NCBI GenBank assembly: GCA_964441775.1
Contig: CAYTVL010000006.1
Coordinates: 9,312-73,311, forward strand
Source: an uncultured Enterobacteriaceae bacterium
GTDB taxonomy: Bacteria; Desulfobacterota; Binatia; Bin18
Reading direction: 5' to 3'
DNA: 64,000 bases
Shown here: positions 1-64,000 of the stretch, piece by piece
Position numbering within the stretch: the first letter of the stretch is position 1
Layout of the letters: each line of letters begins with the position of its first letter
Made by a program: the position numbers and the translations under genes
Notes under the pieces: model-generated
What the model was told of the DNA's origin: nothing
The model's input: the letters and a program-made list of their open reading frames with translations, nothing else
Database searches by the model: none

Positions 1-2
1 CT

Positions 3-410
3 TTGCTGCAGTTGAAAGACGGACGCTACGGCTTGTTCTTTTCCGGGGGCACCTGCGTAGACGCGGACTCCGATTCCTTTCATTTTATCGGCTACGCGGA
101 ATCAGATGATCTCATACACTGGACCGTGATTAACGGCATCAACAATCCCATTGCTTCGGTCGCGCCATTTACGGTGACCTATCAGGGACACTCCGTCACC
201 GTGCCCTCAACACCACCGGTCATCGGCAATACGCAAGGTTGGTTTGAAGGGCGCGTGTACGGCCCGAATGCGATCCGCAACGGAGGCGATCCTTCTCTCA
301 CTCTCGTGTTCGCCGGCTATCACACTCCCAAGCCGAAGAATGACCTCGGCGATTATCGGACCATCGGACGAGTTAGCCTCACCGCATCCTCGGATGGTGG
401 CGAAGAATAG
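3..410 (+). CDS. Hypothetical secreted protein, C-terminal fragment (5' end outside window); glycoside-hydrolase/beta-sandwich-like
   Basis: ORF runs off the left edge. The 'SDDLIHWT' motif resembles GH43/GH32-type hydrolases. No other diagnostic motif found. Confidence 0.35.
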   Translation: MLQLKDGRYGLFFSGGTCVDADSDSFHFIGYAESDDLIHWTVINGINNPIASVAPFTVTYQGHSVTVPSTPPVIGNTQGWFEGRVYGPNAIRNGGDPSLTLVFAGYHTPKPKNDLGDYRTIGRVSLTASSDGGEE

Positions 411-512
411 ACTCCCTTTAACAAATATCATGGTAGAGAACCTTCTGTGGATGTCTTCTTGAAGGGCCATGCCTGCGAAGGTTCATTGTCATTTGTGAGC
501 TCAGGAGAATTT

Positions 513-1999
513 ATGATGCAACATGGATACAAGGTAGCAGCTTTGACTTTTTCTTTCGCTCTCCTCGCAGCCCCACTGTTGTCCGTTGCGCATGGTGACG
601 AACACCACGACATCGACCACGTCTTGTTGTTGAGCATCGATGGGTTGCACGCGCAGGATGTCGCCCGGTATGTCCGACTCAACCCGAACTCGGCACTCGC
701 GCAGTTAACAAATATGGGCCTCACTTATACGAATGCATCGACCAGCAGACCATCCGATTCATTCCCAGGTTTGCTCTCGATGGTTACAGGTGGCAGTCCT
801 CGCTCAACCGGCGTTTTCTATGACGATAGCTATGATCGCAACCTTTCGGCTCCTGGCTCAAACTGTGCAATCAAAGGGACCGAGGTCGTCTATGATGAAT
901 CCATTGATATCAACCCAACCGCCATCGATGGCGGCGGCGGTATTGATCCCACCAAATTACCACTTGACGGCGATAACGGTTGCAAACCCGTCTACCCCCA
1001 TACCTTTCTGCGCGTTAACACCATTTTTGAAGTCGCCCGGGAAGCAGGATTGTACACCGCGTGGTCCGATAAGCACCCTGCCTACGATATCGTGAAGGCC
1101 CCTCAGGCAAAGGCGTCATCGATCTGTATACACCGGAAATTGCCGCGACCGATGGCACGCTCGTGGGCACAGAAGCCTACGACGACCTGAAAGTGACTGC
1201 CGTTCTCAACGAGATCGCGGGCAAAGATCATACTGGTACAAAAAAAGCGCCTGTCCCGGCCATCTTCGGTATGAACTTCCAGGCTGTCAGTGTGACACAA
1301 AAACTGACTGGTGATGGTTATCTCGATTCAATTGGAACACCAAGCCCTGAGCTGCAAGCAGCGCTTGACCATACCGATCAATCACTCGGTAAAATGTTGG
1401 CGGCATTGGGCCAGCAAAAATTGCTCTCGAAGACAATCATCATTCTCACAGCCAAACATGGCCAGTCCCCAATCGATCCGAACAAGTACTTAAAAGTGAG
1501 CGCTTCGACAATCACGAATGTAGTGAATAGTGTCCAGCCTGGCTTATTGGCCCAGGCAACGACGGATGATGTGGCGTTGATCTGGCTCCAAGATCAAAGC
1601 AAAGTCGGTGCTGTCGTTGCTGCGTTGAGCACCAAGGCTAACGAAGCAGCGGCTCATATCCAAGAGATCTTATCAGGCGACGCTCTTAAACTCTTGTACA
1701 ATGACCCAACCACAGACTCACGCACCCCTGACATCGTCGTTCTGCCAGAGCAAGGCGTCATCTATACAGGGTCGACAAAAAAAATTGCTGAGCATGGCGG
1801 TTTCAGCAACGACGACACACACGTCGCCCTTGTCATTGCTAACCCTCACTTGCACAAGGGCGGTATCTTTACCTCTGTACAAACAACACAAATTGCTCCG
1901 AGCATTTTGCATTTACTAGACTTGGATCCCGAGGGTCTGCAAGCTGTAGATATAGAACACACACAAATCTTGCCAGGTCTTGAGGAAGATGAAGAATAA
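513..1999 (+). pseudogene. Alkaline-phosphatase-superfamily phosphodiesterase/nucleotide pyrophosphatase (type I phosphodiesterase family), secreted; reading frame broken near 1090-1112
   Basis: Signal peptide MMQHGYKVAALTFSFALLAAPLLSVAHG followed by the 'LLLSIDGLHAQDV' metal-site motif typical of PF01663. ORF 447-1190 (frame 0) and ORF 1163-1999 (frame 2) are one gene: frame 2 reads ...EGPSGKGVIDLYTPEIAATDG... from 1073 while frame 0 reads ...WSDKHPAYDIVK... up to the same point. A 1-nt indel around 1092-1100 is required. Confidence 0.6.
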
Positions 2000-2121
2000 G
2001 GGCCTGATATCTTAACGCGGCACAGAAGCGAATTCTCAACGCAAGAGATGTTTGCATAAGACATCGTTGGCTGGGACAGGGCCCATCGCGTCCCAGCTCA
2101 TTTCTCTTCCCCTTCACTATG

Positions 2122-2165
2122 TTGTAATCTTCAGGTCATCTGCTCTCAATCAAACTAGGTCAGAC
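2122..2165 (+). promoter_or_regulatory. Pho-box-like array (7-bp repeats at 11-bp period) upstream of the PLC-like phosphoesterase
   Basis: TTGTAAT-cttc-AGGTCAT-ctgc-TCTCAAT-caaa-CTAGGTC, about 45-80 bp upstream of the ATG at 2205. An RBS AAGGAGG sits at 2191-2197. Confidence 0.35.
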
Positions 2166-2204
2166 TGACGGAACCTCACAATCTTTTTCTTAAGGAGGTC
2201 CGTC

Positions 2205-4231
2205 ATGTCTCAAAACCCATTCCGACAGCGGTGGAGCGCCGCCGTCGCCTTGACCGCGCTGCTGACTGGTCAGCTCGGCGCTCCGCTTATCGCTGCCGCC
2301 CGCAACGGCAAAGAGGACGGTGGCAGAAGAGCTCGCACCGCCACGCCTATCAAGCACGTCATCGTCCTGATCGGTGAGAACCGTACATTCGACAACGTGT
2401 ACGGAGCCTACGTCCCAAAATCTGATCAACAAGTGTCGAATCTACTATCCAAGGGAATTATCAACTCTGACGGCTCACCTGGGCCCAATAAAGATGTCGC
2501 TAAGCAATTTCTTCTAAGCACGATCAATCCCCTTTCCTACTTCATCAACACGAACACCTTGATCAATCCCAATAAAACTGACTACGCTCTTCTGCCTACT
2601 CCCGAGGCAGGCGGGGCGCCGCCGCAGACCGAAACACTGAGCCAGTTTCAGAATGATCCCGTCAGCTCTGCTACACCATTTGATCCGAATACCTTTTTCC
2701 CCAGTCTGCTCGGAACATTTACCCAGGGGCTTGAGCAAAAAGATCTACACCTGCTGACCACCGGAGCTACCGGGCTGAAGAATTGTCAGGTTGACCCAAC
2801 CAAAACGCCGCTCGCCTGCGCAGAGCCCGACACGCGGATTCCCAATTATGCGAGCCTGCCCAACACGGTCTTCGAGATCGGAGGGCCGAAGCTGCCGTAT
2901 GACAGTTACACAGGGGACATGGTCCATCGCTTCTTCCACATGTGGCAGCAGTCAGATTGCGATGTGAACAATGCCACAGCGAGTGATCCTGCCGGCTGCA
3001 AGAATGACCTCTATCCCTATGTAGGCATTGCCCGTGACGATTCCGGCAGTAATGCAATGGGATTTTACAACGTGCAGCAAGGTGATGCTCCGCTGTTCAA
3101 GTGGCTCGCTGACAAATACACCATGAGCGACAATTTCCATCAGTCGGTCATGGGCGGCACTGGCGTGCAGCATACCATGCTCGGCACTGGTGACTCGATC
3201 TACTGGGAGCAAGTCGGCAGTTTTCCGGCGCAACCGCCAACCGGGCAAGTTGCGGACCCGACTCCGAAGAGCGCAACCAACGTCGCATTCGTGCAGGACC
3301 GCCGCTGGACCAAGTGCGGAGATCAGACGCAACCCGGCGTGAAACCGATCACGGATTATTTGAAGTCGCTGCCATGGCGACCAGATCAGACAGCGTCCAA
3401 TTGCGAAGCTGAGCGTTTCTACATGATTAACAACACCCGTCCAGGTTTCCTTTCGAATGGTGTTGTCGACACAGCGGGAATCAACGCTGGCTCTTCCGTT
3501 CCACCATCAACGTTACGCACGATTGGTGATGCGTTGAATGAAAAGCACATCAGTTGGGCCTACTACGGCGGCGGTTACAACGCTGCCGTGCGCTTTGACA
3601 ACGGCTCCACCGATCCGATCGACGTCATGATCGGGACGGGCGGAGACTGGTATTGCGACATTTGCAACCCGTTTCAATACGCGACCTCAATCATGGCGAC
3701 TCGGTGCAACGCCAGAAACATATCAAGGATGTGATCGATTTCTTCGACGATCTTAATCATGGTTACTTGCCCGCCGTTGCGTATGTCAAGCCTGACAGTT
3801 TCGTCGACGGTCATCCCGGGTACTCCAAGCTCGATCTCTTCGAAGGGATGATCAAGAAAATTCTCGACAAGTTGCACGCGCAGCCGGAGCTGTTCGAGGA
3901 AACGGCCTTTTTGATCACTTTTGACGAAGGCGGCGGCTATTGGGACTCAGGCTTCTTCCAGCCGATCGATTTCTTTGGTGACGGACCGCGCATTCCGCTC
4001 ATCGCCGTCTCACCCTACTCGCGTGGCGGTAAGATCGTCCACAGCTATACTGACCATGCGTCCATCCTCAAGTTCATCGAACGGAACTGGCTCTTACAAC
4101 CATTAACCAAACGCAGCCGCGATAACCTGCCTAATCCGGTAGCGACGCAGAGCAATCCCTACGTACCGCTAAACATGCCAGCCCTTGGAGATCTCTTTGA
4201 CATGTTCGACTTCGAGCACGACGAAGGGTAA
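2205..4231 (+). pseudogene. Phosphoesterase-family protein (PF04185; phospholipase C / AcpA acid-phosphatase type), secreted; frame broken around 3650-3735
   Basis: N-terminal 'HVIVLIGENRTFDNVYG' signature of the PLC/AcpA phosphoesterase family. The C-terminal ORF 3653-4231 (frame 2) carries 'LPAVAYVKPD', 'ITFDEGGGYWD' and 'GPRIPLIAVSPYSRGG' motifs of the same family. The two ORFs overlap 3653-3734 in different frames. Confidence 0.6.
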
Positions 4232-4235
4232 ACAC

Positions 4236-4272
4236 GATCAGCCCCGCCTCTCTGTGAGGGGCGGCGTGATTC
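4236..4272. terminator. Bidirectional stem-loop between convergent phosphoesterase (+) and phoR (-)
   Basis: GCCCCGCCTCTC-TGT-GAGGGGCGGC, a ~9-bp GC stem with one G-U wobble, in the 78-bp gap between two stop codons. Confidence 0.45.
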
Positions 4273-4309
4273 TCGACACAGGTGGAAGAGGCGCTGATTT
4301 CCGACCCGG

Positions 4310-5773
4310 CTATCGTCCTCTTTCCACAACGAGCGGCAAGAACAGTCGAAACGTCGTACCGTGATTGAGCTGGCTTTCGATATGGAGAAAGCCGCCGTGG
4401 GCTTGGACGATGTGCTTGACAATCGCAAGACCCAACCCCGTGCCGCCGAGTTCTCGGGAGCGCGCCTTGTCAACGCGGTAGAACCGTTGCGTCAATTTGG
4501 GAATTTCTGAGACGGGGATGCCAGCGCCCGTGTCCGCAACAGCGATATCCAGCCAGTCGCCTGAAAGCTCTACTTCTTGCTCTTGCCCGTTTGCTCCCTG
4601 TATAGTGGATTTCGGCTTGGACACGGCTTTTGCGGACACTGTCACCGTCCCGCCAGTGGGCGTGTATTTGATGGCGTTATCCACCAGGTTCAGCACCACT
4701 TGATGCAGTCGGTCATTATCGGCCACAAGCGCGGGCAGCTCTGGTGAAAATTCATGAAGTAACTGCACCCCGCCGCGCGCTGCTTTCTCGTGCACGACTT
4801 CAAACACATCATCAGTCAATTCAGGAAGCAGGACCGTTTCACGTCGTAGCTCAGTTTTCCCAAGTTCAAGATCGGACAATGTTAACAAATCTTCGATGAG
4901 GCGGCTGAGTCGCTCGGAGTGACGATCGATGATCGTCAGAAAACGTGCCGCGGTCTCAGGCTCTTTAAGTGCGCCATTCAAGAGGGTTTCCGCATACCCT
5001 TTGATCGCGGTCAGCGGAGTGCGCAATTCGTGCGACACATTCGCTACAAAGTCCGAACGCACCACCTCCAGCCGTTTGAGTTGTGTTAAATCGTGAAACA
5101 CGAGGACATAACCCGTTACCGTAACGCCGTCACCATGCACGGGCATGGCGCTGGCCGAGAGGAAGCGATGTGTTTTTCCTTCGATCTCAATTTCGCGGGA
5201 CACCGGCGCATCGCCAGGACGTCGGGTCGCCACTTCCCGCAAGAGTTCCGGCAGCACAAAGTGGCGAGAAAAAGCCTGGACGGGTTTGCCCCGCCAATCG
5301 TGGGTTGACGACAGGCCAAACAGGTCCTGCGCAGCGCGGTTACACAACATGACACTGCCGGTCGGATCAATTACGAGCACGCCTTCAGCCATACTTTGTA
5401 AGACCGCCTCCAGCTTTTTTTCTTCGCTTTGCAGGGTCCGTATTTCTTCATGGAAACGACTCACGAGCCGCTGAAATCCTCGTTCCAGAGCCCCCACTTC
5501 ATCTTCATCCCACACCGGCAAGGAAGACGGGAATTCACGTAGTGGGGCTGCGTCGAGAAAATGCAGCAACCGTTGTAACCGCTTCCGCAAGTGCGCTCCA
5601 GAGAAAACCGCCAGCACGAGAGCCGCCATGCTCAACAGAGCGAGACTGGCTCCGGTCAGAAAAGAAGGAGAAGTGAGTGAGACGGAGACGAGGAGGAGAT
5701 AGACGGCAAGCGCGCCGAGGACGAGACTGGGAAAAAAGAGAACAGAGAAGAGGATGCTATTGCTCCAGCGCAT
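4310..5773 (-). CDS. phoR: Phosphate-regulon sensor histidine kinase PhoR
   Basis: Two N-terminal TM helices and a PAS region. H-box 'SHELRTPLTAIKGYAETL' and HATPase_c G-boxes 'DTGAGIP' and 'GGTGLGLAIVK'. Overlaps phoB by 17 bp and lies in the pst-phoU-phoBR operon. Confidence 0.9.
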   Translation of the reverse strand: MRWSNSILFSVLFFPSLVLGALAVYLLLVSVSLTSPSFLTGASLALLSMAALVLAVFSGAHLRKRLQRLLHFLDAAPLREFPSSLPVWDEDEVGALERGFQRLVSRFHEEIRTLQSEEKKLEAVLQSMAEGVLVIDPTGSVMLCNRAAQDLFGLSSTHDWRGKPVQAFSRHFVLPELLREVATRRPGDAPVSREIEIEGKTHRFLSASAMPVHGDGVTVTGYVLVFHDLTQLKRLEVVRSDFVANVSHELRTPLTAIKGYAETLLNGALKEPETAARFLTIIDRHSERLSRLIEDLLTLSDLELGKTELRRETVLLPELTDDVFEVVHEKAARGGVQLLHEFSPELPALVADNDRLHQVVLNLVDNAIKYTPTGGTVTVSAKAVSKPKSTIQGANGQEQEVELSGDWLDIAVADTGAGIPVSEIPKLTQRFYRVDKARSRELGGTGLGLAIVKHIVQAHGGFLHIESQLNHGTTFRLFLPLVVERGR

Positions 5774-6506
5774 CGGGATTGCACTTGTACCCTACGCCAC
5801 GAACGGTCAAGATGAAGGTCGGATTAGCGTCATCCTGCTCCAGTCGTTGACGCAAACGGCGAATATGCACGTCTACTGTGCGTGGCTCCACATATACATC
5901 TTGACCCCAGACTAAATCAAGGATTTGTCCACGGCTAAACACACGGTTGGGATACTGCAAGAAAAATTTGAGCAACTCAAATTCGCGCAGCCCTAGCCCT
6001 AGCGGCTGACCATCTAAGAACACTTCATACGTATCAAAATCGATGTGGAGCCGCCCTTTTTCATACACTTCGTGCGGTTTATCCAGCACCGCGCCATACG
6101 CGCGCCGCAACACGGCTTTGACCCGCGCCACCAATTCACGCGGACTGAACGGCTTGGTGACATAGTCGTCCGCGCCCATCTCAAGACCGAGGACTTTATC
6201 GATCTCGGAGGCGCGCGCCGTAAGAATTAAGATCGGCACTCGCGAGGTCTCGTCGCGCTCGCGCAGCTTGCGACAGACTTCGAGTCCCGACAAACCGGGC
6301 AACATCAGATCAAGCACGACCAGCGCAGGGCGTTCCCGCGCCGCGAGTGATAAGCCGATTTCACCATCGCTGGCTTCGACAACGGAAAAACCTTCAGTCT
6401 CTAAATTGTAGCGGACAAGTGCGCGAATATCAGTTTCATCCTCAACCACCAGCACTTTCCGCTTGGGTTCGTTGAAGGTTGCTCGTCCTACATTTATTTG
6501 TTCCAT
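5757..6506 (-). CDS. phoB: Phosphate-regulon response regulator PhoB (OmpR family)
   Basis: Receiver with 'VLVVEDETDIR', 'LDLMLPGLSG' and 'TKPF', plus a winged-helix C-terminus 'RTVDVHIRRLRQRL'. Operon context. Confidence 0.9.
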   Translation of the reverse strand: MEQINVGRATFNEPKRKVLVVEDETDIRALVRYNLETEGFSVVEASDGEIGLSLAARERPALVVLDLMLPGLSGLEVCRKLRERDETSRVPILILTARASEIDKVLGLEMGADDYVTKPFSPRELVARVKAVLRRAYGAVLDKPHEVYEKGRLHIDFDTYEVFLDGQPLGLGLREFELLKFFLQYPNRVFSRGQILDLVWGQDVYVEPRTVDVHIRRLRQRLEQDDANPTFILTVRGVGYKCNPDALEQ

Positions 6507-6532
6507 GTTCTCCTTACTGTTGTATAGATGAA

Positions 6533-7216
6533 TTACACCGATGCCGGCGGAGGGGAGACATGGCGAATACTTTTCCCCTTGACCATGTAAATGACCATCT
6601 CGCCGATGTTAGTGGCGTGGTCGGCGATGCGCTCTAGATATTTCGCCAAGAACAAGATCCGCACCGCTCGGCTCACGTTCTGCGGGTCTTGTGTCATGTG
6701 GGAGAGCATTTCACGAAAAATTTGCGCGGTTAAGTCGTCAACAAAATCATCTCGCTGACACACTTGTAAAGCCAGCTCGGTATCTTCACGGACAAACGCG
6801 TCGAGGCTGTCCCGCAACATCGCTCGCGTCCATTCGGCCATGCGGGGCAAATCGACATACGGTTTTAAGGGCGGCTCTTGATTCAGCTCGATGGCGCGCT
6901 CGCAAATGTTTTGCGCGATGTCGCCGATCCGTTCCAAATCCGTCGAAATGCGAATGCTGGTCATGATGAACCGCAGGTCACGCCCCGCCGGCTGGTGCAG
7001 CGCCAATAGCTTCGTGCTCGCTTCATCCACCGCTACATCGAGATAATTGATGGTATGGTCACGCCCGATGACCTCCTGAGCGATGGTGGAGTTGCGGTCT
7101 ACCAGAGAGGTCATCGCGTCACTGATCTGCTGCTCCACCAAGCCACCCATTTCGAGCACGCGGGCGCGCAGTTGTTGGAGTTCGTCTTCGTATTGTCGGT
7201 CCGTATGTAAAGGCAT
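6533..7216 (-). CDS. phoU: Phosphate signalling complex protein PhoU
   Basis: 227 aa with two PhoU repeats (paired 'D..VD'/'LERIGD' and 'LERIADHATNIGE' motifs), between pstB and phoB. Confidence 0.9.
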   Translation of the reverse strand: MPLHTDRQYEDELQQLRARVLEMGGLVEQQISDAMTSLVDRNSTIAQEVIGRDHTINYLDVAVDEASTKLLALHQPAGRDLRFIMTSIRISTDLERIGDIAQNICERAIELNQEPPLKPYVDLPRMAEWTRAMLRDSLDAFVREDTELALQVCQRDDFVDDLTAQIFREMLSHMTQDPQNVSRAVRILFLAKYLERIADHATNIGEMVIYMVKGKSIRHVSPPPASV

Positions 7217-7230
7217 GCGCGACCTCTCGT

Positions 7231-8067
7231 TCAGCCAAACCGGCCGGTAATGTAGTCTTCGGTTTCTTGCTTTTCGGGCGCCGTAAACAGCTTGTCTGTT
7301 TTACCAAATTCGATCAAGCGTCCCATGTACATAAAGGCGGTGTAATCAGACACCCGCGCTGCTTGCTGCATATTGTGCGTGACTATGACGATAGTGTACT
7401 GCTCTTTCAATTGATGAATCAGTTCTTCGATTTTGGTGGTCGCAATCGGGTCCAGGGCGGAGCAGGGTTCATCCATCAGTACGACTTGCGGCTCGACCGC
7501 GATGGTGCGCGCGATGCAGAGGCGCTGGTGTTGTCCACCCGAGAGCCCCAGGGCGTTATCATGGAGTCGATCTTTCACTTCCTCCCACAACGCCGCACCT
7601 CGTAAACTCCGCTCAACAATCTCGTCGAGCCGCGCCTTGGTGCCAATGCCGAGGATACGCGGCCCATACGCCACATTCTCATAAATGGTTTTCGGGAACG
7701 GATTCGGTTTCTGAAACACCATGCCTACTCGTTTCCGTAAATCGGTCACGTCGAGGCTGGGATCAAGAATTTCTAACTTGTCAACTAAGATGCTGCCAGT
7801 CACGCGTACGTTATCCACGAGATCGTTGAGACGGTTCAAACAGCGGAGCAACGTAGATTTTCCGCACCCGGAGGGCCCAATGAACGCGGTTACTTTATTC
7901 CTGCCAATATCCATATTGACGCTGTGAAGCGCCTGTTTACTACCGTAGAACAAACACAGGTCACGAATCTCAGTGCTCGTCTCGTTCTGGAGGACAGCAG
8001 CGTTGAGATCTTTGCCGTTTGTTGTATGCGGGACGGCAGGGGGACGTGAGCGGGTGTCGGTTGCCAT
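7231..8067 (-). CDS. pstB: Phosphate ABC transporter ATP-binding protein PstB
   Basis: Walker A 'GPSGCGKST', signature 'LSGGQQQRL' and Walker B '[11 protein letters not shown]'. Typical PstB length. Confidence 0.9.
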
Positions 8068-8079
8068 AGGCTCTACTTT

Positions 8080-9708
8080 CTAGAAAACGCCAAAGCGTAG
8101 GCGACTACGCAGGCGATTGCGCACGGCGATCGCCGTTAAGTTTAAGAGTAGAATAATAGCAATTAACAAGAGGGTCGTCGTGAACACCATCGGTTTCGCC
8201 GCCTCAACGTTGGGTGATTGGAATCCGACATCATAAATATGAAACCCGAGGTGCATAAATTTCCGTTCGAGATGGAAAAAGGGTGGATGCCCGTCCAACG
8301 GCAGCGTGGGCGCAAGTTTAACGACCCCCGTAATCATCAACGGCGCTACTTCTCCGGCGCCGCGCGCCATGGCGAGGATCATCCCGGTGAGGATACCCGG
8401 CAGTGCGCCGGGGAGGACGATTTTTCGGATAGTCTCCCACTTGGTCGCCCCAAGCGCGAGCGAGCCTTCTCGCCATTCGCGCGGGATCGCCGCCAATGAT
8501 TCTTCCGTCGCCACAATGACCACGGGCACCGTCATCAACGCCAGCGTCAACGAGGCCCAGATGATACCGCCAGTGCCGTACGTTGGCGTGGGTAATGCGT
8601 CTGCATAAAAGAGCTGGTCAATACTGCCGCCTAGCAGGTACACGAAAAAACCTAATCCAAATACGCCAAAGACAATAGATGGCACTCCAGCCAGGTTATT
8701 CACCGCGATGCGTACGACCCGCACCATCGGGCCCTGTTTGGCGTATTCACGTAAATAGAGCGCCCCGATCACGCCAAACGGCGCCACCACGACACTCATG
8801 AGCAGCACCATCATCACTGTCCCAAAGATCGCCGGAAACACGCCGCCTTCGGTGTTGGATTCTCGCGGGTCATCCCACACAAAATTCCACAAGCGGGTGA
8901 CATACAAACGCGCTCGTTCAGACCCTGACATTTGGTTCGGGAGAAAGGCGCGGACGACCGCAGCGACGGGGAGATCCTTTTCTCGTCCACCCGCAGCCTG
9001 CACGACCAGATGATAGCGTCCGTTGTTTTGGTATAGTGCTTTCAGCTCTTGCGCTTTCGTTTCGTATTGTTGCTGAAATTGGGCTATCTCTCGATCCAGA
9101 GCGGCGAGACGTTGGGCTCCTTCAGGAGTAGCGGAGCCACGAGCCGCGGTTTTCTTTGCTAGCCGTAGTCGTTCTAAGTTGTAGTTAATAGCGCCAATCT
9201 CGTTTTTTTCGACGGCGTGGATTTTCTCCAGCGTTGTTTGAGTCTGCGGGTGGATATCTTGCAACTTTTGCCACACCGCTTCATGACCCTCAGCAACAAC
9301 CTGCCCATCCAACTTGAGTTCTTTGAGAAAACCAAACAACGCCCCCCATTCCCAGCGTTCAAAATACACAGCCTTGTCAGGCATGTCCCGAGACAAGAGC
9401 TTTTCGTCCTCGACCCAGCGAAAATCAGCCCCATAAAGATCGCGGTTTGCTATCTGGAACTCGGTCCGAGACCGTGGTTTCCCGTCTGCCCCCTTGGAGC
9501 CGGGAATTTCTTCATGCGCGACGATTTGGCCCAGCAGCTCTTCTCCTCCCTGGAGTTTGACATGGATCAACTGGCCAGGCCAGAAGAAGCCGAGCGCGTT
9601 CGCGGCAACGATCGCGATCAACGACACAATCATGAGCAAACAAAATGCTAAAGCGCCGCCGGTCAGCCATACGAAAGGATCACCGCTTTTCCAGAAACCT
9701 TTGTTCAT
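8080..9708 (-). CDS. pstA: Phosphate ABC transporter permease PstA, long form with a ~270-aa periplasmic/coiled-coil insertion
   Basis: C-terminal permease core with EAA-like loop 'REGSLALGATKWETIRKIVLP'. The N-terminal half holds a TM helix followed by a large insertion. Confidence 0.85.
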   Translation of the reverse strand: MNKGFWKSGDPFVWLTGGALAFCLLMIVSLIAIVAANALGFFWPGQLIHVKLQGGEELLGQIVAHEEIPGSKGADGKPRSRTEFQIANRDLYGADFRWVEDEKLLSRDMPDKAVYFERWEWGALFGFLKELKLDGQVVAEGHEAVWQKLQDIHPQTQTTLEKIHAVEKNEIGAINYNLERLRLAKKTAARGSATPEGAQRLAALDREIAQFQQQYETKAQELKALYQNNGRYHLVVQAAGGREKDLPVAAVVRAFLPNQMSGSERARLYVTRLWNFVWDDPRESNTEGGVFPAIFGTVMMVLLMSVVVAPFGVIGALYLREYAKQGPMVRVVRIAVNNLAGVPSIVFGVFGLGFFVYLLGGSIDQLFYADALPTPTYGTGGIIWASLTLALMTVPVVIVATEESLAAIPREWREGSLALGATKWETIRKIVLPGALPGILTGMILAMARGAGEVAPLMITGVVKLAPTLPLDGHPPFFHLERKFMHLGFHIYDVGFQSPNVEAAKPMVFTTTLLLIAIILLLNLTAIAVRNRLRSRLRFGVF

Positions 9709-9722
9709 GCGTTAGTCTTGCC

Positions 9723-12032
9723 TCAAATTCTGCTGTAGCGTTCCCGTAATCGTTGTCGCACCAGTTCTGCTACTGTGTTGACAATAAAAGTTAAGACGAA
9801 GAGCAGCAACGCCGCTAGAAACAGCACGCGATACAACGTGCCGCCATAAGGTGCTTCGGGAATCTCCACAGCGATGTTCGCGGATAATGCGCGGAATCCG
9901 CTGAACGGTAGGAAGTCCATCACGGGCGTATTGCCGGTCGCCATGAGCACGATCATGGTTTCTCCTACAGCACGGCCGAACCCGATCATCACGGCGGAGA
10001 ACAAGCCAGGGCTGGCCGTAGGCAACACGACGCGAATGGCGGTTTGCCAACGCGTGGCGCCGAGGGCGAGCGAACCAGAGATCAAATGCTGCGGCACGTT
10101 TGACAAGGCGTCCTCACAAATGGTGTAGATAATGGGAATGACGGCGAACCCCATCGCAAAGCCAACCACCAGCGAGTTACGGGGGTCATAACGCATACCC
10201 ACCGTCTCATAGAGCCACTGCGGGAAGTTGCCGTGAAAGAGTGCGGCCTCGAGCCAACTGTTGAGGCTGATACAGCCATAGAGCGCTGCAAGCAGAGCAG
10301 GCCCAAGCAGGATTAGCTCGACCCCGGGTTTGAGGCGACTGCGGGTCGCCAGCGGAAGCAAACGCCACAAGAAGGCTGTGACAAGACTGACTAACGGCAA
10401 CACGATCAGCATTAAGAGCACTGCAGGGACGAGTTTTTCGATGCGCGGGGCCAGCCACAGACCAGCAAAAAATCCTAAGACGACGCTGGGCAGCGCCGCC
10501 ATGACTTCCACGGTCGGCTTCACCATATTGCGCAAACTCGGGTGCATGAATTGCGAAGTGTAGAGCGCAGCGCAGATACTGATTGGTATCGCCAACAAGA
10601 GCGCGTAGAAAGTGCCTTTCAACGTACCGTATGCCAACGGCGTCAAGCTGAACTTCGGCTCAAAATCGTCCGTGCCGCTGGTCGATTGCCAAGTGAAATC
10701 GGGGCGTGGATAGCCTTCGTACCAGACTTTGCCAAACAGGGTCCGCAATGTAATCTCGGGATGCGGATTGCGGATCGTCCAACGATACAGTTGCCCATCG
10801 GTATCAACGGCCACAGCGCCATCAGCTTTTGGGGTGAAAGCAAGCAAGGGGAGAGGTTTTCCTGCAGTTTTCAGTTCCAGTAAGGTCTGTTCAGAAGTTG
10901 AGTGATGCAAGCATATGACGCCGGTCGCATCAGCAGTGACGAAGCCTTTGTCACGCGGAGAGGGCGCAATCGCCGTGATTGGGGCGTGATGCGGACGGAA
11001 TGTATGAATCTGATGAAACGGCGCATCCTGCTGATTTTGCGGGTTGCGAACTTGAAACCACACGCTTACGCCGCCGAGCGTATCGCCGACAATGATCGCG
11101 CGATCCCCAAACAGCCAGTTGAGTGCGCTGACACCGGCTTTCGTGGCCTGGCCAGGCATAAACTTATCAATAAAGTTTATACTATCAGACTCGTCGACTT
11201 GCCAATGGAGTACTTCGCCGGCAGCAGTGCCCACGAGAAGATTGGACTGGAAACGGTCTAGCGCCAGGGTCGTCGCGTCCGCTTGCAACTGCGAAGAGAG
11301 ATCCGTACGAAATTCTTCCACTTCGCCGGAACTCAAGAGCGAGGTCTGCTCTCGCTGCGCATAATAGAGAAGGGTGCGTGGACCGGCGAGCGCGGCCACC
11401 GTGATTTTTCCTTCCTCTTCGTGGTAGACAAATGAGGTAAGTGCGCGCCCCTCAGAGTCAACCCGCAGCGGTTTTCCCTCTCTCACTTCTGGTGAGATGG
11501 TGCGTACTCCATCCGTAAACTGAGCGGTAAAATTCAATTTAAGAGGGATCACGAGGCCGCCTGGGGCAGCCACCGCAATCATGTGGTGCAAGCCATCACG
11601 GTACGCGGCGGTTGGCCGCTGGCCGTTGAGCCCGCGAATTTCGTACTGCTGAATGAGTTGCTGCTTGTCCAGCGACAGAAACACAACTGAGCCGGTCGCG
11701 GTCAGCACATAGCCAATTTCCTGATACTCTTCGGTTCCCAGCACGAGGGGGGTGGCGCTGTTGCCGGTGATTGCGCTCAAATCAAGAGGTTTTCGCGCGC
11801 CAGCGGTGGGGGTTTTCCACAACGGCAACGTTTCGGCAACGATGACAAAGAGGATTGCCAGAATGCTGAGAATAATGGCGACGCCACCAGCCGTAATACA
11901 CACGCCCGCCGCTTTGTCGATCAGCTTTTTACGCTGTACCCGAGTTTTTCCCTCGGCAGCGTACAAACGAACATCCACTTGCGCGGCGGTTGCGGCTTTG
12001 TCTCCGATGCTTTGCTGATGTACGTTTGGCAT
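9723..12032 (-). CDS. pstC: Phosphate ABC transporter permease PstC, long form with a ~400-aa N-terminal periplasmic beta-propeller-like domain
   Basis: C-terminal 300 aa form the PstC permease core (EAA loop 'SGSLALGATRWQTAIRVVLP'). The N-terminus has a TM helix followed by WD40-like repeats ('GEVLHWQV', 'GGVSVWFQV', 'GQLYRWTI'). Confidence 0.85.
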   Translation of the reverse strand: MPNVHQQSIGDKAATAAQVDVRLYAAEGKTRVQRKKLIDKAAGVCITAGGVAIILSILAILFVIVAETLPLWKTPTAGARKPLDLSAITGNSATPLVLGTEEYQEIGYVLTATGSVVFLSLDKQQLIQQYEIRGLNGQRPTAAYRDGLHHMIAVAAPGGLVIPLKLNFTAQFTDGVRTISPEVREGKPLRVDSEGRALTSFVYHEEEGKITVAALAGPRTLLYYAQREQTSLLSSGEVEEFRTDLSSQLQADATTLALDRFQSNLLVGTAAGEVLHWQVDESDSINFIDKFMPGQATKAGVSALNWLFGDRAIIVGDTLGGVSVWFQVRNPQNQQDAPFHQIHTFRPHHAPITAIAPSPRDKGFVTADATGVICLHHSTSEQTLLELKTAGKPLPLLAFTPKADGAVAVDTDGQLYRWTIRNPHPEITLRTLFGKVWYEGYPRPDFTWQSTSGTDDFEPKFSLTPLAYGTLKGTFYALLLAIPISICAALYTSQFMHPSLRNMVKPTVEVMAALPSVVLGFFAGLWLAPRIEKLVPAVLLMLIVLPLVSLVTAFLWRLLPLATRSRLKPGVELILLGPALLAALYGCISLNSWLEAALFHGNFPQWLYETVGMRYDPRNSLVVGFAMGFAVIPIIYTICEDALSNVPQHLISGSLALGATRWQTAIRVVLPTASPGLFSAVMIGFGRAVGETMIVLMATGNTPVMDFLPFSGFRALSANIAVEIPEAPYGGTLYRVLFLAALLLFVLTFIVNTVAELVRQRLRERYSRI

Positions 12033-12068
12033 GAGTGGTCACCTTCGTGTGATGAGCAGTGAAGTCGT

Positions 12069-12095
12069 GGGGCAAGTTCATTTCTCATTTGCCCC
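12069..12095 (-). terminator. Intercistronic stem-loop between pstS and pstC (candidate attenuator)
   Basis: GGGGCAA-n13-TTGCCCC in the 106-bp pstS-pstC gap. Confidence 0.4.
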
Positions 12096-12138
12096 ATGGA
12101 GAAAATGATCCGGCGACCTGGGAATATGGCAGCCTTGA

Positions 12139-13137
12139 CTACTGAAGTTTTGCTACCTCTTCTTTCACAGTCGAAGCAGGGAGGGGATAGTAACCATCTT
12201 TGATAACAATCTCTTGCCCTTCCTTACTGAAAACAAATTTACAAAATTCCCGGACCAGCGGATCAAGCGGCTTGTCCGGGGCCCGATTGATATAGATGAA
12301 AAGGAAGCGGCTTAACGGATAGCTGCCGTTTACCACGTTCTGATAGTTCGCTTCGTGAAAAGAATCGCCCTGTTTCCCCGCCAATGGCACGGCGCGCACG
12401 CCAGAGGTAGCGTAGCCGATGCCGCTGTAGCCCGCACCGTTGCGGTCTTCGCTGACGCCTTGCACCACAGAGGCGGAGCCAGGTTGTTCTTTCACAGTAT
12501 CCTTATAGTCGCCGTTGCATAGGGCATGTTCCTTGAAGAAACCATACGTGCCCGAGGCCGAATTACGACCATAGAGGCTGATCGGCGAACCCGTCCACGC
12601 GCCGTCGGCACCAACTTCTCCCCACGTTTTCGCCTCCGTTCCTTTGCAGCGATAAGTTTTGGAGAAGATATTATCCACTTGTGTAAGAGTGAGACCTTTA
12701 ACTGGGTTGTCTTTGTGAACAAATACCGCCAGCGAGTCGAGCGAAGTACGGATGGCTGTGGGTTTGTACCCATATTTCGCTTCGAAAGCGTCTACTTCAT
12801 TCCCTTTCATGGACCGGGACATGGGACCGAGTTGCGCCGTGCCTTCGATCAAAGCAGGCGGGGCCGTACTGGAGCCTTTCCCTTCGATCTGAATGTTGAC
12901 GTTGGGATAGATTTTCTTGAAACCTTCCGCCCAGAAAGTCATCAAGTTGTTAAGAGTGTCAGAGCCTATACTACTGAGGTTTCCAGAAATACCACCCACC
13001 GGCTGGTAGGAAGGAATAGAAGGGTCCACTTGCACGGCGTTCTGCGCAGCGACGGGCCCTGCCCACGCGATGACGCTAACAGCAATACAGGTGACGAGTG
13101 CACTTCGCCAGGACATAGCATTTTTCATATCATTCAT
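12139..13137 (-). CDS. pstS: Phosphate ABC transporter substrate-binding protein PstS
   Basis: Signal peptide, then a PBP fold with the PstS motifs 'GSDT', 'SRS', '[10 protein letters not shown]' and 'GIGYATSG'. First gene of the pst operon. Confidence 0.9.
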
Positions 13138-13158
13138 ATGGTCTTCCTTAATGAAGAA

Positions 13159-13189
13159 ATGTTACAAGCATGTTACAGCGCAATGACAA
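13159..13189 (-). promoter_or_regulatory. Pho box (three 7-bp PhoB half-sites at 11-bp spacing) in the pstS promoter
   Basis: Minus-strand read: cTTGTCAT-tgcg-CTGTAAC-atgc-TTGTAAC-a. Compare the E. coli Pho box CTGTCAT-N4-CTGTCAT. Lies 22-52 bp upstream of the pstS ATG. Confidence 0.65.
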
Positions 13190-13208
13190 GGTGATGACGA
13201 AGAGTTCA

Positions 13209-13311
13209 CCCGGCGATTTATCGCCGGGCTCTGGGGCAGCGCCCTATGAATGGAGCTTGAAGCTAGCTTCAACCAGCGTTGCTGCGTAGCCCGGACATTT
13301 CATGTCCGGGC
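13209..13311 (-). terminator. Two GC hairpins downstream of the porin gene / upstream of pstS
   Basis: CCCGGCGA-TTTA-TCGCCGGG (13209-13228) and GCCCGGACAT-TTC-ATGTCCGGGC (13289-13311). Confidence 0.5.
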
Positions 13312-13339
13312 GGAGTGCGCCAATCTTTTGCATCTCAGT

Positions 13340-14779
13340 TTAGAACGCCAACACTGCGTCGAGTTGGAAGCGGTTGACCATAGAATTCGACTGCCCGTGG
13401 GGGCGGTTGATGTACGAGACAAAATGATTCTTCGCGGTCAGCGTCAATCGCGGCAACAACAAGTAATCGATGCGTGCGATCGGCCCCGTGACATTCGTTC
13501 CTCCATCGCGGCCATAGTCGCTGTAGCTGAACATCGACAGCACAGATTCTGTCTCGACCCGGCCCCACAAGGCGGAGAACATCCAATCCCCAGGGTTCTT
13601 CAACACACCAACTGAGGCGCCAGCCCAGATCGCCATATCATCATTATTGTACGCTTCCACGTTCTGCGCGTAATCAAAGAACAACCCCACCGGCCATTGT
13701 GGATGTCCCGTGTTGATATCCAATTGCCCGTTCGCATTGAAGATGTTCCAGCCACTGGCAAAGTTCCTGAGCGTAAAGCCAGGCAGCGTCCCCGTCTGGT
13801 TGAAACCACCAGGAACGATCCTTTCCACGCCTTTCGCATTTCTGAACAGCAAGGCGTTCGTATATTTGAGTGAGGAATTCGCGGTGACTTGTTGGGCAAG
13901 CAATCGCGGCTTTATGAAGTTATAGTCGGCCACGGCTAACGTGAGATTCATCTGCGGCGAGAGGGCAAAATTCCCCACCAGTTGTCCACCCATCATCCAG
14001 GAATCCGCCCGGTTCGAGACTTCCTTTAGCGCCCACTCCGCTACGTGCAGTTGCAGCTTACGCAAAATCCCTTCGCTGGCGCTATAGAAGGTAAAGGTTT
14101 CATTCGCTCCTTCGGGGTTGAGGTCGTCATCCCATATCATCTCAGAATTCATGCCAGCGCGGGGTCGAAACAACGGATTGGCAAATTTCCCCGCCGTCAT
14201 CGAAAACGGAGCCCACTCCATATCTTTTAACAAGCTAAAGCTGTTTTTGGGCGTGAACGTGATATACGCTTGATCAAGGTTGATGGGCTTCTTGGTAAAC
14301 AAGTTATCCATCGTCTGGTTAGCCGAGATGGGATCGTTGGGATCGCCGCTGGCGAGCCGCAGGCCTCCTTCGATCTCATCGCTAATCTTATATTTGACAC
14401 CAAACCGGAGGCGAATCCGCTCACGATTGCGCGCATGCGAATTGATGCCCCGGCCATTTTCCTGATAGATGCCTTCCCAGCGAGCGCGCATATCGCCCGA
14501 AAACGAGAGGCGGTTGAGCCAGTCCTGGTCGGATTTGACTGCTTTGACGGGGTCACGGCGATACGCTTCCACGCCGGCCTCACGCGCTTCGTTTTCTACT
14601 TTTGCTCGTTGGCGCAATTCGTCGGCTTTGCTCTTACTGATTTTCCCATCGGCTTCAAGGACTTCAATCAATTCCTCGGCGACACTTTTGCTCTGGGCGT
14701 AGGCCCGCGTTGCCCCGATAAGGCCCATGACCATTCCTCCCGCGCACAGCAGCGAGAGGCTTTTTCTCCCTAATTGCAT
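13340..14779 (-). CDS. Outer-membrane porin (putative Pho-regulated, OprO/OprP-like role)
   Basis: Signal peptide, an N-terminal coiled-coil segment, then an amphipathic beta-strand-rich body ending in an aromatic C-terminus (...LDAVLAF). Adjacent to pstS, with a Pho-box array upstream. Confidence 0.5.
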   Translation of the reverse strand: MQLGRKSLSLLCAGGMVMGLIGATRAYAQSKSVAEELIEVLEADGKISKSKADELRQRAKVENEAREAGVEAYRRDPVKAVKSDQDWLNRLSFSGDMRARWEGIYQENGRGINSHARNRERIRLRFGVKYKISDEIEGGLRLASGDPNDPISANQTMDNLFTKKPINLDQAYITFTPKNSFSLLKDMEWAPFSMTAGKFANPLFRPRAGMNSEMIWDDDLNPEGANETFTFYSASEGILRKLQLHVAEWALKEVSNRADSWMMGGQLVGNFALSPQMNLTLAVADYNFIKPRLLAQQVTANSSLKYTNALLFRNAKGVERIVPGGFNQTGTLPGFTLRNFASGWNIFNANGQLDINTGHPQWPVGLFFDYAQNVEAYNNDDMAIWAGASVGVLKNPGDWMFSALWGRVETESVLSMFSYSDYGRDGGTNVTGPIARIDYLLLPRLTLTAKNHFVSYINRPHGQSNSMVNRFQLDAVLAF

Positions 14780-14922
14780 AGATTGCCTTCTCCTTCTTCC
14801 TTGCCAAGATGTTTTTGAGACGGTTCAGCAGGAACTGGTGTTGAGGCTTTCGTCTTTACCATGTGGACAAAGCGCACCACCTCCTTCTCCCCAATAGGTA
14901 TGAGAGGAGAGTAGCGGCCCCG

Positions 14923-14962
14923 TGTTACAGCATTGTGACCCGGTGGTTACTTGTTTGTGACA
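14923..14962. promoter_or_regulatory. Pho-box-like array (four half-sites at 11-bp period) upstream of the porin gene
   Basis: TGTTACA-gcat-TGTGACC-cggt-GGTTACT-tgtt-TGTGACA, about 145-185 bp upstream of the porin start. TGTTACA is the reverse complement of the pstS half-site TGTAACA. Confidence 0.5.
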
Positions 14963-15017
14963 GGCCACGACCGAGGAGAGGGAAAAGAGTGAAGCGGGAA
15001 CTTGCGAAAAGCAAATT

Positions 15018-15419
15018 TCACAAAGGATGGCTCCAGGTGGCGTCCGTGTACTCTCCCACGGTAGCTTCCACCAACATACAGAGCTCGGTCACGGAGAACG
15101 GTTTTCCCAAACAGTGACGAACCCCGTTACGCAGGAGTTCGTGGTGGAGTTGCACGGAATTGAGCGCACTCAAAACGATGACGGGCAGGGCAGCGATCTG
15201 TCTCCGTGGATGGCGGCGAATCGCGTCAAGCACTTGCCAACCGCTTTGCAGAGGAAGGAGTAAATCCAACGTCACGAGATGGGGACAAAACTCTTCAATC
15301 AAGTGAAGGGCTTCGACTCCATCGTAAGCGGCGGCGACCCGATATCCAGCCTGTTCGAGGTTATACGTAATTAAATTTGAAATGCTCAGTTCATCTTCAA
15401 CAACCAGAATGCGTTTCAC
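15018..15419 (-). CDS. Single-domain response regulator (CheY-like receiver)
   Basis: 'ILVVEDE', 'LVTLDLLLP' and 'LSAL' receiver motifs. 133 aa. Confidence 0.8.
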   Translation of the reverse strand: MKRILVVEDELSISNLITYNLEQAGYRVAAAYDGVEALHLIEEFCPHLVTLDLLLPLQSGWQVLDAIRRHPRRQIAALPVIVLSALNSVQLHHELLRNGVRHCLGKPFSVTELCMLVEATVGEYTDATWSHPL

Positions 15420-15601
15420 GCGGTGATCCTCCTACTGATTTAGTATCGCACCGCTTCTTTGCAGGACTATGACAGCGCGATGAACAACCCGTGAAACTGG
15501 GGCGCGAGCGCACGTTTTCTTGCCATGCCGCGTGGAAAGGCATATAAGCCAGCCATGCGTGCTCAAAAGGTGGGACGTAAAACAATAAGGAGGAACTGAC
15601 C

Positions 15602-15907
15602 ATGATCGTGATTGCTGGAACAATTCCGGTCAAACCTGAATGCCGCGAGCAAGCGTACAAGCTCGCGAGTCTGCTGGAGCAGGAGACTCGCAAAGAACCT
15701 GGCTGCTTCATGTACACGTTTTATGCGGATCGGAACGACCCAAGTACGTTCTTTATTTTTGAAGAATGGGAATCCGACGAAGCGTTAGCGAAGCATTTTC
15801 AGACTGAGCACATGAAACAGTTCATGCAGCAGGCTCCGCAAATTTTGGCGGGTCCGCCGGTCGCGAAAAAGTACACGGTCACTTCAGCGGCGCCGCTGTC
15901 GGTCTGA
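15602..15907 (+). CDS. Antibiotic-biosynthesis-monooxygenase (ABM) family protein
   Basis: 101 aa with a 'FMYTFYADRNDPSTFFIFEEWESDEALAKH' ABM fold signature. RBS AAGGAGG upstream. Confidence 0.7.
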   Translation: MIVIAGTIPVKPECREQAYKLASLLEQETRKEPGCFMYTFYADRNDPSTFFIFEEWESDEALAKHFQTEHMKQFMQQAPQILAGPPVAKKYTVTSAAPLSV

Positions 15908-15925
15908 TGAGCGAACGAGGAAATT

Positions 15926-16432
15926 ATGAACAACCTCACGACGATGGGGCAGACCGTCGGTGCGCTGCTCAAAGAGCGTCAGCACACGATCTCTGTTGCC
16001 GAATCGTCTGCTGGCGGGTTGATCTCCGCTGTGCTGGTGGCGGTGCCAGGCGCGTCCGCGTTCTTCTTAGGCGGCAGCGTGATCTACACGCTTGAAGCGC
16101 GGCGTTTGTTGCTCAATCTCAAAGACGAAGAGTTCGCTGGAGTGCGGGCGAGCACGGAGGAGTATGCGCTACGCATGGCGCGGGCAGTCCGGCAATTGTT
16201 CGGCACGACCTGGGGGGTGAGCGAAACTGGCGCCACCGGTCCGACCGGCAATCGTTACGGCGACGCCGCAGGCCACGCCTGCGTCGCGGTCGCTGGTCCG
16301 GTTGAACGCGTGCTCACGATCGAGACGCGCCACTCGGGGCGCGAAATGAACATGTGGATGTTTACCGCCACCGCGATCGAGCTACTCGAAACCTGCATTC
16401 GCCAAAATAATGCCTCGCCCCAAGGAGCATGA
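15926..16432 (+). CDS. CinA C-terminal-domain protein (nicotinamide-nucleotide amidohydrolase PncC-like)
   Basis: 'VAESSAGGLISAVL' and 'GGSVIYT' motifs of the CinA_C family. 168 aa. Confidence 0.75.
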   Translation: MNNLTTMGQTVGALLKERQHTISVAESSAGGLISAVLVAVPGASAFFLGGSVIYTLEARRLLLNLKDEEFAGVRASTEEYALRMARAVRQLFGTTWGVSETGATGPTGNRYGDAAGHACVAVAGPVERVLTIETRHSGREMNMWMFTATAIELLETCIRQNNASPQGA

Positions 16433-16436
16433 GGAG

Positions 16437-16532
16437 TCATTCTGAGCCGAAGCGAAGGCGAAGAATCTCGCAAAGGTAAGACCGCTATGAGATTCTTCGG
16501 CCTCCGGCCTCAGAATGACAACCCCATTTTTT
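16437..16532. terminator. Long (~33-bp arm) inverted repeat, bidirectional terminator between convergent genes
   Basis: GTCATTCTGAGCCGAAGCGAAGGCGAAGAATCTC ... GAGATTCTTCGGCCTCCGGCCTCAGAATGAC. Confidence 0.55.
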
Positions 16533-16533
16533 G

Positions 16534-17313
16534 CTACAGATCAATCGGCAGTTCGAGATACTGCTGGTAAATAAAATCGCGATGCTCAAAGAGTAGCGGA
16601 TGCGACGCCGCTTGGATGGTCGGGTCAGTATTAGTGTACATCGTGCGAAACGATTTCGGCATGGGGCATTGCTCGTGCGGCAGCGGCTGAAGCAACGCGG
16701 CGAACGCCGCCCAGTAAATATCCAAGGCGGATAACTGGTTGCCAATGAAGAAACGGCTACCCTTTGAGCGCTGTTGTTCGAGGCGAGCGGTTAACGTCCG
16801 CAGAATTTCCGCGCACCGTGCTGGCGCTGCTTGCGCCTCTGACGTGTTGTAGCCGTACTTGTTGCCTAGGTACTGAGAAAACCCCAAACTTTTCGGGTCT
16901 GCGTTTGGGTTGGAGAGGGCAGGGTGCAAGAGCAGAAGACGCTTTGACCAGCCAAGCCCATGTTCGCCACAGAGCTCGTTACAGTAGCCAAACATCGCCA
17001 TGCGCTCGTCAATGCTCTCGGGGATCAATGCGGGAGCAGGTTGCAACCGTTCGGCGAGATACAATTGTTGAATCCAGGTTGAACGCGGCGGCTCATCATT
17101 CCAGGCGAACACCGGCGCGGTTGCCTGCGCCGACCATTCATACAGCGCGCGGTTTTCCCCGCCAATCTCTTGGCGCACCCGCACATAGGGAATCTTCTTG
17201 ATATGCAAAATCCCCTTGGCTGCTTCGCTCCACGGACCCGGGACGCCGGGCGACAGGACAACTCTGAGCCCCGACATGGGGCGCGCTTCTTCTACACTAA
17301 GATATTCCGCCAT
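16534..17313 (-). CDS. Glutathione S-transferase-like protein
   Basis: N-terminal thioredoxin-like segment (GPWSEAAKGILHIKKIPY) and a C-terminal helical GST_C-like segment (LSALDIYWAAF). Weak call. Confidence 0.45.
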   Translation of the reverse strand: MAEYLSVEEARPMSGLRVVLSPGVPGPWSEAAKGILHIKKIPYVRVRQEIGGENRALYEWSAQATAPVFAWNDEPPRSTWIQQLYLAERLQPAPALIPESIDERMAMFGYCNELCGEHGLGWSKRLLLLHPALSNPNADPKSLGFSQYLGNKYGYNTSEAQAAPARCAEILRTLTARLEQQRSKGSRFFIGNQLSALDIYWAAFAALLQPLPHEQCPMPKSFRTMYTNTDPTIQAASHPLLFEHRDFIYQQYLELPIDL

Positions 17314-17328
17314 TTGCTTGCTCCTCGC

Positions 17329-17898
17329 TTAACGCATGCCTTCTTCGCCTTTTCCTGGCGAGTAGTGATACAAAACCGAAATGGTGCGGTCCTTAAAAAA
17401 CCACTGTCCTTGCTCTTTGACGAGTACGTCGTCGTAACGACCAGCCAGGATACAGACGTCGCCATCGGGATCGAGAAAATCAGAGTCGAAATAGGTGGAA
17501 GCCGTGGCCGTGTCGCCGCTCATGACGAGGTAAGGTTCAAAGAGCTTGTGCCTCGGGTGGCGGTACGCCCCCGGTCGCGCCTGGTAGAATTGCCCATACC
17601 ACGCCTCAATCGTATCACGACCAGCATGTTTCTTACCGCTTTCAAACGAGACGGCGAACGCCGCATCACGATGAAACAGCAAGCTCAGCGCCTCGAGCTG
17701 ACCACGATCAAGCGCGTAGCAGTATTTGCTCAAAAGCTGCCGAGCGCTTTCGTAGTCGTTTCCAGTTGCGGATGCTGAAGTCGTGCGGCGCACACTAGCA
17801 GTACGGCGCGCCGATTGCGCACGGCGCGCGGGTTTCTTGACGACTTTTGTTGGCTTTCGTGCTGCCTTTGCTTTTTTTGCCGCGCGCGCTGTCGCCAT
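17329..17898 (-). CDS. NTF2/SnoaL-like domain protein with Lys/Ala/Arg-rich histone-H1-like N-terminal tail
   Basis: The first ~50 aa are KKAKAARKPTKVVKKPARR... The body resembles SnoaL/NTF2-like (YCYALDRGQLEALSLLF...WFFKDRTI). Confidence 0.5.
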   Translation of the reverse strand: MATARAAKKAKAARKPTKVVKKPARRAQSARRTASVRRTTSASATGNDYESARQLLSKYCYALDRGQLEALSLLFHRDAAFAVSFESGKKHAGRDTIEAWYGQFYQARPGAYRHPRHKLFEPYLVMSGDTATASTYFDSDFLDPDGDVCILAGRYDDVLVKEQGQWFFKDRTISVLYHYSPGKGEEGMR

Positions 17899-18072
17899 AC
17901 TTCTCTCCTTCCTTCGACCGTACAGTTACGAACTTTTTGTGAGCTGACCGTCATGAGCGTTTCTTGTGTTGACACTCGTGAGGCTTTCGTGAACAGTGGT
18001 CTTTTCAGATTTTGCGACGACACGCCTGCTATTGTCAAGCGAAACGTCTTCTCTCTCAGGATTTTTTTCATG

Positions 18073-19464
18073 TATCGACCGTCGCGGGAGGGACTCCGTG
18101 AGATTTCCCGGCTCGCTTTTCCCATTATTGCCTCCATGGCATCGGCAACCGTAGCCGGTTTTGTCGACACGTGGATGGTCGCACTGATCGGTACGGCTGA
18201 AGTAGCCGCCGCCATGCCGGCAGGCATCACTGCGTATACGCTCACCGCCTTTCCGTTGGGCATCACCCAATGTGTCAGCACGTTTGCGGCGCAGGCGCTC
18301 GGTCGCGGCAATCCCCGCGCAGGCGCCGCGTACGCCTGGCAAGGGCTGTATCTCAGTCTTGTGGTGGGAGTGTGTAGCTTTTTGTTGTGGCCGACCGCAC
18401 CGTGGTTCTTTTCGTTGTTCGGGCATGAACCGGAAATTGTCGCCCTAGAGGTGATGTATTTTCGCGTGCGTTTATGGGGGGTCGGTCTATCCGTAGCCGT
18501 GGGAGCGCTGAACGGGTTCTTCTATGGCGTGCATCGCCCCCGAGTCCCGTTGTGGGCCATGATCGTTGATAACATTGCGAATGTGGCGTTGTGTTACATT
18601 CTCATCTTTGGCAAGTGGGGCGCACCCGCCCTTGGCCTCAAAGGGGCGGCGCTCGCGTTCGTGCTAAGTTTTGTCGCCCAACTGACCGTACTGTTTGGCG
18701 CCTTCATTTCTTCGCTCAGTCACAAGGAGTTTTCTACCCGCACGGTATGGCGACCAGCGTGGAGGCATCTCCGGCAGTTGTTCCATATCGGTTGGCCGGC
18801 AGGGATGCAGTCCGCTATCGACGTCCTAGGCTGGGGCGTGTTGATCATCCTGCTGGTGGGACGTTTCGGGAAAGAACAACTAGCCGCGAGCAACATCGCC
18901 ATGCAGTATATGACCATTTCCTTCATGCCGGGCATTGGTCTGGCGCAAGCGCTGACGGCATTAGTAGGGCGCTACATCGGCGAGGGCAAGAGCGAGGTGG
19001 CAATCCAACGCGCGTATGAAGGGATGATGCTCGCGCTCGGGTATATGACGCTTATGGGCATCATGTACCTCACCTTCGGAGGACCGTTTATTGCTTTTTT
19101 CAATACAGACCTCAAGGTAATTCAGGCTGGCAAGAACATTCTGATCTGCGCAGCTATTTTCCAACTGTTTGATGCGATGAATTTCACCTTCGCCGGAGCG
19201 TTGCGAGGGGCAGGCGATACGCATTGGACCGCCGGCCTCATTGTCGTGCTGTCCGTGTTTCTGTTCGCTCCACTCAGCCTTGGGGCCGTGATGTATACAG
19301 ATTTACAATCGCTCGGACCGTGGCTGGCTGGGACGGTGTATTCCATCTGTTTGGGCTTAGCGTTTTGGTGGCGCTTTGCGCATGGCGAGTGGCGGAAGAT
19401 AAATATCTTTGCGGCTGGAGAGAAGAAAGCACAGGTAGTGCTTTCTCAAGAAGCGACGGGATAA
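18073..19464 (+). CDS. MATE-family efflux transporter
   Basis: 12-TM protein with the MATE N-terminal 'REISRLAFPIIASMASATVAGFVDTWMV'. The ORF as listed (17815) would overlap the upstream minus-strand gene. The start at ATG 18073 is chosen for that reason. Confidence 0.75.
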   Translation, partial: YRPSREGLREISRLAFPIIASMASATVAGFVDTWMVALIGTAEVAAAMPAGITAYTLTAFPLGITQCVSTFAAQALGRGNPRAGAAYAWQGLYLSLVVGVCSFLLWPTAPWFFSLFGHEPEIVALEVMYFRVRLWGVGLSVAVGALNGFFYGVHRPRVPLWAMIVDNIANVALCYILIFGKWGAPALGLKGAALAFVLSFVAQLTVLFGAFISSLSHKEFSTRTVWRPAWRHLRQLFHIGWPAGMQSAIDVLGWGVLIILLVGRFGKEQLAASNIAMQYMTISFMPGIGLAQALTALVGRYIGEGKSEVAIQRAYEGMMLALGYMTLMGIMYLTFGGPFIAFFNTDLKVIQAGKNILICAAIFQLFDAMNFTFAGALRGAGDTHWTAGLIVVLSVFLFAPLSLGAVMYTDLQSLGPWLAGTVYSICLGLAFWWRFAHGEWRKINIFAAGEKKAQVVLSQEATG

Positions 19465-19550
19465 GGGAGGAAAAAGGAAACGAAAAGGGAAAGAAGATCC
19501 GGCTTGTTTTCCGTTCTACCCTTTTCGTTTTTCTTCTTTTTCCTCTTATA
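19460..19550. terminator. Purine-rich/pyrimidine-rich long imperfect inverted repeat between convergent MATE and di-iron genes
   Basis: GGGAGGAAAAAGGAAACGAAAAGGGAAAGAAG ... CCCTTTTCGTTTTTCTTCTTTTTCCTCTT. Confidence 0.45.
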
Positions 19551-19553
19551 ACT

Positions 19554-20576
19554 TTAGGCGGCGGCTTGCTGTGGCGCGACGATACCCATCGCACTCAACC
19601 GTTCGACGGCGCGGTCGCTCATCAACCCACACCGCGCCATGTTATTCCACAACGACGAGTGAAAGTCTTTTTTGAAGTATTTTCGGAAGAACGTGTACTC
19701 ATTCTTCTGGGCGATTTCGTGCCGCATGTTTTTGATGTCGTCAATATCCGCTTTGCTGAAACCAACCGCCTCATACGCTTCGCGAGGGAATTGACCGCCG
19801 AGTAAACCCGCCGCAGCTTCGCAAGCAAAATCTTCCACCTCTTCCCGTTCTTTTGACGAGAGTTCCGTCATTTGCTCTGGCAGGCTCAGCATCCCGAATC
19901 CCATGTGGCGGGACTCGTCAGCAAGAATACGTTTACAAATTGAACTAATTAACGGGTCCGGACTGTGTTGTTCAAACATACGAAAGAGCGACACGGCCAG
20001 CGTTTCAGCGACGAGCTGCGTGCCCACGGTCTTAAAATACCATTGCGGCATTTCCAGAATGCGGTCGAACAGATTCTTGAGGCTTGCGGTTAACGGATAC
20101 GACACCCCGAGTTTCTCTAACGCGTACCGAGAGAGCACCTCAGAGTGTCGGGCTTCATCGACCACTTGCGTCGCCATGAAAAACTTCGAGTCGATCGTCG
20201 GTAAAATGTTAACCAATTGGCTGCAGACGAGCATGGCGAACTGCTCACCATACATTAATTGGCTGATGCGCCACGCAGAAAAATGTCGGTTGAGTTCCAC
20301 CTGTTGAGCACGGCTGAGGCGTTCCCAATACTTGGTGCCATAGACATCAATTAACCCATCTGGGAGGACGCCACTTTCAGGATTGAAGTCGTTTTCCCAA
20401 TCGATGTCGACTGACGCGTTCCACTGGTCCCGTTTCGCTTTCTCGTAGAGGGACCGCATGTCTTGATCATGGACAGAAAAATCGTTGTTGAAGATGGCAG
20501 GAACCGTAGCGACGATAGTATTGGTCTGCGGGCGCGGCATAACGCAGCTCCTTATTTTGTTACGTGAGAGTTCCAA
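19554..20576 (-). CDS. Ferritin-like di-iron oxygenase (AurF/CmlI-like family)
   Basis: Two E-x-x-H carboxylate/His motifs in predicted helices (DEARHSEV, DESRHMGFG) and further conserved Glu residues. 340 aa. Confidence 0.45.
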   Translation of the reverse strand: MELSRNKIRSCVMPRPQTNTIVATVPAIFNNDFSVHDQDMRSLYEKAKRDQWNASVDIDWENDFNPESGVLPDGLIDVYGTKYWERLSRAQQVELNRHFSAWRISQLMYGEQFAMLVCSQLVNILPTIDSKFFMATQVVDEARHSEVLSRYALEKLGVSYPLTASLKNLFDRILEMPQWYFKTVGTQLVAETLAVSLFRMFEQHSPDPLISSICKRILADESRHMGFGMLSLPEQMTELSSKEREEVEDFACEAAAGLLGGQFPREAYEAVGFSKADIDDIKNMRHEIAQKNEYTFFRKYFKKDFHSSLWNNMARCGLMSDRAVERLSAMGIVAPQQAAA

Positions 20577-20891
20577 TAATGAACGTCTTTGTTTCTACTT
20601 GATTGGAACGGTCGAGTCAAGAGCTTAGTGGCCTTCAACTTTCGGCTTGTTTTTTTCAAGGCATTTTCGATAGTAATCGCTTCAATAATTTCTCGCATCG
20701 TCCAATTGTGTCCCCCAGATCCATAGGCATCCGCTAGCAGTTTCGTTGCATCTCAGTCAAAATCTCTCCAGAATTTTGCGTTGCTGCTGAGTAGTGAGAC
20801 GAGAGAAGCTCTACACCAGTCCCTATCGCACTCGGACCTCACCAACGTCAAGATGATGCTCCCTTGAGCAAAAAGGAAAAGGAGGAGAGCT

Positions 20892-22055
20892 ATGCCGTTG
20901 CCATTGGAGTCTATTCGAGTGATTGATTTGACGCGCGCGCGTTCAGGACCAACGTGCGTCCGTCAGCTTGCTGACATGGGGGCTCAGGTCATTAAGGTCG
21001 AGCAAGTTGATGATGAGGAAGGCGTCAGCCGTCACAATTCTGATTTTCAAAATTTACATCGGAACAAACGCAGCCTGGTGCTCAATCTGAAAGACCCACG
21101 TGGGGCCGCGATCTTAAAACAATTGGCGACGGAAGCGGACGTGTTAGTAGAAAATTACCGACCCGATGTGAAAAAGCGGCTGGGTATTGATTACGAAAGT
21201 TTGCGCTCGCTGAATCCACGCTTGATTTACGCCAGTATCGCGGGGTTTGGTCAAACCGGGCCCTATCAAGGTCGGCCTGGCTACGATCAAATCGCTCAAG
21301 GGATGGGTGGATTGATGAGCATCACCGGCCCTCCTGGCGGAGGACCGTGGCGTGTTGGTATTCCGGTGGCGGACCTGAGCGCTGGACTCCTTGCCGCACA
21401 GGGAATTTTGGTGGCTTTGTTTGAACGTGAACGGTCCGGGGAGGGGCAATGGGTGCACACCTCATTACTTGAAGCGATGATTTCGATGCTGGATTTTCAG
21501 GCTACCCGTTGGCTGATGGACAAAGAAATTCCACCACAGGCAGGCAACGATCACCCCACCGGCATTCCCACCGGAGCGTTCAAAACACGCGACGGTTACA
21601 TGAATATCGCCGCGAGCGGCCAGCATATGTGGCGGAGACTCTGCGAAGCGATCGGCGCGATGGAGTTATTTGATGATTCGCGTTTTTCGTCGCCAGGACG
21701 AAGATCTAAAAATCGCCATGCGCTGAACCCTCTGCTGGAAGAAAAGCTCCAGACGCGAACCACTGCGGAGTGGGTTGAGGCATTAAATACAGCCGGCGTC
21801 CCGAGCGGTCCAATTTTGACTATTGATCAAGTGTTCGCCAACGAACAAGTGCGACATTTGGGTTTGGCCCGCTCCATTCAACATCCGCAACTTGGCAGGA
21901 TTGAAGTTTTGGGACTGCCTGTGACCCTTAGCCGGACTCCCGGCGATGTGCGCACCCCGACACCAGAGAAAGGCGAACATACGGAAGAAATTCTTCGGGA
22001 ATTGGGAATCAGTGTTCTTGAGATTCAACAATTGAGAAAAGAAAAGGTGATCTAA
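20892..22055 (+). CDS. CoA-transferase family III (CaiB/BaiF) protein
   Basis: 'LESIRVIDLTRARSGPTCVRQLADMGAQVIKVE' N-terminal signature. 387 aa. Confidence 0.85.
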   Translation: MPLPLESIRVIDLTRARSGPTCVRQLADMGAQVIKVEQVDDEEGVSRHNSDFQNLHRNKRSLVLNLKDPRGAAILKQLATEADVLVENYRPDVKKRLGIDYESLRSLNPRLIYASIAGFGQTGPYQGRPGYDQIAQGMGGLMSITGPPGGGPWRVGIPVADLSAGLLAAQGILVALFERERSGEGQWVHTSLLEAMISMLDFQATRWLMDKEIPPQAGNDHPTGIPTGAFKTRDGYMNIAASGQHMWRRLCEAIGAMELFDDSRFSSPGRRSKNRHALNPLLEEKLQTRTTAEWVEALNTAGVPSGPILTIDQVFANEQVRHLGLARSIQHPQLGRIEVLGLPVTLSRTPGDVRTPTPEKGEHTEEILRELGISVLEIQQLRKEKVI

Positions 22056-22124
22056 AATTTTCCACTCACACATTCGCCTAAAGGCCGTTGCGCGGTGCGA
22101 GCATCCGGGAACATTCGCACTTCT

Positions 22125-23075
22125 CTAGGCGGTTGCTTGGAGGGCGCGGTCAGGTTCCTCTGACGCGGCGCGCGGCGATTTGCCTTTGAGGAAATCAATA
22201 AATTCCTGGGCAGCCGGGGTAAACCGTCGGCCCCGCTTGGAAATAATACCAAGCGGGCGCATGAGCACTTCGTCCGCGAATTGAATCGCTTTGAGTGTGG
22301 AATTTTTTACTTCTTGCGCAATGGAGGGTTCGGGCACGATCGACACGCCCGAGCCGATCTCAACGACTCGTTTAATCGTTTCTATATTGTCGACTTCCAT
22401 CGCGTAGTGGACTTTGACGCCATGTTTACGGAAAGTGCGGTCAAGCGCTCGACGCGTTGCGACATCACGCTCAAACCCAACAAATTTTTCCCCTTGCAGT
22501 TTCTTGATGGCCACCCGAGACAACTGGGCAAAGGGATGCTGCGGTGAACAGATGAAGACAAGTCGATCCTCGCGGAATGGCGTCACTAAGATCTGCGGAC
22601 GTTTACTAGGATAGGCGACAATACCGATATCGACATCGCTGCGACTGACTTCTTCATAGATTTTATTGGCTCTCGTGTATTCGAGGTGTACAGTCACATC
22701 GGGGAAGGTTTGTAAATACCGCTTAAGCGGCGCCGACAATTCATAAAGCCCGACACTGTAGACGGTTGCGACTCGAACCGTACCGGTCACTGTGCGAGAG
22801 AGTGTTTGTAAAGAATCTTCTATTTCCCTGTATTTTTGGACGATATCCTTCCCAGCTTGATAAAGAACTTGCCCAGCCTGGGTAAGGCGAATATGCCCTT
22901 TTGAGCGCTCCACCAGCTCGCGCCCATAGCGGTCCTCCAAACTGCGCACTTGCTGGCTCACCGCCGATTGAGTGATGAAGTTTTTCGATGCCGCAAGCGA
23001 AAAACTGCCGGTTTCCGCTAGATCACAGAAGACTTTGAGCGTTTCTACGTGCATATTCCCTAATAATATATTCAA
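22125..23075 (-). CDS. LysR-family transcriptional regulator
   Basis: N-terminal HTH 'FSLAASKNFITQSAVSQQVRSLE' and a substrate-binding C-terminal domain. Confidence 0.85.
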   Translation of the reverse strand: MNILLGNMHVETLKVFCDLAETGSFSLAASKNFITQSAVSQQVRSLEDRYGRELVERSKGHIRLTQAGQVLYQAGKDIVQKYREIEDSLQTLSRTVTGTVRVATVYSVGLYELSAPLKRYLQTFPDVTVHLEYTRANKIYEEVSRSDVDIGIVAYPSKRPQILVTPFREDRLVFICSPQHPFAQLSRVAIKKLQGEKFVGFERDVATRRALDRTFRKHGVKVHYAMEVDNIETIKRVVEIGSGVSIVPEPSIAQEVKNSTLKAIQFADEVLMRPLGIISKRGRRFTPAAQEFIDFLKGKSPRAASEEPDRALQATA

Positions 23076-23164
23076 GGATTTTTTTCTTTACTTATAACTA
23101 ATCTTTCGCTATTCTGCCACCTCAATCCACGACGCTGTAATTTCATTCTTAGAGGAGAGCTACT

Positions 23165-23530
23165 ATGTTCGAGCCCGACACCCTCTTGCCGGAGCAGTTT
23201 TTTACCTTGATGGGAAGGAAACCTCTTCAAGGAGAAAAGCGCTTACTCTTGGCTATGCTAGAGGATGCCGTCCATTGTTTCCAGACCTATCTCGCAGCCC
23301 GTAAGCCCCATGAACGTCGCCTTTTTCAAGAGGCGGAAGAATGGATCGATTCCACGGATGCGCAATGGTATTTCTCGTTTGAGAATATCAGCGACATCCT
23401 CGGCATTCATCCTGGCCGCTTGCGGACGGCGTTGAAGCACTGGAAAGAGCAACAACTCCTCCAGCAAACCAACAAGCCGCTGGTCAGCGTCTTGCAAAGC
23501 AGTAAAGATTTTGACCGAATGTCGGCGTAG
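23165..23530 (+). CDS. Hypothetical protein
   Basis: 121-aa ORF with a good start context and no recognisable motifs. Confidence 0.4.
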   Translation: MFEPDTLLPEQFFTLMGRKPLQGEKRLLLAMLEDAVHCFQTYLAARKPHERRLFQEAEEWIDSTDAQWYFSFENISDILGIHPGRLRTALKHWKEQQLLQQTNKPLVSVLQSSKDFDRMSA

Positions 23531-24049
23531 TCATTTTTCACTTCTTTCGTTTTCGCCACGTTCAGTCTTTGGGGGCGCGCCCGCGCCCCAGCCTCAGAAA
23601 AACTCAGCCTTCACAATTTCTCTCTGAACTTCTTTGGAGCAGCTCAATGCTCTCTGCCGAGTCTCGCCTGCACCTTCGCGTGTGTCAGCCTTGCCGCCTT
23701 GAAGCAGTGCTACTCCTTCTTGCAAAGAAGAAATTTCTTTTTGTCACAAGCACGGAGAAGAAAAAGCTCAAAAGACAAGGCAGTCCGCAAGTATGGGAAA
23801 AATGAGAGACACGGTGAAGATTAAGCAAACTAATTCAGAAATGCAAGGAAATTCAACGCGGGTTATATTGCTTCCTGAGAATTCTATTGCTATATTGCGG
23901 CGCAATAAGAATTGAAACAAAAAGGCTCATGGAGAGCCCCTTTTGCATCAAAGAGAATTTCTAATTCACCGCTAGGCCCTCCCCAGCCAAGCGGTGCTCC
24001 AAGGCCTACAGGTTTCCCCTCCTTTACCCTGTAGGCCTTTCCTTTTCTC

Positions 24050-25253
24050 CTACAGGGTAAAAATATGCACGGACGCCACGGCGTTCTCGTCGCCGAGCAC
24101 CCCGCCGCCATTTTCGGTCAACCCGACACGCGCGTCTTGGACTTGACGCTTGCCGGCTTCACCGCGGAGCTGCCAAAAAATCTCGGCGATTTGGGCCACC
24201 CCGGTAGCGCCAACCGGATGCCCCTTCGCCAGCAGTCCACCGCTGGGGTTCACGGGCACGCGCCCACCGAGCGCTGTTACGCCATCGTCGATAAGCTTCC
24301 CGCCTTCGCCAGCCTGACACAGGCCGAGTTCTTCATACACGATCAATTCAGCAGGAGCCGTCGCATCGTGGACCTCAACAACCTGCACGTCTCGCGGTCC
24401 AATGCTCGCCATCGCATACGCTTTTTGCGCCACTTTCGTCACAATGCCTGGCTCGCCTGGATTGTGCTGATCGCTTGATCCTAGAGCTGACGCGCGTACG
24501 AACACCGGTTTTGCCGTCAATTGGCGGGCTTTCTCCGCGCTCGCCACCAGCACGGCGGCGGCGCCATCACCGATCGGTGAGCACATCATGCGCGTGAGCG
24601 GCTCGGCAATCAGCGGTGTGGCTAACACTTCTTCCATCGTGCGCGGGGTTTGATATTGCGCATGCGGATTCAAGCTGCCGTTCGAGTGATTCTTCGCAGC
24701 AATGCGGGCAAACTGTTCTTTCGTTGTGCCATACCGCGCCATGTGTTGACGCGCCAGATTCGCATAATAATCCATGAACACACTGCGCGATTCGCCCGCG
24801 CCGGCGCTCTGTTCTCCGCTCATCTGCCGGGCAAACTCGTCGGCAATCTCCAGATCAATGGCGCTGCCAATGGCCTCGAAAGTTTTTTTCTTGTCAGGAT
24901 GGAAGAGTTTTTCCATGCCGACTGCGAGCACCATGTCGTACATGCCGGATGCTACGTACAACCACGCCAAATGAAAGGCGGTCGAGGCGCTCGCGCAAGC
25001 ATTCTCCGTGTTGATGACCGGAATACCGCCAATACCCATGTCGCGCAAAACTACTTGACCACGAATACATTCTTGACCGGTGATCAATCCCGCCACGGCA
25101 TTCCCCACCGCAGCAGCCTCCACGGCGTCTTTCTCAACACCGGCGGAACGAAGCGCCGCCTCAACCGCTTCGCGCGCAAGGTCTTTCATGCTGCGATCGA
25201 TATGTTTGCCAAAGCGGGTCATGCCCGCGCCCACAACTGCTACTTGTCGCATA
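24050..25253 (-). CDS. Thiolase-family protein (SCP-x-type acetyl-CoA C-acyltransferase)
   Basis: 'MRQVAVVGAGMTRFGK' start and active-site Cys in 'NTENACASASTAF'. The C-terminal 'HP.GATG' motif is also present. The listed ORF's extra 130 N-terminal residues are Ser-rich low complexity, so the start is taken as ATG 25253. Confidence 0.85.
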
Positions 25254-25382
25254 CTGTCCTCCTTCTGCATCCATGATAGGGTGACGCACTGATAGAAAAA
25301 GTGCGATGTCTCCGTTTCCCTGACTGTGGAACGGGGGGCAGTGTAGCAGCTAAGAACAAGAACGGGAAAGAGAGGGAAGAGC

Positions 25383-25622
25383 ATGGAAGATGCGTTAGCG
25401 GTTATCGGCCAGTGGATCGGCCTCATCAAATCAGCAAAATTTGCGATCGGCGAAGTCATTCGTGATTGCGAAGAACGCGTTGCCGCGGGAACCGTCACCA
25501 TGGAAGAAGAGTTCCGAGAGGCGGCGGAGTCAGTCTTTGAGGCGTTGAGCACTCTGGTCGTTCGTCTAGAAGAACAAGAAGAAGCGTTGGAGGAGGACCT
25601 CGAAGAAGAAGAGGAAGAGTAA
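25383..25622 (+). CDS. Small acidic hypothetical protein (poly-Glu C-terminus)
   Basis: 79-aa ORF ending ...EEDLEEEEEE. Intergenic position. Weak call. Confidence 0.3.
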   Translation: MEDALAVIGQWIGLIKSAKFAIGEVIRDCEERVAAGTVTMEEEFREAAESVFEALSTLVVRLEEQEEALEEDLEEEEEE

Positions 25623-25733
25623 GGTGGTAGCCAGAACAAGGTGAAGCAGCATTGCGACAGCTTCTCACGCTTTGCGTGGGAGTGGGGCGTTCATACCAAC
25701 ATCGAGGCTCCATCTCCGCTTCCTTCGTTTTTC

Positions 25734-26762
25734 CTATTTTTGCGGCGGCGGCGCTCCAATCCCTTCGTATCTATCTTGCCACCGGAGGAAGCGGAATCCA
25801 TTCACCCCCTGCCGTTGCACGACGGCGGAAACCCTGCGCGTGATACCGCCCCAACCAAGATAGCCAATACTATCGACAGTCATGACGGTCGGGAAACTCA
25901 AGTTCAGGCCACGCGCATTCCCGCCGTTCGAGAAAAGTCCGGGCAACTCCGTGGCGCTGGTGTCTACCCGCTTACGCACGAGATCGTCAGCCATATCAGG
26001 GTCAACTCCTAAAATGGCGCGGATTACCAACGCATTCGCCGTGAATAAGTTCGGGGCGTTGCCTGCTCCTCCTGCGGAATACACACTAAAGAGATCACGT
26101 AACGCCGGGGAGCCGTCTAGTCCATAAAAAAGCGCGGGCGTGACGCCACGCACGAGTAGCAGTTCATCAAGCGTATCAAAGGGACCATCCTTGGCGGGAT
26201 AGGGAATCCTGCGGGCGAGATAGTCATCGGTTTCGGCGCCGTGCATCCGCACCAACGAATCCGGATCTCGCCAATCAAGAATAGCGTCGGTTAATTCTTC
26301 CGAGAGTTTGACGTCGAATTTCAGATTGACAAAAGCTTGCCGTAACGTCGCCTCATCGACGTGATTCAGATTGATCTTGCCGCTTTCATCCACCACACGC
26401 ACCCAGTAGCCGCCGCCGCCAAATTCTTCATTCTGCCAACGGCCATCGCCGCGCGCCCAGATGTCTTGTTTTTCGTGCTGCACCTCCTTTTGTTGATTCT
26501 CACTCGTGAGCCCGCGTTGCAGCCCAGCCGTGCGCCCCGGTCCGTTGAAAATGGATTGTCCTTGCTGCTGGGCCTGCAAGATTTCATAGAGGGCGCGGTG
26601 GAGACCGGCTAAGGCGAGGTAATAGGTTTCCACTTCCTCGTGGTAGGTTTCCGCAGTCAGCCCCTCGACCCGCATGGTGCGCGCCAATTCAATGGCCAAC
26701 ACCATCAGCACGGTTAACGCCCAGATCACCATAATAAGGACGACGCCGCGCTCATTCTTCAT
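25734..26762 (-). CDS. gspK: Type II secretion / type IV pilus minor pseudopilin GspK-like
   Basis: N-terminal TM helix 'GVVLIMVIWALTVLMVLAIELA', 'INLNHVD' and 'DAILDWRDPD' GspK signatures. Confidence 0.8.
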   Translation of the reverse strand: MKNERGVVLIMVIWALTVLMVLAIELARTMRVEGLTAETYHEEVETYYLALAGLHRALYEILQAQQQGQSIFNGPGRTAGLQRGLTSENQQKEVQHEKQDIWARGDGRWQNEEFGGGGYWVRVVDESGKINLNHVDEATLRQAFVNLKFDVKLSEELTDAILDWRDPDSLVRMHGAETDDYLARRIPYPAKDGPFDTLDELLLVRGVTPALFYGLDGSPALRDLFSVYSAGGAGNAPNLFTANALVIRAILGVDPDMADDLVRKRVDTSATELPGLFSNGGNARGLNLSFPTVMTVDSIGYLGWGGITRRVSAVVQRQGVNGFRFLRWQDRYEGIGAPPPQK

Positions 26763-27568
26763 CGTCTTTGTCCTTCTCCACGCAAACTTCGAGTCCTGCG
26801 CGCCCCTGCTCCTCCCCCTTCCGCTACTCCGAGTAAATCAAGCGGTGGACTCAGCACATAGAGCGGTACTTCAATATGCCATTCATAAGGCAATTCTCCG
26901 AGTCGCGCCTTCCAAGAAAAGCGCACAGCCGTTGGTAAAGATTGTTCCTTCGTACCGTCCCAATGGTCTGTCCACTCAGCTTTGGTTTGAGATTTGACGT
27001 TCCCCGGCAGCGGCCTATTCCCTCCCTGCGGCATATTGCCTGGCTGGGGCACGACTGGTTGCGGCAGGTCGCCGGGTGGTGGAGCCCCACCCCGATATTC
27101 CCACGCGATCTCCTCAACGTTTGGAAGGACTTCAGACTCTTGACGAAGCTCTCCTTCCCGTTTGTTCAATAAATCCTTTGGAAGAGTCGGGGCTGACGTG
27201 CGCACCCACAAACTTCGCCGGCCCTCATGCTCCTTGAGAAAATAAGTAATCTTCTCCAGGCCCCCAACTTCAGGCCGACCTGCTCCTGAGATAAAGCTGA
27301 GTTCCGTGGGCTCGCCGAAAAAGTACACAAACGCGCCCTCTTCACCCTGAAGCGAAAGAGGGTAGGCCGATTTGAGATGACGGGTAATTAACGCCAGCGC
27401 CGCCCGCGCGCGCTGATTTTCATTGCTCCGCGCCTCGCCGTGGGCCGCCGCCCGTGCGCCAATGTTGAGGGCGGTATAAATCATAACCGACACCGCTCCG
27501 ACGATGGTCAGACTGATGATGAGTTCAAGCAGTGTGAACCCGCGCGCACTATTGAAAATTCTGGCCAT
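26759..27568 (-). CDS. gspJ: Minor pseudopilin GspJ-like
   Basis: Prepilin N-terminus 'ARGFTLLELIISLTIVGA'. Start set at the Met before the leader (27568), because the 26759-27655 ORF over-extends into gspI. ATGA overlap with gspK. Confidence 0.7.
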   Translation of the reverse strand: MARIFNSARGFTLLELIISLTIVGAVSVMIYTALNIGARAAAHGEARSNENQRARAALALITRHLKSAYPLSLQGEEGAFVYFFGEPTELSFISGAGRPEVGGLEKITYFLKEHEGRRSLWVRTSAPTLPKDLLNKREGELRQESEVLPNVEEIAWEYRGGAPPPGDLPQPVVPQPGNMPQGGNRPLPGNVKSQTKAEWTDHWDGTKEQSLPTAVRFSWKARLGELPYEWHIEVPLYVLSPPLDLLGVAEGGGAGARRTRSLRGEGQRR

Positions 27569-28019
27569 TGTTCGCTTGCTCGGCTTGGGTACGCAGGGAC
27601 TTAAGGACAAAGGTTTTTGGTCCGTTGTCTTCTTCCCAACGAAGCTGGACTTCAATTTCCTTCAAGTGAAACAGATCGGTCTGGTTCGCACGATTCGGCT
27701 GCAGGCGGGAACGGTCATCATCCGGGTGAAGTTCTTGAATCCGCGCACGCCACATATAGCCGCCGGGAAACTCTCCGTTAGTCTCCCCGTCCTCTAACGT
27801 GGATTGGGCAAACACGCGGTCCATGACGTTTTGCGCATAGATCGCCGCTTGCGTTTGTCGAGAGGATTTCACGCCGATGCGTAAACTGCCGGCAAAAAGT
27901 TCCAGCACGGTCACCAAACCCAAAGCGAGAATAGCGAGGGCCACCATGACTTCAAGCAAAGTAAAACCAGCGGAGCACATTCGACCAGTTTTTATTGATT
28001 CGTCTATGCGACTATTCAT
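27549..28019 (-). CDS. gspI: Minor pseudopilin GspI-like
   Basis: 'GFTLLEVMVALAILALG' class-III signal / N-methylation motif. About 150 aa. Confidence 0.75.
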   Translation of the reverse strand: MNSRIDESIKTGRMCSAGFTLLEVMVALAILALGLVTVLELFAGSLRIGVKSSRQTQAAIYAQNVMDRVFAQSTLEDGETNGEFPGGYMWRARIQELHPDDDRSRLQPNRANQTDLFHLKEIEVQLRWEEDNGPKTFVLKSLRTQAEQANNGQNFQ

Positions 28020-28643
28020 CTATTCGTCTTGAGCAATCGACGCGAGGCCCAGCAGCGGGTCAAGCACCACCACGTATGCCGTCGCTGTCGCACCCCGCTC
28101 CTGCGCGACTCGAATCACGCCGCCAGAGTTTGTCCCATCTGGATAAAAATGAAATTCGACTTGCCCGTTTTCGCGCACCAAGTGGCTCCGCGCCGAGAGG
28201 AATCCACTCTCAGTCGCGACTTCGACCACTCCTCCGCCTCCTTCTCGCCAGTACGTATTTTCTTGAGGATCAACAATCATCACCCCTTCTTGGCCGGACT
28301 GGACGGCTCGCACGCGCATCACATCCGCGGCGGCGCGTAGCTGGACGGCGATGCGGCGGGCATCCGCCCGCAACAAGCGGCTACTGATAGCCGGCCCCAC
28401 TAGGGCCGTGGCCACCGCCATAATGAGAAGGACAAGGACGAGTTCGAGAAGGGTGAAGCCTCTTTTTCCTAAACCGAGATGCAAGAGCTTGACGCCCTCC
28501 GCCCGGACCTGAAATGTCCGAGCTACGAAGTCACGCTGGCTAAAGCCAGCGTGCAAGCCCCCAAGCCCCATTTGATGGGGCGCCGCGCCATAGCCCGGCG
28601 ATTTATTGCCGGGTGAACTCAATCGAAACACGTACTTTTTCAC
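28020..28643 (-). CDS. gspH: Minor pseudopilin GspH/FimT-like (start uncertain)
   Basis: 'KRGFTLLELVLVLLIMAVATALV' prepilin motif. The leader in the listed ORF is unusually long, so the true start is probably internal. Confidence 0.65.
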   Translation of the reverse strand: MKKYVFRLSSPGNKSPGYGAAPHQMGLGGLHAGFSQRDFVARTFQVRAEGVKLLHLGLGKRGFTLLELVLVLLIMAVATALVGPAISSRLLRADARRIAVQLRAAADVMRVRAVQSGQEGVMIVDPQENTYWREGGGGVVEVATESGFLSARSHLVRENGQVEFHFYPDGTNSGGVIRVAQERGATATAYVVVLDPLLGLASIAQDE

Positions 28644-28831
28644 TGCTCGATTGCCGCTTTTCGCAACGCTTTAATTTTCAACATAATAACCAACACCGCG
28701 ATACCAATGGACAACGCGTAGCGATATACATCCGGGGAGGTTGGCTCTTGCCACACTTGTTGTACGCCAAAGAGGATGACCACGCCCATCAGCATAATCA
28801 TGAAACGATCCCACAGTCCTCGCATCATCAT
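28640..28831 (-). CDS. Small hypothetical membrane protein
   Basis: 63-aa ORF with two hydrophobic segments, translationally coupled to gspH. Weak call. Confidence 0.3.
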   Translation of the reverse strand: MMMRGLWDRFMIMLMGVVILFGVQQVWQEPTSPDVYRYALSIGIAVLVIMLKIKALRKAAIEQ

Positions 28832-28839
28832 ACCGCTTT

Positions 28840-30027
28840 CTAGCGAATCAAATCCATGCGCCGCGTCAGATCTTTCGTGATGTTTTTTTGATGGGCCTCA
28901 AGCGTGCCCCCGCCGATTTCCAGGAGTTTGGCGTCGCGCCATAAACGCTCAACCACGTACTCTCCCAAATAGCCATACCCGCCCAAAACTTGCATCGCAT
29001 TATCTGCGACTTGCTTCGCCATCATCGTCGCCACGAGTTTGACGCCGTCGGAATCAACCCGCTGACCAGGTTTATGGAGATCCATGCGCGCTGCCGTGTG
29101 GTACAGATAGGTGCGCGCCGCCATATACTGCGCGTAGGAATCCGCAATGTATCGCTGGATTTGGCCGAACGCATTTAAAGTCTGACCGAACGCCGTGCGC
29201 TCGCTGGCATAGCGCGTCATGACCTCGACACAGCGTCCGGCAATACCAGTGGACATAGCCGCCAGCGTCACCCGCTCGATCTCCAGGTTGCGCATCATGT
29301 GGAGCAGGCTGTCTCCTTCTTCGCCCAAGCGGTTCGCTACCGGCACGGCGCAATCGTCAAAGACCAACTCCGCGGTCATCGACGCCCGCATACCGGCTTT
29401 GCCATGCAGACGTTGGCCGAGAGCAAACCCAGGAAACCCGTTTTCCACCACGAAGGAACTGATACCCTTCTCCGTGCGCGCGTACACCAAAAAAATGTTT
29501 CCCAAGGTGACATCGTCCAGCGCGCCGTTGGTGATAAACATCTTGCGTCCGTTAAGATAATAATGGTCTCCTCGACGCACGGCTTGTGTTTTCATGCCTA
29601 ACACATCAGTGCCCGCCGCCGGTTCAGTCATGCACATACCGCCGACCCACTCACCAGAGATCACCTTATCGAGATAACGCCCGCGCTGCTCGTCATTCGC
29701 ATTGTGGCAGAAATTGTTGACAAACAGCATGGCGTGCGCCAGATACGCAAGACAAAAGCCGGGATCAGAGGCCGACAATTCCTCGTGCACGATCGCCGCC
29801 GCCACGGCGTCCATGCTCGCGCCGCCGTACTCCGCCGGGACGGTTATGCCCAACAAGCCCAGCGCCCCAAGTTGACGAAATAGAGACAAATTGAAACGCT
29901 CTTGCCGATCATGCTCCAGCGCTTGCGGCTCTACTTGCTCACGGACGAACTCTCGGACGGTCTTCCGCAGTAAGGCGTGTTCTTCGGTGGGGTTGAAAAG
30001 GTCAAAGTCTAAAGTTGGCATACGCAT
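28840..30027 (-). CDS. Acyl-CoA dehydrogenase (isovaleryl/short-branched-chain type)
   Basis: 395 aa. The C-terminal catalytic region has 'QVLGGYGY' and the C-terminal tetramerisation helix. ETF genes lie divergently adjacent. Confidence 0.85.
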   Translation of the reverse strand: MRMPTLDFDLFNPTEEHALLRKTVREFVREQVEPQALEHDRQERFNLSLFRQLGALGLLGITVPAEYGGASMDAVAAAIVHEELSASDPGFCLAYLAHAMLFVNNFCHNANDEQRGRYLDKVISGEWVGGMCMTEPAAGTDVLGMKTQAVRRGDHYYLNGRKMFITNGALDDVTLGNIFLVYARTEKGISSFVVENGFPGFALGQRLHGKAGMRASMTAELVFDDCAVPVANRLGEEGDSLLHMMRNLEIERVTLAAMSTGIAGRCVEVMTRYASERTAFGQTLNAFGQIQRYIADSYAQYMAARTYLYHTAARMDLHKPGQRVDSDGVKLVATMMAKQVADNAMQVLGGYGYLGEYVVERLWRDAKLLEIGGGTLEAHQKNITKDLTRRMDLIR

Positions 30028-30231
30028 CCCCCTTCATGCACTAGAGAGATGCTTGAATCCTGCGCGAGCGGGCCTGAGGTGTCAACCGAGGGCAGGCTGC
30101 TCAAAGCGCTGCTTTAGACACAACCCACGCAGGGTGCGAGAATGCGTCGTCTTGCGTTGCGTTCGTGAGGTGGGTGCGGTACGCTCCTGCCCAGATCGCC
30201 GACATCAATAATCAAAGGAGTCTCAGACTGC

Positions 30232-32073
30232 ATGAAAATTCTCGTGCTGGTAAAGCAAGTGCCGGTCGTTTCGGCCATGAAACTCGATCCTGAAACGAAA
30301 ACCCTCAGGCGTGAAGGCGTGCCCTCCGAGGTGAGCTCGTTCGATGTGCGCGCCCTCCTGAAAGCCATTGAGCTGCGCAATACGCACGGTGGCGAAGTAG
30401 TCGCCTTGACGATGGGTCCGCCGCAAGCGCGGGCCGCGCTCGAACATTGTCTGGCGCTTGGCGCTGATCGCGGACTCCATCTTGTCGACCGGGCTTTTGC
30501 CGGGGCGGATACCCTCGCGACGGCGCGAGCGCTGGCGTGCGCGCTCAAAAAAGAAGGGTATGATCTCATTTTCTGTGGCCGGTACAGCACGGATGCGGAA
30601 ACTGGACAAGTTGGTCCGGAAGTCGCCGAGTTGCTCAACCTTCCCCAAGTGACCGCTGCCCGCACGCTGACCATACATGGGCAAACGATCACGGTCGAAC
30701 GAGAGACCGACAGTGGCTTTGAGACGGTAGAATGCGCGTTGCCGGCGTTGCTCTCAGCAACCGAAGACCTCGCCCCGGAAAAATTTCCCAACAAAGCGGA
30801 CCGGGAAAAGGCGAAAGAAAAGCCCGTCCAAGAAATAACGGCGAGTGAGCTTTCTGGTGATCTGACCCAGTTCGGCGCGGTGGGCTCGCCGACGTGGGTC
30901 GAGTCGGTCCAGACGGTTGAGGTTGCTCGTGCCAAGAAGATTCTTGAAGGAGACCTCTCCGCCCAAGTAGATATCCTCGTGCAACGGCTGTTGGACCACG
31001 GCCTGTTTGGAAAATGGAAAGGGGACGATGCCGCCGCAGAAGGAGGACAGGTTGTAAGAAAACCGGCTGGCGGAAAGGCAGTTTGGGTGGTGGCGGAAAC
31101 TGCAGGGGAGATGTTGTTGCCAGTTACGCTCGAACTGCTCGGCAAGGCGAACGAACTGGCGACAAAATATAACGGCGAAGTCGGCGTGCTCCTGCTGGGC
31201 TGGGGCATTGATCAACACGTTGCGACTCTTGCCCTTCATGGCGCCGATGTGGTTTATCTCGCGCAAGATCGCCGTCTTGAGCAATACTCCACGGACGTTT
31301 TTACCGCACTCCTCACCAAAGCGATTCAGGAGCAGAAGCCGGGCGTGGTGCTGTTTGGCTCAACCACATTGGGTCGTGATCTTGCCCCTCGTATTGCGGC
31401 GCGTCTCGGACTGGGGCTCACGGGAGATTGCGTCGATCTGGAGGTCAACGACAAAGGACAATTGCTGCAGTACAAACCGGCCTTTGGCGGCAACGTCGTT
31501 GCTCCAGTGCTCTCGCGCACCACGCCGGAGATGGCGACCGTGCGTCCAGGCATGCTGAAAAAGGCGCAGCCCAATCCGGCGCGGCAAGCGCGCATCGAAA
31601 TGGTGTGGCCGGATGATGCGGTAACTAGCCGAGTGAAAATCCTCTCCCAAAGCGGAAGTGATGCTGGCAAAGCTGCTGCTCTTGATTCAGCGGAAATTAC
31701 CATTGGCATTGGCAAAGGAATTGGAGGAACGGTCAACCTCCCGGTTATTGAGCAACTGGCCGCGGTCTTAGGCGGAGCGCCTCTCGCGGCGACACGCGAT
31801 ATTGTCGATCTTGGCTGGCTGCCGCGACAGCATCAAGTGGGTCTCACTGGGCGAGCCATCGCCCCGAAGCTGTACTTCGCCATCGGCATTCGGGGCGCGT
31901 TTGAGCACACGGTCGGCATTCGCCGAGCTGATCTTGTGGTCGCGATCAATAAGAATCAGAAGGCGCTCATCTTTCAAAATGCTGACGTTGGCATTGTTGG
32001 TGATTACGCCGAGGTCGTGCCTCTGTTGACGGCGAAGTTGCAGACGGCAAAAGAGGCGCGGCTGGGTCGATAA
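30232..32073 (+). CDS. Fused electron-transfer flavoprotein, EtfB (N-terminal) - EtfA (C-terminal)
   Basis: N-terminus 'MKILVLVKQVPVV' is EtfB/FixA-like. The C-terminus has 'LYFAIGIRGAFEHTVGI' and 'ADVGIVGDYAEVVPLL', the EtfA/FixB FAD-binding signature. A single 613-aa ORF. Confidence 0.8.
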   Translation: MKILVLVKQVPVVSAMKLDPETKTLRREGVPSEVSSFDVRALLKAIELRNTHGGEVVALTMGPPQARAALEHCLALGADRGLHLVDRAFAGADTLATARALACALKKEGYDLIFCGRYSTDAETGQVGPEVAELLNLPQVTAARTLTIHGQTITVERETDSGFETVECALPALLSATEDLAPEKFPNKADREKAKEKPVQEITASELSGDLTQFGAVGSPTWVESVQTVEVARAKKILEGDLSAQVDILVQRLLDHGLFGKWKGDDAAAEGGQVVRKPAGGKAVWVVAETAGEMLLPVTLELLGKANELATKYNGEVGVLLLGWGIDQHVATLALHGADVVYLAQDRRLEQYSTDVFTALLTKAIQEQKPGVVLFGSTTLGRDLAPRIAARLGLGLTGDCVDLEVNDKGQLLQYKPAFGGNVVAPVLSRTTPEMATVRPGMLKKAQPNPARQARIEMVWPDDAVTSRVKILSQSGSDAGKAAALDSAEITIGIGKGIGGTVNLPVIEQLAAVLGGAPLAATRDIVDLGWLPRQHQVGLTGRAIAPKLYFAIGIRGAFEHTVGIRRADLVVAINKNQKALIFQNADVGIVGDYAEVVPLLTAKLQTAKEARLGR

Positions 32074-32163
32074 CAGAGAGGCGCCCCTTGCACGACATTC
32101 ATTTATCGTATACAGAAAATTTCTCCGAGCACTTCAAAAGAAATAGAGGAAGGAGAAATTACC

Positions 32164-32517
32164 ATGCCCGCTTTGGAGAAAGCGGGATATTCCCTCGTTG
32201 AACTCCTGGTGGCGATGTCCTTGTTCGCTGTCGCGGTGCTCGGGCTATCGGCTGGAGTTGTGATGGTGTCACGCTCCAGCGTGCTCAGCGATGACCTCAC
32301 GCGCGCTACGCTCCTGGCGCAAGAGAAGATCGAAGAGCTTGCTAATCAGAACGACGCATTAGAGGGAGGGACGGACAATCCCCAGTCGCGCTTTACCCGC
32401 GTCTGGTTGGTTGCTCCAGATGTACCAGAAGCCGGGGTGACGAAAATTACTGTGACAGTGTCGTGGGTAGGGAACGACGCGCAAGCGGTTTCCCTAGTGA
32501 CCGTGCGGAATGAGTAA
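32164..32517 (+). CDS. pilV: Type IV pilus minor pilin PilV-like
   Basis: 'GYSLVELLVAMSLFAVAVLGL' prepilin N-terminus. 117 aa. Confidence 0.65.
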   Translation: MPALEKAGYSLVELLVAMSLFAVAVLGLSAGVVMVSRSSVLSDDLTRATLLAQEKIEELANQNDALEGGTDNPQSRFTRVWLVAPDVPEAGVTKITVTVSWVGNDAQAVSLVTVRNE

Positions 32518-33175
32518 CCATCCCTTTGGAGTCGAGATGCGGACCGCGCTTCGTCATTCCCGAGGTTTTACTCTCGTGGAAATTTTTGTCACGCTGGGAT
32601 TGGCGGGCGTTTTCTGCCTTGCTTTGTATGGATTCTATCAACTCCACCTCGGAGTGTTGAAAGTGGAAGAGACAAAGCTGGGCTTACGTGAAAGCAGTCG
32701 GCTGGCCATTGATTTCCTCGTGCGAGAGTTGCGTATGGCCGGGGCGCGGCCCGTGCGTGGGAGTGCTTGCGAAGGTTTTGAACGGCTCACGGAAGCAGAA
32801 TCCCAACGCGTGGCCATGCAGTATGACTTCCGTGGCAATAGCAGTGCGACCACTGCCGCTGACGGCTGTCCCGATGATCCTAGTGAACGCATCACGTATC
32901 TCTATGACAGCACGGAGCGTGTGCTAAAGCGGGCAACAAGCGGCGGCTCTCCACAACCGTTCATCAACGATGTCCCACCCGATGGTTTCATGCTGCACTA
33001 TTTCAACCGACACGGAGAGGAACTGACTCCGCCGTTAACGACGCTAGAACGAGCAGATGTTTACAATATTAAAATCACAGTCGCAACCAGCAGCGCTTCT
33101 CCTGACCCGGCCCATCCAGAGCCGCTCGCATCGCAGTTTTCCACAACCATCTTCCTGACCAATCCACCGCAATAA
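32510..33175 (+). CDS. pilW: Type IV pilus minor pilin PilW-like
   Basis: 'RGFTLVEIFVTLGLAGVF' prepilin N-terminus. 221 aa. Confidence 0.6.
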   Translation: MSNHPFGVEMRTALRHSRGFTLVEIFVTLGLAGVFCLALYGFYQLHLGVLKVEETKLGLRESSRLAIDFLVRELRMAGARPVRGSACEGFERLTEAESQRVAMQYDFRGNSSATTAADGCPDDPSERITYLYDSTERVLKRATSGGSPQPFINDVPPDGFMLHYFNRHGEELTPPLTTLERADVYNIKITVATSSASPDPAHPEPLASQFSTTIFLTNPPQ

Positions 33176-33179
33176 CGCC

Positions 33180-34574
33180 ATGACTCACGAACATCCATGG
33201 AAATCCGAAAAGGGCGTGGTCCTCATCACGACGCTTCTTTTGATCATTTTACTCATGGTCGTGGGCATGAGCAGCCTCGGACTCAGTCACTCGGATCTGC
33301 TGGTCTCGCGCAACTTATGGACAGGAACCCAGGCGCTGTGGTTGGCAAGAGCTGGCGTCGCCATAGGAAAGAATTGGATCGAAAGCCATCTTCCCGGCGC
33401 AGCGTTTCCTGTTTCTCTCGGACCTACGACCCTGGGAAGCGGCTCGTATGCCGTGACAATCCAGTCGCTGGGCAGCGGCGCGTATCGTGTAACCGCAACT
33501 GGCTCTGGTCCAGATGACTCTCGCCGCGTGGTGGAAGAAACGATTCGTCTTCCTGATTTGGCCCCCAGCGGAGTGATTTCTATCGATGGGGATGGATTGC
33601 ACCCAGACTTCGACGACGGCGGTGGCGGGACTGGTCGGCGGATTCCTGACTTTAGCGTAGACGGTAGAAACCATGCCCTGGATGGAACCCTTTCCACAAC
33701 ATGCTCAACGATTTCCCCTTTTGCCGTCGTACAAACCGCCGCCCAAAATGATCTGACCAATACCGCCAATATTCTCAAGCGAGAGATCGTGACGCGCGCC
33801 AATAGTTTTTGTCAGTCAAATGGCGGCAACGCCGCCGGGCCTTGTACCCCGGGCTTATTCTGGGTGCGCGGCAGCGCCACAGCGTCACGTTTTCAGACTG
33901 ACGCTTGCACGACTTCAACTGCTAGCTGCTTTTTGAATCTGGATTTGTCCGCTGCTTCTCTTCGCGCTACTGGGTTACCGATCTCAACCCACTTACCGAC
34001 GGCGCCGGATAACCGAGGTCCTTTCGTCCCAACCACAAGCGCGACCCCGTTTGCTCGACTGCTCACTACCACTGAACAAACTCGCCTGCAAACCGCGCTC
34101 AGCGACCTGCTGCAACGAGTCGGAGAGATGCCGGATACCAAGTTGTCGCACATCTCATCTAGTCTCCATGCTGGCGCGTACACCTATGGCAGCACGAGCG
34201 AACCTGCTGTTGTCCAGGTTGATAGCGAAGCAAGTGCTCTCGACATTGATAGTGGAGCCGTCATCAATGGGATAGGCGTGCTCTTGATCCCCCGTACCGT
34301 GCGGCTAGGTAACGCGACCCTGAACTGGAAAGGGTTGGTCGTCATCTCCGGGGCCGGAGATTTACGCGTGGAAGACGAAGCGGCTTGTGGACAGGTGCTC
34401 GGCGCCGTCCTGGTCCACGATGACGTCGCGCTTGACCGCAAACTTGATCTTGACAAGGTAAAAAAGACTGGCTTCTGTTCTCCTTTCACTATCAACTATA
34501 GCTGTGAAGCGGTCACGCGCGCACTGACCACGCTGATGCGCACGGTCTCGTGGGTCGAAAAGTATGGATCGTGA
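33180..34574 (+). CDS. pilX: PilX-like minor pilin with a long Cys-containing C-terminal extension (candidate tip adhesin)
   Basis: 'EKGVVLITTLLLIILLMVVGMSSL' PilX_N-type N-terminus. 464 aa, versus about 190 for a typical PilX. Confidence 0.55.
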   Translation: MTHEHPWKSEKGVVLITTLLLIILLMVVGMSSLGLSHSDLLVSRNLWTGTQALWLARAGVAIGKNWIESHLPGAAFPVSLGPTTLGSGSYAVTIQSLGSGAYRVTATGSGPDDSRRVVEETIRLPDLAPSGVISIDGDGLHPDFDDGGGGTGRRIPDFSVDGRNHALDGTLSTTCSTISPFAVVQTAAQNDLTNTANILKREIVTRANSFCQSNGGNAAGPCTPGLFWVRGSATASRFQTDACTTSTASCFLNLDLSAASLRATGLPISTHLPTAPDNRGPFVPTTSATPFARLLTTTEQTRLQTALSDLLQRVGEMPDTKLSHISSSLHAGAYTYGSTSEPAVVQVDSEASALDIDSGAVINGIGVLLIPRTVRLGNATLNWKGLVVISGAGDLRVEDEAACGQVLGAVLVHDDVALDRKLDLDKVKKTGFCSPFTINYSCEAVTRALTTLMRTVSWVEKYGS

Positions 34575-35094
34575 CTGCCTTATAAGGGGAAAAACTGACC
34601 ACTCCGTCCGCACGCAGGACACGGCGACTCGCGGATTCACGGTTCTTGAGCTGGCCGTTGTGCTTGGACTGTTCGGTGTCCTCAGCGGCATGGCTCTTTT
34701 ACAAGTAAAACCGCTCGTCGCTCAAGTTCGTCTCAGCAGCGGCGCACGGCAACTCGCCACGGATTTGCAGGTGGTGCGCATGAAAGCGATTGCTCAAAAT
34801 CGGCGCTTCCGGGTGACGTTTCGTCCAACCACCAGAGACTATGTCGTCGATAAGGAAGATGACTTGTCCTGGGTGCGTTTCGTCCTCCATAGTTACGCTT
34901 CTACAAACTCAGCCACGGCCTTGATTCCACTGCCCACGGGAGTCACGATTCCTTCGGTCAACTCTGGCGGAGACGTTATGTTTCTTCCGCGGGGTCACGT
35001 GGATGGCGGCATTACCATCACCCTTGGCTCGACGACCATCAGCGATACGAAAAAGGTCGTTGTCAATCTTGCCGGTCGCGTTCGAGTTGAATAG
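34564..35094 (+). CDS. FimT/GspH-like minor pilin
   Basis: 'RGFTVLELAVVLGLFGVLSGMAL' prepilin N-terminus. 176 aa. Confidence 0.6.
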   Translation: MDRDCLIRGKTDHSVRTQDTATRGFTVLELAVVLGLFGVLSGMALLQVKPLVAQVRLSSGARQLATDLQVVRMKAIAQNRRFRVTFRPTTRDYVVDKEDDLSWVRFVLHSYASTNSATALIPLPTGVTIPSVNSGGDVMFLPRGHVDGGITITLGSTTISDTKKVVVNLAGRVRVE

Positions 35095-35132
35095 AGTGGA
35101 AATGAGACTAAAAATTTGGTTACACTAAAAAT

Positions 35133-35915
35133 ATGGTGGAAAGTCTCCCTTTTTCCTTTGTGGCGTCGTTCACGTTTCTGTTTGGCGCCGTGATTGGCAG
35201 CTTCTTGAACGTGTGCATTTATCGTTTGCCAGACCATGAGTCTGTGGTGTTTCCGGCCTCGCATTGCCGCGCCTGTTCACGGGTGCTCTCCTGGTACGAG
35301 AATGTACCGCTGTTGAGCTATCTGTTGCAGCGCGGCAAGTGTCGCACTTGTGGGGCACAGTTTTCTTCCCGTTACTTCTGGGTCGAACTGCTGACGGCAA
35401 TTTTGGCCATCGCATTGGTCATGCACTCTGGCCTGACAACGGTCAGTATTGGCTACTTCCTCTTTGTCGCCGCGCTGGTAACGATTACGTTCATCGACTT
35501 GGACCATCAGATTATTCCTGACGTAATTAGCCTTCCTGGTGTTGTTGTCGGGCTGCTGTTTTCGTTTCTGGTCTCTCACTTGGGCTTTTGGAATTCTTTC
35601 ATCGGTGTCATCATTGGCGGAGGCGTCTTATTAGCCGTGGCGCTAGGCTACAAGGCTATCACCGGACGCGAAGGCATGGGCGGTGGAGATATTAAGCTGC
35701 TCGCCATGATCGGCGCGTTTCTCGGCTGGCAGTCCGTGCCGTTCACGCTCTTTGTCGCTTCGTGTTTCGGTTCGATCATTGGGATAGTCGTAATGATCCG
35801 TCGTCATGCCGATAGTCAGCTTCCCCTGCCATTCGGGCCGTTCCTCGCTCTCGGGGCCGTGAGTTACTTGTTCTTCGGCGAGCGGGTGATCAACTGGTAT
35901 CTGGGGCTCTTCTAA
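35133..35915 (+). CDS. pilD: Prepilin peptidase / N-methyltransferase (A24 family) PilD
   Basis: N-terminal Zn-binding CxxC...CxxC (CRACSRVL...CRTCGAQF), multiple TM helices and the catalytic Asp-containing 'FIDLDHQIIPD'. A second Asp lies in 'GGGDIKLL'. Confidence 0.85.
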   Translation: MVESLPFSFVASFTFLFGAVIGSFLNVCIYRLPDHESVVFPASHCRACSRVLSWYENVPLLSYLLQRGKCRTCGAQFSSRYFWVELLTAILAIALVMHSGLTTVSIGYFLFVAALVTITFIDLDHQIIPDVISLPGVVVGLLFSFLVSHLGFWNSFIGVIIGGGVLLAVALGYKAITGREGMGGGDIKLLAMIGAFLGWQSVPFTLFVASCFGSIIGIVVMIRRHADSQLPLPFGPFLALGAVSYLFFGERVINWYLGLF

Positions 35916-35949
35916 GCAGTATCACGCCTTTTGCATCCTCAGGCTGACC

Positions 35950-36759
35950 ATGCTAGCTACAAGCCATGAGGGAAACTCTATGGCTGCATCGAGATGGCTG
36001 ACCGTTCATGGGACACAACTTGAACTCGTCGAGCGTGGACAAGGCCGACCACTGCTCGTTCTCCACGGTGAAGATGGCCTCGACCCCACAGCTCCTTTTC
36101 TCGATCAACTCGCGGCTCTGGGGCGTGTGCTCGCTCCTTCTCATCCTGGGTATGGCCACTCACTATTCGCCGAGTCAATCGACACTGTCGATGATCTCTC
36201 CTATCTGTACCTCGAGCTGCTCGCTGAACAAAATCTGCGTGATGTTCTAGTCATCGGTTTTTCTTTAGGCGGCTGGTTGGCCGCCGAGATGGCGGTGAAA
36301 TCGACCGAGCGCATCGCGAAGCTCATTCTCGTCGCGCCGCTTGGCATCAAAGTCGGCGATCGAGAAACTCGGGACATCCCCGATATTTTCGCGCTGCCGC
36401 AAGAGGAAGTGACGCGCCTGAAATTTCACGATCCATCTCTTGCGAGTGTTGACTACTCATCGTTATCAGAGGATGAATTGACGGTCCTTGCCCGCAATCG
36501 TGAAGCGACGGCGCTGTACGCCTGGGAACCCTATTTTCACAATCCCAAGTTGAGGCGACGATTGCATCGCATCACCGTTCCAACCCTGCTGGTGTGGGGC
36601 GCGAGCGATCGTTTCGTCACTTCAGGATATTACGGAGCCGCGTATCGAGAGGCTATTCCTGGAGCGCGACTGGAACTGATAGCGAATGCTGGTCACCTAC
36701 CGCACGTTGAACAACCAAAGGCTTTCGTCAATAGTGTTCGTGCTTTTCTGAACGAGTAG
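35950..36759 (+). CDS. Alpha/beta-hydrolase fold protein
   Basis: 'GFSLGGW' nucleophile elbow and a C-terminal 'AGHLPHVEQP' His motif. Confidence 0.8.
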   Translation: MLATSHEGNSMAASRWLTVHGTQLELVERGQGRPLLVLHGEDGLDPTAPFLDQLAALGRVLAPSHPGYGHSLFAESIDTVDDLSYLYLELLAEQNLRDVLVIGFSLGGWLAAEMAVKSTERIAKLILVAPLGIKVGDRETRDIPDIFALPQEEVTRLKFHDPSLASVDYSSLSEDELTVLARNREATALYAWEPYFHNPKLRRRLHRITVPTLLVWGASDRFVTSGYYGAAYREAIPGARLELIANAGHLPHVEQPKAFVNSVRAFLNE

Positions 36760-36773
36760 GAGGGAGACTCACC

Positions 36774-37928
36774 ATGCGCGCCTGGCATTTTAGTGAAAAC
36801 GCTTATCACCTCCTGCCCGATGCGAAAGAGTATGATTCGATCCGCGTGACGCTGCCGAACCGCTACTACGATCCGCAATCGGGCGCGGATCTCTATCATC
36901 GTTATATCGACGAGTGGGTGATCGCTGAAGATCTGGGTCTCGAAATCATGGTCAACGAGCATCACCAGACCGCGACCAATTTGAACCCCGCTGCCCCGAT
37001 CATCATGGGCATCCTCGCACGCGAAACCAAGAAAGCGCGGCTGCTGCTCCTCGGCAATCCCATTGCGAATCGGCGCGACCCGGTGCGCGTGGCTGAAGAA
37101 ATGGCGATGGTGGACGTCTACTCACGAGGCCGCTTGGAATGTGGGTTCGTGCGCGGGGTGCCATACGAACTGTCCGCTGGGAATCATCGACCGACGAACA
37201 TGATGGAGCGTTTCTGGGAAGCGCACGACCTCATTATGAAAGCGTGGACCAGCCACGATGGGCCGTTCAACTGGGAAGGGAAATATTTTCATCACCGGCA
37301 AGTCAATATCTGGCCGCGCCCCTATCAGCAGCCGCATCCGCCGGTGTGGATCACCGCCCTCAGTCCAGAGAGCGCCAAACAAGTCGCGGAGAAAGGCTAC
37401 GTTGTCGCCTGCTTCCTGACCGGGCTTCAGGGAACGAAGGCGGTGTTCGATTCGTATCGAGGGCGGCGCGCAGAGCTGGGCCTGTCTCCGGCCAACTTGG
37501 ATCGCTTCGCCTACGCGGCGTTGGTGTACACGGGAGAGACTGACGAAGAAGGGCTGGCCGGGGCGCGCAAATTGATGTGGTACGTCGAGGCCAATAAAGT
37601 GCCGCTGCAATTCACCAACCCACCCGGCTATCATCCCACGACGGCGACGGTGAACGCCATGAAAGGCGGCGCCTCGGGCTCAGGTATCTTCAGGCTCTTC
37701 CAGAACCCGTCGCTTGAAGCATTCATGGAGCACGGCCTGGTCTTTGCCGGCAACCCGGACTCGGTGTATCACCAGATCATGAAGATGCATCAGCACGTCG
37801 GCGGCTTCGGTCACCTGCTCATCATGGGACAGGCCGGATTTCTCGACCACGCCGAGACGGTCAAAGGGATGAAACTGTTTGCGAAAGAAGTCTACCCACG
37901 CTTGAAAGAACTGAGAATGCAAGAATAA
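36774..37928 (+). CDS. LLM-class (luciferase-like) flavin-dependent oxidoreductase
   Basis: TIM-barrel LLM motifs. 384 aa. Confidence 0.7.
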   Translation: MRAWHFSENAYHLLPDAKEYDSIRVTLPNRYYDPQSGADLYHRYIDEWVIAEDLGLEIMVNEHHQTATNLNPAAPIIMGILARETKKARLLLLGNPIANRRDPVRVAEEMAMVDVYSRGRLECGFVRGVPYELSAGNHRPTNMMERFWEAHDLIMKAWTSHDGPFNWEGKYFHHRQVNIWPRPYQQPHPPVWITALSPESAKQVAEKGYVVACFLTGLQGTKAVFDSYRGRRAELGLSPANLDRFAYAALVYTGETDEEGLAGARKLMWYVEANKVPLQFTNPPGYHPTTATVNAMKGGASGSGIFRLFQNPSLEAFMEHGLVFAGNPDSVYHQIMKMHQHVGGFGHLLIMGQAGFLDHAETVKGMKLFAKEVYPRLKELRMQE

Positions 37929-37957
37929 TCTTCTTCGCAAAAGGAGCGTATGAACCA

Positions 37958-40900
37958 ATGAACTGCTCGTCATGCGGCGCTGAGAATCGCGTTGGTCGCA
38001 AGTTCTGCGCCGCCTGTGGTGCGCCCCTCGCTGTGGCCTGTCCAGCCTGTAACGCCCTGAACGAACCTGGTGAGAAGTTCTGTGGCGAGTGCGGTGCGTC
38101 CTTGGGCGGGCAAGTTCCAAGTTCAAAGATCCGGGTTCCAAGTCCTCCCCAACCCCCAACACCTAACATCCAACCCCCAATTTCTTACACACCCAAACAT
38201 CTCGCCGAGAAAATTCTCCAGTCCAAGTCTGCACTCGAAGGCGAACGCAAACAGGTGACTGTGCTGTTTGCTGATGTGAAAGGCTCAATGGAGCTGGCCG
38301 AGCAGCTCGATCCCGAGGAGTGGCATCAAATCCTCGATCGCTTCTTTGCGATTCTCGCTGACGGCGTGCATCGCTTCGAGGGCACGGTGAACCAGTATAC
38401 CGGTGACGGGATCATGGCGTTGTTCGGCGCGCCCATTGCCCATGAGGATCACGCCCAGCGCGCCTGTTACGCCGCGCTGCACCTGCGCGAGGAGATCACC
38501 CGCTACGCCACCGAGGTCAAACGGCGGCACGGCGTCAGCTTCGCCGCCCGCATGGGGCTCAATTCCGGCGAGGTGATCGTTGGCAAGATCGGCGATGACC
38601 TGCGCATGGACTACACCGCGCAGGGGCATACGGTGGGCCTGGCCCAGCGCATGGAGAGTCTGGCTGAACCCAACACCTGTTACCTGAGTGCGGCCACGGC
38701 GCATTTAGTGACAGGTTTTTTCGCCCTCGACGACTTGGGTGCGTTCCAAGTGAAAGGCGTGTCCGAATCAGTCGATGTTTTCGTGTTGCGTGGTGTCGGA
38801 GCACTGCGGACACACTTCGACGCAGCACGGGCCCGTGGATTGAGTCGATTCGTGGGCCGGGAGGCGGACATGCAAGCGTTGGAAGATGCCTTGGCGCAAG
38901 CGCAAGCCGGGAATGGGCAGGTGGTGGGCGTCGTCGCCCCGCCGGGCATAGGCAAGAGTCGTCTGGGGTTCGAGTTCCTTGAACGCTGTCGGGCGCGGGG
39001 ACTGACAGTCAACGTGGGCCACGCCGTAGCGCATGGCAAAAACATCCCTCTCTTGCCGATGTTGGAAGTGTTCCGCAGTTACTATGGCATCACCGAAAGT
39101 GATCCTGACCGCGTAGTGCGCGAGAAGATCGCCGGACGCTTGTTGTTAATCGATGAGAGTTTCCGTGAGCTGCTGCCGGTGGTATTCGAGTTCTTCGGCG
39201 TGAGTGATCCACAACGACCCGTGCCGCGCATGGACCCCGAAGCCAAGCAGCGCCAGTTGTTTGCCGTACTCCGTAAGGTGGTGCGGACTAGCACGATGGA
39301 GCATCCCCTGATCACCCTGCTCGAAGACCTCCATTGGATCGATGCGGGCAGTGAAACTTTCTTGGAGCAGTGGATCGAGGCCACAGCGGGCAGCCGCAGT
39401 CTATTACTGGTGAATTTTCGCCCCGAGTATCATGCGGCCTGGATGAGCAAGTCATACTACCGACAGATTCCTTTAGCGCCGTTGGGAGAAGAAGCGGTAC
39501 GGGCCTTGCTCGATGACCTGCTGGGCCACGATGCGAGTATTGAGGGGTTGGCCACGCTGATTCACGAACGTACCGGCGGCAATCCCTTCTTCACCGAGGA
39601 AGTGGTGCAATCGCTGATCGGGTCTGGCGCGGTCCAAGGGACGCAAGGCAGCTACCGGTTGGTGATGCCGATCACGCAGCTCCAAGTACCGCCCACGGTA
39701 CAGGCGCTACTGTCTTCTCGTATTGATCGACTTGGGGAACGTGAGAAGCACGTGTTGCAAACGGCGGCGGTGATCGGTAAGGAGTTTTCTGAACCGTTGT
39801 TAGCCGGAGTATTATTCCCCCCCCTTTGAAAAAGGGGGGCCAGGGGGGATTTCTTCCGACGCACGACAAATCCCCCTCAATCCCCCTTTGCTAAGGGGAG
39901 AAGCTAACCTGCAAGCGGCGTTGCACGTCCTGAAAGACGCCGAGTTCCTCATCGAGCAGTCATTGTATCCTGTCGCGGAGTATACCTTCAAGCATCCACT
40001 CACCCAGGAGGTGGCCTATCGCTCGCAGTTGCAGGAGCGCAAACGCCGCACGCATGCTGCAGTGGCGCGAGCGATCGAGCAGCACGACGCCGAGCATCTC
40101 GACGAACGCGCTGCGTTGCTGGCCCATCACTACGAAGAAGCCGGGGATCTCGCTGCCGCCGCGCGCTGGCATCGCCGCGCTGCGGAGTGGGTGGGGCTCA
40201 ACGACATCAAGGCAGCGCTGCAACACTGGCAGCGGGTGCGGGAACTGGCCCGGAACGGAGGCGACACTCCGGAAGCAACGGCGCTTACGATCGTGGCATG
40301 TTCTCAGGCGCTCCCCCACGGCTGGCGCTTGGGGGCATCGGCGATGGAATGGGCAGAGCTGTTCACGGAAGGCTGCGCCGCAGCGGAGTGGGCTGGAGAT
40401 TTAGCGTCGTTGGCGACACTCAACGCTACCTACGGCATAGTACGTGGGCTCAACCTAGGACTTGTTCTTGACCTCGTGCGGTATGCTGGCAAGGCAGTCC
40501 GGGTCGCTGACAATTCGGGGGACGCCGCGCTGCGCTGCGGGACATCGTGCGTCCTTGCCTTTGCGCACGTGTACAATGGGCAGCTACGGGAGGCGGAACG
40601 TGTTGCCGACGAAGTCATCGCGTTAGCCCACGACGATGTTCACTTAGGCGTTCAAACCGTGGGTTTCAGTCCCTTGCTGGCGGCGCACCATATTCGTCAG
40701 CGTTGCATTGGATTCACACGTGGCCCAGCCGAGGCGCTGCGTGAACTTCCATGCTTGCGTCAGGTGGCGCTAGATAGTGGCTATCCAGAGCAGGCGCTTT
40801 GGATGTTATTGTGCGAAGGAGAACTGCACTACATCCTCGACAATCTTGGTGAAGGCCGGGGGCTGGTGCGCACAGCGGCGCGATTAGCCGAACCCCTTGG

Positions 40901-41480
40901 CATCGGTAACGAGATTAACGCGGCTCATGTCCTGTGCTCTACTTTTGCCTGTGAGAGCGAGTGGAAATCTCTACTGGACACAGCCGAGGACACGCTCCGT
41001 ACGATGCGTGACCGGGGCGTCCAACGGCTCTATGAACCGACGCTCCTCGCGTACATAGGCATCGCCCAACTCGCACTCGGCAACCTGGAGGCGGGTCGCG
41101 CCGTAGCGGCAGAGGGAGTTATGTTTATGCGCGAGTCACAGAGCGCATGGAACCCGCACTGCTACGCAGTGCTCATTCGCGCCCAACTTGCGATGAACGA
41201 GCCAGCAAGTGACATCACCAGCACGCTCGATGAATACGCGGCGCTGCTGGAATGCACGGGGTTTCACCTGTACGAGGGCGAGCTGCATGAACTGCGCGCG
41301 CAACTGGCTGAACGTGAAGGTCACGTGGCTGAAAAGACCGCCGCCCTGCAACGCGCTCACGAGTGCTACACACGCTTCGGCATGACTGCCCAGGCTGCGC
41401 GGGTGACGACAGGAAAGGCAAGCAAGAAAAATCAAAAGGCAAAGGGCAAAAGTCAAAAAGCAAAAATGCGGAGGACGTGA
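37958..41480 (+). pseudogene. Zinc-ribbon / class III adenylate-guanylate cyclase / AAA(STAND-like) ATPase / TPR regulator, split into two ORFs (37958-39829 and 39888-41480) at a C8 homopolymer
   Basis: Double Zn-ribbon (CSSCGAENRVGRKFCAACGAP...CPACN...CGECG). Cyclase homology domain ('VTVLFADVKGSME' and 'YTGDGIMALFGAP'). P-loop 'APPGIGKSRL'. C-terminal helical/TPR half continuing the same family. Removing one C from the C8 run at 39817-39824 fuses the frames. Confidence 0.7.
39814..39900. repeat. GC-homopolymer palindromic cassette (three stacked hairpins) inside the cyclase/STAND gene
   Basis: CCCCCCCC-TTTGAAAAA-GGGGGG, then GGGGGGA-n21-TCCCCCT, then TCCCCC-TTTGCTAA-GGGGA, directly readable. 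Contains the TGA that ends ORF1. Confidence 0.7.
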
Positions 41481-41515
41481 GACGGAAGGCGTGAGCAGAA
41501 CTAGAGACAAACCTC

Positions 41516-42886
41516 CTACGCCTGCTGCACGGCTTGAGCCAGTGTAGTTAAAGAGGTCTTGGCGTCACCGTAGAGCATGCCAGTATTCGCTTTGAAAAAC
41601 AGTGGATTTTCTAAGCCCGAGAAGCCTTTTCCTTTGCCGCGTTTGAGCACGATCACCGAGTGCGCTCGATCGACTTCAAGAATAGGCATGCCGGCGATCG
41701 GGCTTTGCGGATTATCCCGCGCGTCAGGATTGACCACATCGTTTGCCCCAATCACCACCGCCACATCCGTGGTGGGAAAGTCCGGGTTGATTTGCTCCAG
41801 CTCGTACAATAATGAATAAGGCACGTTCGCTTCGGCCAGCAGTACGTTCATGTGCCCCGGCATGCGCCCCGCCACTGGATGAATGGCGTATTTGACCGTG
41901 ACGCCGCGCGATTCAAGAAGGTCCGCTAGCTCCCGCACGGCATGCTGTGCTTGTGCGGTCGCCATGCCATAGCCGGGCACGAACACCACCTGCCGCGCAT
42001 AGGCCATTTGCACCGCTACATCTTCAGCCGCCACTTCTCGCATCACTCCGTCGGTCTGCGCACTCACCACTGCGGCTTCAGAACCAAAGGCGCCGAACAA
42101 GACGTTGTTCACCGAACGATTCATGGCCTTACACATGAGGATCGAGAGAATGAAGCCGGAAAATCCGTCGAGCGTACCGGCGATAATCAGCACGTTGTTG
42201 CCAATAGCAAATCCAGTCGCTGCCGAGGCGAGGCCCGCGTAAGAGTTCATCAGCGACATTACCACTGGCATATCTGCGGCCCCAATCGGGAGGACCAGCA
42301 ACACGCCAAACAGAAACGCGAGGCCGACCATGAAGTAAAAGAGCGGCCCGGCTCCGGGAAACACAATGAGCGAGAGAAACACGATCGCAGTAATCACAAA
42401 AAGCGAAATGTTAAAAACGTTTTGCCCCTTGTAGGTAATCGGGGCTCCTCGCACCAGTTCGCGCAGTTTTGCGAACGCCATGAGGCTGCCCGTCACCGTG
42501 ATGCCGCCGAACATCACCTCAAAACCGATGGCGGTCATTTTGAAGGAGCCCAGCGCGGCCCCGTGCCGGTAGTATTCGGAGATCCCCACCAACGCCGCCG
42601 CCAGAGCGCCAAAGGCGTGAGACAGCGCAGTTCGCTCTGGCATAGCGGTCATGGGCATCCAAATCGACATGGAGGAGCCGATGAGAGACCCGAGAATGAG
42701 ACCTGCAATAATCCAGTCGTAGCGAATGATCTCATGGCGCACGAGCGTGCCGATGATCGCCATCAGCATCCCCAATGCCGCGAGGTTCATTCCGCGTCGC
42801 GCCGTATCGGGATGACTCAGGGCTTTTAAGCCAAAAATAAACAGGATCGAAGCGGCGAGGTACGTAAATTCACTGAAATAGGCCAT
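41516..42886 (-). CDS. pntB: NAD(P) transhydrogenase subunit beta
   Basis: Multi-TM N-terminus and a C-terminal NADP(H)-binding domain. 456 aa. Confidence 0.9.
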   Translation of the reverse strand: MAYFSEFTYLAASILFIFGLKALSHPDTARRGMNLAALGMLMAIIGTLVRHEIIRYDWIIAGLILGSLIGSSMSIWMPMTAMPERTALSHAFGALAAALVGISEYYRHGAALGSFKMTAIGFEVMFGGITVTGSLMAFAKLRELVRGAPITYKGQNVFNISLFVITAIVFLSLIVFPGAGPLFYFMVGLAFLFGVLLVLPIGAADMPVVMSLMNSYAGLASAATGFAIGNNVLIIAGTLDGFSGFILSILMCKAMNRSVNNVLFGAFGSEAAVVSAQTDGVMREVAAEDVAVQMAYARQVVFVPGYGMATAQAQHAVRELADLLESRGVTVKYAIHPVAGRMPGHMNVLLAEANVPYSLLYELEQINPDFPTTDVAVVIGANDVVNPDARDNPQSPIAGMPILEVDRAHSVIVLKRGKGKGFSGLENPLFFKANTGMLYGDAKTSLTTLAQAVQQA

Positions 42887-42913
42887 CCGTAATACTCCTC
42901 ACTCCTCGTTTCA

Positions 42914-43213
42914 CTAATGTTGAATCTGTTCTTTTCGGCGAAACATCTTCAACATGCGGTCCGTAATCATGAAGCCGCCGACCACGTTGATGGTCGCCGC
43001 CACCACGGCGATGAACCCGAGCGCCGTGCTTACAGGATTGTAATCCCCGCCTGCGGTTACCAGCGAACCGACCAGTGAGATCGCGGAAATGGCGTTGGTG
43101 GCGGACATCAACGGCGTGTGCAGGAGCGGCGGGACGCGGGAAATCACTTGATAGCCAAGAAACGCCGCCAGGGCGAACACATAGAGTGAGGCCATTAATA
43201 CTTCTGGATTCAC
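42914..43213 (-). CDS. pntA: NAD(P) transhydrogenase subunit alpha part 2 (membrane domain)
   Basis: 99-aa, 3-TM protein between the alpha-1 and beta genes. Confidence 0.85.
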   Translation of the reverse strand: MNPEVLMASLYVFALAAFLGYQVISRVPPLLHTPLMSATNAISAISLVGSLVTAGGDYNPVSTALGFIAVVAATINVVGGFMITDRMLKMFRRKEQIQH

Positions 43214-43249
43214 GAGCAGCTCTCTCCTTCTTCTCCTGACTTCATTGGC

Positions 43250-44392
43250 TTAATTGTTTACTTCTTCAAGAGCGGCGGCGACGCGAGGATTGAGGGCTTT
43301 GCCCGCATGAGCCACACAGGACGGACCAAGGATATCGTCTTCCAAGTTGACCCGCAGTTCTCCATTGTCAATCAGCAACGCCAAGAAAGCGGTCACATTC
43401 CGCGAGAACAACTGACTCGCGTGCACGGGCACGGTAGCGGCCAGGTTTAACGGCGCCAGGATAGTGACGCCCTCGTGATTGACCGCTTCGTCCGGTTTCG
43501 TGAACGCACAGTTGCCGCCTGACGCCCCCGCCAAATCTATGATAACCGAGCCCCGCTTCATCCCGGCAACGGCTTCTTCAGTCACCAAGAGCGGAGCGGC
43601 GCGGCCTGGGACTTGCGCGGAGGTAATAATGCAGTCAGCGGTGCGCGCCGTTTTGGCGATGAGGGCGCGACTTCGATCCATAACCTCCTCCCCAACTTCT
43701 TTGGCGTAACCACCGGCGTCTTCCGTTTGCAGACCGCCAAGGTCAACCTCAAGAAACGTCGCCCCGAGTGACCGCACCGCTTCTCCCGCAGCGGCGCGAA
43801 TATCGAACCCTTCCACAACAGCCCCGAGCCGTCGAGCCGTGGCGATGGCTTGGAGTCCGGCAACTCCCGCGCCGAGCACCAGCACACGGGCTGGTGGCAC
43901 CGTCCCAGCGGCGGTCATCAACATGGGGAACATGCGGGGCAGGCGCTCAGCCGCCATCAACACCGCTTTGTAGCCCACAATCGTCGCCATTGAAGAAAGT
44001 CCATCCATTGCTTGGGCCCGAGTAATACGAGGGACAAGCTCCACAGCAAACGCTGTCAGCCCACGCGCAACCACAGGGGCAAATGCAGCCGGTTCATCCA
44101 ACGGTCGTAGAAATCCAAAAAGCACGGCTCCCGTTTTCAAATGGCGGAGATCTTCCTCAGACGGTCGATTGACGCTCACGAGCACATCTGCGGTCTCTAG
44201 CAGCCGTGCTCGATCCTGGGAAACAGCAGCGCCAACGGCTTTGTAATCCTGGTCGCTAGCGCCGGCGGCGATCCCCGCCTCACTTTCAATAGCGACGGCG
44301 GCTTTCAGCGCCACTAACTTCTTGACGGACTCAGGGACCAGCGCGACTCGGGTTTCACGCTCTGCCGTTTCTTTTAGTACCGCGATCTGCAT
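43250..44392 (-). CDS. pntA: NAD(P) transhydrogenase subunit alpha part 1 (alanine-dehydrogenase-like dI domain)
   Basis: Rossmann 'VLVLGAGVAGLQAIATARRLGAVV'. 380 aa. Confidence 0.9.
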   Translation of the reverse strand: MQIAVLKETAERETRVALVPESVKKLVALKAAVAIESEAGIAAGASDQDYKAVGAAVSQDRARLLETADVLVSVNRPSEEDLRHLKTGAVLFGFLRPLDEPAAFAPVVARGLTAFAVELVPRITRAQAMDGLSSMATIVGYKAVLMAAERLPRMFPMLMTAAGTVPPARVLVLGAGVAGLQAIATARRLGAVVEGFDIRAAAGEAVRSLGATFLEVDLGGLQTEDAGGYAKEVGEEVMDRSRALIAKTARTADCIITSAQVPGRAAPLLVTEEAVAGMKRGSVIIDLAGASGGNCAFTKPDEAVNHEGVTILAPLNLAATVPVHASQLFSRNVTAFLALLIDNGELRVNLEDDILGPSCVAHAGKALNPRVAAALEEVNN

Positions 44393-44632
44393 TACTCCTC
44401 CTTCCTAGCTCCTCTGTCCACGAGACCTCATGAGGTAAATGGAGAATGCTTCTCTTTTTAAAATTGAAAGTGAAGCGAAGCGACAAAAAGTGCAAGGCCG
44501 GTCGATGTTCTTCTACTTTTCAACCGCCACCAATCGTCGGGCGGAGGAGGAGCAATCTAGAGATTTAGGGGTTGGCGCCGATGTCCTTTTTGGCGCCCAA
44601 ACAGTCGGGGGCGTCTCTTCAGAGGAGGAACG

Positions 44633-46294
44633 ATGAAGACTCGTGTCGCCGTTGCTGTTAAAAAGCCCGATCGTGACGCAACCAAAAAGCGATCACCTCA
44701 ACCGCCACGGCTGAAAAAACTCGTCGCGCTCGGAGTGCTGTTGCCGTTCGTCGTCGGCATGGTCGTGCTGTGGTGGTGGAGCACAGGGCTCCAGCAGCAA
44801 CAGCTTGAGGCAGCAGCCCTTGCACAGGCTCAAGCTTACGTCCAAGCCTTACGGGAAACAGGCAGCATCTACGCAGCCGACTCAGGAAACCACGCAAAAG
44901 CGAATTTTTCTGTTTTGTTAACGAAATCCGCGGATGGGGTAAAAACTCAGGAGACTGCGATTACCAGACGGTTGCACTTCAAAGAATCGGCTCCTGGGCA
45001 AGGAAAAAATAACGAAGCGGCCAGCGAATTCATACAAGGAGCATGGACCACCCTGTCAGCCAACCCCGGACAAGATTCGTGGCGCTTCGAGGACCGACAC
45101 GGGCAACCTACGCTTCACTATGCCACAGAATGGAAAGAAGGCGAGACCAAAGGGATTATAGAGCTTCTCGTGCCGATGGATCGCCTGGAGTCTTCGTTCT
45201 CACAGTATCGCTTGATGCTCCTAGGCTTAGGTGGCGTCGTCGGGCTACTTAGCCTTGGCTGGCTGATGTTCTCGCAGCGCACCGTCCGGCAAGAGGCGTG
45301 GGAAGCAAAGTCACGCTTTTTGATTCTTGAACGCGATCACCTCGAACAGGAGAAGCGCCTGCTGACCTACGCGCGCGAACAGCAGGAAAGAAAGCAAGAA
45401 GAAACAATAGTCTACAGTATCACCGACATGCTCGCCACGGTCACGAGCGATCTCTTACAAGTGACCACCGAGCTCGCGTCCGGCGCTGCGGAAATGGCGG
45501 CTGGCGTCAATCAGACAACCGCTACTGGAGAAGAAGTCCAACGCACGGCGGCGCTCTCTCATCAAAAGGCGCAAGACGTCGCAGCGGCTGCTCAACATGC
45601 CGCCCAAGTAGCGCAAGCCGGAAAACAAGCTACTGAGGACACGACCAAAGAGATGCAGCGGATTCGTGATCAGATGCGGTCGATTACGGAAAGCACGGTG
45701 CAACTGAGCGAGCAGGGCCAGACCGTCCGTGAGATCATCGATACGGTGAATGATCTGGCCGAGCAGTCGAACGTGCTGGCCATTAACGCCGCCATCGAAG
45801 CGCAGAAAGCCGGGGTGCACGGCAACGGCTTTGTCATCGTGGCCCAAGAAGTACGCAGCCTCGCCCAACAGTCAAAAGACGCCACCGCGCAAGTGCGAGA
45901 GATTCTCAACGACATCGAGAACGCCACCAGTAGCGCCGTACAAATCACCACCCAAGGCGAGAAAGCTGCTGAAGCCGGCACGCAGCAGGCAATTGAAGCT
46001 GGAGAAGCGATTCGCTTATTGTTCCAGAGCGCGCAAGAGTCGGCGCAAAGCGCCGCGCAGATTGCTGCGTCCAGTCAACAGCAAATGCTTGGCATCGAGC
46101 AACTCGTTCGCGCCATGCACTCCATGCAGGACAGTAGTGCTCAGACGATGACCAACGCGCAACAAGTCGAGCACTGCGTCCAGCGCTTGCAAGAATTAGA
46201 TCAGCGCCTTAGGGCATTAAGCGAACAGCTCGGCGGAGACGCGTCGGTCCATGCGACGCCACCCGAGCAAGCAGAGTTGGCAAAAGCCGCGTAA
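44633..46294 (+). CDS. Methyl-accepting chemotaxis protein
   Basis: N-terminal TM helix, a periplasmic domain, a second TM helix and a C-terminal signalling domain with 'LAEQSNVLAINAAIEAQKAG'. Confidence 0.85.
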   Translation: MKTRVAVAVKKPDRDATKKRSPQPPRLKKLVALGVLLPFVVGMVVLWWWSTGLQQQQLEAAALAQAQAYVQALRETGSIYAADSGNHAKANFSVLLTKSADGVKTQETAITRRLHFKESAPGQGKNNEAASEFIQGAWTTLSANPGQDSWRFEDRHGQPTLHYATEWKEGETKGIIELLVPMDRLESSFSQYRLMLLGLGGVVGLLSLGWLMFSQRTVRQEAWEAKSRFLILERDHLEQEKRLLTYAREQQERKQEETIVYSITDMLATVTSDLLQVTTELASGAAEMAAGVNQTTATGEEVQRTAALSHQKAQDVAAAAQHAAQVAQAGKQATEDTTKEMQRIRDQMRSITESTVQLSEQGQTVREIIDTVNDLAEQSNVLAINAAIEAQKAGVHGNGFVIVAQEVRSLAQQSKDATAQVREILNDIENATSSAVQITTQGEKAAEAGTQQAIEAGEAIRLLFQSAQESAQSAAQIAASSQQQMLGIEQLVRAMHSMQDSSAQTMTNAQQVEHCVQRLQELDQRLRALSEQLGGDASVHATPPEQAELAKAA

Positions 46295-46340
46295 AGACGC
46301 CCGTCACGTTGGTCTGGTGGGAGTCGTCTTAAACGTGCTC

Positions 46341-46850
46341 ATGGAAACGCCGATACACAAAGCGGAAATCCCTGTCACCATGGAAACTGCGAATGCTCTT
46401 CTTGTTTGTACTCTGGATGCGCACCAGTGCGCCTTTCGTCTGGACATCGTACAACGGGTCGTCCGCGCCGCCGCGCTCACTCCGCTTCCTAAAGCCCCGA
46501 AGAGCGTCCTCGGCGTCGTGAATGTCGCCGGACAACTGGTTCCGGTTTTCAATCTTCGTCAACGCTTTGGTTTGCCCGCGCGAGAACTAGAGCCCACCGA
46601 TTGCTTTGTGATCGTCCGCGCCGTGCGTTTTTCTCTGATCTTCGTGGTCGACACGGTTGTTGAAGTCCGCGAACACGAATCGGAGAAAAAAATGCCGCTC
46701 AAACACCTCTTGCCCAAGGCGAGTGTGAGCGCCGGCGTGGAATGTTTCGGGAGTGGACTGATTGTTATCAACACCGTTAATTCGTTTCTTTTAGCCGAAG
46801 AGGAACGCCTGTTGACCAAGACGCTGCCCGGCATTCAGGAGGTCCGGTAA
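46341..46850 (+). CDS. cheW: CheW-like coupling protein
   Basis: CheW domain ('VLGVVNVAGQLVPVFNLRQRFGL'). Start set at ATG 46341, just after the MCP stop. Confidence 0.8.
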   Translation: METPIHKAEIPVTMETANALLVCTLDAHQCAFRLDIVQRVVRAAALTPLPKAPKSVLGVVNVAGQLVPVFNLRQRFGLPARELEPTDCFVIVRAVRFSLIFVVDTVVEVREHESEKKMPLKHLLPKASVSAGVECFGSGLIVINTVNSFLLAEEERLLTKTLPGIQEVR

Positions 46851-46851
46851 A

Positions 46852-48408
46852 TTGAGCGCCAGCCTCTCTCCTCAGGTGCTCGCGCAACTGAGCCAGCGCA
46901 TCGAAGCGTGGATGGGCGTCTATTTTCCCCTGGAACGCTGGCCGGATCTTGAGCGCAAGCTGCACGAAGCCGCAGCCGACTTCGGCTGTGTTGATGTAGA
47001 GGAGTGCGCTCGCTTGCTCACGACTGCTCCAATTACAAAACACCAGCTTGATGTGTTGGCGACCACGCTCACCGTGGGAGAAACCTATTTCTTTCGTGAA
47101 CCAAGCAGCCTGGAAATTGTCGAACGCGACCTCCTGCCAAAATTGTTGCAAGAGCGGCGCGCCGTTGACCAACGTCTCCGGGTCTGGAGCGCAGCGTGTT
47201 GCACGGGAGAAGAGCCCTATTCCATCGCGATCATGCTCCATCGCTTGTTGCCTGATCTGCCTTCTTGGAAGCTGACGTTGCTCGCCACGGACATTAACCC
47301 GAGATTTTTGCAGAAAGCAACTGAAGGCGCATATGGCCAGTGGTCGTTTCGCACCGTGTCCCCCACTTTACAAGAGCAGTATTTTTGCCGGACGCCAAGC
47401 GGACGCTACGCTATTCAGCCGGTGCTCAAACAGATGGTGAAGTTCGCCCGACTCAACCTGGCGGAAGACCAGTATCCTTCTCCCCTGAATGACACCACCG
47501 GCATGGATATCATCTTTTGCCGAAACGTCTTGATTTATTTTGCTGCGGAGCGGACCAAGCGCGTAATTGAGAATTTCTATCGCGCCCTCGCCGTCGGCGG
47601 CTGGTTCATCGTGAGCGCCGTGGAGACCGCGCTGGTGATGGACTCTCCCTTTACTCCGGTCCAGTTCCCTGGCGTGACTCTGTTCCGCAAAGATCCAGAG
47701 CGACTCTCGCTTTCTGTGCCAGCCGCCTCATTTCTCGGTGAGCCCACGCTTGAGCCGTCCGCGCCGCCAAGCCCGGCGCTCTCCGTCGCCGAGACGTTGG
47801 AAAAATTTTTCAACGTTGTCTCCGCGGCTTCTTTCGAGCACGACATTCATCAAGCCGAAACTGCTCCGTCAGAACTGCCACAAACGCTCACGCTTCAGAC
47901 GTATGAAGAGGCCCAGTATCTGTACACAGGGGGCCGCTATGCGGAGGCCATCGAGAAACTGTCCGCCATTTGTTGGGATGGACCGGCGGAGACGTTCCCC
48001 TTTCCAGCGGCGCGCGAACAAGGCATGACGTTGCTTACTCGCGCGTATGCCAATCAAGGGCAACTCGCCGAAGCACAATTGTGGTGCGACCGGGCGCTCG
48101 CGGTGAACACGCTCGATCCTGTGCTTCACTATTTGCGCGCCACGATTGCGCTAGAGTACGGGCAGGAGACCGAAGCCCTGTCTTCGCTGACTCGCGCCGT
48201 GTCACTTGACCAACGCTTTGTCCTCGCCCATTTCGTCCTGGGCGTTCTAGCGCGCCAACGTCACAACCAGCAGGAAGCACGGGAGCATTTTTCCGCGGCG
48301 CTGACGCTTTTGCGCCAACATCATCCAGACGACGTTCTGCCGCATTCCGAAGGGATGTCGGCGGGCCGACTGGCTCACATCCTCGTGGAGATGAACAAGG
48401 AACAGTAA
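46852..48408 (+). CDS. cheR: Chemotaxis methyltransferase CheR with C-terminal TPR repeats
   Basis: CheR N-terminal helical domain and an SAM-MTase domain ('RVWSAACCTGEEPYSIAIML' and 'DIIFCRNVLIYF'). The C-terminal ~150 aa are TPR-like. Confidence 0.85.
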   Translation: MSASLSPQVLAQLSQRIEAWMGVYFPLERWPDLERKLHEAAADFGCVDVEECARLLTTAPITKHQLDVLATTLTVGETYFFREPSSLEIVERDLLPKLLQERRAVDQRLRVWSAACCTGEEPYSIAIMLHRLLPDLPSWKLTLLATDINPRFLQKATEGAYGQWSFRTVSPTLQEQYFCRTPSGRYAIQPVLKQMVKFARLNLAEDQYPSPLNDTTGMDIIFCRNVLIYFAAERTKRVIENFYRALAVGGWFIVSAVETALVMDSPFTPVQFPGVTLFRKDPERLSLSVPAASFLGEPTLEPSAPPSPALSVAETLEKFFNVVSAASFEHDIHQAETAPSELPQTLTLQTYEEAQYLYTGGRYAEAIEKLSAICWDGPAETFPFPAAREQGMTLLTRAYANQGQLAEAQLWCDRALAVNTLDPVLHYLRATIALEYGQETEALSSLTRAVSLDQRFVLAHFVLGVLARQRHNQQEAREHFSAALTLLRQHHPDDVLPHSEGMSAGRLAHILVEMNKEQ

Positions 48409-48413
48409 CGGAA

Positions 48414-49046
48414 GTGACACGTATGAAAAGGGATAATCTTTCCGCCACCCTCGCACCTGAGCAAGCTGCCGCCGTTCCGGCTGCGACGCCGAGCGATACT
48501 GAATATATGTTGACACTGACTCCTCAACAAAAGCAATGCATTTTAGCAGAGCGCGCCGTTGCGCTCGCGCAAGGCAAGGAGAAAGACGCCGAACAAGGAG
48601 CAACGCTGCGCCTCGTCGAGTTTACACTCGCCCAACAGCGCTACGCCGTCGAGACTTGTTATGTCCGAGAAGTGCAGCATGTCACGAGCATTACCCCGAT
48701 CCCTTGTACGCCGGTCTTTGTGTTAGGCGTGATCGGCGTCCGAGGACGCATTCTTTCGGTGATTGATCTGCTGGCGTTTTTCGATCATCCCCAGGCTCGC
48801 GTTTCAGAAGGCGGTACGGTGATCGTCTTCGGGACGGAAGAACTCGAAGTCGGAGTGCTTGTGGATGGTATTCTCGGCGCACACACCGTCTCCTTGCAGG
48901 ACATCCGTTCCGCGCCTGCGGGTCTCTCCAGCATCCGCCGAGAATACTTACGGGGCGTCGGGAAGGAGCAACTGCTCTTGCTGGATATCGAGCGACTGTT
49001 CTCGGACGAGCGCATGCTCATCGGTGCCGACGAGACAGAGATCTGA
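48414..49046 (+). CDS. cheW: CheW-like coupling protein (second copy)
   Basis: CheW domain ('FVLGVIGVRGRILSVIDLLAFF'). Confidence 0.8.
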   Translation: MTRMKRDNLSATLAPEQAAAVPAATPSDTEYMLTLTPQQKQCILAERAVALAQGKEKDAEQGATLRLVEFTLAQQRYAVETCYVREVQHVTSITPIPCTPVFVLGVIGVRGRILSVIDLLAFFDHPQARVSEGGTVIVFGTEELEVGVLVDGILGAHTVSLQDIRSAPAGLSSIRREYLRGVGKEQLLLLDIERLFSDERMLIGADETEI

Positions 49047-49105
49047 AATGAATAAGTTTGCCGCCAGGCGGGACACCGCAACTTACGGAAAAGAGGAATC
49101 TCTCT

Positions 49106-51280
49106 ATGCAACGTGCAATCGAACGAGCCGTTGAATATGCCATGAAATACCTGAAGGTCTGGCAGAAGCTCGGCTTTCTGGGCGTCGTGTTCCTCATCCC
49201 TTTGACCATCTTCATGTTCAAGACCATTGCCGCCATGCGCCTGACCGGCGTGGATTTGGCGAGACAAGAGGCGCTGGGCGTGGACTATCTCGTGTCTTTA
49301 CAAAGTTTGCTGGAAAATGTGCAGCAACATCGAGAATTAGAAGCGGCGCTGCTCAGCGGTGATGCGAACGTTGGCGAGCAGGTCACGGCGAAACAAGCTG
49401 TGATTCAGGACGAGCTGAAAAAAGTCGATGCGGTAGACGAGAAAACAGGGGAAGCACTCCTGGCGACCAATCATTGGACGGCGTTGAGAAAACGGGTCGC
49501 GCGGCTTCTGGAGAGTAATCCAAAAGAAAAAGTGCAGGAAAACTTCGAACAGCACACCGCCGTCATCAAAGACTTGCTCGCTTTCATGGTGGTTATAGAA
49601 GACACCTCTAAATTAGCGTTGGACCCTCACCTTGCCAGCGCCAGTCTGGTCGATTTGTTCGCGCGGAAACTCCCGCAACTGAATGAAACACTGAGTCAAG
49701 CGCGAGGGATAGGAATGGGCGTCGCCGTCCGCAAAAACAAAACGGAGGAAGAACGAGTAAAGCTGAGCAAACTCGGCGCGTTGATCGAAGTGCGCCTGCA
49801 AGAAGCCCAGCAGGGGTTGGAAAAGGTTTTCGCCTATGACAATCGCCTGCGCAGCAAATTGGGGACGACCGGGGCGGAGTTGTTGAATGACGAGAACAGC
49901 ACCATCGATCTGTTCAGTCGTCAACTCCTCACTGCGTCGGCAATCCCGGCGGCGGCTTCCGAGGCCGTGATTGCCGCAAGCGCAAATCCGCTGGTCGCAA
50001 GTTTTGCGTTGACCCGACAAACCGGGGCCGCACTCGCCGATGCGCTGCATACACGCGAGAAGACTCTCTCCTGGGAAATGTACACCATGCTCAGTTGGAT
50101 TTTCGTGGGCGTGATTGTGGTGACGCTCATCGGCGTGGTCGTGGTCCGCGACATCACCGATCCGCTGCGGCGCGTGGTGCGAGTCGCCGAGCAAATCGCC
50201 CAAGGCGACCTTTCGGTTTCCGTGTCGACAGATGACCGGTCGGACGAATTCGGCGCGCTCCTCGCCTCTTTCCAACGCATGACCAAATCGCTGCAAGACA
50301 TGGCGCTCGCGGCTGAGCGCATCGCTCGGGGCGATCTGAGCGTTAGCATCGAGCCGCAGTCGCCGAAAGATATGATGGGCAACGTCCTTTCGAGACTCGT
50401 CCACAGTTTGCGAGAGATGACCGAGCAGATTCAAACAGGGACCGATCTCTTGAGCTCTACAACGAACGAAATCCTTGCCGCCACCACGCAAGTGGCTGCT
50501 GGCGCCACGCAAACCGCTTCCGCCGTGACCGAAACGGCGGCCACTGTGGAGCAAGTGAAACAAACCTCTTTCATCGCCAGCCAAAAAGCGAAAAGCGTGG
50601 CCGAAAGCGCGCAAGTCACCGCGCAAGTCTCGCGCGCGGGAGAACAATCAGTGAGTTACGCTATCAGTCGCATGGAGCGGATTCGCGAGCAAATGGAATC
50701 CATTGCTGATAGCGTAATCAAACTTGGAGAGCAAAGTCGCGCGATTGGCGAGATCATTACTTCGGTGAATGACTTGGCGGACCAATCGAATTTGCTTTCT
50801 GTTAATGCGGCCATTGAAGCTGCGAATGCGGGTGAGCATGGCAAAGGCTTCACGGTCGTCGCACAAGAAGTGAAGAGCCTGGCCGAACAATCAAAGCAGG
50901 CCACTGCACAAGTGCGCACGATTCTCAGAGATATTCAAAAGGCTACGAATGTCGCGGTGATGGTGACTGAACAAGGAACCAAAGCCGTGGAAGCTGGCGT
51001 TTCTCAGTCGCTTGAAGCTGGTGGTTCGATTCGCATGCTCGCCAAGAGCATGGCGGAAGCGGCGCAAGCAGTTGCGCAAATTGCCGCCTCCAGCCAGCAG
51101 CAAGTTGTCGGTATGGACCAGGTCGTGATTGCGATCGAAAGCATCAAAGAAGCGAGCAACCAGAACGTGACCAGCGTGAATCAGGTGGAGAAGAGCATGC
51201 ATCGCCTGCTCGATCTTGGTCAACAATTACAACAACTAGTCGGACGCTACAAATTGCACGGCGCCACGGCGCAAGCATAG
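49106..51280 (+). CDS. Methyl-accepting chemotaxis protein with tandem HAMP domains
   Basis: Two HAMP-like segments (DPLRRVVRVAEQIAQGDLSV and LQDMALAAERIARGDLSV) and the MCP signalling domain 'LADQSNLLSVNAAIEAANAG'. Start at ATG 49106, which has the better RBS. Confidence 0.85.
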   Translation: MQRAIERAVEYAMKYLKVWQKLGFLGVVFLIPLTIFMFKTIAAMRLTGVDLARQEALGVDYLVSLQSLLENVQQHRELEAALLSGDANVGEQVTAKQAVIQDELKKVDAVDEKTGEALLATNHWTALRKRVARLLESNPKEKVQENFEQHTAVIKDLLAFMVVIEDTSKLALDPHLASASLVDLFARKLPQLNETLSQARGIGMGVAVRKNKTEEERVKLSKLGALIEVRLQEAQQGLEKVFAYDNRLRSKLGTTGAELLNDENSTIDLFSRQLLTASAIPAAASEAVIAASANPLVASFALTRQTGAALADALHTREKTLSWEMYTMLSWIFVGVIVVTLIGVVVVRDITDPLRRVVRVAEQIAQGDLSVSVSTDDRSDEFGALLASFQRMTKSLQDMALAAERIARGDLSVSIEPQSPKDMMGNVLSRLVHSLREMTEQIQTGTDLLSSTTNEILAATTQVAAGATQTASAVTETAATVEQVKQTSFIASQKAKSVAESAQVTAQVSRAGEQSVSYAISRMERIREQMESIADSVIKLGEQSRAIGEIITSVNDLADQSNLLSVNAAIEAANAGEHGKGFTVVAQEVKSLAEQSKQATAQVRTILRDIQKATNVAVMVTEQGTKAVEAGVSQSLEAGGSIRMLAKSMAEAAQAVAQIAASSQQQVVGMDQVVIAIESIKEASNQNVTSVNQVEKSMHRLLDLGQQLQQLVGRYKLHGATAQA

Positions 51281-51298
51281 GCAAACAAGGATCTTGGC

Positions 51299-54200
51299 AT
51301 GGATACAAAAGACACTGCCTTGTTAGCGAAGTTACGGGGTCTGTTTGGAATGGAAGCGGAAGAGCGGCTGCAGGTCATCACCAGCAGTTTGCTGGCGCTG
51401 GAGCAACAGCCCTCCGCTCAGACCCACACCGAGCTGGTCGAGACGCTCTTTCGCGAAGTGCATACCCTCAAGGGCGCCGCGCGCGCGGTGAGCCTGAGCG
51501 ACATTGAAGCCATCAGTCAGGCCGTGGAGAACGTCTGCGCCGGGCTCAAACGCAAGACGGTGACGGCGGGACCGGAGTTATTTGACACCTTTCATCGGGC
51601 AATGGATCTGGTGCGGCAGTTGAGTGCGGCGCCCGAGGGGGTCACGGCGCAGCAGATTGCGGACGTACTCGCGGCCATTACGCACGCCGAAGAACACGCC
51701 CAAGGACCGCAAGCCTGGCAGGCTCAACAAACTCAGTCTGCCCCGCCCACGCTGACCTTTCAACAAGATGACGACGTTCCGTCCGCTTCTCAACTCATGA
51801 CCCAGGGGACTCCGTCTACGATCACAGGCGAAGCACAAGACTCTTTGTTAGCGAAGTTACGGGGTCTGTTTGGAATGGAAGCGGAAGAGCGGCTGCAGGT
51901 CATCACCAGCAGTTTGCTGGCGCTGGAGCAACAGCCCTCCGCTCAGACCCACACCGAGCTGGTCGAGACGCTCTTTCGCGAAGTGCATACCCTCAAGGGC
52001 GCCGCGCGCGCGGTGAGCCTGAGCGACATTGAAGCCATCAGTCAGGCCGTGGAGAACGTCTGCGCCGGGCTCAAACGCAAGACGGTGACGGCGGGACCGG
52101 AGTTATTTGACACCTTTCATCGGGCAATGGATCTGGTGCGGCAGTTGAGTGCGGCGCCCGAGGGGGTCACGGCGCAGCAGATTGCGGACGTACTCGCGGC
52201 CATTACGCACGCCGAAGAACACGCCCAGGCTCAGTCTGCTCTACCCACACCGGCCCTGACAAGCATCGAACAATTCACATCGGCCACACCGACCACACCG
52301 GAGCCTGCACAAACACAAATCGTAGAGGCGCTTCAGCCAGTCGAGATCCACGAGGACTCTGCCGCAAACGACGACGCACCCTCGCCAAAAGCAAAAAAGA
52401 AACGGCTGCCGCGCGCAGCCGCCGCTCCTCGCCAAACCGCGGCCCGGCAACCCCGAGCCGCGAAGAAAAAGGCTACGATTGAACCGTCCGTTGCCCTGAA
52501 CGAAAGTGAAGCAGCAGCTTCAGGAAATACGGAGGACAACGTACAACTTGTTGACATAAATCCGCACGAGACGCTCGCCGCCAGTGAACCGGTGGAAGTC
52601 GCAGCGCCCGAGCCGACTCCAGTACAACCACCAGCGGCAATGCCGCAGCTCGAACGCCTGACGCCTCCGCTTGCGACCGCGCGCAAGCTGGAACCGCTCG
52701 TCGATTTCAGAGAAAAAGTAGACAAGAACAAGAAAAAGAAAAGCGGCGCCACGTCTACGGAGACGGTCCGCATCGAGGCGTCCAAGCTGGACGCGCTGTT
52801 TCTCCAAGCCGAGGAAATGCTGACCGTCAAACTCAAAACCAACGAACATGCCTCGGAGCTGCGCGAACTGGGGACCATGTTGGAAGCGTGGAAGCGAGAA
52901 TGGGCGAAAGTCCACATGCACCTCCGCAAAGCGCAAGGGTTGGTGGAAAAAGAAGAGAACCGCACCTCTCCTGATCCGATCTACGCGCAAACCGCCAAAC
53001 TTGTTGAATTTTTGAACTGGACGCAGGACCATTTTCGCATCGTGGACCGTACGCTGACGCGGATGGTGAAAGGCCTGGCGAAGGATCAACAGTCCTTAGG
53101 GAGCATGGTCGATATCCTTTTAGAAGACGCCAAAAAAATTCTTCTGATGCCGTTTGCGTCCGCACTCGAAGTGCTGCCTAGAATGGTGCGGGATCTTTCG
53201 CGCACCCAGGGTAAAGAGGTGGAGTTCATGCTCCAGGGAGAAGAGGTCGAAATAGACAAACGGATCCTGGAAGCCATCAAAGATCCGTTGATTCATCTGC
53301 TGCGCAATTGCATCGATCACGGGATCGAGCTGCCAGCGGAACGAGCGCAGTGGAGCAAAGCGCCACGCGGTTCCCTGTCGGTCGCCATCGCGCCAAGCGA
53401 TGGCAACACAGTGGAAATCATTGTGTCAGACGACGGCGCTGGTATTGATGTGGAGAAAGTCAAAAAAGCGGCGGTGGCCTGCGATGCCCTTTCACAAGAA
53501 GCGGCGGCGTTGCTCTCGGATCAGGAAGCGATTGCCTTGATCTTTCAGTCCGAAGTCTCTACCAGTGACGCCGTGAGTGATATTTCGGGGCGCGGGCTGG
53601 GCATGGCCATCGTTCGGGAAAAAGTCGAAAAACTTGGTGGTTCCATCGCCGTGGAAACTCAGCTCCATCAGGGCACGACCTTCCGACTGCGCTTGCCGCT
53701 GACGTTGGCGACCTTTCGCGGCATTCTCGTACAGATCGCGGGACAAGCGTTCATCGCGCCCACGGCGAATGTTGAACGCATGGTGCGGGTCAAACGGGGC
53801 GTGGCGATACAGACCAGTGGAGGGAAAGAAACCCTCTCCCTTGCCGGCTACACGCTGCCTTTCACACAGCTTGACCGAGTGCTGGGCCTCGCCTCGCCAA
53901 TGCCCACGGTTGCAAAAGAGCGATTTCAACTCGCGTTGGTCGTGGGGCAAGATGAGCGGCAAGTCGCTTTTGGCGTAGATGCTGTCATGGACGAACAAGA
54001 AGTACTGTTCAAAAGTCTCGGTCAACAACTCGTGCGGGTGCGGAATATCGCGGGTGCCACGGTTTTGGGCTCGGGGCAAATCGTCCCAATCCTCAATATC
54101 AACGATCTGTTGGCCGCCGTGAACACCGCAACGTTCTCGTCTACAAAAGTCATACACCAAACGCCCAAAGCGGACCTCCAGAAGAAAAAGATTTTGGTGG

Positions 54201-54544
54201 CGGAAGACTCGATCACCTCACGAATGTTGCTCAAAGAGATTCTCGAATCCGCAGGCTATGTGGTGTCAACGGCGATTGACGGAGAAGACGCGTTTACGAC
54301 CTTGCAGAAGAACTCGTTCGACCTCGTGGTGTCCGATGTGGAAATGCCGCGCGTGGACGGGTTTTCTTTGACGGGGAAAATTCGTAGTGATGAACGTTAT
54401 ACCCAATTGCCGGTGGTCCTGGTGACTGGCTTGGAGTCGCAAGGAGATCGTGAGCGTGGCGTCGCGGTGGGCGCCAGCGCCTACGTGGTCAAGGGCAGTT
54501 TTGACCAAAGCAACTTATTGGAGACGATTCGTCGCTTAATCTAA
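51299..54544 (+). CDS. cheA: CheA-type histidine kinase with duplicated N-terminal Hpt (P1) domains and a C-terminal receiver (CheA-CheY hybrid)
   Basis: Two identical Hpt segments ('HTLKGAARAV'), a dimerisation domain and an HATPase (DHGIE...DDGAGID...GRGLGMAIV). A CheW-like P5 domain precedes the REC ('ILVAEDS', 'DLVVSDVEMP'). Confidence 0.9.
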   Translation: MDTKDTALLAKLRGLFGMEAEERLQVITSSLLALEQQPSAQTHTELVETLFREVHTLKGAARAVSLSDIEAISQAVENVCAGLKRKTVTAGPELFDTFHRAMDLVRQLSAAPEGVTAQQIADVLAAITHAEEHAQGPQAWQAQQTQSAPPTLTFQQDDDVPSASQLMTQGTPSTITGEAQDSLLAKLRGLFGMEAEERLQVITSSLLALEQQPSAQTHTELVETLFREVHTLKGAARAVSLSDIEAISQAVENVCAGLKRKTVTAGPELFDTFHRAMDLVRQLSAAPEGVTAQQIADVLAAITHAEEHAQAQSALPTPALTSIEQFTSATPTTPEPAQTQIVEALQPVEIHEDSAANDDAPSPKAKKKRLPRAAAAPRQTAARQPRAAKKKATIEPSVALNESEAAASGNTEDNVQLVDINPHETLAASEPVEVAAPEPTPVQPPAAMPQLERLTPPLATARKLEPLVDFREKVDKNKKKKSGATSTETVRIEASKLDALFLQAEEMLTVKLKTNEHASELRELGTMLEAWKREWAKVHMHLRKAQGLVEKEENRTSPDPIYAQTAKLVEFLNWTQDHFRIVDRTLTRMVKGLAKDQQSLGSMVDILLEDAKKILLMPFASALEVLPRMVRDLSRTQGKEVEFMLQGEEVEIDKRILEAIKDPLIHLLRNCIDHGIELPAERAQWSKAPRGSLSVAIAPSDGNTVEIIVSDDGAGIDVEKVKKAAVACDALSQEAAALLSDQEAIALIFQSEVSTSDAVSDISGRGLGMAIVREKVEKLGGSIAVETQLHQGTTFRLRLPLTLATFRGILVQIAGQAFIAPTANVERMVRVKRGVAIQTSGGKETLSLAGYTLPFTQLDRVLGLASPMPTVAKERFQLALVVGQDERQVAFGVDAVMDEQEVLFKSLGQQLVRVRNIAGATVLGSGQIVPILNINDLLAAVNTATFSSTKVIHQTPKADLQKKKILVAEDSITSRMLLKEILESAGYVVSTAIDGEDAFTTLQKNSFDLVVSDVEMPRVDGFSLTGKIRSDERYTQLPVVLVTGLESQGDRERGVAVGASAYVVKGSFDQSNLLETIRRLI
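51320..52227 (+). repeat. Perfect in-frame tandem duplication inside cheA (383-bp identical copies at 51320-51702 and 51845-52227, period 525 bp)
   Basis: Identical nucleotide strings at both ends and in the middle of the copies. The encoded 127 aa are identical. Confidence 0.85.
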
Positions 54545-54566
54545 GAAGGGGCTCACGGGTTGTCAT

Positions 54567-55658
54567 ATGTCTGTGGTTCGCGTGCTCATCGTTGAAGACT
54601 CGCTGGTGGAACGCACCTTGATGGTGAGTCTTCTCAGCGCTGACCCCGAAATCGAAGTCGTGGGGGCAGTGCCGAGCGGCGCAGCCGCGCTCTCGTTTCT
54701 CAAGCAGCAACGGCCCGATGTTATTACCATGGACATCACCATGCCGGACTTGAATGGGTACGAAACGACGCGGCGCATTATGGAAACGACGCCAGTGCCG
54801 ATTATTATCGTTGGCGAAAGATGGAGTGTTGAGGAAGGGGACGCTTCCCCCGTGTTCGATACCGGAGCCGTCGCCGAGCTACAGAAACCTTCCGGCGTAG
54901 GCAGCCTCGACTATGAAGAAGAGGCAAAACGGTTTGTTCAGACGGTGAAAGCGATGGCGGAGGTCAAGGTAGTAAGGCGCTGGGCGCGTCATCGCCATCG
55001 ACGGAACGAAGGGGACTCAAAACCAGAAGCTCTTGCCTTGGACGTTGCTCCTCCTCAAGAGCGAAAAGACCTGCATGTGGTGGCGGTTGGGTCTTCTACG
55101 GGCGGGCCAGCCGTATTGCAAACTGTTTTAGCACATTTACGCAAGGATTTTGCTTTGCCAGTCGTTATTGCTCAACATATTGCTCCAGGATTTCTCGACG
55201 GTCTCACGAAATGGTTGGGACAGACCACGGGGCACAAGGTGCAGATTGCCATGCAACGAGAACGACTGGCGCCGGGGCACATCTATCTGGCCCCAGATGG
55301 GTTACAGATGGGAGTCGAGCCGCCAGGCGTCATTGTCCTTCGAAAAGACGCCCTCGAACATGGCATGCGGCCCGCGGTGTCCTACCTGTTCCGGTCCGTG
55401 ATGAGTGCGTTCGGCAAAAACGCCGTAGGGGTGTTGCTCACGGGCATGGGACGAGACGGCGCGGAGGAGCTCAAGCAAATGCGGGAGACGGGGTCTCTCA
55501 CGATTGCCCAAGACCAAGCCACCTCCATTGTCTTTGGCATGCCAGGAGAAGCGGTCAAGCTGGGCGCGGCCATGTATGTGCTGCCGCCGGAAAAAATTGC
55601 AGCGCTTTTGAACGATATGATGGACTGTTCCACCACCGCCGGTCTCAGCGCTTCTTGA
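54567..55658 (+). CDS. cheB: Chemotaxis response regulator protein-glutamate methylesterase CheB
   Basis: REC domain ('VLIVEDS', 'DVITMDITMP') and a methylesterase domain ('GSSTGGP' and 'GMGRDGA'). Confidence 0.9.
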   Translation: MSVVRVLIVEDSLVERTLMVSLLSADPEIEVVGAVPSGAAALSFLKQQRPDVITMDITMPDLNGYETTRRIMETTPVPIIIVGERWSVEEGDASPVFDTGAVAELQKPSGVGSLDYEEEAKRFVQTVKAMAEVKVVRRWARHRHRRNEGDSKPEALALDVAPPQERKDLHVVAVGSSTGGPAVLQTVLAHLRKDFALPVVIAQHIAPGFLDGLTKWLGQTTGHKVQIAMQRERLAPGHIYLAPDGLQMGVEPPGVIVLRKDALEHGMRPAVSYLFRSVMSAFGKNAVGVLLTGMGRDGAEELKQMRETGSLTIAQDQATSIVFGMPGEAVKLGAAMYVLPPEKIAALLNDMMDCSTTAGLSAS

Positions 55659-55664
55659 GGCGAG

Positions 55665-56819
55665 GTGCGGAACAGGAATGAGCGTATGAGTGCAAAAAAG
55701 ACCATCCTCATTGTAGAAGGAAGCCGGACGCAAGCCGAGCGGTTGAGGCTTGTGTTGGAGGCATACGACTATGCCGTGAGCATGGCGACGGCCAGCAGTG
55801 AAGCGCTCGTCGCCGCACGCGCGCAACAACCTGCGCTCATCATCAGCGGCGTCGCCCTGGCAGGAACAGACGGCTTAGATGGGTATGAGATGTGTGCGGC
55901 GCTCAAGCGGGACAAGGAATTGCAGCAGATTCCAGTTGTTTTATTAACTGCGCTGTCGGATGTGGAAGACCTGCTGCGCTGTCTAAAATCGCGTGTCGAC
56001 TATTGCATCGCGAAGCCCTATCAAGAAGAAGAATTACTCGCCAGGATTTCCGCGATCCTCACCGGTCTGGTGCGCACCATTGGGCAAACGGAACGAGAAA
56101 ACCTTGAAGTGCTCCTGCGCGGAGAACGCGAAGTCATCGCCGCCGATCACCAGCAACTTGCACGCTTGCTCTTGTCAACTCACGAAAACTACAGCGTCTT
56201 GTTACGCCAGAATCGTGCGTTGTCCGCCACGCAACTTCAACTCAAAACGCAGAACCAGCATCTTCAAACAGAATGTGAGCGCCTGCAAACCGCGCTACGA
56301 CAAGCGCAAGAAGGAGAGACGACGCTTTCGACATCGCATGCAGTCGCAGTGGGAGCAAAAGATGGGGTCCACGGAGACGAAGAGAATCTCGTCTTGCTCG
56401 CGGATGACACTGCCGTCGGTCAAGTGTTGTTAAGAAGATTTCTCGAAAAATTAGGCTACCAAGTTGACATAATGCACGATGGTCTTGACGTCGTCAAGGC
56501 ATATAAAAAACGACGGTACGCGGCTGTGGTGATGGATGTTCAGTTGCCGACGCTGGACGGTTGTGAAGCCACGCGGCAGATTCGTCAACATGAATACTCC
56601 TGCGGACGACAGGTTCCCGTCATCGTGGTCGCGGCGTATGCGCAACCTCATGATGAGGAGCGCTGTTTGGCGGCAGGCGCCAACGAGTATTTGCTGAAGC
56701 CGGTAACGTTGGAAGCGTTGAAACGCATACTGACGTCACGGAGGTTACCCCTTTCATCATCAAATGGAAAAGACGCAGCGGGCGCACGCGGGTCCGCCAC
56801 TCGGACGGAGAGCTTGTGA
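55665..56819 (+). CDS. Tandem receiver protein: degenerate (non-phosphorylatable?) REC - coiled coil - canonical REC
   Basis: REC1 has 'ILIVEGS' and 'LIISGVALAGTDG', lacking the acidic pair and the phospho-Asp. REC2 has 'LLADDT', 'VVMDVQLPTLDG' and 'LLKP'. Confidence 0.75.
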   Translation: MRNRNERMSAKKTILIVEGSRTQAERLRLVLEAYDYAVSMATASSEALVAARAQQPALIISGVALAGTDGLDGYEMCAALKRDKELQQIPVVLLTALSDVEDLLRCLKSRVDYCIAKPYQEEELLARISAILTGLVRTIGQTERENLEVLLRGEREVIAADHQQLARLLLSTHENYSVLLRQNRALSATQLQLKTQNQHLQTECERLQTALRQAQEGETTLSTSHAVAVGAKDGVHGDEENLVLLADDTAVGQVLLRRFLEKLGYQVDIMHDGLDVVKAYKKRRYAAVVMDVQLPTLDGCEATRQIRQHEYSCGRQVPVIVVAAYAQPHDEERCLAAGANEYLLKPVTLEALKRILTSRRLPLSSSNGKDAAGARGSATRTESL

Positions 56820-58768
56820 GGAAAACCGTCGCTGCAGAAAATCTATCGCCCCTCTCCATGGCGCTACCGTCGCGAGAAAAAGGAAAAGAGCTATACGCGA
56901 TTGACTCGATACTGGCTCCGCCTCCTCGGGATCCCTACGAAATGGAGCGGGCCGAACTCGACGCGTATTTACAGAGCACCGAGTATTTCCCTACGAAGAC
57001 CAGTCTCCTCGAATTCGCTCGCCGTTATAATGTCCCGGTGAATGCGCGAACCCAACGCGAAGAGATCGTTCGTCTCTGCCTGCGCATGATTCACGATATT
57101 CCCGCGAGTTTCGCCGGCCTCCGTGCGGCGGAACGGCCTCCGGCTTCCCCGTCAACCGGCGGAGGCCCTGCCCGGCAAGCTTTAACGGACTTCTTCGTCG
57201 GGTCAAAGGTGGAAAGTCGAACCGACGAGAGGGGCAGCAAAAAACTGTCAACTGACCTCTTGGATACTATTTTGCGTTGCCACGAAGTCGGGTTATTACT
57301 CGCCCAAGCGCGTGGCGCCGATATCGAAATGTTCCGGCAGATCTTAGAGACGTGCGAGAGCCCCATCCAAACGCACGTGCGCTTCCTGAGTAATCTTGTC
57401 GATTTTGCGCGGCTGGAAGCCGAGCAATATGAATTCGCTCGTACGCCGTTTCGTCTGCGTGACTGTATCGGTGAAGCGCTGAAGCGACTAGCCTTTTCCG
57501 CTCATGCGAAGCAGCTAGAACTGTGCTACGATGTAAAATCTGACGTCCCCGAGCGCGTGGTGGGCGACCCAACGCGACTCCAAGAGGTCATTCTCCACCT
57601 TGTTGACAATGCCCTCAAATTCACTGAACAAGGCGAAGTGGTGCTTGAGGTCAAAAAAGCGGAACAATCCAGTCAATCGCCTGTGACCGCCCCAACCAAC
57701 TTCCAGGTTCAGGACTCGGACTCTTTTCTCTTGCACTTTTCCGTGCGCGACACTGGCGTAGGTATGCCGCTAGAACAACTCCAGTCCATAACCCAATTGT
57801 TCTTTTCGCAGGGTATGGACGCTCCGCCTCGGTTACGAGGCCTGGGGCTCACCATCGCGCACTGCTTGGTGAAGTCGATGGGGGGCGCGCTGGCGATGAG
57901 CAGTGAAGCGGCCAATGGGTCCATCTGCTCCTTTTCCGTGCGGCTCCACAATGAGAGAGCGCGTGGCAGTGGCGGGGCCATACACACGAGCGCCCTGGGT
58001 GATCGGCAAATTCTCGTGGTCGACGATAACGCCGCCTACCGACGTATTCTGCACGATTTGTTACTTTCTTGGGGCGCGCGCCCACATCTCGCCGCCAGTG
58101 GACGAGAAGCCTTGGCGATGTTGTATAAACAGCCAGAGGCTGAGCCTTTTGCCGCTATCGTGCTCGATGGTCATCTTGCGGATATGGAAGGATTTGCCTC
58201 AATAAGACGGCAACATCTCGCCGAGAACTCGCTCCTGGCTAGCCCCATGCTCATGATGTTGGCGTCAACCGACCCGAGAAAAGAGATCGAGCGTCGCCGC
58301 GAGTTGCAGGTCGCGGCGTTTCTGCACAAACCGATCTCTCCCGCTGAACTGCTCCACGCGCTGTTGGAAGCCTCGGTGTCTGGAACGGTGTTGCCGGAAG
58401 AGGAAGTGTTGGATCGTACTGCGTTGTGGGCGCTCGTCGCCGGAGATACGACGCTGCTACAGGAATTAATTGGCGTGTTCGAGCAGGATTGTGGACGCTT
58501 CTTCTTTGCCTTGCAGCACGCCGTGCTCATCGAGAACTATCGTGACGTTATGACCGCCGTTCATGCGCTCCAAGGGACGGCTAGTCACTTTGCCGCACGC
58601 GGAGTGCTGCGCATTTCGGCGGTGATCGAAAGTTTTAGTTGTCAGGGCGATTTTGCCCGCGTCCAAGAAGCCATGACCCAACTCGCCGCCGAACTCTCGC
58701 GGCTCAAAAGAGCGTTAGACGATTTGCAACGAGAATTGTCTAGTTCGTCAACTTCGAAAGACTTTTAA
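56816..58768 (+). CDS. Hybrid sensor kinase: novel N-terminal ~70-aa domain - HisKA - HATPase_c - REC - Hpt
   Basis: 'LSNLVDFARLEAEQYEF' HisKA X-region. HATPase 'DTGVGMP' and 'GLGLTIAHCLV'. REC 'ILVVDDN' and 'AIVLDGHL'. C-terminal Hpt-like helices. The N-terminal domain is paralogous to ORF 60245-60691. Confidence 0.8.
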   Translation: MRKTVAAENLSPLSMALPSREKGKELYAIDSILAPPPRDPYEMERAELDAYLQSTEYFPTKTSLLEFARRYNVPVNARTQREEIVRLCLRMIHDIPASFAGLRAAERPPASPSTGGGPARQALTDFFVGSKVESRTDERGSKKLSTDLLDTILRCHEVGLLLAQARGADIEMFRQILETCESPIQTHVRFLSNLVDFARLEAEQYEFARTPFRLRDCIGEALKRLAFSAHAKQLELCYDVKSDVPERVVGDPTRLQEVILHLVDNALKFTEQGEVVLEVKKAEQSSQSPVTAPTNFQVQDSDSFLLHFSVRDTGVGMPLEQLQSITQLFFSQGMDAPPRLRGLGLTIAHCLVKSMGGALAMSSEAANGSICSFSVRLHNERARGSGGAIHTSALGDRQILVVDDNAAYRRILHDLLLSWGARPHLAASGREALAMLYKQPEAEPFAAIVLDGHLADMEGFASIRRQHLAENSLLASPMLMMLASTDPRKEIERRRELQVAAFLHKPISPAELLHALLEASVSGTVLPEEEVLDRTALWALVAGDTTLLQELIGVFEQDCGRFFFALQHAVLIENYRDVMTAVHALQGTASHFAARGVLRISAVIESFSCQGDFARVQEAMTQLAAELSRLKRALDDLQRELSSSSTSKDF

Positions 58769-58854
58769 GTTTCACCACTTCTCCCCGATGGGTATCAATG
58801 CGGTGTCCCTCTAGCGACTCAGATCGCACGGGATACGGCATAGGAGGTTTACGT

Positions 58855-60336
58855 ATGACTGGGTTTGACCCTGTCGTGATTATGATAGTCGTGCTGACTG
58901 CCGCCATTGTGGTGCTCCTCATCCGGATGGTGACGCAATCCAACGCACAGAAACCCGGGGCGGTGCTCAAGGCTGGAGCGGCGGCTAACGGCCCGCCTTT
59001 TATTGGACAGAGCCTTTCGGATATGTCGGGCAAGCAGCCTTCAGGACCGCGCCTCAGTACGCCACGCGTTGACCAATCTCCGCCTCTGCTCCCAACGTTA
59101 GCGCCCGTTAACGAACGGAAAAGCGCGCCGCAGGAGCCCGCCATTCTTGACCTAGCCAAACGCGACACCGCATCTGAGCCGTCTCCGCAGCCAGAGCCGA
59201 GCTTGCTCGTAACGGACAGTGACGCCAAGGAAAAAGAACCGGAGCCCACGCTCACTGCTGGAATCGCCTATGGACGGCGAAAATCAGATCTCTTGAAAGA
59301 GGAGAACGTGCAGACCTTATTTTCTGATCTCAAAGGAGAACGTAAAGCTCGCTTTATCAGTTTCATCAACTTCAAAGGAGGAGTGGGCAAAAGCACGACC
59401 GCGGTGGAAACCGCCGCGAGTCTAGCAAAAAATTACGGGAAACGGGTGCTGCTTATTGACCTCGACCCGCAAACGAACGCGACGTTCTATCTCATGGATC
59501 ATGGCGAGTGGGAGAGTTGGCAAAAGACGAACGGTTCGCTCAAGACTCTTTTCGACGCGTACCTCGCCGGGCAGGGCGACAGTTTCGACGTGTCCCGAAT
59601 CATCAAAAAGGATCTGCTGTGCCACGGCGGAGCCTCGCTCGCGCCTGGATTTGAACTCCTGCCCTCACATCTGGCGTTGGTGCAGATCGATATCCAACTC
59701 GCAGCCAAAGCTACGGTTGGCGAGTCGGTGTTCAGCAGTCAGGCTATTATTCGTCAAGCCTTGCAACGCGTGCAGGACCAATACGATTACGTTATTTTTG
59801 ACTGTCCGCCGAACTTCAATTTGGTGACGCAGAACGGCTTATTCGCCAGTGACGGGTATGTCATTCCCGCGATTCCCGATTATCTCTCCACCCTCGGCAT
59901 CAATTTGATCCAAGGAGAAGTCAATCGCTTCTCTGATCGCATCCGCCATGCCTTGGCCATGTTTGGCGGCACCTTCACCGGGCCCAAGCTGGAGGGCATT
60001 ATTTTTACCCGGGTGCGGTTGCGCAGTCGCTCGCCGTTACGATTTATCGATTTACATGAGCGACGCATTCATGAAGTCGTGCGCACCAATCCCGATGTCG
60101 TGTTCAAAAATTTCATCAGTGAGGCTGTGCGATTCGCTGAAGCGCCGGAGCGACAATTACCCGTCAGTCTTTCGCCGCGGATTGAAGATCGCGACGCGCG
60201 GAATGAGTTTATCCGGCTTGCCGAAGAGTTTATCCAACGCGTAGATGGAAAGGAGCTGTCCGGTGACGTCAATGAGCACACATGGGCTGGCGCAGAGGTT
60301 GGAGACTATCAGCAAAGCTTTGCGCGAGCTTCCTGA
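58855..60336 (+). CDS. Membrane-anchored ParA/MinD-family ATPase (ParC/PpfA-like, chemosensory-cluster associated)
   Basis: RBS AGGAGG 7 nt before ATG 58855. A TM helix ('VVIMIVVLTAAIVVLLI') and a ~150-aa Pro/Ser/Glu-rich linker. Deviant Walker A 'FKGGVGKSTTA' and 'LIDLDPQTNAT'. Confidence 0.75.
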   Translation: MTGFDPVVIMIVVLTAAIVVLLIRMVTQSNAQKPGAVLKAGAAANGPPFIGQSLSDMSGKQPSGPRLSTPRVDQSPPLLPTLAPVNERKSAPQEPAILDLAKRDTASEPSPQPEPSLLVTDSDAKEKEPEPTLTAGIAYGRRKSDLLKEENVQTLFSDLKGERKARFISFINFKGGVGKSTTAVETAASLAKNYGKRVLLIDLDPQTNATFYLMDHGEWESWQKTNGSLKTLFDAYLAGQGDSFDVSRIIKKDLLCHGGASLAPGFELLPSHLALVQIDIQLAAKATVGESVFSSQAIIRQALQRVQDQYDYVIFDCPPNFNLVTQNGLFASDGYVIPAIPDYLSTLGINLIQGEVNRFSDRIRHALAMFGGTFTGPKLEGIIFTRVRLRSRSPLRFIDLHERRIHEVVRTNPDVVFKNFISEAVRFAEAPERQLPVSLSPRIEDRDARNEFIRLAEEFIQRVDGKELSGDVNEHTWAGAEVGDYQQSFARAS

Positions 60337-60691
60337 TCAGAGCCTTGTTTCTTTCCTTCGACAGCTCCGGGTCTTTTCCAAAGAGCCGTCGGCCAGGCAA
60401 CGAACGAAAACAGCGGCGATCCTCCTTCCGCCTTCGCGCGACCCACGCCTTATGGATCGTGAAGAGCTCCAGGAGTATCTGTCCAGCAGTACGTCTTTTC
60501 CTCGGAAAGCTAATTTATTAACTTTTGCTCGGCGTTACAAGGTGCCGGTCAATATTCGCACCCCGCGTGAAGAAATCATCCGCCTCTGTTTACGAATGAT
60601 TCATGATATTCCTCGCGGGCTCAATGTGTTGCGTTTTCTCGCGGAACAGCACGAACCTCTCGATCCTCCCTCTCGTTTGGTCTTGCACTAG
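60245..60691 (+). CDS. Small protein carrying the same novel helix-extension-helix-like domain as the hybrid kinase N-terminus
   Basis: About 65% identity over ~70 aa to residues ~30-105 of the 56816 kinase (…LLxFARRYxVPVNxRTxREEIIRLCLRMIHDIP…). Overlaps the ParA-like gene's 3' end by ~60-90 bp, suggesting translational coupling. Alternative start at ATG 60272. Confidence 0.6.
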   Translation: MERSCPVTSMSTHGLAQRLETISKALRELPDQSLVSFLRQLRVFSKEPSARQRTKTAAILLPPSRDPRLMDREELQEYLSSSTSFPRKANLLTFARRYKVPVNIRTPREEIIRLCLRMIHDIPRGLNVLRFLAEQHEPLDPPSRLVLH

Positions 60692-60873
60692 TCTTCACTT
60701 GCTCTCTCCCGCTGCAAGGAAACAGGTCTATTTACAGGAAAGGATTTTTTCCTGGGTGTTTGACTTTTCCCGTAAAAGGACTCTATATTTCCTTATTACA
60801 CATTCAGGGCAGCTTGGTGGCGCAATTGGCCATCAGCACAAGAGCCCGTTTGATGTTAGAAGGAGGGTAGAAT

Positions 60874-61977
60874 ATGGCCTATCGCATCATTTCCGCGGAT
60901 TCGCACTTTGTCGAACCGCCCACCATGTGGGGCGAGCGCATGGAGAAGCAATTCCGCGATCGGGCGCCACATACGGTAAAAAACCTGGACGGCAAGCCGG
61001 GAGAATTTTTCGTTTGTGAAAATATCACGCCCGTGCCAGTGGCGGGGTTCTTTGGCTCAGGCAAGAGTGCTGAAGAGCTGCCGGAACACACGAAGAAGGG
61101 ATTTGAGGTCGCACCCAAGAGCGTGTGGGATCCCGCGGAACGCCTGAAAGAACAGGATCGTGACGGAGTGGTCGCCGAAGCATTGTACACCTCAATGGGC
61201 ATGTTATTGTTCGGCCTCCAAGATACGGCGCTGCGGGCGTCCGCGTTCCGTGCGTTTAATGATTGGGCTGCAGAGTATTGCTCCGCCCATCCAAAACGTC
61301 TCATCGGGTTAGGAGCGATCACACTAGAAGATATTCCTGCTGGCGTGGCAGAACTCAAACGCATTGCTAAAAAGGGGATTCGTGGCGCCTTGATTTGGGG
61401 GGCGCCGCCGGAAGATCGTCCGTATAGCAGCCGGGAATACGATCCGTTTTGGGCGGCTGCACAGGAAATGAATTTTCCGCTTTCCTTGCATATCCTGACC
61501 TCACGGCGTGGACATGGCATTGATTTCAGCAAGATTCTCCACTCCTACATGAGCCTGCCGCACGAGATCCAAATCACGCTCGCGGATCTGGTGTACGGCG
61601 GCGTGCTGGAACGCTTCCCGGGGCTGAAAATTGTGTCAGCGGAGAACGACGTGTCCTGGCTCCCGCATTTCATGTATCGCCTCGATCATGGGTACGATCG
61701 CTTACGACATTTTGAAAATGTCAAGCTCTCGATGATGCCAAGCGAGTATGTGAAGCGGCAAGTGTGGGCGACATTCCAGTTTGAAGATGTGTGGATTGAC
61801 ACCCGTAAGCGGTACGATATGACCAAAGTGATGTGGTCTTCCGATTATCCGCATACCGATTCGCCGTGGCCGCGCTCGAAGGAATACATCGAAGAGCACT
61901 TCATTGGAGCGCCGGAAGAAGAAATTCAGAGAGTTGTTGCCGGCAATGCCGCTGCTCTGTACGGCATTAGTCTGTAA
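60874..61977 (+). CDS. Amidohydrolase-2 family (ACMSD-like metal-dependent hydrolase/decarboxylase)
   Basis: 'ISADSHFVEPP' N-terminal metal-binding His motif. Overall PF04909-like. 367 aa. Confidence 0.75.
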   Translation: MAYRIISADSHFVEPPTMWGERMEKQFRDRAPHTVKNLDGKPGEFFVCENITPVPVAGFFGSGKSAEELPEHTKKGFEVAPKSVWDPAERLKEQDRDGVVAEALYTSMGMLLFGLQDTALRASAFRAFNDWAAEYCSAHPKRLIGLGAITLEDIPAGVAELKRIAKKGIRGALIWGAPPEDRPYSSREYDPFWAAAQEMNFPLSLHILTSRRGHGIDFSKILHSYMSLPHEIQITLADLVYGGVLERFPGLKIVSAENDVSWLPHFMYRLDHGYDRLRHFENVKLSMMPSEYVKRQVWATFQFEDVWIDTRKRYDMTKVMWSSDYPHTDSPWPRSKEYIEEHFIGAPEEEIQRVVAGNAAALYGISL

Positions 61978-61991
61978 CAACTAGGTCTTTC

Positions 61992-62066
61992 AAGTGAGGG
62001 CTTGGGAAAAACGCCAAGTCCTTGTTTTTCAGGTCACGAAGTCTCGCTTGCCGTTGAGGAAGCGAG
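61992..62066. terminator. Two back-to-back hairpins between convergent amidohydrolase (+) and the ABC ATPase (-)
   Basis: GGGCTTGG-gaaaaacg-CCAAGTCC followed by TTGTTTTTC (plus strand). GTCTCGCTT-n10-AAGCGAGAC adjoins the minus-strand stop. Confidence 0.55.
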
Positions 62067-62069
62067 ACC

Positions 62070-63167
62070 TCATTCATCCGCAATGACATGCACCGCTGTC
62101 GCTTTGAAAGCGGCAGCAACGTGTTTCCCTTCCCGCAAATCCAGCAATTCGATAGAAGGTCGCGTCACAAACGCCGCCAACGGAAAGCCGCAATCGAGAT
62201 GAACCTTAAAGGCGGCTCCCCAAGGAACAATGCGCTGCACGATAGCAGGGAAATGATTGCGCGCGCTTGAAGAGACAGATTCGGCAGCGCTATCGAACAG
62301 TGTGACTTCTTCAAGCCGAAGGCAGAGAGTCACGGCAGTTCCCACGGCAAGCGAGGAGACTGTCAACACTAGCGCACTGGCGCCGACTCGCACCTCCGCC
62401 ACCCCTTTGGACTGTGTCACAATCTGCCCACGCAATATCGTTTCAATTCCGACAAAACTCGCGACGGTTTCGTTGATCGGCTGACTGAAGACTTCTTCGA
62501 GAGAACCAATCTGGAGGATAGCGCCCCGATCCATGACGGCGACACGATCACCAAGACGCAAGGCTTCGAGACGATCATGCGTCACCAGGAGGGTCGTGAC
62601 TCGCGTCTCTCTTTGCAGACGATGAAAGGTCTCAATCAGTGACTCACGCGTCACTGGATCAAGCGCAGCGAAGGGTTCATCAAGAAACAGCACGTCAGGC
62701 TCCAGCACGAACGCGCGCGCCAGGCTCGTGCGCTGCGCCTCGCCGCCCGAGAGGGTGCGCGCCTGACGTCGTGTCAAATGCGCGATCCCTAGGCGGTCCA
62801 GCCATAACGTAACGCGTTCACGAATGACAGCCTGAGCGACACCACGTAACTTGAGCCCGCTGGCAACGTTCTCATACACTGTCACGTCAAATAAAAGCGG
62901 CTCCTGAAACACAACTGCAAGACGACGCCGAAACGAGAGCCGTGGGTCATTCAGCAGAACGGTTTGCCCATCAAATTGGAACACTCCAGAAACTGGTTCA
63001 CGGAGACAAGCCAAAGTTTGCAGCAATGTACTTTTCCCCGCGCCATTGGGACCGATAATGGTCAACACTTCATGGCGGTTGATCGTAAGGTCCGAGATCG
63101 CAAGAAGCGTCTGTCCGTTGGCTTCGACGCGCAGATGTTGAACGCTGAGAAGAGGGGACAAGGTCAT
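62070..63167 (-). CDS. ABC transporter ATP-binding protein with C-terminal TOBE/Mop domain (molybdate/tungstate/sulfate type)
   Basis: Walker A 'GPNGAGKST', signature 'LSGGEAQR' and Walker B 'LFLDEPFAALD'. C-terminal TOBE-like ~70 aa. Confidence 0.8.
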   Translation of the reverse strand: MTLSPLLSVQHLRVEANGQTLLAISDLTINRHEVLTIIGPNGAGKSTLLQTLACLREPVSGVFQFDGQTVLLNDPRLSFRRRLAVVFQEPLLFDVTVYENVASGLKLRGVAQAVIRERVTLWLDRLGIAHLTRRQARTLSGGEAQRTSLARAFVLEPDVLFLDEPFAALDPVTRESLIETFHRLQRETRVTTLLVTHDRLEALRLGDRVAVMDRGAILQIGSLEEVFSQPINETVASFVGIETILRGQIVTQSKGVAEVRVGASALVLTVSSLAVGTAVTLCLRLEEVTLFDSAAESVSSSARNHFPAIVQRIVPWGAAFKVHLDCGFPLAAFVTRPSIELLDLREGKHVAAAFKATAVHVIADE

Positions 63168-63197
63168 GCGAGAGTCTTAGCGGATTCGAGACGGGTG

Positions 63198-63896
63198 TTA
63201 CAACGGTCGTTGCCGCTGCTGCGTGTATGTCAGTACCGCATTGACGAGAAAAATCAACAGCAAGAGAATCACACTCAGAGCAATAGCGATGTCGAAATTC
63301 CCACGGCTCGTCTCCATCACCGTAGCTGTGGTCAACACACGCGTGTGACCCAGCATGTTGCCGCCCACCATCATCGACGCGCCGATCTCAGAGATGACGC
63401 CGCCGAACCCCGCCATGATGGCCGCAAGCAAAGGCAACCGAGCCTCACGTAACAAGAGCCAAATGAGCTGCATCCGCGATGCACCCAACGCTAGAATCTG
63501 CAACCGTAATTTCGGATTGAGCTGCTGAATCGCGGCAAGAGTAAGCCCCGCCACAATAGGTCCGGCAATAACCACTTGCGCCAACACCATCGCTGTCGGT
63601 GTATAGAGCAAATGTAGAAATCCTAACGGCCCACTGCGCCAGAGGAGAATAGTGACGAAGAGCCCCACCACCACCGGCGGCAGGCTCATGCCGGTGTTCA
63701 CCAGACTAACTACGAATCGACGACCAGGAAACTCCTTGAGGGCCAGCAACACGCCAAAAGGAATCCCTAAGAGGAGGCTAATCAGCGTTGCAGAAAGGGA
63801 AATTTGTAAAGAAAGAAAAGTGATGCGCCACACTTCCGGGTCGCCGGAGAGGAGCAACCAGAGGGCTTGCTTTATGCCGGAGAGAAGAAGTTCCAT
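63198..63896 (-). CDS. ABC transporter permease (ModB/TupB-like)
   Basis: 6-TM permease with an EAA loop ('ALGASRMQLIWLLLREARLPLLAAI'). Upstream of the ATPase gene. Confidence 0.75.
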   Translation of the reverse strand: MELLLSGIKQALWLLLSGDPEVWRITFLSLQISLSATLISLLLGIPFGVLLALKEFPGRRFVVSLVNTGMSLPPVVVGLFVTILLWRSGPLGFLHLLYTPTAMVLAQVVIAGPIVAGLTLAAIQQLNPKLRLQILALGASRMQLIWLLLREARLPLLAAIMAGFGGVISEIGASMMVGGNMLGHTRVLTTATVMETSRGNFDIAIALSVILLLLIFLVNAVLTYTQQRQRPL

Positions 63897-64000
63897 AGTG
63901 AAGAGGCTTTTATAGTTATGTTCTTGCGTCCAGGAGAACCTCTCGGCAGAAGGAAAGAAAAGCGCGCACGGCTGCTGGAGGCTCTTCGGGCAGAAAACTC

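Follow-up and report, generated by a model that had tools for sequence, protein, structure and literature searches.

The deposited sequence of a putative signalling gene in the window (the whole stretch of DNA that was analysed, 64 kb in length) breaks frame at a run of eight cytosines, which raises the question of whether the locus holds one gene or two, what kind of sequence surrounds the break, and whether the eighth C is present in the organism. The interrupted gene lies on the plus strand between positions 37958 and 41480. Its first open reading frame, ORF1 (37958–39829, 623 aa), closes at a TGA codon (39827–39829, context CCC CUU UGA A) that forms part of the TTTGA capping a hairpin, just downstream of the C8 homopolymer (39817–39824). 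ORF computation showed the second frame to be open from 39804 to 41480, and its portion after the C run (ORF2, 39825–41480) specifies the peptide FEKGGPGGISSDARQIPLNPPLLRGE, followed by a predicted half-module and a C-terminal region. Deletion of one C fused both frames into a single ORF of 1,173 aa reading ...LLAGVLFPPFEKGGPGGISSDARQIPLNPPLLRGEANLQAALHVLKD... across the junction. The positions of the C run and of the in-frame stop given by the sequence-only reading were thus exact, as was its proposal that a one-base change restores an ORF of about 1,170 aa. The earliest candidate start for ORF2 is a TTG at 39888, and no Shine-Dalgarno sequence was found upstream of it. Since the C run is one base too long, the frame shifts, translation would stop at the hairpin TGA, and the remaining 530 codons are left without a ribosome-binding site of their own.

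Comparison with related proteins argued for a single gene. Homologs number in the thousands, and the best 120 of them were all single polypeptides of ca. 1,115–1,150 aa with identities of up to 77%, as expected from the earlier proposal that the gene normally encodes one protein; the closest relative (P0262) showed 85–100% identity over residues 81–600. Pfam domains in ORF1 corresponded to a double Zn ribbon (aa 3–46), a guanylate cyclase domain (Guanylate_cyc, 97–277) and an AAA_16 domain (297–484), in agreement with the Zn-ribbon, nucleotide-cyclase and AAA assignments made from the sequence alone. The TPR assignment for ORF2 fared less well, as ORF2 gave no Pfam match; in a homolog model the corresponding region consisted entirely of helical repeats whose best PDB fold match was a STAND-TPR protein (6mfv), so that the C-terminal region of ORF2 is probably made of TPR-type repeats. 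The AlphaFold2 (AF2) model of the homolog P0105 (mean pLDDT 85) matched the folds of class III cyclases and of the STAND-TPR protein, and a PDB sequence search returned no homolog. In this model the position of the break falls between a helix (616–623) and a further helix (657–669) followed by a beta-hairpin, that is, inside a folded, winged-helix-like module, the first half of which would be encoded by ORF1 and the second by ORF2.

Proteins combining a class III cyclase with STAND and TPR regions are known, for instance the mycobacterial Rv0386-type cyclases. The protein studied here shares with them the order of cyclase, AAA_16/STAND NTPase, winged helix and helical repeats, although cyclase, NTPase and helical-repeat C-terminus come to lie on one polypeptide only after repair of the frame, and it differs from them by its N-terminal double Zn ribbon and by a palindromic insert. 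No LuxR-type HTH was detected in the protein. Altogether, these alignments and models indicate that the locus is one gene, encoding a predicted Zn-ribbon/class III nucleotide cyclase/STAND-ATPase/helical-repeat signalling protein.

Analysis of the sequence around the break revealed an 82-nt cassette (39817–39898) that was found only once in the 64-kb window by motif search. Its left arm (39817–39852) begins with the C8 run, six Cs of which form the 5′ stem of hairpin 1 (C6TTT-GAA-AAAG6, 39819–39839) while two are extra, and continues with CCA and G6ATTT (39843–39852). A central loop of 15 nt, CTTCCGACGCACGAC (39853–39867), varies across the repeat family described below and is homologous to the loops of two related loci, L231 and L232. 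The right arm (39868–39898) consists of AAATC5, TCAAT and hairpin 3 (C5TTT-GCT-AAG4), which is shorter by 2 nt than the family consensus AAAG5 and contains the TTG at 39888. The AAATC5 of the right arm pairs with the G5ATTT of the left one in hairpin 2 (39844–39876), and the arms are 71% complementary (39822–39852 vs 39868–39898). Folded as single-stranded DNA, the cassette formed the three separate G/C-homopolymer hairpins that had been read from the letters (−23.2 kcal/mol, z = −3.6); as RNA, it could also adopt a long hairpin in which the arms are nested into a single structure (−44.9 kcal/mol, z = −2.6). The motif patterns gave 0 matches in 100 shuffles, and the structure of the cassette exceeds chance. 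Rfam searches, region-wide at a permissive E-value and window-wide at the gathering threshold, returned only chance microRNA-like hairpin matches.

An alignment to homologs, which the sequence-only reading had called for, placed the cassette at a length-variable loop that contains 2–12 residues in other proteins. The cassette, which adds about 28 Pro/Gly-rich residues, was missing in the nearest relatives (P0262, P0002, P0007 and P0020). On the other hand, P0105 (locus L002) carried the same cassette at the same site, in-frame and with a C6 run; in its AF2 model the cassette residues formed a low-confidence loop between two helices, with 10-residue blocks at pLDDT 47–56. Paralogs with only 51–57% identity contained the cassette at this same loop. 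The alignments and the model show that the cassette was truly inserted, at a short loop of variable length in the predicted winged-helix-like module; the insertion fits the reading frame and, according to the model, would form a floppy surface loop. A search with a 77-aa query covering the junction yielded five candidates, P0121 among them. In the cassette-bearing relatives L231 and L232 the frame is apparently broken as well; both were considered as independent proof of frequent frame breaks in the cassette and were dropped, since their assemblies carry many other indels and such breaks are no proof that real frameshifts are common.

The cassette belongs to a dispersed family of palindromic repeats of 80–110 nt with the consensus C6TTTnnnAAAG6-nnn-G6ATTT, a loop and the inverse arm, occurring as singlets and as inverted doublets. 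Copies were found in 106 stretches of a viral collection and in at least 120 genome stretches; the 34-nt module alone had 126 copies in the viral collection, with others in genomes, and at least 120 genome doublets showed spacers of 8–38 nt. Widely spaced inverted arm pairs also occur in the family, as do tandem arm pairs, which might conceivably be autonomous elements. Among the matches listed, the hosts comprised at least eight bacterial lineages and phages, spanned Acidobacteriota to Pasteurellaceae, and included Proteobacteria, Desulfobacterota, Acidobacteriota, Nitrospirota, Binatia, Methylomirabilota, Ignavibacteria and phages; also among the matches listed, several MAGs had copies on 4–5 different contigs and some loci had many. 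Copies read in-frame with Pfam domains on both sides were present in genes for AcrB, HrpA, PBP1C (two copies), SNF2/PLD and SBP_bac_5, and another in-frame copy was found in the portal gene of phage SuMu. About 120 doublets were checked elsewhere, and every in-gene copy that could be verified was in-frame, with no verified frame-breaking copy. Three loci were considered as genes split at a doublet: L137 was ruled out, as it consists of two separate genes (HlyD and ABC), and L178 and L208 were dropped for lack of domain evidence. The leading C run was C6 in 75% of the copies, C7 in 14% and C8 in 3–5%, with a range from C5 to C9, and these differences between copies are consistent with slippage.

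The 25-mer of the cassette loop had no exact match in the genome and metagenome contig collections, which thus provided no sister allele. BLAST found no plasmid sequence similar to the cassette, a result that low-complexity masking may explain, and in a literature of 8 million papers the motif strings retrieved only unrelated matches, among them synthetic terminators and the polypurine tract of HIV. The repeat family is widespread and, it seems, undescribed. Its dispersal, the absence of the cassette from the closest relatives and the read-through in P0105 agree with the suggestion, made at first sight of the sequence, that a REP/MITE-like element was inserted here and encodes a linker.

Three types of known element resemble this family. 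Rickettsia palindromic elements (RPEs; Ogata et al. 2000) are described as elements of ca. 100–150 bp known from Rickettsia and lying in-frame within unrelated genes (PMC10969869). The family has in common with them a palindromic repeat that is in-frame in unrelated genes, encodes a peptide at a fold-tolerant site and recurs in many genes: its copies are read through in-frame inside ORFs, and the loop position is compatible with the fold. It differs from RPEs in its size of 80–110 nt, its G/C-homopolymer hairpins and its presence in other phyla and in phages.

REP sequences and REPINs are mobilised by RAYT transposases (PMC3116915, PMC3337134). The arm of 34 nt, with a GC-rich hairpin and a 9-bp stem (C6TTT/AAAG6), is of REP type, and the architecture is REPIN-like because two 34-nt hairpin modules are joined as an inverted doublet; singlets and inverted doublets of a short hairpin module, a short variable spacer and one long hairpin are common to both. 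REP palindromes bear a terminal GTAG or CGTC tag, used here as the basis for comparison (PMC3733652), and a GTAG, CTAC, CGTC or GACG tag was present in at most 3% of the family arms, which begin with YT followed by C6. Furthermore, while REP families tend to be confined to one lineage and to lie outside genes, the present family crosses phyla and is often intragenic, and no RAYT gene was seen among the window ORFs examined.

Bacterial MITEs that make in-frame fusions include intragenic ERIC, BOX and Anabaena elements (PMC10969869). The family shares with bacterial MITEs a small, non-autonomous nature, inverted-repeat ends and the possibility of read-through inside genes; terminal inverted repeats were present both in the ends (YT-C6... 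/ ...G5-A) and in the whole arms. No target-site duplication was evident at the flanks, and no parent insertion sequence with matching ends was identified.

With regard to the eighth C, the C8 run is the sole G/C homopolymer of seven or more in the 64 kb, and of the 50 homopolymers of six or more in the window none but this run coincides with an ORF junction; about 40 others sit within ORFs that are not broken. The NCBI contig of 207.6 kb, as deposited, shows the split, and in a collection of 15 billion proteins the products of ORF1 (623 aa) and ORF2 (530 aa) are recorded separately, and only from this contig (207,608 bp). That collection, in which the locus may be represented by a single assembly, contained no repaired C7 allele. 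No fragment of 100% identity was found to read through the tract, and in a further index neither ORF1 nor the edge-truncated product expected from a Logan contig (38363–39829) was on record. Over 15 kb the flanking DNA showed 100% identity with an independently made Logan assembly of SRR12313479, whose contigs end at window positions 38392 and 41436; as these stop short of the tract, the C8 run itself has no second witness.

Considering these data together, we give about an even chance to the joint reading that the locus is one gene carrying a palindromic mobile insertion and that the extra C is real, the result of recent slippage and no regulatory device. C8 would have arisen by slippage at a hypermutable run of G/C, in a very recent mutation that may still be polymorphic, and would inactivate a single gene of a large family of redundant paralogs rather than serve as an evolved regulatory device. 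That the event would be recent is suggested by ORF2, which is intact over its 530 codons and can be aligned with homologs through to its end. The base-perfect flanks, the roughly 40 unbroken homopolymers, the separate records of ORF1 and ORF2 and the lack of a repaired allele incline us slightly towards an extra C that is real in the sampled population.

The strongest rival keeps the same anatomy and attributes the eighth C to an error of sequencing or assembly consensus, the organism having C7 and making the full protein of 1,173 aa. A one-base error in a long G/C homopolymer within a stable GC hairpin is a classic consensus artefact, and here a single-base change affects the sole G/C run of this length in the window, in a strong hairpin, in a gene that is otherwise intact and in an element whose verified in-gene copies elsewhere are in-frame. 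Moreover, the k=31 assembly of SRR12313479 breaks around the gene, which suggests a difficult region. Against an error stand the freedom of the rest of the window from homopolymer-linked ORF breaks, the perfect agreement of the flanks with an independent assembly, and the missing record of a C7 product, although this last point is to be read with the possibility that the collection holds a single assembly of the locus. We regard this explanation as somewhat less probable than even.

The sequence-only reading had offered, as its second option, a slipped-strand phase-variation switch. If evolved as such, the switch would imply cells with C7 alongside cells with C8, and reversible on-off control of the signalling protein. 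Homopolymer contingency loci, in which the length of a G/C run sets the reading frame, are known in host-adapted bacteria such as Neisseria, Haemophilus and Campylobacter, typically in surface or restriction-modification genes. A change of one base in a G/C run of eight does toggle the frame at this locus (a stop with C8, 1,173 aa with C7), and run lengths vary in the family. However, the long run is not conserved: C6 is the family mode and the length found in the homologous cassettes of L002, L231 and L232. It lies mid-gene and is owed to a repeat element, no further long G/C tract exists in the window, no frame-broken in-gene copy was verified among the doublets elsewhere, and the gene encodes a cytoplasmic protein of a large paralog family, belonging to neither of the usual classes. 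Such a switch is therefore improbable. A broader form of the idea takes the cross-phylum family as a mobile contingency tract: since its stems are G/C homopolymers, the element would deliver hypermutable frameshift tracts into tolerant loops, a C7/C8 toggle would reversibly switch the cyclase-STAND protein, and recurrence at the same loop in the 51–57% paralogs would reflect both spread and retention of the switch. This, too, we consider unlikely to a high degree.

Still less probable is the production of full-length protein from the C8 allele by recoding, either through a +1 ribosomal slip at CCC CUU UGA (prfB/RF2-like, or by tRNA-Pro slippage on CCC-C) or through transcriptional slippage on the C run. 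The programmed +1 site of prfB (RF2) combines a CUU UGA core with an upstream Shine-Dalgarno-like stimulator and a UGA C context. The locus shares the codon pair CUU UGA (in CCC CUU UGA A, 39821–39830), requires a +1 shift for continuation and has a hairpin 3′ of the site. Unlike prfB, it lacks the Shine-Dalgarno-like element 3 nt upstream, where a pyrimidine run is found (UUAUUCCCCCCC), and its stop context is UGA A instead of the weak UGA C. In addition, the arrangement is not conserved in homologs, and because P0105 reads the same cassette in-frame with no shift, recoding is no conserved feature. Finally, a natural two-gene locus whose products cooperate as a split protein, as the two long, intact and separately annotated ORFs of the source record might suggest, is the least probable explanation, given that the best 120 homologs are all single polypeptides, that the split falls inside the folded module of the P0105 model, and that ORF2 lacks a Shine-Dalgarno sequence, while the stem of a hairpin encloses its first start codon. 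The analysis lends no support to programmed frameshifting, to two natural genes or to phase variation as an evolved switch.

The frameshift itself is routine, as it means at most the loss of one paralog or an error of the record to be corrected. The wider interest of the locus resides in a very simple G/C-hairpin repeat that is repeatedly read through in real proteins and that recurs at one loop of the STAND family. If the family is confirmed, annotators would have grounds to anticipate frameshifts at homopolymers, as well as spurious ‘PPFxKGG’ peptides, wherever the element lies, the repeat would offer a natural test case for the upkeep of palindromic DNA within coding sequence, and the phenomenon known from RPEs, that of selfish DNA inside proteins, would reach well beyond Rickettsia.

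The sequence-only reading had placed a cyclase-STAND gene at 37958-41480, interrupted at a run of eight Cs, and this layout holds. ORF1, on the forward strand at 37958-39829, encodes 623 aa and stops at TGA 39827-39829, directly after the C run (39817-39824, forward strand); the +1 frame (ORF2) is open over 39804-41480 on the same strand. Removal of one C fuses both frames into a 1,173-aa ORF, with junction ...AGVLFPPFEKGGPGGISSDARQIPLNPPLLRGEANLQAAL..., close to the ~1,170 aa expected. The run is the only G/C homopolymer of at least 7 nt in the window and, among 50 homopolymers of at least 6 nt, the single one at an ORF junction; some 40 of the others sit within long ORFs whose frames are intact. 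It opens an 82-nt palindromic cassette (39817-39898) that as single-stranded DNA folds into the three separate hairpins already proposed (−23.2 kcal/mol, z = −3.6). As RNA, a single nested long hairpin (−44.9 kcal/mol, z = −2.6) is possible because 39822-39852 is an imperfect inverse of 39868-39898.

Pfam analysis of ORF1 revealed a double Zn ribbon, a class III cyclase (aa 97-277) and an AAA_16 STAND NTPase (aa 297-484), the three domains previously suspected; ORF2 gave no Pfam match. Searches with the repaired protein retrieved thousands of homologs, the 120 best being almost all single proteins of ~1,115-1,150 aa with a shared domain order. In the alignments, the cassette site is flanked by strongly conserved blocks (...AAVIGKxFxEPxLxxV and LxxALxxLKxAEF...) separated in homologs by only 2-12 variable residues, so that the window cassette is an insert. 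The full-length JGI protein P0262 (1,159 aa), a member of the 90%-identity cluster of ORF1, shares 85-100% identity with the window protein across aa 81-600 and lacks the cassette (...EPILQRVF DESGSLSLSEAE LQAALHIL...), as do the comparably close homologs P0002, P0007 and P0020. The N-terminus of P0262 is wholly unlike that encoded by 37958-38200 and has no double Zn ribbon, which suggests that near-identical paralogs have exchanged N-terminal modules.

A structure was modelled for P0105, a homolog with the cassette in-frame, using 55 aligned homologs (mean pLDDT 85.3). Cassette residues ~624-659 form a low-confidence excursion (10-residue blocks of 69, 47, 56 and 79; below 50 at residues 629-635) between helix 616-623 and helix 657-669, the latter followed by a beta-hairpin; the cassette is thus predicted to be a loop within a winged-helix-like module. 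The cyclase domain of the model matched solved class III cyclases with TM-scores of 0.8-0.9, and the top structural match of the whole model was the STAND-TPR protein 6mfv. Taken together, the single-protein form of the homologs, the alignments and the model indicate that a single protein is the natural product of the gene and that the cassette has inserted into a loop able to tolerate it. The cyclase-STAND family is large, and its paralogs are often tandemly duplicated. In L001, L002 and the other gene neighbourhoods tabulated, the paralogs also often adjoin toxin-antitoxin genes (HicA, PemK, PIN, MazE, NTP_transf_2); the window copy lies instead between a luciferase-like monooxygenase gene and pntB.

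P0105, encoded at locus L002 on a contig of 68% GC, is 51% identical overall to the window protein. Its cassette, GTTT-C6-TTTGAAAAAGGGGGG-CAA-GGGGGGATTT, a 30-nt loop and AAATCCCCC-ACAAT-CCCCCTTTGGTAAAGGGG, occupies the identical codon position and is translated in-frame as FPPFEKGGQGGI...IPHNPPLVKGQ. Since its T/C run (T3C6) is one base shorter than that of the window (T2C8), the comparison supports C7, the run with one C removed, as the in-frame state of the window. The cassette is also present in L231 and L232, with a central loop homologous to that of the window. In P0001 (76-78% identical) and P0121 the insert has decayed, but its ends (FP... / ...PLLKGE) can still be recognised; between these cassette-end-like remnants, P0001 (L001 4775-4915) harbours a 129-nt palindromic block of another sequence, still in-frame. 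L233, the sister of L231, has no cassette. From these presences, decays and absences, the distribution is patchy and does not track overall similarity. Three explanations may be considered: gene conversion, with the highly conserved flanks allowing exchange between paralogs; repeated insertion, with selection retaining only the inserts in this one tolerant loop; or an early insertion that was later precisely lost more than once. Separately, L231 5364-7987 is 97.8% identical to L233 upstream and 83.5% from within the cyclase gene onward, and L231 has a ~900 bp deletion; the difference looks like recombination between tandem paralogs, although both assemblies are indel-rich. Even where the host has 70% GC, the cassette stems are still made of CCC/GGG codons, whereas the loops are ~25% diverged, a contrast that may reflect constraint or homogenisation acting on the nucleic acid.

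Regarding the eighth C, the flanking pntB and luciferase-like monooxygenase genes are protein-identical on two Logan contigs from run SRR12313479, which match the window with 100% DNA identity over 7.4 and 7.6 kb. These contigs stop at 38392 and restart at 41436, leaving the C tract outside their coverage. The ends flank the cyclase gene body in this independent k=31 assembly, and the breaks are consistent with k-mers common to paralogs or other element copies in the metagenome. Exact-sequence look-ups recorded ORF1 (623 aa) and ORF2 (530 aa, TTG start) each only from one 207,608-bp NCBI contig that also holds the neighbouring genes; neither the C7-repaired nor the C10 protein was present in the 15-billion-sequence collection searched. 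Therefore, the frameshift is present in the deposited record, which is its sole witness.

We lean slightly towards a real, recent frameshift, at roughly even chance, because the assembly shows no other fault at homopolymers, the flanks match an independent assembly base for base, run length varies among family copies, and losing one copy in a large, often tandem paralog family should cost little. An artefact is only somewhat less probable, given that no position of the window is more error-prone than C8, that the gene has no other lesion, and that element copies in genes elsewhere are in-frame. The slipped-strand phase switch suggested by the sequence-only reading is unlikely, as related cassettes do not conserve a long tract and the window has no other feature resembling a contingency locus. 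RF2-type +1 frameshifting is likewise improbable: the site, CUU UGA, is suggestive of it, but has neither a Shine-Dalgarno-like stimulator nor the UGA C context, and P0105, being in-frame, does not need a shift. A natural two-protein arrangement is contradicted by the single-protein form of the homologs, by the absence of a ribosome-binding site for ORF2, and by the location of the break within a folded module.

The cassette belongs to a dispersed family. In the viral collection, 106 stretches (hosts of 36-72% GC) contain the 22-mer AAAGGGGGGNNNGGGGGGATTT; although the search set no requirement on the sequence flanking the 22-mer, nearly every copy shows one module, C6 TTT nnn AAA G6, nnn, G6ATTT. 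The doublet, consisting of this module, an 8-38 nt spacer and the inverse arm AAATC5 TMAAT C5TTTnnnAAAG5A, occurs in at least 120 stretches of species-representative genomes. Among the matches listed, hosts include Beta- and Gammaproteobacteria, Desulfobacterota, Geobacter, Methylomirabilota, Binatia, Acidobacteriota, Nitrospirota, Ignavibacteria, Lysobacter, Nitrotoga and Glaesserella. Run length across family copies is C6 in 75%, C7 in 14% and C8 in 3-5%. The cassette is the only copy in the 64-kb window; no Rfam family matched it, and a literature search by motif strings returned nothing relevant to the element. Like REP/REPIN sequences, the element occurs as hairpin singlets and as inverted doublets folding into a long hairpin (PMC3116915, PMC3337134). 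It differs from them in lacking the GTAG/CGTC tag that REPs typically carry (PMC3733652), found in at most 3% of arms. The idea of an inserted REP/MITE-like element that codes for a linker is supported and extended. In Halothiobacillus sp. MAG STB_50 (L180 2620-3280), at least four doublets are arranged head to tail and repeat every ~150 nt, differing from the isolated copies found elsewhere.

Among the doublets listed, 13 lie within ORFs open for at least 100 codons to either side, several with Pfam domains on both sides. In-frame doublets were found in an AcrB-type transporter (a single Pfam match over residues 1-1055) and, with Pfam support, in the HrpA helicase of Glaesserella australis, an SNF2/PLD protein and an SBP_bac_5 solute-binding protein. 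A PBP1C-like ORF (L224 3070-5829, reverse strand) reads through two doublets ~120 nt apart, both between its transglycosylase and transpeptidase domains (Pfam). The annotated portal-protein CDS of Haemophilus phage SuMu (NC_019455) contains a perfect 36-nt singlet at 15687-15722 (L234 1501-1536). SuMu is Mu-like, and near-identical copies occur in the 42-44% GC viral contigs L007, L009, L025 and L069. No verified split gene, in which one long ORF ends in the element and another, in a different frame, continues out of it, was found among the doublets listed. Of three candidates, L137 proved to be a pair of distinct genes, and neither L178 nor L208 has domain support.

In-frame residence within genes is shared with the Rickettsia palindromic elements (Ogata et al. 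2000, reviewed in PMC10969869), from which, as far as that description goes, the present family is distinct, with a far wider distribution. The frameshift as such is ordinary; the element family is new, and of a kind already known, that of palindromic repeats lying in-frame within genes.

Follow-up and report, generated by a model that had tools for sequence, protein, structure and literature searches.

An in-frame pair of DNA-identical Hpt domains in a CheA-REC kinase, probably old and kept identical by recombination

A cheA-REC gene in the 64,000-nucleotide stretch of DNA analysed here (the window) encodes two N-terminal Hpt (P1) domains whose coding arms are identical at every one of 383 nucleotides. 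With a probability of roughly 0.7, these arms form an old tandem pair that has been kept identical in DNA by recurrent homologous recombination, within the CheA-REC protein of a Wsp-like operon. An old, homogenised pair is favoured because the same layout is found in species separated by a dS of about 1 or by saturated dS, and because the two copies in those species are often identical as well.

Self-comparison of the window showed a direct repeat of 383 nt without mismatch (51320-51702 = 51845-52227) and a start-to-start offset of 525 nt, equal to 175 codons. The chance expectation for such a repeat is about 1e-221, and the 64-kb window holds no other long repeat besides this pair. Both arms lie in frame in a single intact ORF (51299-54544, + strand, 1081 aa) and share 127 whole codons, including those of the HTLKGAARAV motif with His55 in the first copy and His230 in the second. 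The preliminary description had reported a perfect 525-bp tandem duplication; the exact in-frame repeat and its 175-codon spacing stood, as did the absence of mismatches in the exact alignment proposed there as a test (383/383 nt), but the repeated part covers only 383 of the 525 nt, and the 142-nt spacer between the arms (51703-51844) is unique. The parts of the gene are as follows.

51299-54544, + strand: cheA-REC hybrid kinase, 1081 aa, with Hpt-A, spacer, Hpt-A, long linker, kinase core, CheW-like domain and receiver (ORF list, translation, and Pfam matches to Hpt twice, HATPase_c, CheW and Response_reg)
51320-51702, + strand: Hpt-A copy 1, exact arm, aa 8-135, with the His55 codon CAT at 51461-51463 (self-comparison, translation, alignment to 1tqg)
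51703-51844, + strand: unique 142-nt spacer, 47 aa, its 3' part like the spacer of the closest relative, L131 (DNA comparisons with shuffles)
51845-52227, + strand: Hpt-A copy 2, exact arm, aa 183-310, with the His230 codon CAT at 51986-51988 (self-comparison, translation)
52228-52759, + strand: long low-complexity linker before the kinase core (translation, comparison with relatives)
52760-54544, + strand: kinase core and C-terminus, the conserved helical region beginning ETVRIEASKLDALFLQAEEM (Pfam, alignment of relatives)
53282-53704, + strand: HATPase_c, aa 662-802 (Pfam)
53720-54118, + strand: CheW-like domain, aa 808-940 (Pfam)
54191-54529, + strand: receiver (Pfam)

Pfam recognised Hpt in two stretches of the protein (E = 1e-24), and Pfam together with the translation bore out the earlier reading of two identical Hpt (P1) domains, each with a phospho-accepting histidine, in a CheA-REC hybrid. 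When Hpt-A was aligned to the P1 domain of Thermotoga maritima CheA (1tqg), HTLKG fell on HTLKG, and His55 and His230 are therefore the expected phosphorylation sites; one predicted site per Hpt supports the suggestion, also made in the preliminary description, that the phosphodonor sites are doubled. The dimerisation domain P3 (H-kinase_dim, PF02895) gave no Pfam match at E <= 1e-3, and the conserved helical region from aa 488 occupies its expected place; the CheA dimerisation domain is poorly conserved and often missed (PMC10782961). A basic stretch of the linker, PKAKKKRLPRAAAAPRQTAARQPRAAKKK (52385-52471), is kept in relatives, and a distal third domain, Hpt-B, which is present in L043, L044 and L129, is absent from the window linker at 52228-52759. 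A search of the gene for an internal promoter from which a short CheA could be made found none.

The spacer encodes 47 aa rich in Q, T, S and P. A single-sequence AlphaFold model, from which secondary structure and nothing else was taken (mean pLDDT 48), points with low confidence to a largely non-helical segment between two equal runs of helices. Two origins of the spacer DNA were considered. A copy of upstream DNA (the 3' end of the MCP gene, the intergenic region and the gene start) was rejected (z = -0.7), and a copy of the DNA 3' of the second arm found at most a weak match of 26 nt (51732-51757 against 52230-52255, 77% identical, with 27 nt of in-frame indels, z of about 3). The same comparison of the spacer with the DNA after copy 2 found no match in L043 and L044.

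The gene lies in a chemosensory operon composed, besides cheA-REC, of the following genes, all assigned by Pfam.

44633-46294, + strand: MCP
46251-46850, + strand: CheW
46852-48408, + strand: CheR-TPR
48414-49046, + strand: second CheW
49058-51280, + strand: HAMP-MCP
54567-55658, + strand: CheB
55665-56819, + strand: REC-REC protein
56816-58768, + strand: HATPase-REC-Hpt hybrid kinase
58798-60336, + strand: ParA/MinD-like ATPase

This gene order, preceded by transhydrogenase genes, recurs in L046, L047, L129, L130 and L131. Judged only by its CheR-TPR fusion, its receiver fusion, the lack of a P2 domain and its gene order, the operon appears to be Wsp-like and of the alternative-cellular-function (ACF) class; CheR-TPR fusions are typical of ACF-type clusters (PMC3447774). 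The likeness to the Wsp system of Pseudomonas (WspA-F, R) consists in the order MCP-CheW-CheR(TPR)-CheW-CheA/REC-CheB-response regulator. The window operon differs from Wsp by an extra HAMP-MCP gene between the second cheW and cheA, by hybrid kinase and ParA-like genes added downstream, and by a REC-REC protein after cheB in which Pfam detected no GGDEF domain, unlike the REC-GGDEF output of the WspR type. WspE, the CheA-REC of Wsp, is a distant match to the window CheA (29% identity) and has a single Hpt. The cluster resembles Wsp in layout, yet it is no Wsp orthologue.

In a large collection of proteins, the closest sequences form one family whose kinase cores are 54-77% identical to that of the window, and many of them carry two N-terminal Hpt domains. 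A Methylomirabilota annotation attaches to one member of the 90% cluster of P0004, and the source organism probably belongs to that group. The nine twin-Hpt relatives comprise five with DNA and four known as protein only, of which three are named below together with the window and the DNA cases.

Window: copies 383/383 nt, offset 525
L043 (P0002), NCBI MAG: copies 402/402 nt, offset 498
L129 (P0126), JGI, 241-kb contig: copies 394/394 nt, offset 504
L044 (P0003), ENA: copies 492/494 nt, 473 of them a perfect tract, offset 561
L131 (P0128), ENA, 82-kb contig: copies 390/395 nt, offset 501
L045 (P0015), Logan: copies 82% identical in nt, offset 531
P0006, protein only: copies 87% identical in aa
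P0129, protein fragment: one difference in the overlapping part of the copies
P0130, protein fragment: a few differences in the overlapping part of the copies

In every case with DNA the perfect tract falls short of the period, so that a spacer of 67-142 nt between the arms is unique, and all periods (498, 501, 504, 525, 531 and 561) are multiples of 3. The L044 copies mismatch at two positions, both in the leftmost 21 nt of the tract. L131, the closest relative, shows two Hpt copies even though many of its genes are split, a pattern that suggests long-read assembly of an error-prone kind. Single-Hpt relatives were also found (P0009, P0012, P0013, L046, L047 and P0131), and in a tree of the kinase core, twin-Hpt genes occur in every clade, including the outgroup, interleaved with single-Hpt genes. 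A metagenome scan returned mostly relatives of at most 55% identity with a single Hpt, and a scan of genome contigs gave distant receiver-domain matches only and no close relative.

The age of the pair can be read from comparisons within and between genomes. Orthologous Hpt-A DNA is 63-75% identical across genomes (44-62% at third positions), whereas the two copies within a genome are 98.7-100% identical in nucleotides in five lineages. Likewise, dS between the copies of one genome is 0 in the window, 0.03 in L131 and 0.64 in L045, compared with about 1.0 between orthologues of the window and L131 and saturation for the other pairs. In all nine twin-Hpt genes the left boundary of the repeat lies at the same codon (LL/FL). 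The flank before copy 1 (M-E/D-T-K-D-T-A) is conserved between genomes and is unlike the flank before copy 2, and the six residues before copy 2 (of the G-E/D-x-Q/E-D-S type) are themselves conserved between genomes, with a mean score of 6.2 that none of 2000 shuffles reached, against a score of 1.3 for the copy-1 and copy-2 flanks of the same genome; a helix N-cap constraint could account for the conservation of the copy-2 flank instead of common descent. The window spacer can be aligned with that of L131 at z = 3.1 (matched by 6 of 1000 shuffles), the likeness lying mainly in the 3' halves; spacer homology among more distant species did not reach significance, save for a marginal match between P0002 and P0126. 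Single-Hpt relatives showed no clear remnant of a second copy that had been lost (z <= 2.2), and no partial (mosaic) conversion tract was caught among the twin-Hpt loci. Separately, a recent conversion of the distal Hpt-B of L043 by Hpt-A, considered on account of their 69% aa identity, was rejected at 65% nucleotide and 42% third-position identity.

These comparisons bear first on the age of the duplication. The preliminary description had taken the identity of the copies to imply either a very recent duplication or an assembly artefact; the unique spacer and the twin layout in divergent relatives speak against that choice, and the comparison with relatives that it called for placed the twin-Hpt layout in other species as well, among orthologues no more similar in their Hpt DNA than given above. 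A very recent, lineage-specific duplication, whose second Hpt would have had no time to diverge, fits the complete lack of differences between the arms and the existence of single-Hpt relatives, but it is unlikely. In its simple form it is excluded because a unique spacer, which does not recur after copy 2, separates the arms: the full 525-nt period should repeat, and 142 nt of it are unique and not derived from upstream. The closest relative, L131, moreover shares the layout, and its spacer can be aligned with that of the window despite a dS of about 1; at least six independent events with an identical left junction would be needed. Independent duplications would each require later homogenisation too, since their spacers are unique, and a single old duplication followed by repeated loss of a unit is the economical reading when set against six or more duplications sharing a junction.

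An old pair could be homogenised by a process for which its geometry seems suited. Arms of about 400 nt lying 142 nt apart would be good substrates for homologous recombination; in E. coli, direct repeats of such size are established to undergo recombination and deletion with appreciable frequency. The arms would stay identical as far as their homology reaches, through gene conversion or through unequal crossing-over of sister chromosomes by way of one- and three-copy intermediates, while the sequences beyond it, at the start of the gene, in the spacer and in the linker that follows, would diverge freely. The same recombination may delete or add one unit in frame, and such loss and gain would explain why single- and twin-Hpt forms are interleaved among close relatives. 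Each protomer would present two equivalent phospho-accepting histidines on flexible tethers to one kinase domain and several receivers. Partner specificity cannot differ between the two copies because the P1 domains are identical, and the effect on signalling is likely, to judge from the sequence, to be one of P1 dosage and not of division of labour; two tethered substrates per kinase domain could raise phosphoryl flux to the protein's own receiver, to CheB and to the REC-REC protein.

The copy number in the window must be weighed against the behaviour of assemblies. The loci L129 and L130, from JGI samples 3300010938 and 3300003890, match at 100% identity across 23.3 kb apart from a single 504-nt unit, and the unit absent from L130 corresponds to one repeat arm plus the spacer; the single copy in L130 could equally reflect the genuine loss of a unit by recombination in one strain or an assembler's collapsing of the repeat. 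Under either reading, single-Hpt relatives from short-read assemblies call for caution. A genome that contains the spacer, on the other hand, must hold at least two arms, because repeat sequence borders the spacer on both sides, with the last bases of one arm on the left and the first bases of another on the right. The repeat in the window is real, and so, probably, is the two-Hpt protein, whereas the exact number of two copies and their perfect identity rest on the assembly, which could have miscounted the copies (two against three) or erased a few differences.

It is improbable that the second copy or the perfect identity was made by an assembler or polisher, through a mis-traversed de Bruijn loop or the polishing of two copies to one consensus. 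The 383-nt repeat does exceed typical short reads, L129 and L130 show that two assemblies of the same strain can be exactly one unit apart, the exact window protein is on record once only, look-ups of the identical protein for the window CheA and for P0001 turned up no second assembly, and the metagenome contig of a near-identical strain (L049, 99.7% identical, 52537-57056) stops short of the repeat. Against these points, the junctions of the spacer make the invention of a second copy unlikely, the reading frame is intact, the twin layout occurs in six independent assemblies (from NCBI, ENA, JGI and Logan), one of them apparently long-read, and assemblers usually collapse such repeats and rarely invent them.

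A further doubtful alternative is a recombination-driven switch, in which the repeats would be maintained because in-frame gain and loss of Hpt domains (one, two, three and so on) gives heritable, reversible variation in signalling gain: the single in-frame 504-nt difference between L129 and L130 across 23.3 kb, the periods that are all multiples of 3 and the interleaving of twin and single forms in the tree agree with it, but the single copy of L130 may have arisen by collapse during assembly, alleles with three copies were not encountered, and any surviving allele needs an intact ORF, so that in-frame periods are not specific to it. A broader conjecture, that cells of one population carry one, two or more P1 domains per kinase and that selection, for variability or for two equivalent sites, keeps the copies identical clade-wide, is a rather long shot.

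With an old pair homogenised by recombination as the preferred reading, the gene has some wider bearing. CheA proteins with several Hpt domains are common, but as a rule these domains differ in sequence and are regarded as specialised, whereas here the identity extends to synonymous sites in several species. The pair is a natural experiment on whether a doubled P1 dosage alters kinase output. Repeats of about 400 nt are also easily collapsed in short-read metagenome assemblies, and Hpt counts for CheA proteins of uncultured bacteria may be too low. The current understanding of chemosensory signalling is not overturned.

Repeats of a related kind were seen at distant cheA loci (L074, L059, L096 and L125), whose tandem MCP genes contain direct repeats of 750-880 nt that are 90-100% identical between neighbouring paralogues. 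These suggest that recombinational homogenisation is common in chemosensory clusters; they lie between genes, whereas the repeat of the window lies within one gene, and the two MCP genes of the window share no such long repeat.

Among known systems, a survey of 13,673 CheA sequences found two or more Hpt domains in 18% (PMC10782961). The multi-Hpt CheA-REC proteins of the ACF and Tfp classes, such as ChpA of Pseudomonas aeruginosa (PMC10782961), share with the window protein at least two N-terminal Hpt domains, the lack of a P2 domain, a C-terminal receiver and an operon of non-flagellar type. They differ in that Hpt domains within ChpA and within the further multi-Hpt proteins sampled share 33-60% identity, some of them being specialised or without the histidine, whereas the copies in the window are identical in DNA. 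The multi-Hpt CheA-REC architecture is thus already well known, and what is new is the DNA-level identity of the pair, recurring across the clade, a novelty that is modest; an incomplete literature search found no report that Hpt domains of CheA undergo concerted evolution or gene conversion. The process itself is familiar from elsewhere. Large identical in-frame repeats are present in the alpha C and Rib surface proteins of group B streptococci, where they are homogenised and varied in number by homologous recombination; those proteins are surface antigens built of many contiguous units and exposed to immune selection, whereas the window gene has two units, a unique spacer and a cytoplasmic kinase as its product. 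Concerted evolution of intragenic repeats would here be found in an unusual place, and the twin-Hpt genes would provide a clean natural case of it inside a signalling protein.

The two copies of the phosphotransfer domain Hpt-A in the window's CheA can be set beside related cheA loci. Two JGI contigs from separate samples, L129 (241 kb) and L130 (101 kb), match at 100% across 23.3 kb, with a single 504-nt Hpt-plus-spacer unit as the only exception (L129 10001-13816 versus L130 10001-13312). This difference comes either from copy-number polymorphism at the strain level or from a collapsed assembly. The closest relative, L131 (ENA ERZ25039490 contig_49310), shares 75-84% nucleotide identity with the window, and many of its genes lie in pieces (PNTB in three, cheA and cheB in two each), a pattern typical of indel errors in long-read assembly; the five differences between its Hpt copies may therefore in part be errors. 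A further metagenome contig, L049 (JACXTT010056490.1), corresponds to window 52537-57056 with 99.7% identity (13 mismatches in 4520 nt), so a separate data set has sampled the window's species as well. The contig begins 310 nt past the second Hpt-A copy, and the repeat lies outside its coverage.

Between the second Hpt-A copy and the kinase core, the CheA linker is acidic and of low complexity around a conserved element:

52385-52471, forward strand: strongly basic stretch PKAKKKRLPRAAAAPRQTAARQPRAAKKK, CheA residues 363-391.

This stretch is kept among relatives, reading GKRRRTTTPRKTTTRRPRATKKN in the CheA protein P0002, with similar sequences in P0003, P0004, P0005 and P0009. In several related loci (L043, L044, L046, L047 and L129) it is followed by an additional, diverged domain, Hpt-B, which precedes the kinase core and shows 53-69% amino acid identity to Hpt-A. 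In the CheA comparison, Hpt-B was absent from the window, L131, L045 and the protein P0006.

Direct repeats also occur upstream of cheA, in more distant loci (L074, L059, L096, L125, L097, L075 and L060), where two MCP genes have in common 750-880 nt at 86-100% identity, for example:

L074, 3451-4332 and 5103-5984: direct repeat in two MCP genes upstream of cheA.

Such repeats suggest that tandem paralogues have had their MCP signalling domains homogenised; the repeat check of the 64-kb window revealed no comparable repeat between its own two MCP genes.

On the other side of cheA, the operon continues beyond cheB:

55665-60336: three genes following cheB.

The first product has two receiver domains but lacks an output domain, the second is a HATPase-REC-Hpt hybrid kinase that has no sensor, and the third is a ParA/MinD-like ATPase of 512 amino acids; all three genes are syntenic in relatives.

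Follow-up and report, generated by a model that had tools for sequence, protein, structure and literature searches.

The window, a stretch of 64,000 nucleotides, carries a hybrid kinase-like gene, a ParA/MinD-type ATPase gene and the gene of a small protein downstream of a chemosensory cluster, and the kinase and the small protein share a domain, here called the module. The arrangement is best explained, with about as much credence as doubt on our part, as a domesticated cassette of ParA and partner, the cargo-side domain of which has been grafted onto signalling enzymes, in a manner resembling ParC/ParP. As judged from sequence comparisons, the module of the partner has been copied, with part of the adjacent basic linker, to the N-terminal end of the kinase and also to an HD-GYP phosphodiesterase, and the Binatia-type ATPase has acquired a transmembrane helix at its N-terminus, followed by a disordered tether of ~80-145 aa.

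The module is present in two paralogous copies

The genes and the two copies of the module are arranged as follows.

44633-56819, plus strand: upstream chemosensory cluster, Pfam hits above cut-off for every gene
56816-58768, plus strand: hybrid kinase-like protein, 650 aa, identified by Pfam hits; its start and the stop of the REC-REC gene overlap in GTGA
56909-57124, plus strand: module copy 1, kinase residues 32-103, 64% identical to copy 2
58855-60336, plus strand: ParA/MinD-family ATPase, 493 aa, long (membrane-tethered) form (AAA_31 8.8e-41, CbiA 2e-18)
60263-60691, plus strand: small partner protein, 142 aa, overlapping the 3' end of the ATPase gene by 74 nt (60263-60336)
60419-60634, plus strand: module copy 2, partner residues 53-124, with H1, H2, an extended basic loop and a long H3

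BLASTP aligns residues 31-103 of the kinase (ORF 56816-58768) with residues 58-130 of the small ORF as first called (60245-60691) without gaps, with 47 identities in 73 positions (64%, E 9e-29), in agreement with the ~65% given by an earlier sequence-only reading of this DNA, whose three ORFs all exist. The underlying 219-nt segments (56906-57124 and 60416-60634) are 62% identical, with 70, 77 and 40% identity at codon positions 1, 2 and 3, respectively; the same codon is used at just 20 of the 47 identical residues, and synonymous sites are nearly saturated. The copies are therefore old paralogues under purifying selection, as that reading had proposed. It had also placed the start of the second copy inside the 3' end of the ATPase gene; it is the small gene that begins there, the module itself starting 82 nt past the ATPase stop. 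A tblastn search found only these two copies in the window.

Copy 1 (AF2 pLDDT 82-86) is modelled with helices at residues 45-53, 61-70 and 81-106, which reproduce the pattern of copy 2 (pLDDT 79-94) with an offset of 27 residues. Across 29 sequences, the kinase copy included, 21 columns are invariant. The charged positions R72, K88, R108, E109, E110, R113, R117, D121 and R130 (counted from ATG 60245) are invariant in both paralogues, which points to a shared, conserved binding partner.

Comparison of the module with Pfam, NCBIfam, PHROG, PADLOC and PDB sequences gave nothing that reached threshold, fold searches gave no match above threshold or significance, and just 27 proteins came back from an exhaustive HMM scan that covered 1.84 billion representatives. 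The module is thus an uncharacterised three-helix domain, as first supposed. Three weak, convergent lines suggest a Rho_N/SAP-like helix-extended-helix fold. As in Rho_N, SAP and LEM domains, the module consists of a helix, an extended basic loop and a helix, with one more helix ahead, and the consensus of the wider family, L..LA..lGI..S.R.sK..lv..I, is in register with residues 12-43 of E. coli Rho. By contrast, H3 is far longer (~28 residues) than in those domains, and a strongly conserved signature of its own, FARRY.VPVN.RT.REEI.RLCLRMIHDIP, marks the Binatia-type module. The initial guess of a helix-extension-helix module is thus weakly supported, all sequence and structure matches lying under the family thresholds.

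The weak Rho_N/SAP resemblance, together with the mobile-element contexts described below, fits equally well a module that binds nucleic acids. The partner would then be a ParB analogue, acting as a centromere- or nucleoid-binding adaptor in a type Ib-like cassette with a tethered ATPase that anchors or segregates DNA, and on the kinase and the HD-GYP protein the module would serve as a tether to DNA, perhaps to one common site, and not to the ATPase system. We regard this as distinctly improbable, given that all fold matches are below significance, that the net charge of the module is modest (+5 in the window partner, 0 in the kinase, +1 in the HD-GYP protein), that no iteron- or centromere-like repeat array lies beside any of the nine regions examined, the window included, and that a membrane-tethered ATPase is ill-suited to nucleoid-based partition.

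Domain organization of the hybrid kinase

The kinase consists of the N-terminal module, a P/S/G-rich linker, a chimeric helix, and HATPase_c (residues 250-377; 2.5e-16), REC (399-516; Response_reg 4.3e-10) and Hpt (550-632; 3.5e-5) domains, the Hpt match being slightly under the cut-off (24.4 versus 24.6 bits). The N, G1 and G2 boxes are present. Pfam gave no HisKA match even at E<=10, and no further input domain besides the module. The module is also found on an HD-GYP phosphodiesterase, P0041 (DUF3391 at 4-190; HD_5 at 234-378, profile positions 23-168), and is therefore not specific to this kinase. The first ~185 residues of the kinase look chimeric and related to P0041 in sequence comparisons, and the two proteins have in common the following helix, for which AF2 confidence is low.

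57245-57316, plus strand: helix LSTDLLDTILRCHEVGLLLAQARG, kinase residues 144-167, with candidate His 156, common to the start of HD_5 in P0041

Because HisKA is undetected and the N-terminus is chimeric, the competence of the kinase is uncertain.

A membrane-tethered ATPase of a distinct ParA subfamily

For the ATPase, the likeliest start is ATG 58855, which is preceded by GGAGG, and not 58798. It comprises the following elements.

58870-58923, plus strand: N-terminal transmembrane helix, ATPase residues 6-23, followed by Arg/Lys
58924-59274, plus strand: P/S/A/T-rich, weakly conserved tether, residues 24-140
59347-60243, plus strand: ATPase core, residues 165-463, delimited by motif positions
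59374-59397, plus strand: deviant Walker A motif, KGGVGKST
59449-59472, plus strand: DLDPQ motif
59788-59811, plus strand: Walker B motif, FDCPP
59800-59850, plus strand: subfamily signature DCPPNFNLVTQNGLFAS in the core
59875-59901, plus strand: subfamily signature PDYLSTLGI in the core

The PDB relatives of the ATPase are Soj/ParA proteins. Its identity to the ATPases of related cassettes is 35-53%, versus 27% to a chromosomal Soj-type ParA, and the signatures DCPP..TQN and PD.LST.G are (nearly) invariant across seven cassettes from different phyla; on these grounds it is assigned to a distinct ParA subfamily. The N-terminal helix has a Kyte-Doolittle 19-residue mean of 2.2-3.1 in 45 of 49 long-form homologues, the other four being N-terminally truncated fragments, which bears out the proposal of a membrane-anchored ParA-like ATPase between the module copies, and the positive-inside rule predicts a cytoplasmic ATPase domain. 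The tether spans 82-144 aa across the long forms, with a similar composition and low sequence conservation, and is missing from the ~300-aa short-form ATPases. The long-form lineage consists entirely of sequences from uncultured organisms.

The small protein is an obligate partner of the ATPase

For the small gene, the most probable start is GTG 60263, which has AGGAG 8 nt upstream and corresponds to the start of most orthologues; some begin three codons further in, at the methionine of MSTHGLA. The 34 close partner clusters are all annotated 'hypothetical'. The protein (mean AF2 pLDDT, 73) has a two-part layout that is common to distant relatives. Ahead of the module, two segments are distinguished.

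60275-60367, plus strand: family-wide N-terminal motif, partner residues 5-35, consensus THxLAxxLExxxxxLRxLPDxxL
60368-60436, plus strand: basic flexible linker, partner residues 36-58, ending in PPSRDP

The N-terminal motif is kept in distant relatives even without gene overlap. It is modelled as helices (pLDDT ~70) with no net positive charge, unlike typical partner N-termini, which are basic and disordered. The linker has pLDDT <50 at model residues 46-57 (counted from ATG 60245), and most family members have a basic stretch at its position.

The partner was found directly downstream of an ATPase of the subfamily at every locus with context, across phyla and often overlapping (window, L001, L003, L004, L005/6/7/11, L008, L009/14, L010, L012, L013, L017, L018/19, L021, L022/23 and L025). 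Conversely, in an independently found set of 80 ParA relatives from viral contigs, the partner gene follows immediately on each of the five closest (34-39% identity); one at 26% is marginal, and 74 more distant ones lack it. With co-occurrence thus strict in both directions, as would be expected from the sequence-only reading, the small protein is, on genomic evidence, an obligate partner of this ParA subfamily.

The kinase and the HD-GYP protein match the partner HMM at positions ~30-127 only, and never at 1-28, where the N-terminal motif lies. Some kinase matches begin at 29-30, inside the linker, which aligns partly to kinase 'SREKGKE...APPPRDP'. In ParA/MinD partners the ATPase is contacted by the N-terminus and cargo is bound by the rest of the protein (PMC10241942, PMC11407121). 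On this precedent the N-terminal motif would be a likelier ATPase contact than the module, and the module is probably not the docking or ATPase-stimulating part that had been envisaged, as the kinase and the HD-GYP protein lack the motif.

Were the module, with the adjacent basic linker, nevertheless to bind or stimulate the ATPase, the small protein and the kinase would each bind it and might compete, and the N-terminal motif would serve something else, e.g. oligomerisation. The strict co-occurrence, the unusual conservation of both module and ATPase core, and the part of the basic linker kept ahead of the kinase module ('SREKGKE', 'QQKKGKE') are in line with such docking. It is unlikely in view of the precedent of contact by the extreme N-terminus, of the absence from both enzymes of the most widely conserved N-terminal element, and of kinases P0036 and P0038, which have no basic patch ahead of the module. 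Because the basic stretch is partly kept, the kinase may still contact the ATPase directly.

Genomic context of the cassette

The chemosensory cluster encodes, in order, MCP, CheW, CheR-TPR, CheW, MCP-HAMP, CheA-REC (with two Hpt domains), CheB and the REC-REC protein, an order repeated in L001, L003, L005/6/11, L012 and L015. The pair is not tied to this context, contrary to the earlier description of a Che-cluster module. In sister lineages it follows atpC, with neither kinase nor Che genes, and distant pairs adjoin integrases or a plasmid Rep gene, or have phage-like or conjugative-element surroundings. In other phyla, a soluble ~300-aa ATPase and a ~130-150-aa partner form a two-gene cassette that lies on integrative elements, on plasmid-like contigs or in further mobile contexts. 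The pair was apparently taken over from mobile elements as a domesticated cassette; since it is found without kinase or Che genes, it constitutes the core, and the kinase module is a lineage-specific addition.

The kinase module could, on the other hand, be a shuffling relic of an HD-GYP-type N-terminus, with an adjacency due to chance in genome rearrangement and a pair that positions unrelated cargo. The sister lineages without kinase and the P0041-like start of the kinase agree with this, as do the 4-kb contig of P0041, on which it does not adjoin ParA, and a simple tree, in which the kinase module falls outside the nest of co-resident small proteins. Such a relic is very improbable, as the kinase-ATPase-partner order is kept in 6/6 independent Che-context assemblies, purifying selection on the kinase module is strong (83% mean identity among kinase copies) with the same charged positions invariant in both paralogues, and the 87-nt gap between kinase and ATPase genes, in which a scan found no terminator-like site, suggests co-transcription. 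After the small gene, the scan likewise found no terminator-like site, and an RNA-fold hairpin no better than shuffled sequence is followed by a promoter-like site; for this reason, the end of the transcription unit is one that we infer.

Comparison with known systems

ParC/ParP is the chemotaxis-array positioning system of Vibrio, ParC being named PpfA in Rhodobacter sphaeroides; the CheW-like domain of ParP is shared with CheW and CheA, and thus with the array that it positions. As in that system, genes for a ParA/MinD-type ATPase and a small partner lie at the distal end of the che operon, behind cheA-cheB. The partner is again bipartite: it has a flexible Pro-rich/basic linker besides its N-terminal part, and its C-terminal domain (CheW-like in ParP, the module here) recurs in a signalling protein of the same operon. 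By contrast, the small protein of the window has no CheW-like domain, the nearest relatives of the ATPase are mobile-element ParAs and not ParC, the ATPase has a transmembrane helix of its own in place of the nucleoid or a polar anchor, and a soluble hybrid kinase takes the place of the chemoreceptor array as presumed cargo. The ParC/ParP-style arrangement proposed earlier is thus a reasonable analogy in logic, but the pair predates its association with Che genes and exists without them.

Type Ib partition cassettes (TP228 ParF/ParG, pSM19035 delta/omega, pCXC100 ParA/ParB) combine a small ParA with a small centromere-binding protein. The short-form cassette is similar in that a ~300-aa ParA lacking an N-terminal HTH precedes a partner of ~130-150 aa that contains a flexible basic segment, and in L030, a plasmid-like contig, the pair directly follows a Rep_3 replication initiator. 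The partner, however, is all-helical in the AF2 model, whereas the known type Ib centromere-binding proteins have a ribbon-helix-helix fold that it lacks (PMC3074162), centromere-like repeats were not found in the nine regions, and the window version is chromosomal, membrane-tethered and inside a signalling operon.

McdA/McdB and other ParA/MinD cargo-adaptor pairs share with the window the two-gene ATPase-plus-adaptor layout, the ATPase gene beside a putative cargo, and a partner expected to reach the ATPase by its N-terminal region and the cargo by the rest (PMC10241942, PMC11407121). They differ in their attachment to the matrix, which in the window takes the form of a transmembrane helix at the N-terminus, joined by a long tether, and is neither a MinD-like C-terminal amphipathic helix nor a ParA-like basic DNA-binding surface, and in that here the cargo-side domain of the adaptor is physically duplicated onto candidate cargo proteins.

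Proposed mechanism

According to the domesticated-cassette explanation, the ATP-bound, membrane-tethered ATPase dimer would bind the partner via its conserved N-terminal motif and/or the basic linker, leaving the C-terminal module as the putative cargo-side domain. The kinase would be drawn to the same place as the partner because it carries the same highly constrained module, which may pair with the partner module or bind the same ligand. In this way the ATPase-partner pair would localise or gate a sensor-less Che output kinase at the membrane. The domain shared by kinase and partner thereby points to a possible new link between a signalling enzyme and a ParA-type positioning system.

The three genes and the module shared by two of them

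Two genes that flank a ParA/MinD-family ATPase gene at the end of the chemosensory cluster encode copies of the same module, and the three open reading frames described in the sequence-only reading are all present in the window:

56816-58768 (+): hybrid kinase-like protein (the kinase), 650 aa, with module copy 1 at residues 32-103
58855-60336 (+): ParA/MinD-family protein (the ATPase), 493 aa, a long form with a predicted N-terminal transmembrane helix
60263-60691 (+): small protein (the partner), 142 aa, with an N-motif (residues 5-35), a basic linker (36-58) and module copy 2 (53-124)

The protein between the two module copies is a ParA/MinD ATPase, as proposed, with matches to AAA_31 (E = 8.8e-41) and CbiA (E = 2e-18) and a deviant Walker A motif, KGGVGKST. 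Its start is most likely the ATG at 58855, which has GGAGG upstream and gives 493 aa; the small gene most likely starts at the GTG at 60263, with AGGAG upstream, and encodes 142 aa. Most orthologues of the small gene begin at the position of this GTG, and some three codons further in.

The identity of about 65% claimed for the shared domain was reproduced by BLASTP, which aligns kinase residues 31-103 with residues 58-130 of the small ORF without gaps (47 of 73 positions identical, E = 9e-29). The corresponding DNA segments are 62% identical overall and 40% identical at third codon positions, and the same codon is used at 20 of the 47 identical residues. As had been supposed, the module copies are therefore old paralogues under purifying selection and not the product of a recent duplication. 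A tblastn search found no third copy in the window, and no Pfam or NCBIfam model covers the module.

The kinase gene lies downstream of a complete chemosensory cluster, composed of genes for an MCP, CheW, CheR-TPR, CheW, MCP-HAMP, CheA-REC, CheB and a REC-REC protein, and its start overlaps the stop of the REC-REC gene. There is no terminator-like site in the 87-nt gap between the kinase and ATPase genes. A terminator scan after the small gene flagged nothing; the RNA hairpin predicted 3' of this gene is no better than shuffled sequence (z = -1.39) and is followed by a promoter-like site. From this layout we infer that the three genes are likely co-transcribed with the Che genes. No Rfam family was found in the window. 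Just 3' of the partner, two related assemblies have, on the minus strand, a gene for H-NOX (HNOB) and another kinase/receiver gene (L001, 10583-12014; L012, ~9440-11175); the window lacks these genes and has an Amidohydro_2 gene directly after the partner instead. The CheA gene contains a tandem repeat:

51299-54544: CheA gene
51320-51619 and 51845-52144: tandem duplication within CheA with a period of 525 nt and 100% identity across 300 nt or more

Through this perfect duplication, which could be very recent or an assembly artefact, CheA carries two identical Hpt domains. Extra Hpt copies are also found in CheA orthologues, such as the 1271-aa CheA of L001.

The small protein is paired with a ParA subfamily

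In a word-indexed search, 5.8 billion proteins yielded 34 close clusters of the small protein, all short and either unnamed or annotated as 'hypothetical'. An exhaustive HMM scan of 1.84 billion representatives returned 27 proteins, comprising close small proteins, five kinase clusters, one 468-aa HD-GYP protein and about 15 distant small proteins (~130-150 aa); because the partner profile is Binatia-biased and would miss divergent partners in so large a database, this count is a lower bound on the family. One match, P0056 (1205 aa, E = 6e-4), was rejected as spurious, being a NACHT/HEAT-repeat protein whose repeats mimic the N-motif. Six loci were present among 185,579 species-representative genomes, in metagenome-assembled genomes (MAGs) labelled Candidatus Binatia, Methylomirabilota or with a placeholder.

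A ParA-like gene is located directly upstream of every family member with readable surroundings, often overlapping it, in the following contexts.

Genomic contexts of the ATPase-partner pair (L-numbers are related loci in other assemblies)
Context A, end of the Che cluster: window, L001, L003, L005/6/11, L012, L010+L015
Context B, atpC - ATPase - partner, then a convergent MoxR gene, kinase and Che genes absent: L004, L008, L009/14, L013
Distant cassettes: L017, L018/19, L021, L022/23, L025 (Tumebacillus algifaecis)

Context B is that of a sister lineage, in which the long-form pair directly follows atpC, the final gene of the operon for F1Fo ATP synthase, and precedes a convergent gene for a MoxR-type AAA protein; the pair is distinct from the chromosomal parAB. 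In L022 (132-1637) and L023, a gene for a 501-aa HATPase_c_3 protein (MORC/GHKL-type) ends 4 nt before the ATPase start; this protein could be a third component in that lineage.

The linkage was also analyzed from the ATPase side in 80 viral-contig loci, collected with an alignment of the C-terminal half of the ATPase (without Walker A), by searching all ORFs with the partner HMMs. The five closest ATPases (34-39% identity) have a partner immediately downstream in 5/5 cases (E = 1e-13 to 6e-35), one ATPase at 26% identity has a marginal partner match, and no partner was found in the other 74 of the 80 loci. Together with the partner-side contexts, this indicates that the pairing is subfamily-specific in both directions. 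The co-occurrence of the module with ParA-like ATPases in other genomes, on which the earlier proposal depended, is thus seen from both sides, and by gene neighbourhood a distinct ParA subfamily has the small protein as its obligate partner. A tblastn search of PLSDB plasmids with two distant partners and a blastn search of E. coli genomes with one distant partner gave no match.

The module had been thought to start inside the 3' end of the ATPase gene. The overlap belongs instead to the small gene, and the module starts 82 nt past the ATPase stop:

60263-60336: out-of-frame overlap of 74 nt, in which the C-terminal tail of the ATPase (...QQSFARAS, then the stop) and the partner N-motif share DNA

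The ATPase tail (residues 464-493), encoded by the same DNA as the N-motif, is acidic to neutral, and its ...ARAS end before the stop is kept in both lineages, A and B. The N-motif is conserved also in cassettes in which the two genes do not overlap, so that the frame of the small gene is the selected one; the conserved tail is probably a by-product of this selection.

A predicted membrane-tethered form of an ATPase of probable mobile-element origin

ATPase residues 173-181 (FKGGVGKST) form a deviant Walker A motif with the signature N-terminal lysine, invariant in all cassette ATPases, and the Walker A' and Walker B aspartates are present in DLDPQ and FDCPP. The AAA_31 and CbiA matches score 140 bits (cut-off 27) and 66.9 bits (cut-off 25.4), and the closest PDB sequences are Soj/ParA. 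Cassette ATPases are 35-53% identical to the core of the window protein, versus ~27% to a chromosomal Soj-type ParA, and share the further invariant signatures DCPP..TQN and PD.LST.G. In NCBIfam the best partial matches are to RepA/ParA partition models and score far below cut-off in every case, and the nearest relatives among the sequences compared are mobile-element ParAs. Two size classes were recovered in a search with the ATPase: long forms of 450-520 aa in about 50 clusters, those with a name being labelled Binatia, and short forms of ~300 aa, of which there are more than 1,600, drawn from many phyla. A defence-system reading was set aside, since in PADLOC and PHROGs the ATPase matches only generic ParA and the partner gives nothing meaningful.

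Long forms have an N-terminal hydrophobic helix (residues 6-23 in the window protein, followed by Arg/Lys) and, between helix and core, a poorly conserved P/S/A/T-rich segment of 82-144 aa. The membrane anchor predicted in the sequence-only reading is a feature of the group: helix and segment occur in 45 of 49 long forms, the other four being N-terminally truncated fragments. Hydrophobicity and the positive-inside rule indicate that the ATPase domain should be cytoplasmic and membrane-tethered. In canonical matrix attachment, MinD uses a C-terminal amphipathic membrane-targeting helix and ParA a basic DNA-binding surface. The literature on membrane-anchored ParA-like ATPases provided nothing relevant, and no ParA with a built-in transmembrane anchor and tether was found in the literature searched.

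In short-form cassettes the ATPase measures 300-336 aa and the partner 127-151 aa, and the two genes overlap by up to 26 nt or lie at most 36 nt apart. Their surroundings are those of mobile elements. P4-type tyrosine integrases are directly upstream in L027-29, a Rep_3 replication initiator in L030 (a rep-parA-'parB' layout), a phage portal gene lies close by in L031, and genes for T4SS coupling proteins lie close by in L018. In L025, a DUF4062 protein and a Mu-like transposase/TniB adjoin the cassette after the partner:

CP022657, 3288410-3289799: Tumebacillus algifaecis cassette (L025), 318-aa ATPase and 148-aa partner CIG75_14195

T. algifaecis is a cultured Firmicute and a tractable organism that holds the basic short-form cassette. 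These sequences are most simply explained by domestication, in the Binatia-type lineage, of a ParA-partner cassette from a mobile element. There the ATPase acquired its N-terminal helix and P/S/A/T-rich segment, and copies of the C-terminal module of the partner passed to other proteins.

Partner anatomy and fold of the module

In AF2 models the partner is all-helical, without an N-terminal beta strand. The N-motif (residues 5-35; THxLAxxLExxxxxLRxLPDxxL across the family) forms helices with pLDDT ~70, and leads into a flexible basic linker (pLDDT <50) that ends in PPxRDP. The module itself (pLDDT 79-94) has three helices, H1 to H3; the third is long and is separated from H2 by an extended basic loop. 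The kinase copy has the same three predicted helices, offset by exactly 27 residues (pLDDT 82-86). In an alignment of 29 sequences that takes in the kinase copy, 21 columns do not vary and many of these are charged, which speaks for a conserved binding partner that the two paralogues have in common.

The suggested resemblance to Rho_N/SAP-like helix-extension-helix (HeH) modules is plausible but unproven. In its favour, 4 of 10 distant members give sub-threshold Rho_N/SAP matches (E = 0.005-0.5; 10.7-16.9 bits against cut-offs of 23.9-24.9), and hhalign places H2-loop-H3 of the wide family profile in register on residues 12-43 of E. coli Rho (residues 1-61 searched; P = 9e-4, probability 22%). 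No profile match exceeds threshold; the window module does not match PF07498 or PF02037, Foldseek against PDB and BFVD gave nothing significant, and neither did a sequence-profile search of PDB.

A DNA-binding role of the module would fit both this resemblance and the mobile-element origin of the cassette. We nevertheless regard it as quite unlikely: the kinase module is electrically neutral, a membrane-tethered ATPase suits nucleoid-based partition poorly, and no centromere-like repeats lie beside the cassettes examined. An iteron/centromere search of nine regions around seven cassettes and the window found no multi-copy direct-repeat array, only two-copy matches at chance level, a search that divergent or distant sites would escape.

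The module on the kinase and on an HD-GYP protein

Besides the module, the kinase has no sensor domain. HATPase_c (60.5 bits) and Response_reg (40.2 bits) are both over cut-off, the N, G1 and G2 boxes are present as DNALKFT, DTGVG and GLGL, and Hpt is borderline (24.4 bits against a cut-off of 24.6). No HisKA-type Pfam match was found at E<=10 in kinase fragment 130-260 or in the homologous kinases P0038 and P0039, and only the second DHp helix aligns to BarA/TorS models. Kinase residues ~105-185, which include the helix LLDTILRCHEVGLLLAQAR with the candidate His156, match the DUF3391 end and HD_5 start of the HD-GYP protein P0041, in which the module is inserted within the DUF3391 region, ahead of the HD_5/HD-GYP domain:

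57130-57430: kinase residues ~105-205, homologous to P0041 (L016, 660-2066) up to the 'RCHE' helix

Given this match, the N-terminal third of the kinase appears chimeric, and the kinase N-terminus looks as if recombination had joined an HD-GYP N-terminus to the second DHp helix and the CA domain from a kinase like BarA/TorS. In the AF2 model of residues 1-400 the DHp region is unresolved, with confidence <50 around His156. P0039, a 624-aa kinase orthologue, has Gln in place of the candidate His and degenerate G1/G2 boxes but an intact N-terminal module, and is likely a pseudokinase that retains the module. The coincidence of His loss with box degeneration weakly favours His156 as a functional phospho-acceptor.

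The module is present on the kinases of all context-A loci. A simple neighbour-joining tree of 68 positions, not bootstrapped, groups the kinase modules in a single clade whose sister comprises every small-protein module of contexts A and B, with the HD-GYP copy splitting off at a deeper node; the duplication is thus at least as old as the A/B split. Kinase modules are on average 64% identical to those of the small proteins of either context, and the small-protein modules of A are on average 70% identical to those of B. Context-B genomes, which are incomplete MAGs, gave no kinase copy. That the kinase module bears no functional relation to the ATPase-partner pair is very unlikely, as synteny is conserved in six assemblies and the kinase copy is under strong constraint.

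An adaptor model

ParA/MinD partners contact the ATPase through their N-terminal region, while the rest associates with the cargo (PMC10241942, PMC11407121). The kinase and HD-GYP protein match only positions ~30-127 of the partner HMM and never positions 1-28. Both observations argue against the sequence-only proposal that the module itself docks onto or stimulates the ATPase, and suggest that it is the cargo-side domain. Direct docking is unlikely, although, in contrast to typical partner N-termini, the N-motif is predicted to be helical and is not basic overall, and the basic stretch sits in the linker, which some kinases partly retain.

An adaptor arrangement, built by analogy with these partners, is the model we favour and has in our estimate about an even chance of being correct. 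The N-terminal region of the partner would contact the ATPase, the shared module would serve as its cargo-side domain, and the kinase would join the system by pairing with the partner module or by binding the same ligand. Because the C-terminal domain of the obligate partner recurs on the kinase and the HD-GYP enzyme, these two are nominated as cargo or clients. A wider scenario is more doubtful: a ParA/MinD ATPase may have swapped its matrix from nucleoid to membrane through fusion to a transmembrane helix and a long disordered tether, after which a phosphorelay kinase and a c-di-GMP phosphodiesterase would have received the cargo domain of its mobile-element-derived partner. Homotypic domain sharing would then allow ATP-driven positioning or gating of individual soluble signalling enzymes in place of chromosomes, organelles or receptor arrays.

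Relation to known systems

A ParA/MinD ATPase and partner encoded beside their cargo are of a well-known general kind. ParC/ParP, to which the arrangement had been likened, is matched in part. As in ParC/ParP, the genes of ATPase and partner belong to the che operon and follow cheA/cheB, both in the window and in six related assemblies, and the system resembles ParC/ParP in logic, since ParP shares its CheW-like domain with its array. However, this location is absent in the atpC-context lineage and in mobile-element cassettes, and the small protein does not qualify as a ParP, which has a C-terminal CheW-like array-integration domain: neither CheW nor any other Pfam/NCBIfam match was found in it, whereas CheW is readily detected in neighbouring genes. 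Short-form cassettes have in common with type Ib plasmid partition systems a small ParA without a DNA-binding domain at its N-terminus and, behind it, the gene for a small partner. The window ATPase, however, is an extended 493-aa form, and the partner, helical throughout in the AF2 prediction, would not be the ribbon-helix-helix centromere-binding dimer of type Ib systems.

No description of this domain combination was found in the literature on ParA-like ATPases or Binatia in a chemotaxis, chemosensory or hybrid-kinase context, in line with the earlier supposition. Judged from sequence, what is new is an uncharacterised partner family that lacks a curated (Pfam) model and occurs on mobile elements of different phyla, a ParA that carries a transmembrane anchor and tether of its own, and the grafting of a partner domain onto a phosphorelay kinase and an HD-GYP enzyme, along with the apparent domestication of a partition-type cassette from mobile elements as part of a Che operon.

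In bacteria, large cargos such as chromosomes, plasmids, carboxysomes, flagella and chemoreceptor arrays are placed mainly by ParA/MinD ATPases, and for most 'orphan' members the identity of the cargo and the way in which specificity is encoded are an open question. For the ATPase of this locus, the sequences suggest an answer. If the link to the kinase is real, ParA-type spatial control would extend from large assemblies to single soluble signalling proteins.

Follow-up and report, generated by a model that had tools for sequence, protein, structure and literature searches.

The 64,000-nucleotide stretch of DNA analysed here (the window) encodes an ATPase of the ParA/Soj kind with new variations, namely an in-built transmembrane (TM) helix and leash and a previously undescribed partner. 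The conserved unit consists of this ATPase and an overlapping downstream partner gene and, on balance, we favour with modest confidence that it forms a membrane-tethered ParA/partner module, coupled here to a non-flagellar chemosensory pathway, that organises a hybrid kinase. To our knowledge, every studied ParA/MinD ATPase patterns space by ATP-controlled cycling on and off the nucleoid or the membrane, and we know of no studied ParA relative that is fixed in the membrane by a TM helix of its own. An ATPase that never leaves the membrane cannot pattern by such on/off cycling, so its ATP switch must serve otherwise, possibly for dimerisation within the membrane plane, for the capture of a partner or cargo, or for reversible contact with the nucleoid. 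Understanding an anchored ParA would broaden the known design space of positioning systems and would define a new partner family, as well as a domain that recurs on signalling proteins and may act as a portable localisation tag. The components are small and lend themselves to reconstitution in E. coli or in vitro, despite the uncultured, Binatia-like host.

Architecture and predicted topology of the ATPase

The open reading frame is exactly as an earlier note on this DNA had described it, and its product is composed, from N to C terminus, of a 6-residue acidic tail, the TM helix, a disordered linker, a conserved segment, the Soj/ParA core and an acidic tail (Table 1). We compared it with a set of 46 long forms, comprising the window protein and 45 database homologs that are all full-length and mostly come from Binatia-like MAGs, and with soluble short-form relatives. 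The organisms are uncultured, and a scan of the genome collection returned three close loci and no more. The TM helix and a linker of 81 to 143 residues (median 130) are kept in 46 of the 46 full-length long forms, so this architecture is not a chance feature.

Table 1. Features of the ATPase gene, its partner and the neighbouring genes, in coordinates of the window.
Feature	Coordinates	Strand	Basis or remark
Chemosensory cluster	44633..56819	+	Pfam: MCP, CheW, CheR-TPR, CheW, MCP(HAMP), CheA-CheW-REC, CheB, REC-REC
Soluble hybrid kinase HATPase_c-REC-Hpt	56816..58768	+	Pfam; just upstream of the ATPase gene
Second copy of domain X, kinase N-terminus	about 56906-57151	+	Alignment to partner
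Shine-Dalgarno AGGAGG	58842..58847	+	7 nt 5' of ATG 58855
TM-anchored ParA-family ATPase CDS	58855..60336	+	493 aa plus stop; architecture common to 46 full-length long forms
Acidic N-tail MTGFDP, net charge -1	58855..58872	+	Predicted non-cytoplasmic; M-x-G-x-D-P motif conserved
Single TM helix, residues 7-24, VVIMIVVLTAAIVVLLIR	58873..58926	+	Hydropathy, AF2, conservation
Disordered Pro/Ser/Ala-rich linker, residues ~31-147	58945..59295	+	pLDDT <50 (AF2); low identity among homologs
Conserved basic juxta-core segment, residues 139-165, YGRRKSDLLKEENVQTLFSDLKGERKA	59269..59349	+	Homolog alignment
Soj/ParA-type ATPase core, residues 166-463	59350..60243	+	Pfam, Foldseek, invariant catalytic residues
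Deviant Walker A KGGVGKST, residues 174-181	59374-59397	+	Read in sequence
Acidic disordered C-terminal tail and stop	60244..60336	+	Ends FARAS; pLDDT <50 at residues 466-493 (AF2)
Partner gene, 139 aa	60272..60691	+	Overlaps ATPase gene 3' end; small partner of rare family

The helix that the earlier note had picked out (VVIMIVVLTAAIVVLLI, residues 7 to 23) is borne out by Kyte-Doolittle hydropathy, the Hessa scale, AlphaFold2 (AF2) and conservation alike. Its hydrophobicity lies far above the thresholds (Kyte-Doolittle 19-residue mean 2.99; Hessa-scale sum -2.8 kcal/mol), AF2 places a helix at residues 6 to 28 (pLDDT 77 to 93), and the same 19-residue mean is 2.2 to 3.1 in every one of the full-length homologs. 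A hydropathy scan across the whole 493-aa protein found no second TM-like window that comes close to residues 7 to 24. The same note had conceded that tethering would fall if the true start lay downstream of the helix and left it untranslated, but we reject this case. The Shine-Dalgarno (SD) site (TAGGAGGTT/GAGGAGGTT) is kept 5' of the homologous start in L001, L003, L010, L011 and L012 and takes the form TAGGAG in L005, and the ATG is conserved as well; the TM helix is present in all long forms and evolves under purifying selection (dN/dS 0.08 to 0.22); and a search across homologs for an internal start codon common to the family found none that is conserved. To judge from these sequence features, the TM helix is translated. 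The charges flanking it are acidic on the N-terminal side and, in the long forms, rich in arginine and lysine on the other, which by the positive-inside rule gives a predicted N-out/C-in topology with the ATPase domain on the cytoplasmic side. The reading that fits best is an ATPase of the ParA family that is tethered to the membrane, as had been proposed, and that faces the cytoplasm.

Between membrane and core, the note had counted some 150 disordered residues and called them Pro/Ser/Glu-rich. A long disordered linker is indeed there, but it spans about 117 residues rather than 150 because the last ~25 residues before the core are conserved; the proline and serine hold up as well, but glutamate does not, and the composition of residues 25 to 160 (P 13%, L 11%, S 10%, A 10%, K 7%, E 7%) is better described as Pro/Ser/Ala-rich. 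The linker shares only 32 to 51% identity with close homologs, with in-frame indels and a dN/dS of ~0.24 where measurable. The juxta-core segment that follows (consensus GRRKxDLLKEExVxTLFSDLKxERKARF over residues 139 to 165) is 78 to 85% identical among the closer long forms, those of at least 78% overall identity, and 19 to 27% identical in L003 and L005; it is missing from the short-form relatives, and AF2 models a low-confidence helix at residues 146 to 160.

The ATPase core is well folded in the AF2 model and strongly constrained (dN/dS 0.015). On residues 166 to 437, Pfam reports AAA_31 (8e-41) and CbiA (2e-18), and Foldseek target TM-scores reach 0.85 to 0.89 to Soj/ParA structures and are lower for MinD. 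Both ParA motifs noticed earlier are in place, KGGVGKST as tabulated and IDLDPQTNAT at residues 201 to 210, and K174, K179, D202, D204 and D316 are invariant in the 46 long and 68 short forms. The signature lysine and the Walker A' and Walker B aspartates that mark the ParA/MinD superfamily are thus all present and, as far as such residues tell, the catalytic core is intact.

The partner gene, domain X and the chemosensory setting

The partner is a member of a rare family with 61 representatives among 1.84 billion proteins, and searches of Pfam, NCBIfam, PADLOC and PHROG returned no match for it. It begins with helices of the pattern 'THxLAxxLExxxxALRELPD', continues with a basic disordered linker and ends in a three-helix domain (about 60440-60649), here called domain X; AF2 models residues 57 to 126 with pLDDT >90. 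The N-terminus is the most widely conserved part, and many partners of such ATPases work through their N-terminal region (PMC11407121). Homologs of 126 to 139 aa follow the ATPase inside and outside che clusters. The gene lies directly 3' of ParA or overlaps it in 8 of 10 distinct long-form loci, with none found near the long-form loci L005 and L024, and the linkage persists at the short-form loci L006, L008 and L020, at ATPase identities of only 34 to 46%. In the window, the final 65 nt of the ATPase coding sequence double as the start of the partner gene, which suggests translational coupling; the low dS of the ATPase C-tail (0.15 to 0.4) fits such dual coding. We searched around the genes for promoter and terminator signals and found none over background.

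Domain X is not confined to the partner. The N-terminus of the hybrid kinase encoded just upstream carries a paralogous copy (60% identity, E 5e-31), and a search of this kinase for TM segments found none. The fusion of domain X to a kinase recurs in P0206, P0208 and P0209; such fusions were missed by a word-index profile search and recovered by an exhaustive HMM search. Among the larger matches examined, domain X was fused to hybrid kinases and to one HD-GYP-type protein only, and stand-alone domain X proteins are of the partner's size, at about 80 to 210 aa. A search for structural matches to domain X gave none that is significant, with a weak, non-significant resemblance to SAP/Rho_N-like or endonuclease VII helical DNA-binding modules. 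We suspect that the domain serves as a tag for recruitment or oligomerisation, and its ligand may be a protein, DNA or the ATPase itself.

The chemosensory cluster upstream of the kinase is a non-flagellar, Wsp/Chp-like one whose two MCPs have two TM segments each, and it is syntenic in L001, L002, L011 and L012. In every relative at 78% identity or above, the genes for ATPase and partner stay linked to those of the kinase and the che cluster. This che linkage is confined to one clade: long-form relatives at 56 to 62% identity lie outside che clusters, with the atp/parAB region or a pho operon as neighbour, and the ancestral cargo of the module may therefore not have been a signalling protein. 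ATP-synthase genes were sought in the window and are absent.

If we read the locus as a membrane-tethered module that organises the hybrid kinase, the N-terminal helix would hold the ATPase permanently in the cytoplasmic membrane, N-out/C-in, with a flexible leash of ~120 to 130 residues keeping the catalytic domain in the cytoplasm, and the ATPase and the product of the overlapping gene would operate as a two-gene module. By analogy with other ParA/MinD systems, we infer that two tethered monomers would come together in an ATP-sandwich dimer and that the N-terminal helices of the partner would engage this dimer and stimulate hydrolysis. Domain X of the partner would then determine which cargo is bound. 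The module would, in this lineage, be joined to the Wsp/Chp-like cluster and, as the soluble kinase upstream has a domain X of its own, recruitment or organisation of that kinase is the most likely job: the module would recruit or spatially arrange the kinase, and hence the output of the pathway, at the membrane that holds the TM receptors.

Competing explanations

For plain recruitment, a leash of ~130 residues and an arginine cluster specific to the long forms are not obviously needed, and both hint at a second ligand, for example DNA. In an unlikely alternative, the protein would bridge membrane and nucleoid: the ATP dimer would bind non-specific nucleoid DNA in the manner of Soj, the leash would span to the nucleoid surface, and the partner would free the ATPase from DNA. 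The nucleoid could then serve as positioning matrix for membrane cargo such as receptor arrays, or the chromosome would be tethered to the envelope, and such bridging could coexist with the organisation of the kinase. The arginine cluster comprises 11 positions, 9 of them invariant arginines and 2 dominated by R/K across the 46 long forms, and at several of them the soluble short forms have a non-basic residue. R390 and R426 align with R189 and R218 of B. subtilis Soj, the published DNA-binding arginines of that protein (the arginine positions in the Soj sequence used check out). The closest structural relatives are the DNA-binding Soj/ParA proteins, every long form has its leash, several long-form loci lie near oriC-proximal parAB-atp genes, and the faint likeness of domain X to DNA-binding modules points the same way. 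However, DNA binding is a prediction from aligned motifs, an arginine-rich face would be equally suited to acidic phospholipids or to the acidic C-tail, and centromere-like repeats were sought near the locus and not found. Moreover, ParC retains such basic residues, yet localisation to the nucleoid was not seen (PMC11407121). It is similarly improbable, though conceivable, that a ParA seated permanently in the membrane on a leash of ~130 residues grasps the nucleoid in its ATP state via the arginine surface specific to the long forms, with the chromosome as ruler for placing signalling machinery at the membrane and domain X, from an adaptor family not recognised before, as a portable address tag that was also fused to signalling enzymes (hybrid kinases and an HD-GYP-type protein).

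We are more doubtful still of the view taken in the earlier note, that of a ParC/PpfA-family ATPase made membrane-bound with the chemoreceptor array itself as cargo. ParC and PpfA are the known ParA-like ATPases of che operons (PMC11407121), and in the window, as in every close relative, the gene does stand at the end of a full chemosensory cluster. Of the three features that define the family, this che-operon location is found in the window and in relatives of at least 78% identity, but not in long-form relatives at 56 to 62% identity, which bear the TM helix, or in short-form relatives; a cognate partner and, by bit score, specific sequence affinity are lacking. The core aligns about equally well with an authentic ParC of Aeromonas (90.5 bits) and with a chromosomal ParA of Binatia (89 bits), as compared to 151 to 278 bits for soluble ParAs of ~300 aa that have the same partner gene outside che clusters. 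Pfam detects neither a CheW nor an MCP domain in the partner, which is thus neither ParP-like nor TlpT-like, whereas a true parC-parP-cheW arrangement is seen at the comparison locus L016. Furthermore, the domain shared with the partner sits on the hybrid kinase and not on MCP, CheW or CheA.

These systems nevertheless offer instructive parallels. Like our ATPase, ParC of Vibrio and Aeromonas is a ParA-like ATPase encoded among che genes, signalling proteins are linked to it through a dedicated adaptor (ParP), and the chain ends at a membrane anchor whose cytoplasmic region is long and flexible. However, ParC is soluble and anchored via the separate TM protein HubP, whereas anchor and leash are built into the ATPase here; ParP carries a CheW-like array-binding domain, whereas the adaptor here carries the unrelated domain X that recurs on the hybrid kinase; and the affinity of the ATPase core to ParC is not above that to Soj. 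PpfA of Rhodobacter sphaeroides is likewise a ParA-like ATPase of a che operon, has basic residues equivalent to the DNA-binding arginines of Soj, and works with a partner, TlpT, that acts via its N-terminus, as we propose for the partner here. Yet PpfA is a soluble protein that covers the nucleoid and serves to place a cluster of cytoplasmic receptors, and TlpT is a chemoreceptor, whereas here the ATPase is membrane-anchored, the MCPs are transmembrane proteins and the partner is no chemoreceptor.

Very little speaks for a scheme of two isoforms, in which an extra start at the internal GTG at 59308 (V152) would yield, beside the anchored form, a soluble ParA that begins with a lead of 22 residues or, in its extreme version, the annotated N-terminus would never be made. 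An SD-like GAGGAG precedes this GTG in the window, L001, L010 and L011, but the spacer is only 3 nt, GAGGAG is no more than the codons of a conserved K-E-E, and the GTG site is missing in L003 and L005; in addition, the upstream 150 codons are open, have in-frame indels and evolve under purifying selection behind a strong conserved SD at the first ATG. Hardly credible at all is a BY-kinase (Wzc/CapB/eps_fam), that is, a Wzc-like polysaccharide co-polymerase kinase, or a secreted protein with signal peptide in place of a positioning ATPase: AAA_31 in Pfam does include BY-kinases, these enzymes usually combine a TM helix with a P-loop and TIGR01007 matches weakly, but its 25.8 bits fall short of the cut-off of 108, there is no Wzz domain, second TM helix or C-terminal tyrosine cluster (the tail has one tyrosine), and the signature-lysine KGG motif and a Soj-like fold are present, while an exported ATPase is rejected in view of the acidic N-region, the long h-region of 17 to 18 residues, the lack of an evident AxA site and the positive charges that follow the helix.

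Relation to other ParA and MinD systems

The MinD-type label of the earlier note had to be dropped, as Soj/ParA structures are the best matches and MinD ranks lower. The protein scores 31 bits against TIGR01968 (cut-off 213), it ends in an acidic disordered tail, a search of sequence and AF2 model for a C-terminal amphipathic membrane-targeting helix (MTS) found none, and min genes, including minC and minE, are absent nearby. MinD and FlhG are members of this ATPase superfamily that likewise act at the membrane, but they bind it reversibly as ATP dimers via a C-terminal amphipathic helix, whereas the N-terminal TM helix here is constitutive. This mode of attachment departs from the paradigm in which C-terminal regions, be it an MTS or a basic DNA-binding face, bind the matrix reversibly and in dependence on ATP (PMC11407121). 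A literature search for TM-anchored ParA/MinD ATPases found none, and overviews of the field describe C-terminal MTS or basic-face matrix binding only.

The best structural matches, Soj/ParA proteins with small type-Ib-style partners (ParG, omega, McdB), share with our locus a two-gene plan, in which the ATPase gene precedes that of a small partner whose N-terminal region is flexible and whose C-terminal domain is compact. Unlike in these systems, the partner fold is not of the RHH, HTH or ParB-like kind and the ATPase bears a TM helix and leash. A type-Ib partition module of a plasmid or phage can be rejected given the chromosomal context, the lack of a repeat array near the locus and the lack of any match to the partner or its remote homolog P0216 in 72,556 plasmids. 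We also rejected a defence system, for which PADLOC reported local P-loop matches of the ATPase to PDC-M28B (1e-8, residues 163 to 204) and nothing for the partner.

Nearest of all are the short forms, soluble proteins of ~300 aa from NC10/Methylomirabilota and others that belong to the same ATPase subfamily, have the same partner family encoded directly downstream and are likewise uncharacterised. Their ATPase identity to the window protein is 46 to 54% for the four closest aligned, ~38% among the matches listed and 34% for the remote L020. They begin directly at MARVISFINFKGGVGKT and differ from the long forms in having no TM helix, leash, juxta-core segment or acidic tail and in missing several arginines of the cluster. 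The acidic tail of the long forms ends in [FL]ARAS in 26 of the 46.

Architecture of the TM-anchored ATPase

The ParA-family ATPase begins with a hydrophobic segment, VVIMIVVLTAAIVVLLI (residues 7-23), that reaches a maximal 19-residue Kyte-Doolittle mean of 2.99 and a Hessa-scale sum of -2.8 kcal/mol, and a whole-protein scan found nothing near these values elsewhere. Behind a Pro/Ser/Ala/Leu-rich linker (P 13%, S 10%, A 10%, L 11%, E 7%), residues 166-437 match AAA_31 (8e-41) and CbiA (2e-18) in Pfam and carry the motifs KGGVGKST (174-181) and IDLDPQTNAT (201-210). In an AlphaFold2 model made from 30 family members, residues 6-28 form a confident helix (pLDDT 77-93), 31-147 have no structure (pLDDT <50) and 146-160 form a helix at low confidence; the core is well folded and the tail (466-493) disordered.

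Positions of the ATPase, its partner and surrounding features in the window and in homologous loci (L numbers)
Feature	Locus	Position	Strand	Remark
Pseudopilin (GspH/N_methyl) and prepilin peptidase genes	window	34564-35915		
Same	L001	19735-21488		
Same	L025	7329-8847		
623-aa protein	window	37958-39829		double zinc-ribbon, adenylate/guanylate cyclase, AAA_16 (STAND-like)
Hybrid kinase	window	56816-58768		
Domain X, hybrid kinase N-terminus	window	56906-57151		paralogous to partner copy
Shine-Dalgarno AGGAGG	window	7 nt 5' of ATG 58855	+	read from sequence
TM-anchored ParA-family ATPase	window	58855-60336	+	ORF, 493 residues
GAGGAG and GTG 59308 (V152)	window	59296-59310		
Arg cluster	window	60010-60201		
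ATPase/partner overlap	window	60272-60336		dual coding
Partner gene	window	60272-60691	+	ORF, 139 aa; 3' of ATPase
Domain X, partner C-terminal half	window	60440-60649		paralogous to kinase copy
Amidohydrolase	window	60874-61977		
ATP synthase/gidAB-parAB span	L003	2059-9730		
Same	L023	1-6592		
Same	L024	1-4208		
Same	L005	1-6209		
Short-form ATPase, partner and flanks	L008	3740-7860		NC10

A protein search retrieved ca. 50 clusters (455-520 aa) that are 55-82% identical along the full length; the few with names carry the label Candidatus Binatia. The window protein and 45 full-length homologs (46 long forms) all start with M-x-G-x-D(P) and have a hydrophobic segment with a KD19 of 2.2-3.1, followed by residues rich in Arg/Lys and a linker or leash of 81-143 residues (median 130); they have an acidic tail, mostly ending [FL]ARAS. 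Their juxta-core basic segment (residues 139-165) is 78-85% identical among long forms at least 78% identical overall, falling to 19-27% in L003 and L005. The next relatives are proteins of ca. 300 aa (short forms; the closest 46-54% identical to the ATPase) that start right at MARVISFINFKGGVGKT and therefore have no TM, leash or tail. Two recent family overviews describe matrix binding solely via an amphipathic helix at the C-terminus or via a basic face that binds DNA, both ATP-dependent and reversible (PMC11407121; PMC10241942), and our full-text literature search, of incomplete coverage, found no ParA/MinD ATPase that has an N-terminal TM anchor of its own. The closest functional analogy is ParC/ParP on the TM landmark HubP, whereas the anchor of the window ATPase, from an uncultured host, is built in. 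Judged from these sequences, we regard the TM-and-leash ATPase as a genuine, conserved and lineage-restricted architectural departure.

The partner family and the conserved unit

The start of the downstream partner, MSTHGLAQRLETISKALRELPDQ, agrees with how its homologs begin (P0130, P0137 and those of the short-form 'TTHELA' group). Over its final 65 nt, the ATPase gene encodes both the ATPase C-terminus (YQQSFARAS before the stop) and the partner N-terminus MSTHGLAQRLETISKALRELPD; the codons of the tail end share bases with the conserved KALRELPD of the partner, in a stretch of low dS. Long forms without an adjoining partner gene (L005 and the P0047-P0049 group) yet end in LAKAS or AAKSA. AlphaFold2 models the partner with a pair of helices at the N-terminus (pLDDT 65-73) and, past a disordered basic stretch, a C-terminal domain of three helices (residues 57-126) that is predicted with confidence (pLDDT >90). 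This unannotated domain X recurs in the hybrid kinase, residues 31-112 of which are 60% identical to the C-terminal half of the partner (E 5e-31). Pfam, NCBIfam, PADLOC and PHROG gave no family assignment for the partner and structural searches no significant neighbour, the non-significant top matches being T4 endonuclease VII, MANF/CDNF C-terminal domains and Rho_N-like proteins; one remote family member has a weak PHROG match to endonuclease VII (4.5e-5). When 1.84 billion representatives were searched exhaustively with a profile, just 61 members emerged at E<=1e-3, most of them stand-alone and of partner size (ca. 80-210 aa). In the larger matches that were examined, domain X was seen joined to hybrid kinases (P0206, P0208, P0209 and fragments) and, in P0210 (L019), to an HD-GYP-type protein (DUF3391-HD_5) encoded beside a PAS kinase. 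We consider the partner a new family.

The conserved unit is the ATPase with its partner, not the ATPase with the che genes. Relatives of at least 78% identity (L001, L002, L010, L011 and L012) have the che cluster (truncated in L010), kinase, ATPase, partner and amidohydrolase in the same order, and che genes are absent from the loci of 56-62% identity (L003/4, L005, L023, L024 and L025). There, the ATPase gene lies directly after the ATP synthase operon and beside gidAB-parAB (L003/4, L023 and L024), ca. 4 kb 3' of the ATP synthase operon (L005) or after phoU-phoB-phoR (L025); the origin-proximal site after gidAB-parAB and the ATP synthase operon may be the ancestral location. The partner gene adjoins the ATPase in 8 of 10 distinct long-form loci, being missing in L005 and L024, and homologs also lie directly 3' of soluble short-form ATPases in L006, L008 and the remote L020 (ATPase 34% identical to that of the window). 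The amidohydrolase of the window shares 93-97% identity with its counterparts in related loci, against 78-81% for the ATPase, 66-70% for the partner and 56-69% for the hybrid kinase, so that the module (58855-60691 plus the kinase) evolves much faster than this housekeeping gene. L011 and L012 match the Binatia loci at 78-81% identity and in full synteny; their labels, 'Methylomirabilota' and 'uncultured Enterobacteriaceae', probably stem from binning or labelling errors. At L008, a 501-aa HATPase_c_3 protein, an HNH/ScoMcrA-like protein and a HicA toxin flank the pair in a setting reminiscent of mobile or defence islands, for which PADLOC gave no system match.

Tethered-module model and placement of the ATPase

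On the same strand 5' of the window ATPase, Pfam identified in order an MCP, CheW, CheR-TPR, CheW, MCP-HAMP, CheA(Hpt x2)-CheW-REC, CheB, a REC-REC protein and the HATPase_c-REC-Hpt hybrid kinase, a gene order similar to that of Wsp, Pil-Chp and other pathways of the non-flagellar kind. Each MCP has two TM segments and the soluble hybrid kinase none; the latter gave no HisKA/DHp match in Pfam, reads ETCESPIQTH at the expected H-box position and may lack a canonical phospho-accepting histidine. Pseudopilin and prepilin peptidase genes recur within ca. 10-25 kb of the ATPase in the window and two homologous loci, a hint that the che cluster may be tied to machinery of the type IV pilus or T2SS-like kind.

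We favour a membrane-tethered module of ATPase and partner. Leashed monomers would dimerise with ATP to form a binding site for the N-terminal helices of the partner, as many ParA/MinD partners act via their N-terminus (PMC11407121), and domain X would then link to cargo. In the window clade, the soluble hybrid kinase is the obvious candidate because it has its own domain X and its gene lies immediately upstream; through the module, an output component of the pathway would thereby reach the membrane that houses the receptors.

In the main rival, possibly a complement, nucleoid DNA is gripped by the tethered ATP dimer; we judge this unlikely, though it would account for the conserved long leash and a clade-specific arginine surface. 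The latter comprises R386, R388, R390, R392, R396, R403, R404, R426, R433, R446 and R449, with invariant Arg at nine of the eleven positions in the 46 long forms (position 392: R in 43, K in 3; position 449: R in 42, K in 3, N in 1); positions 390, 392, 404, 433 and 449 are mostly non-basic in short forms. By MAFFT, R390 and R426 align with R189 and R218 of B. subtilis Soj, a lead rather than a test; the role of these Soj residues was reportedly described by Hester and Lutkenhaus in 2007.

Array positioning in the ParC/PpfA sense is less probable still. The core scored 151-278 bits against short forms, 90.5 bits against an Aeromonas ParC from a true motAB-parC-parP-cheW layout (L016) and 89 bits against Binatia chromosomal ParA, which points to a separate ParA subfamily, neither ParC/PpfA nor MinD. 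Foldseek against the PDB placed Soj/ParA on top (9a6n, 8ray, 2bek and 6iub; target TM-scores 0.85-0.89), followed by McdA, type Ia ParAs and, lower, MinD, and a PDB sequence search agreed. The labels ParC/PpfA and MinD-type of the earlier note are hence not retained, the core being closest to the short forms and Soj/ParA structures ranking above MinD. All NCBIfam equivalogs stayed below cut-off (minD_bact 31 of 213 bits, RepA 76 of 348, eps_fam 26 of 108), and K174, K179, D202, D204 and D316 are invariant across the 46 long and 68 short forms. On features that define these groups, the ATPase falls outside ParC/PpfA, MinD and the BY-kinases.

Translation and topology of the TM helix

TAGGAGGTT or GAGGAGGTT precedes the homologous ATG in L001, L003, L010, L011 and L012, as does TAGGAG in L005. 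Codon-level comparison of the window ATPase with four close loci gave dN/dS values of 0.08-0.22 for the N-tail and TM, ca. 0.24 for the linker where dS was measurable (identity 32-51%, all indels in-frame) and 0.015 for the core. Together with the 46 of 46 long forms, the conserved Shine-Dalgarno sequence and ATG and the dN/dS of the N-terminus bear out the proposal that the TM helix belongs to the protein. No internal start candidate is conserved among homologs: M57 is replaced by I or L, and GTG 59308, with GAGGAG 3 nt 5' and 22 codons ahead of the Walker A lysine, is limited to the closest clade and absent from L003 and L005. A true start downstream of the TM segment, the objection raised in the earlier note, is therefore not borne out, and an untranslated TM or two isoforms are unlikely, GTG 59308 being a possible start of a soluble one. 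A BY-kinase or secreted protein is also unlikely; the acidic n-region and the h-region of 17-18 residues disfavour a cleavable signal peptide. The flanking charges (-1 ahead of the helix; R24, K33 and K39 behind) suggest an N-out/C-in topology by the positive-inside rule, which would place the ATPase domain in the cytoplasm.
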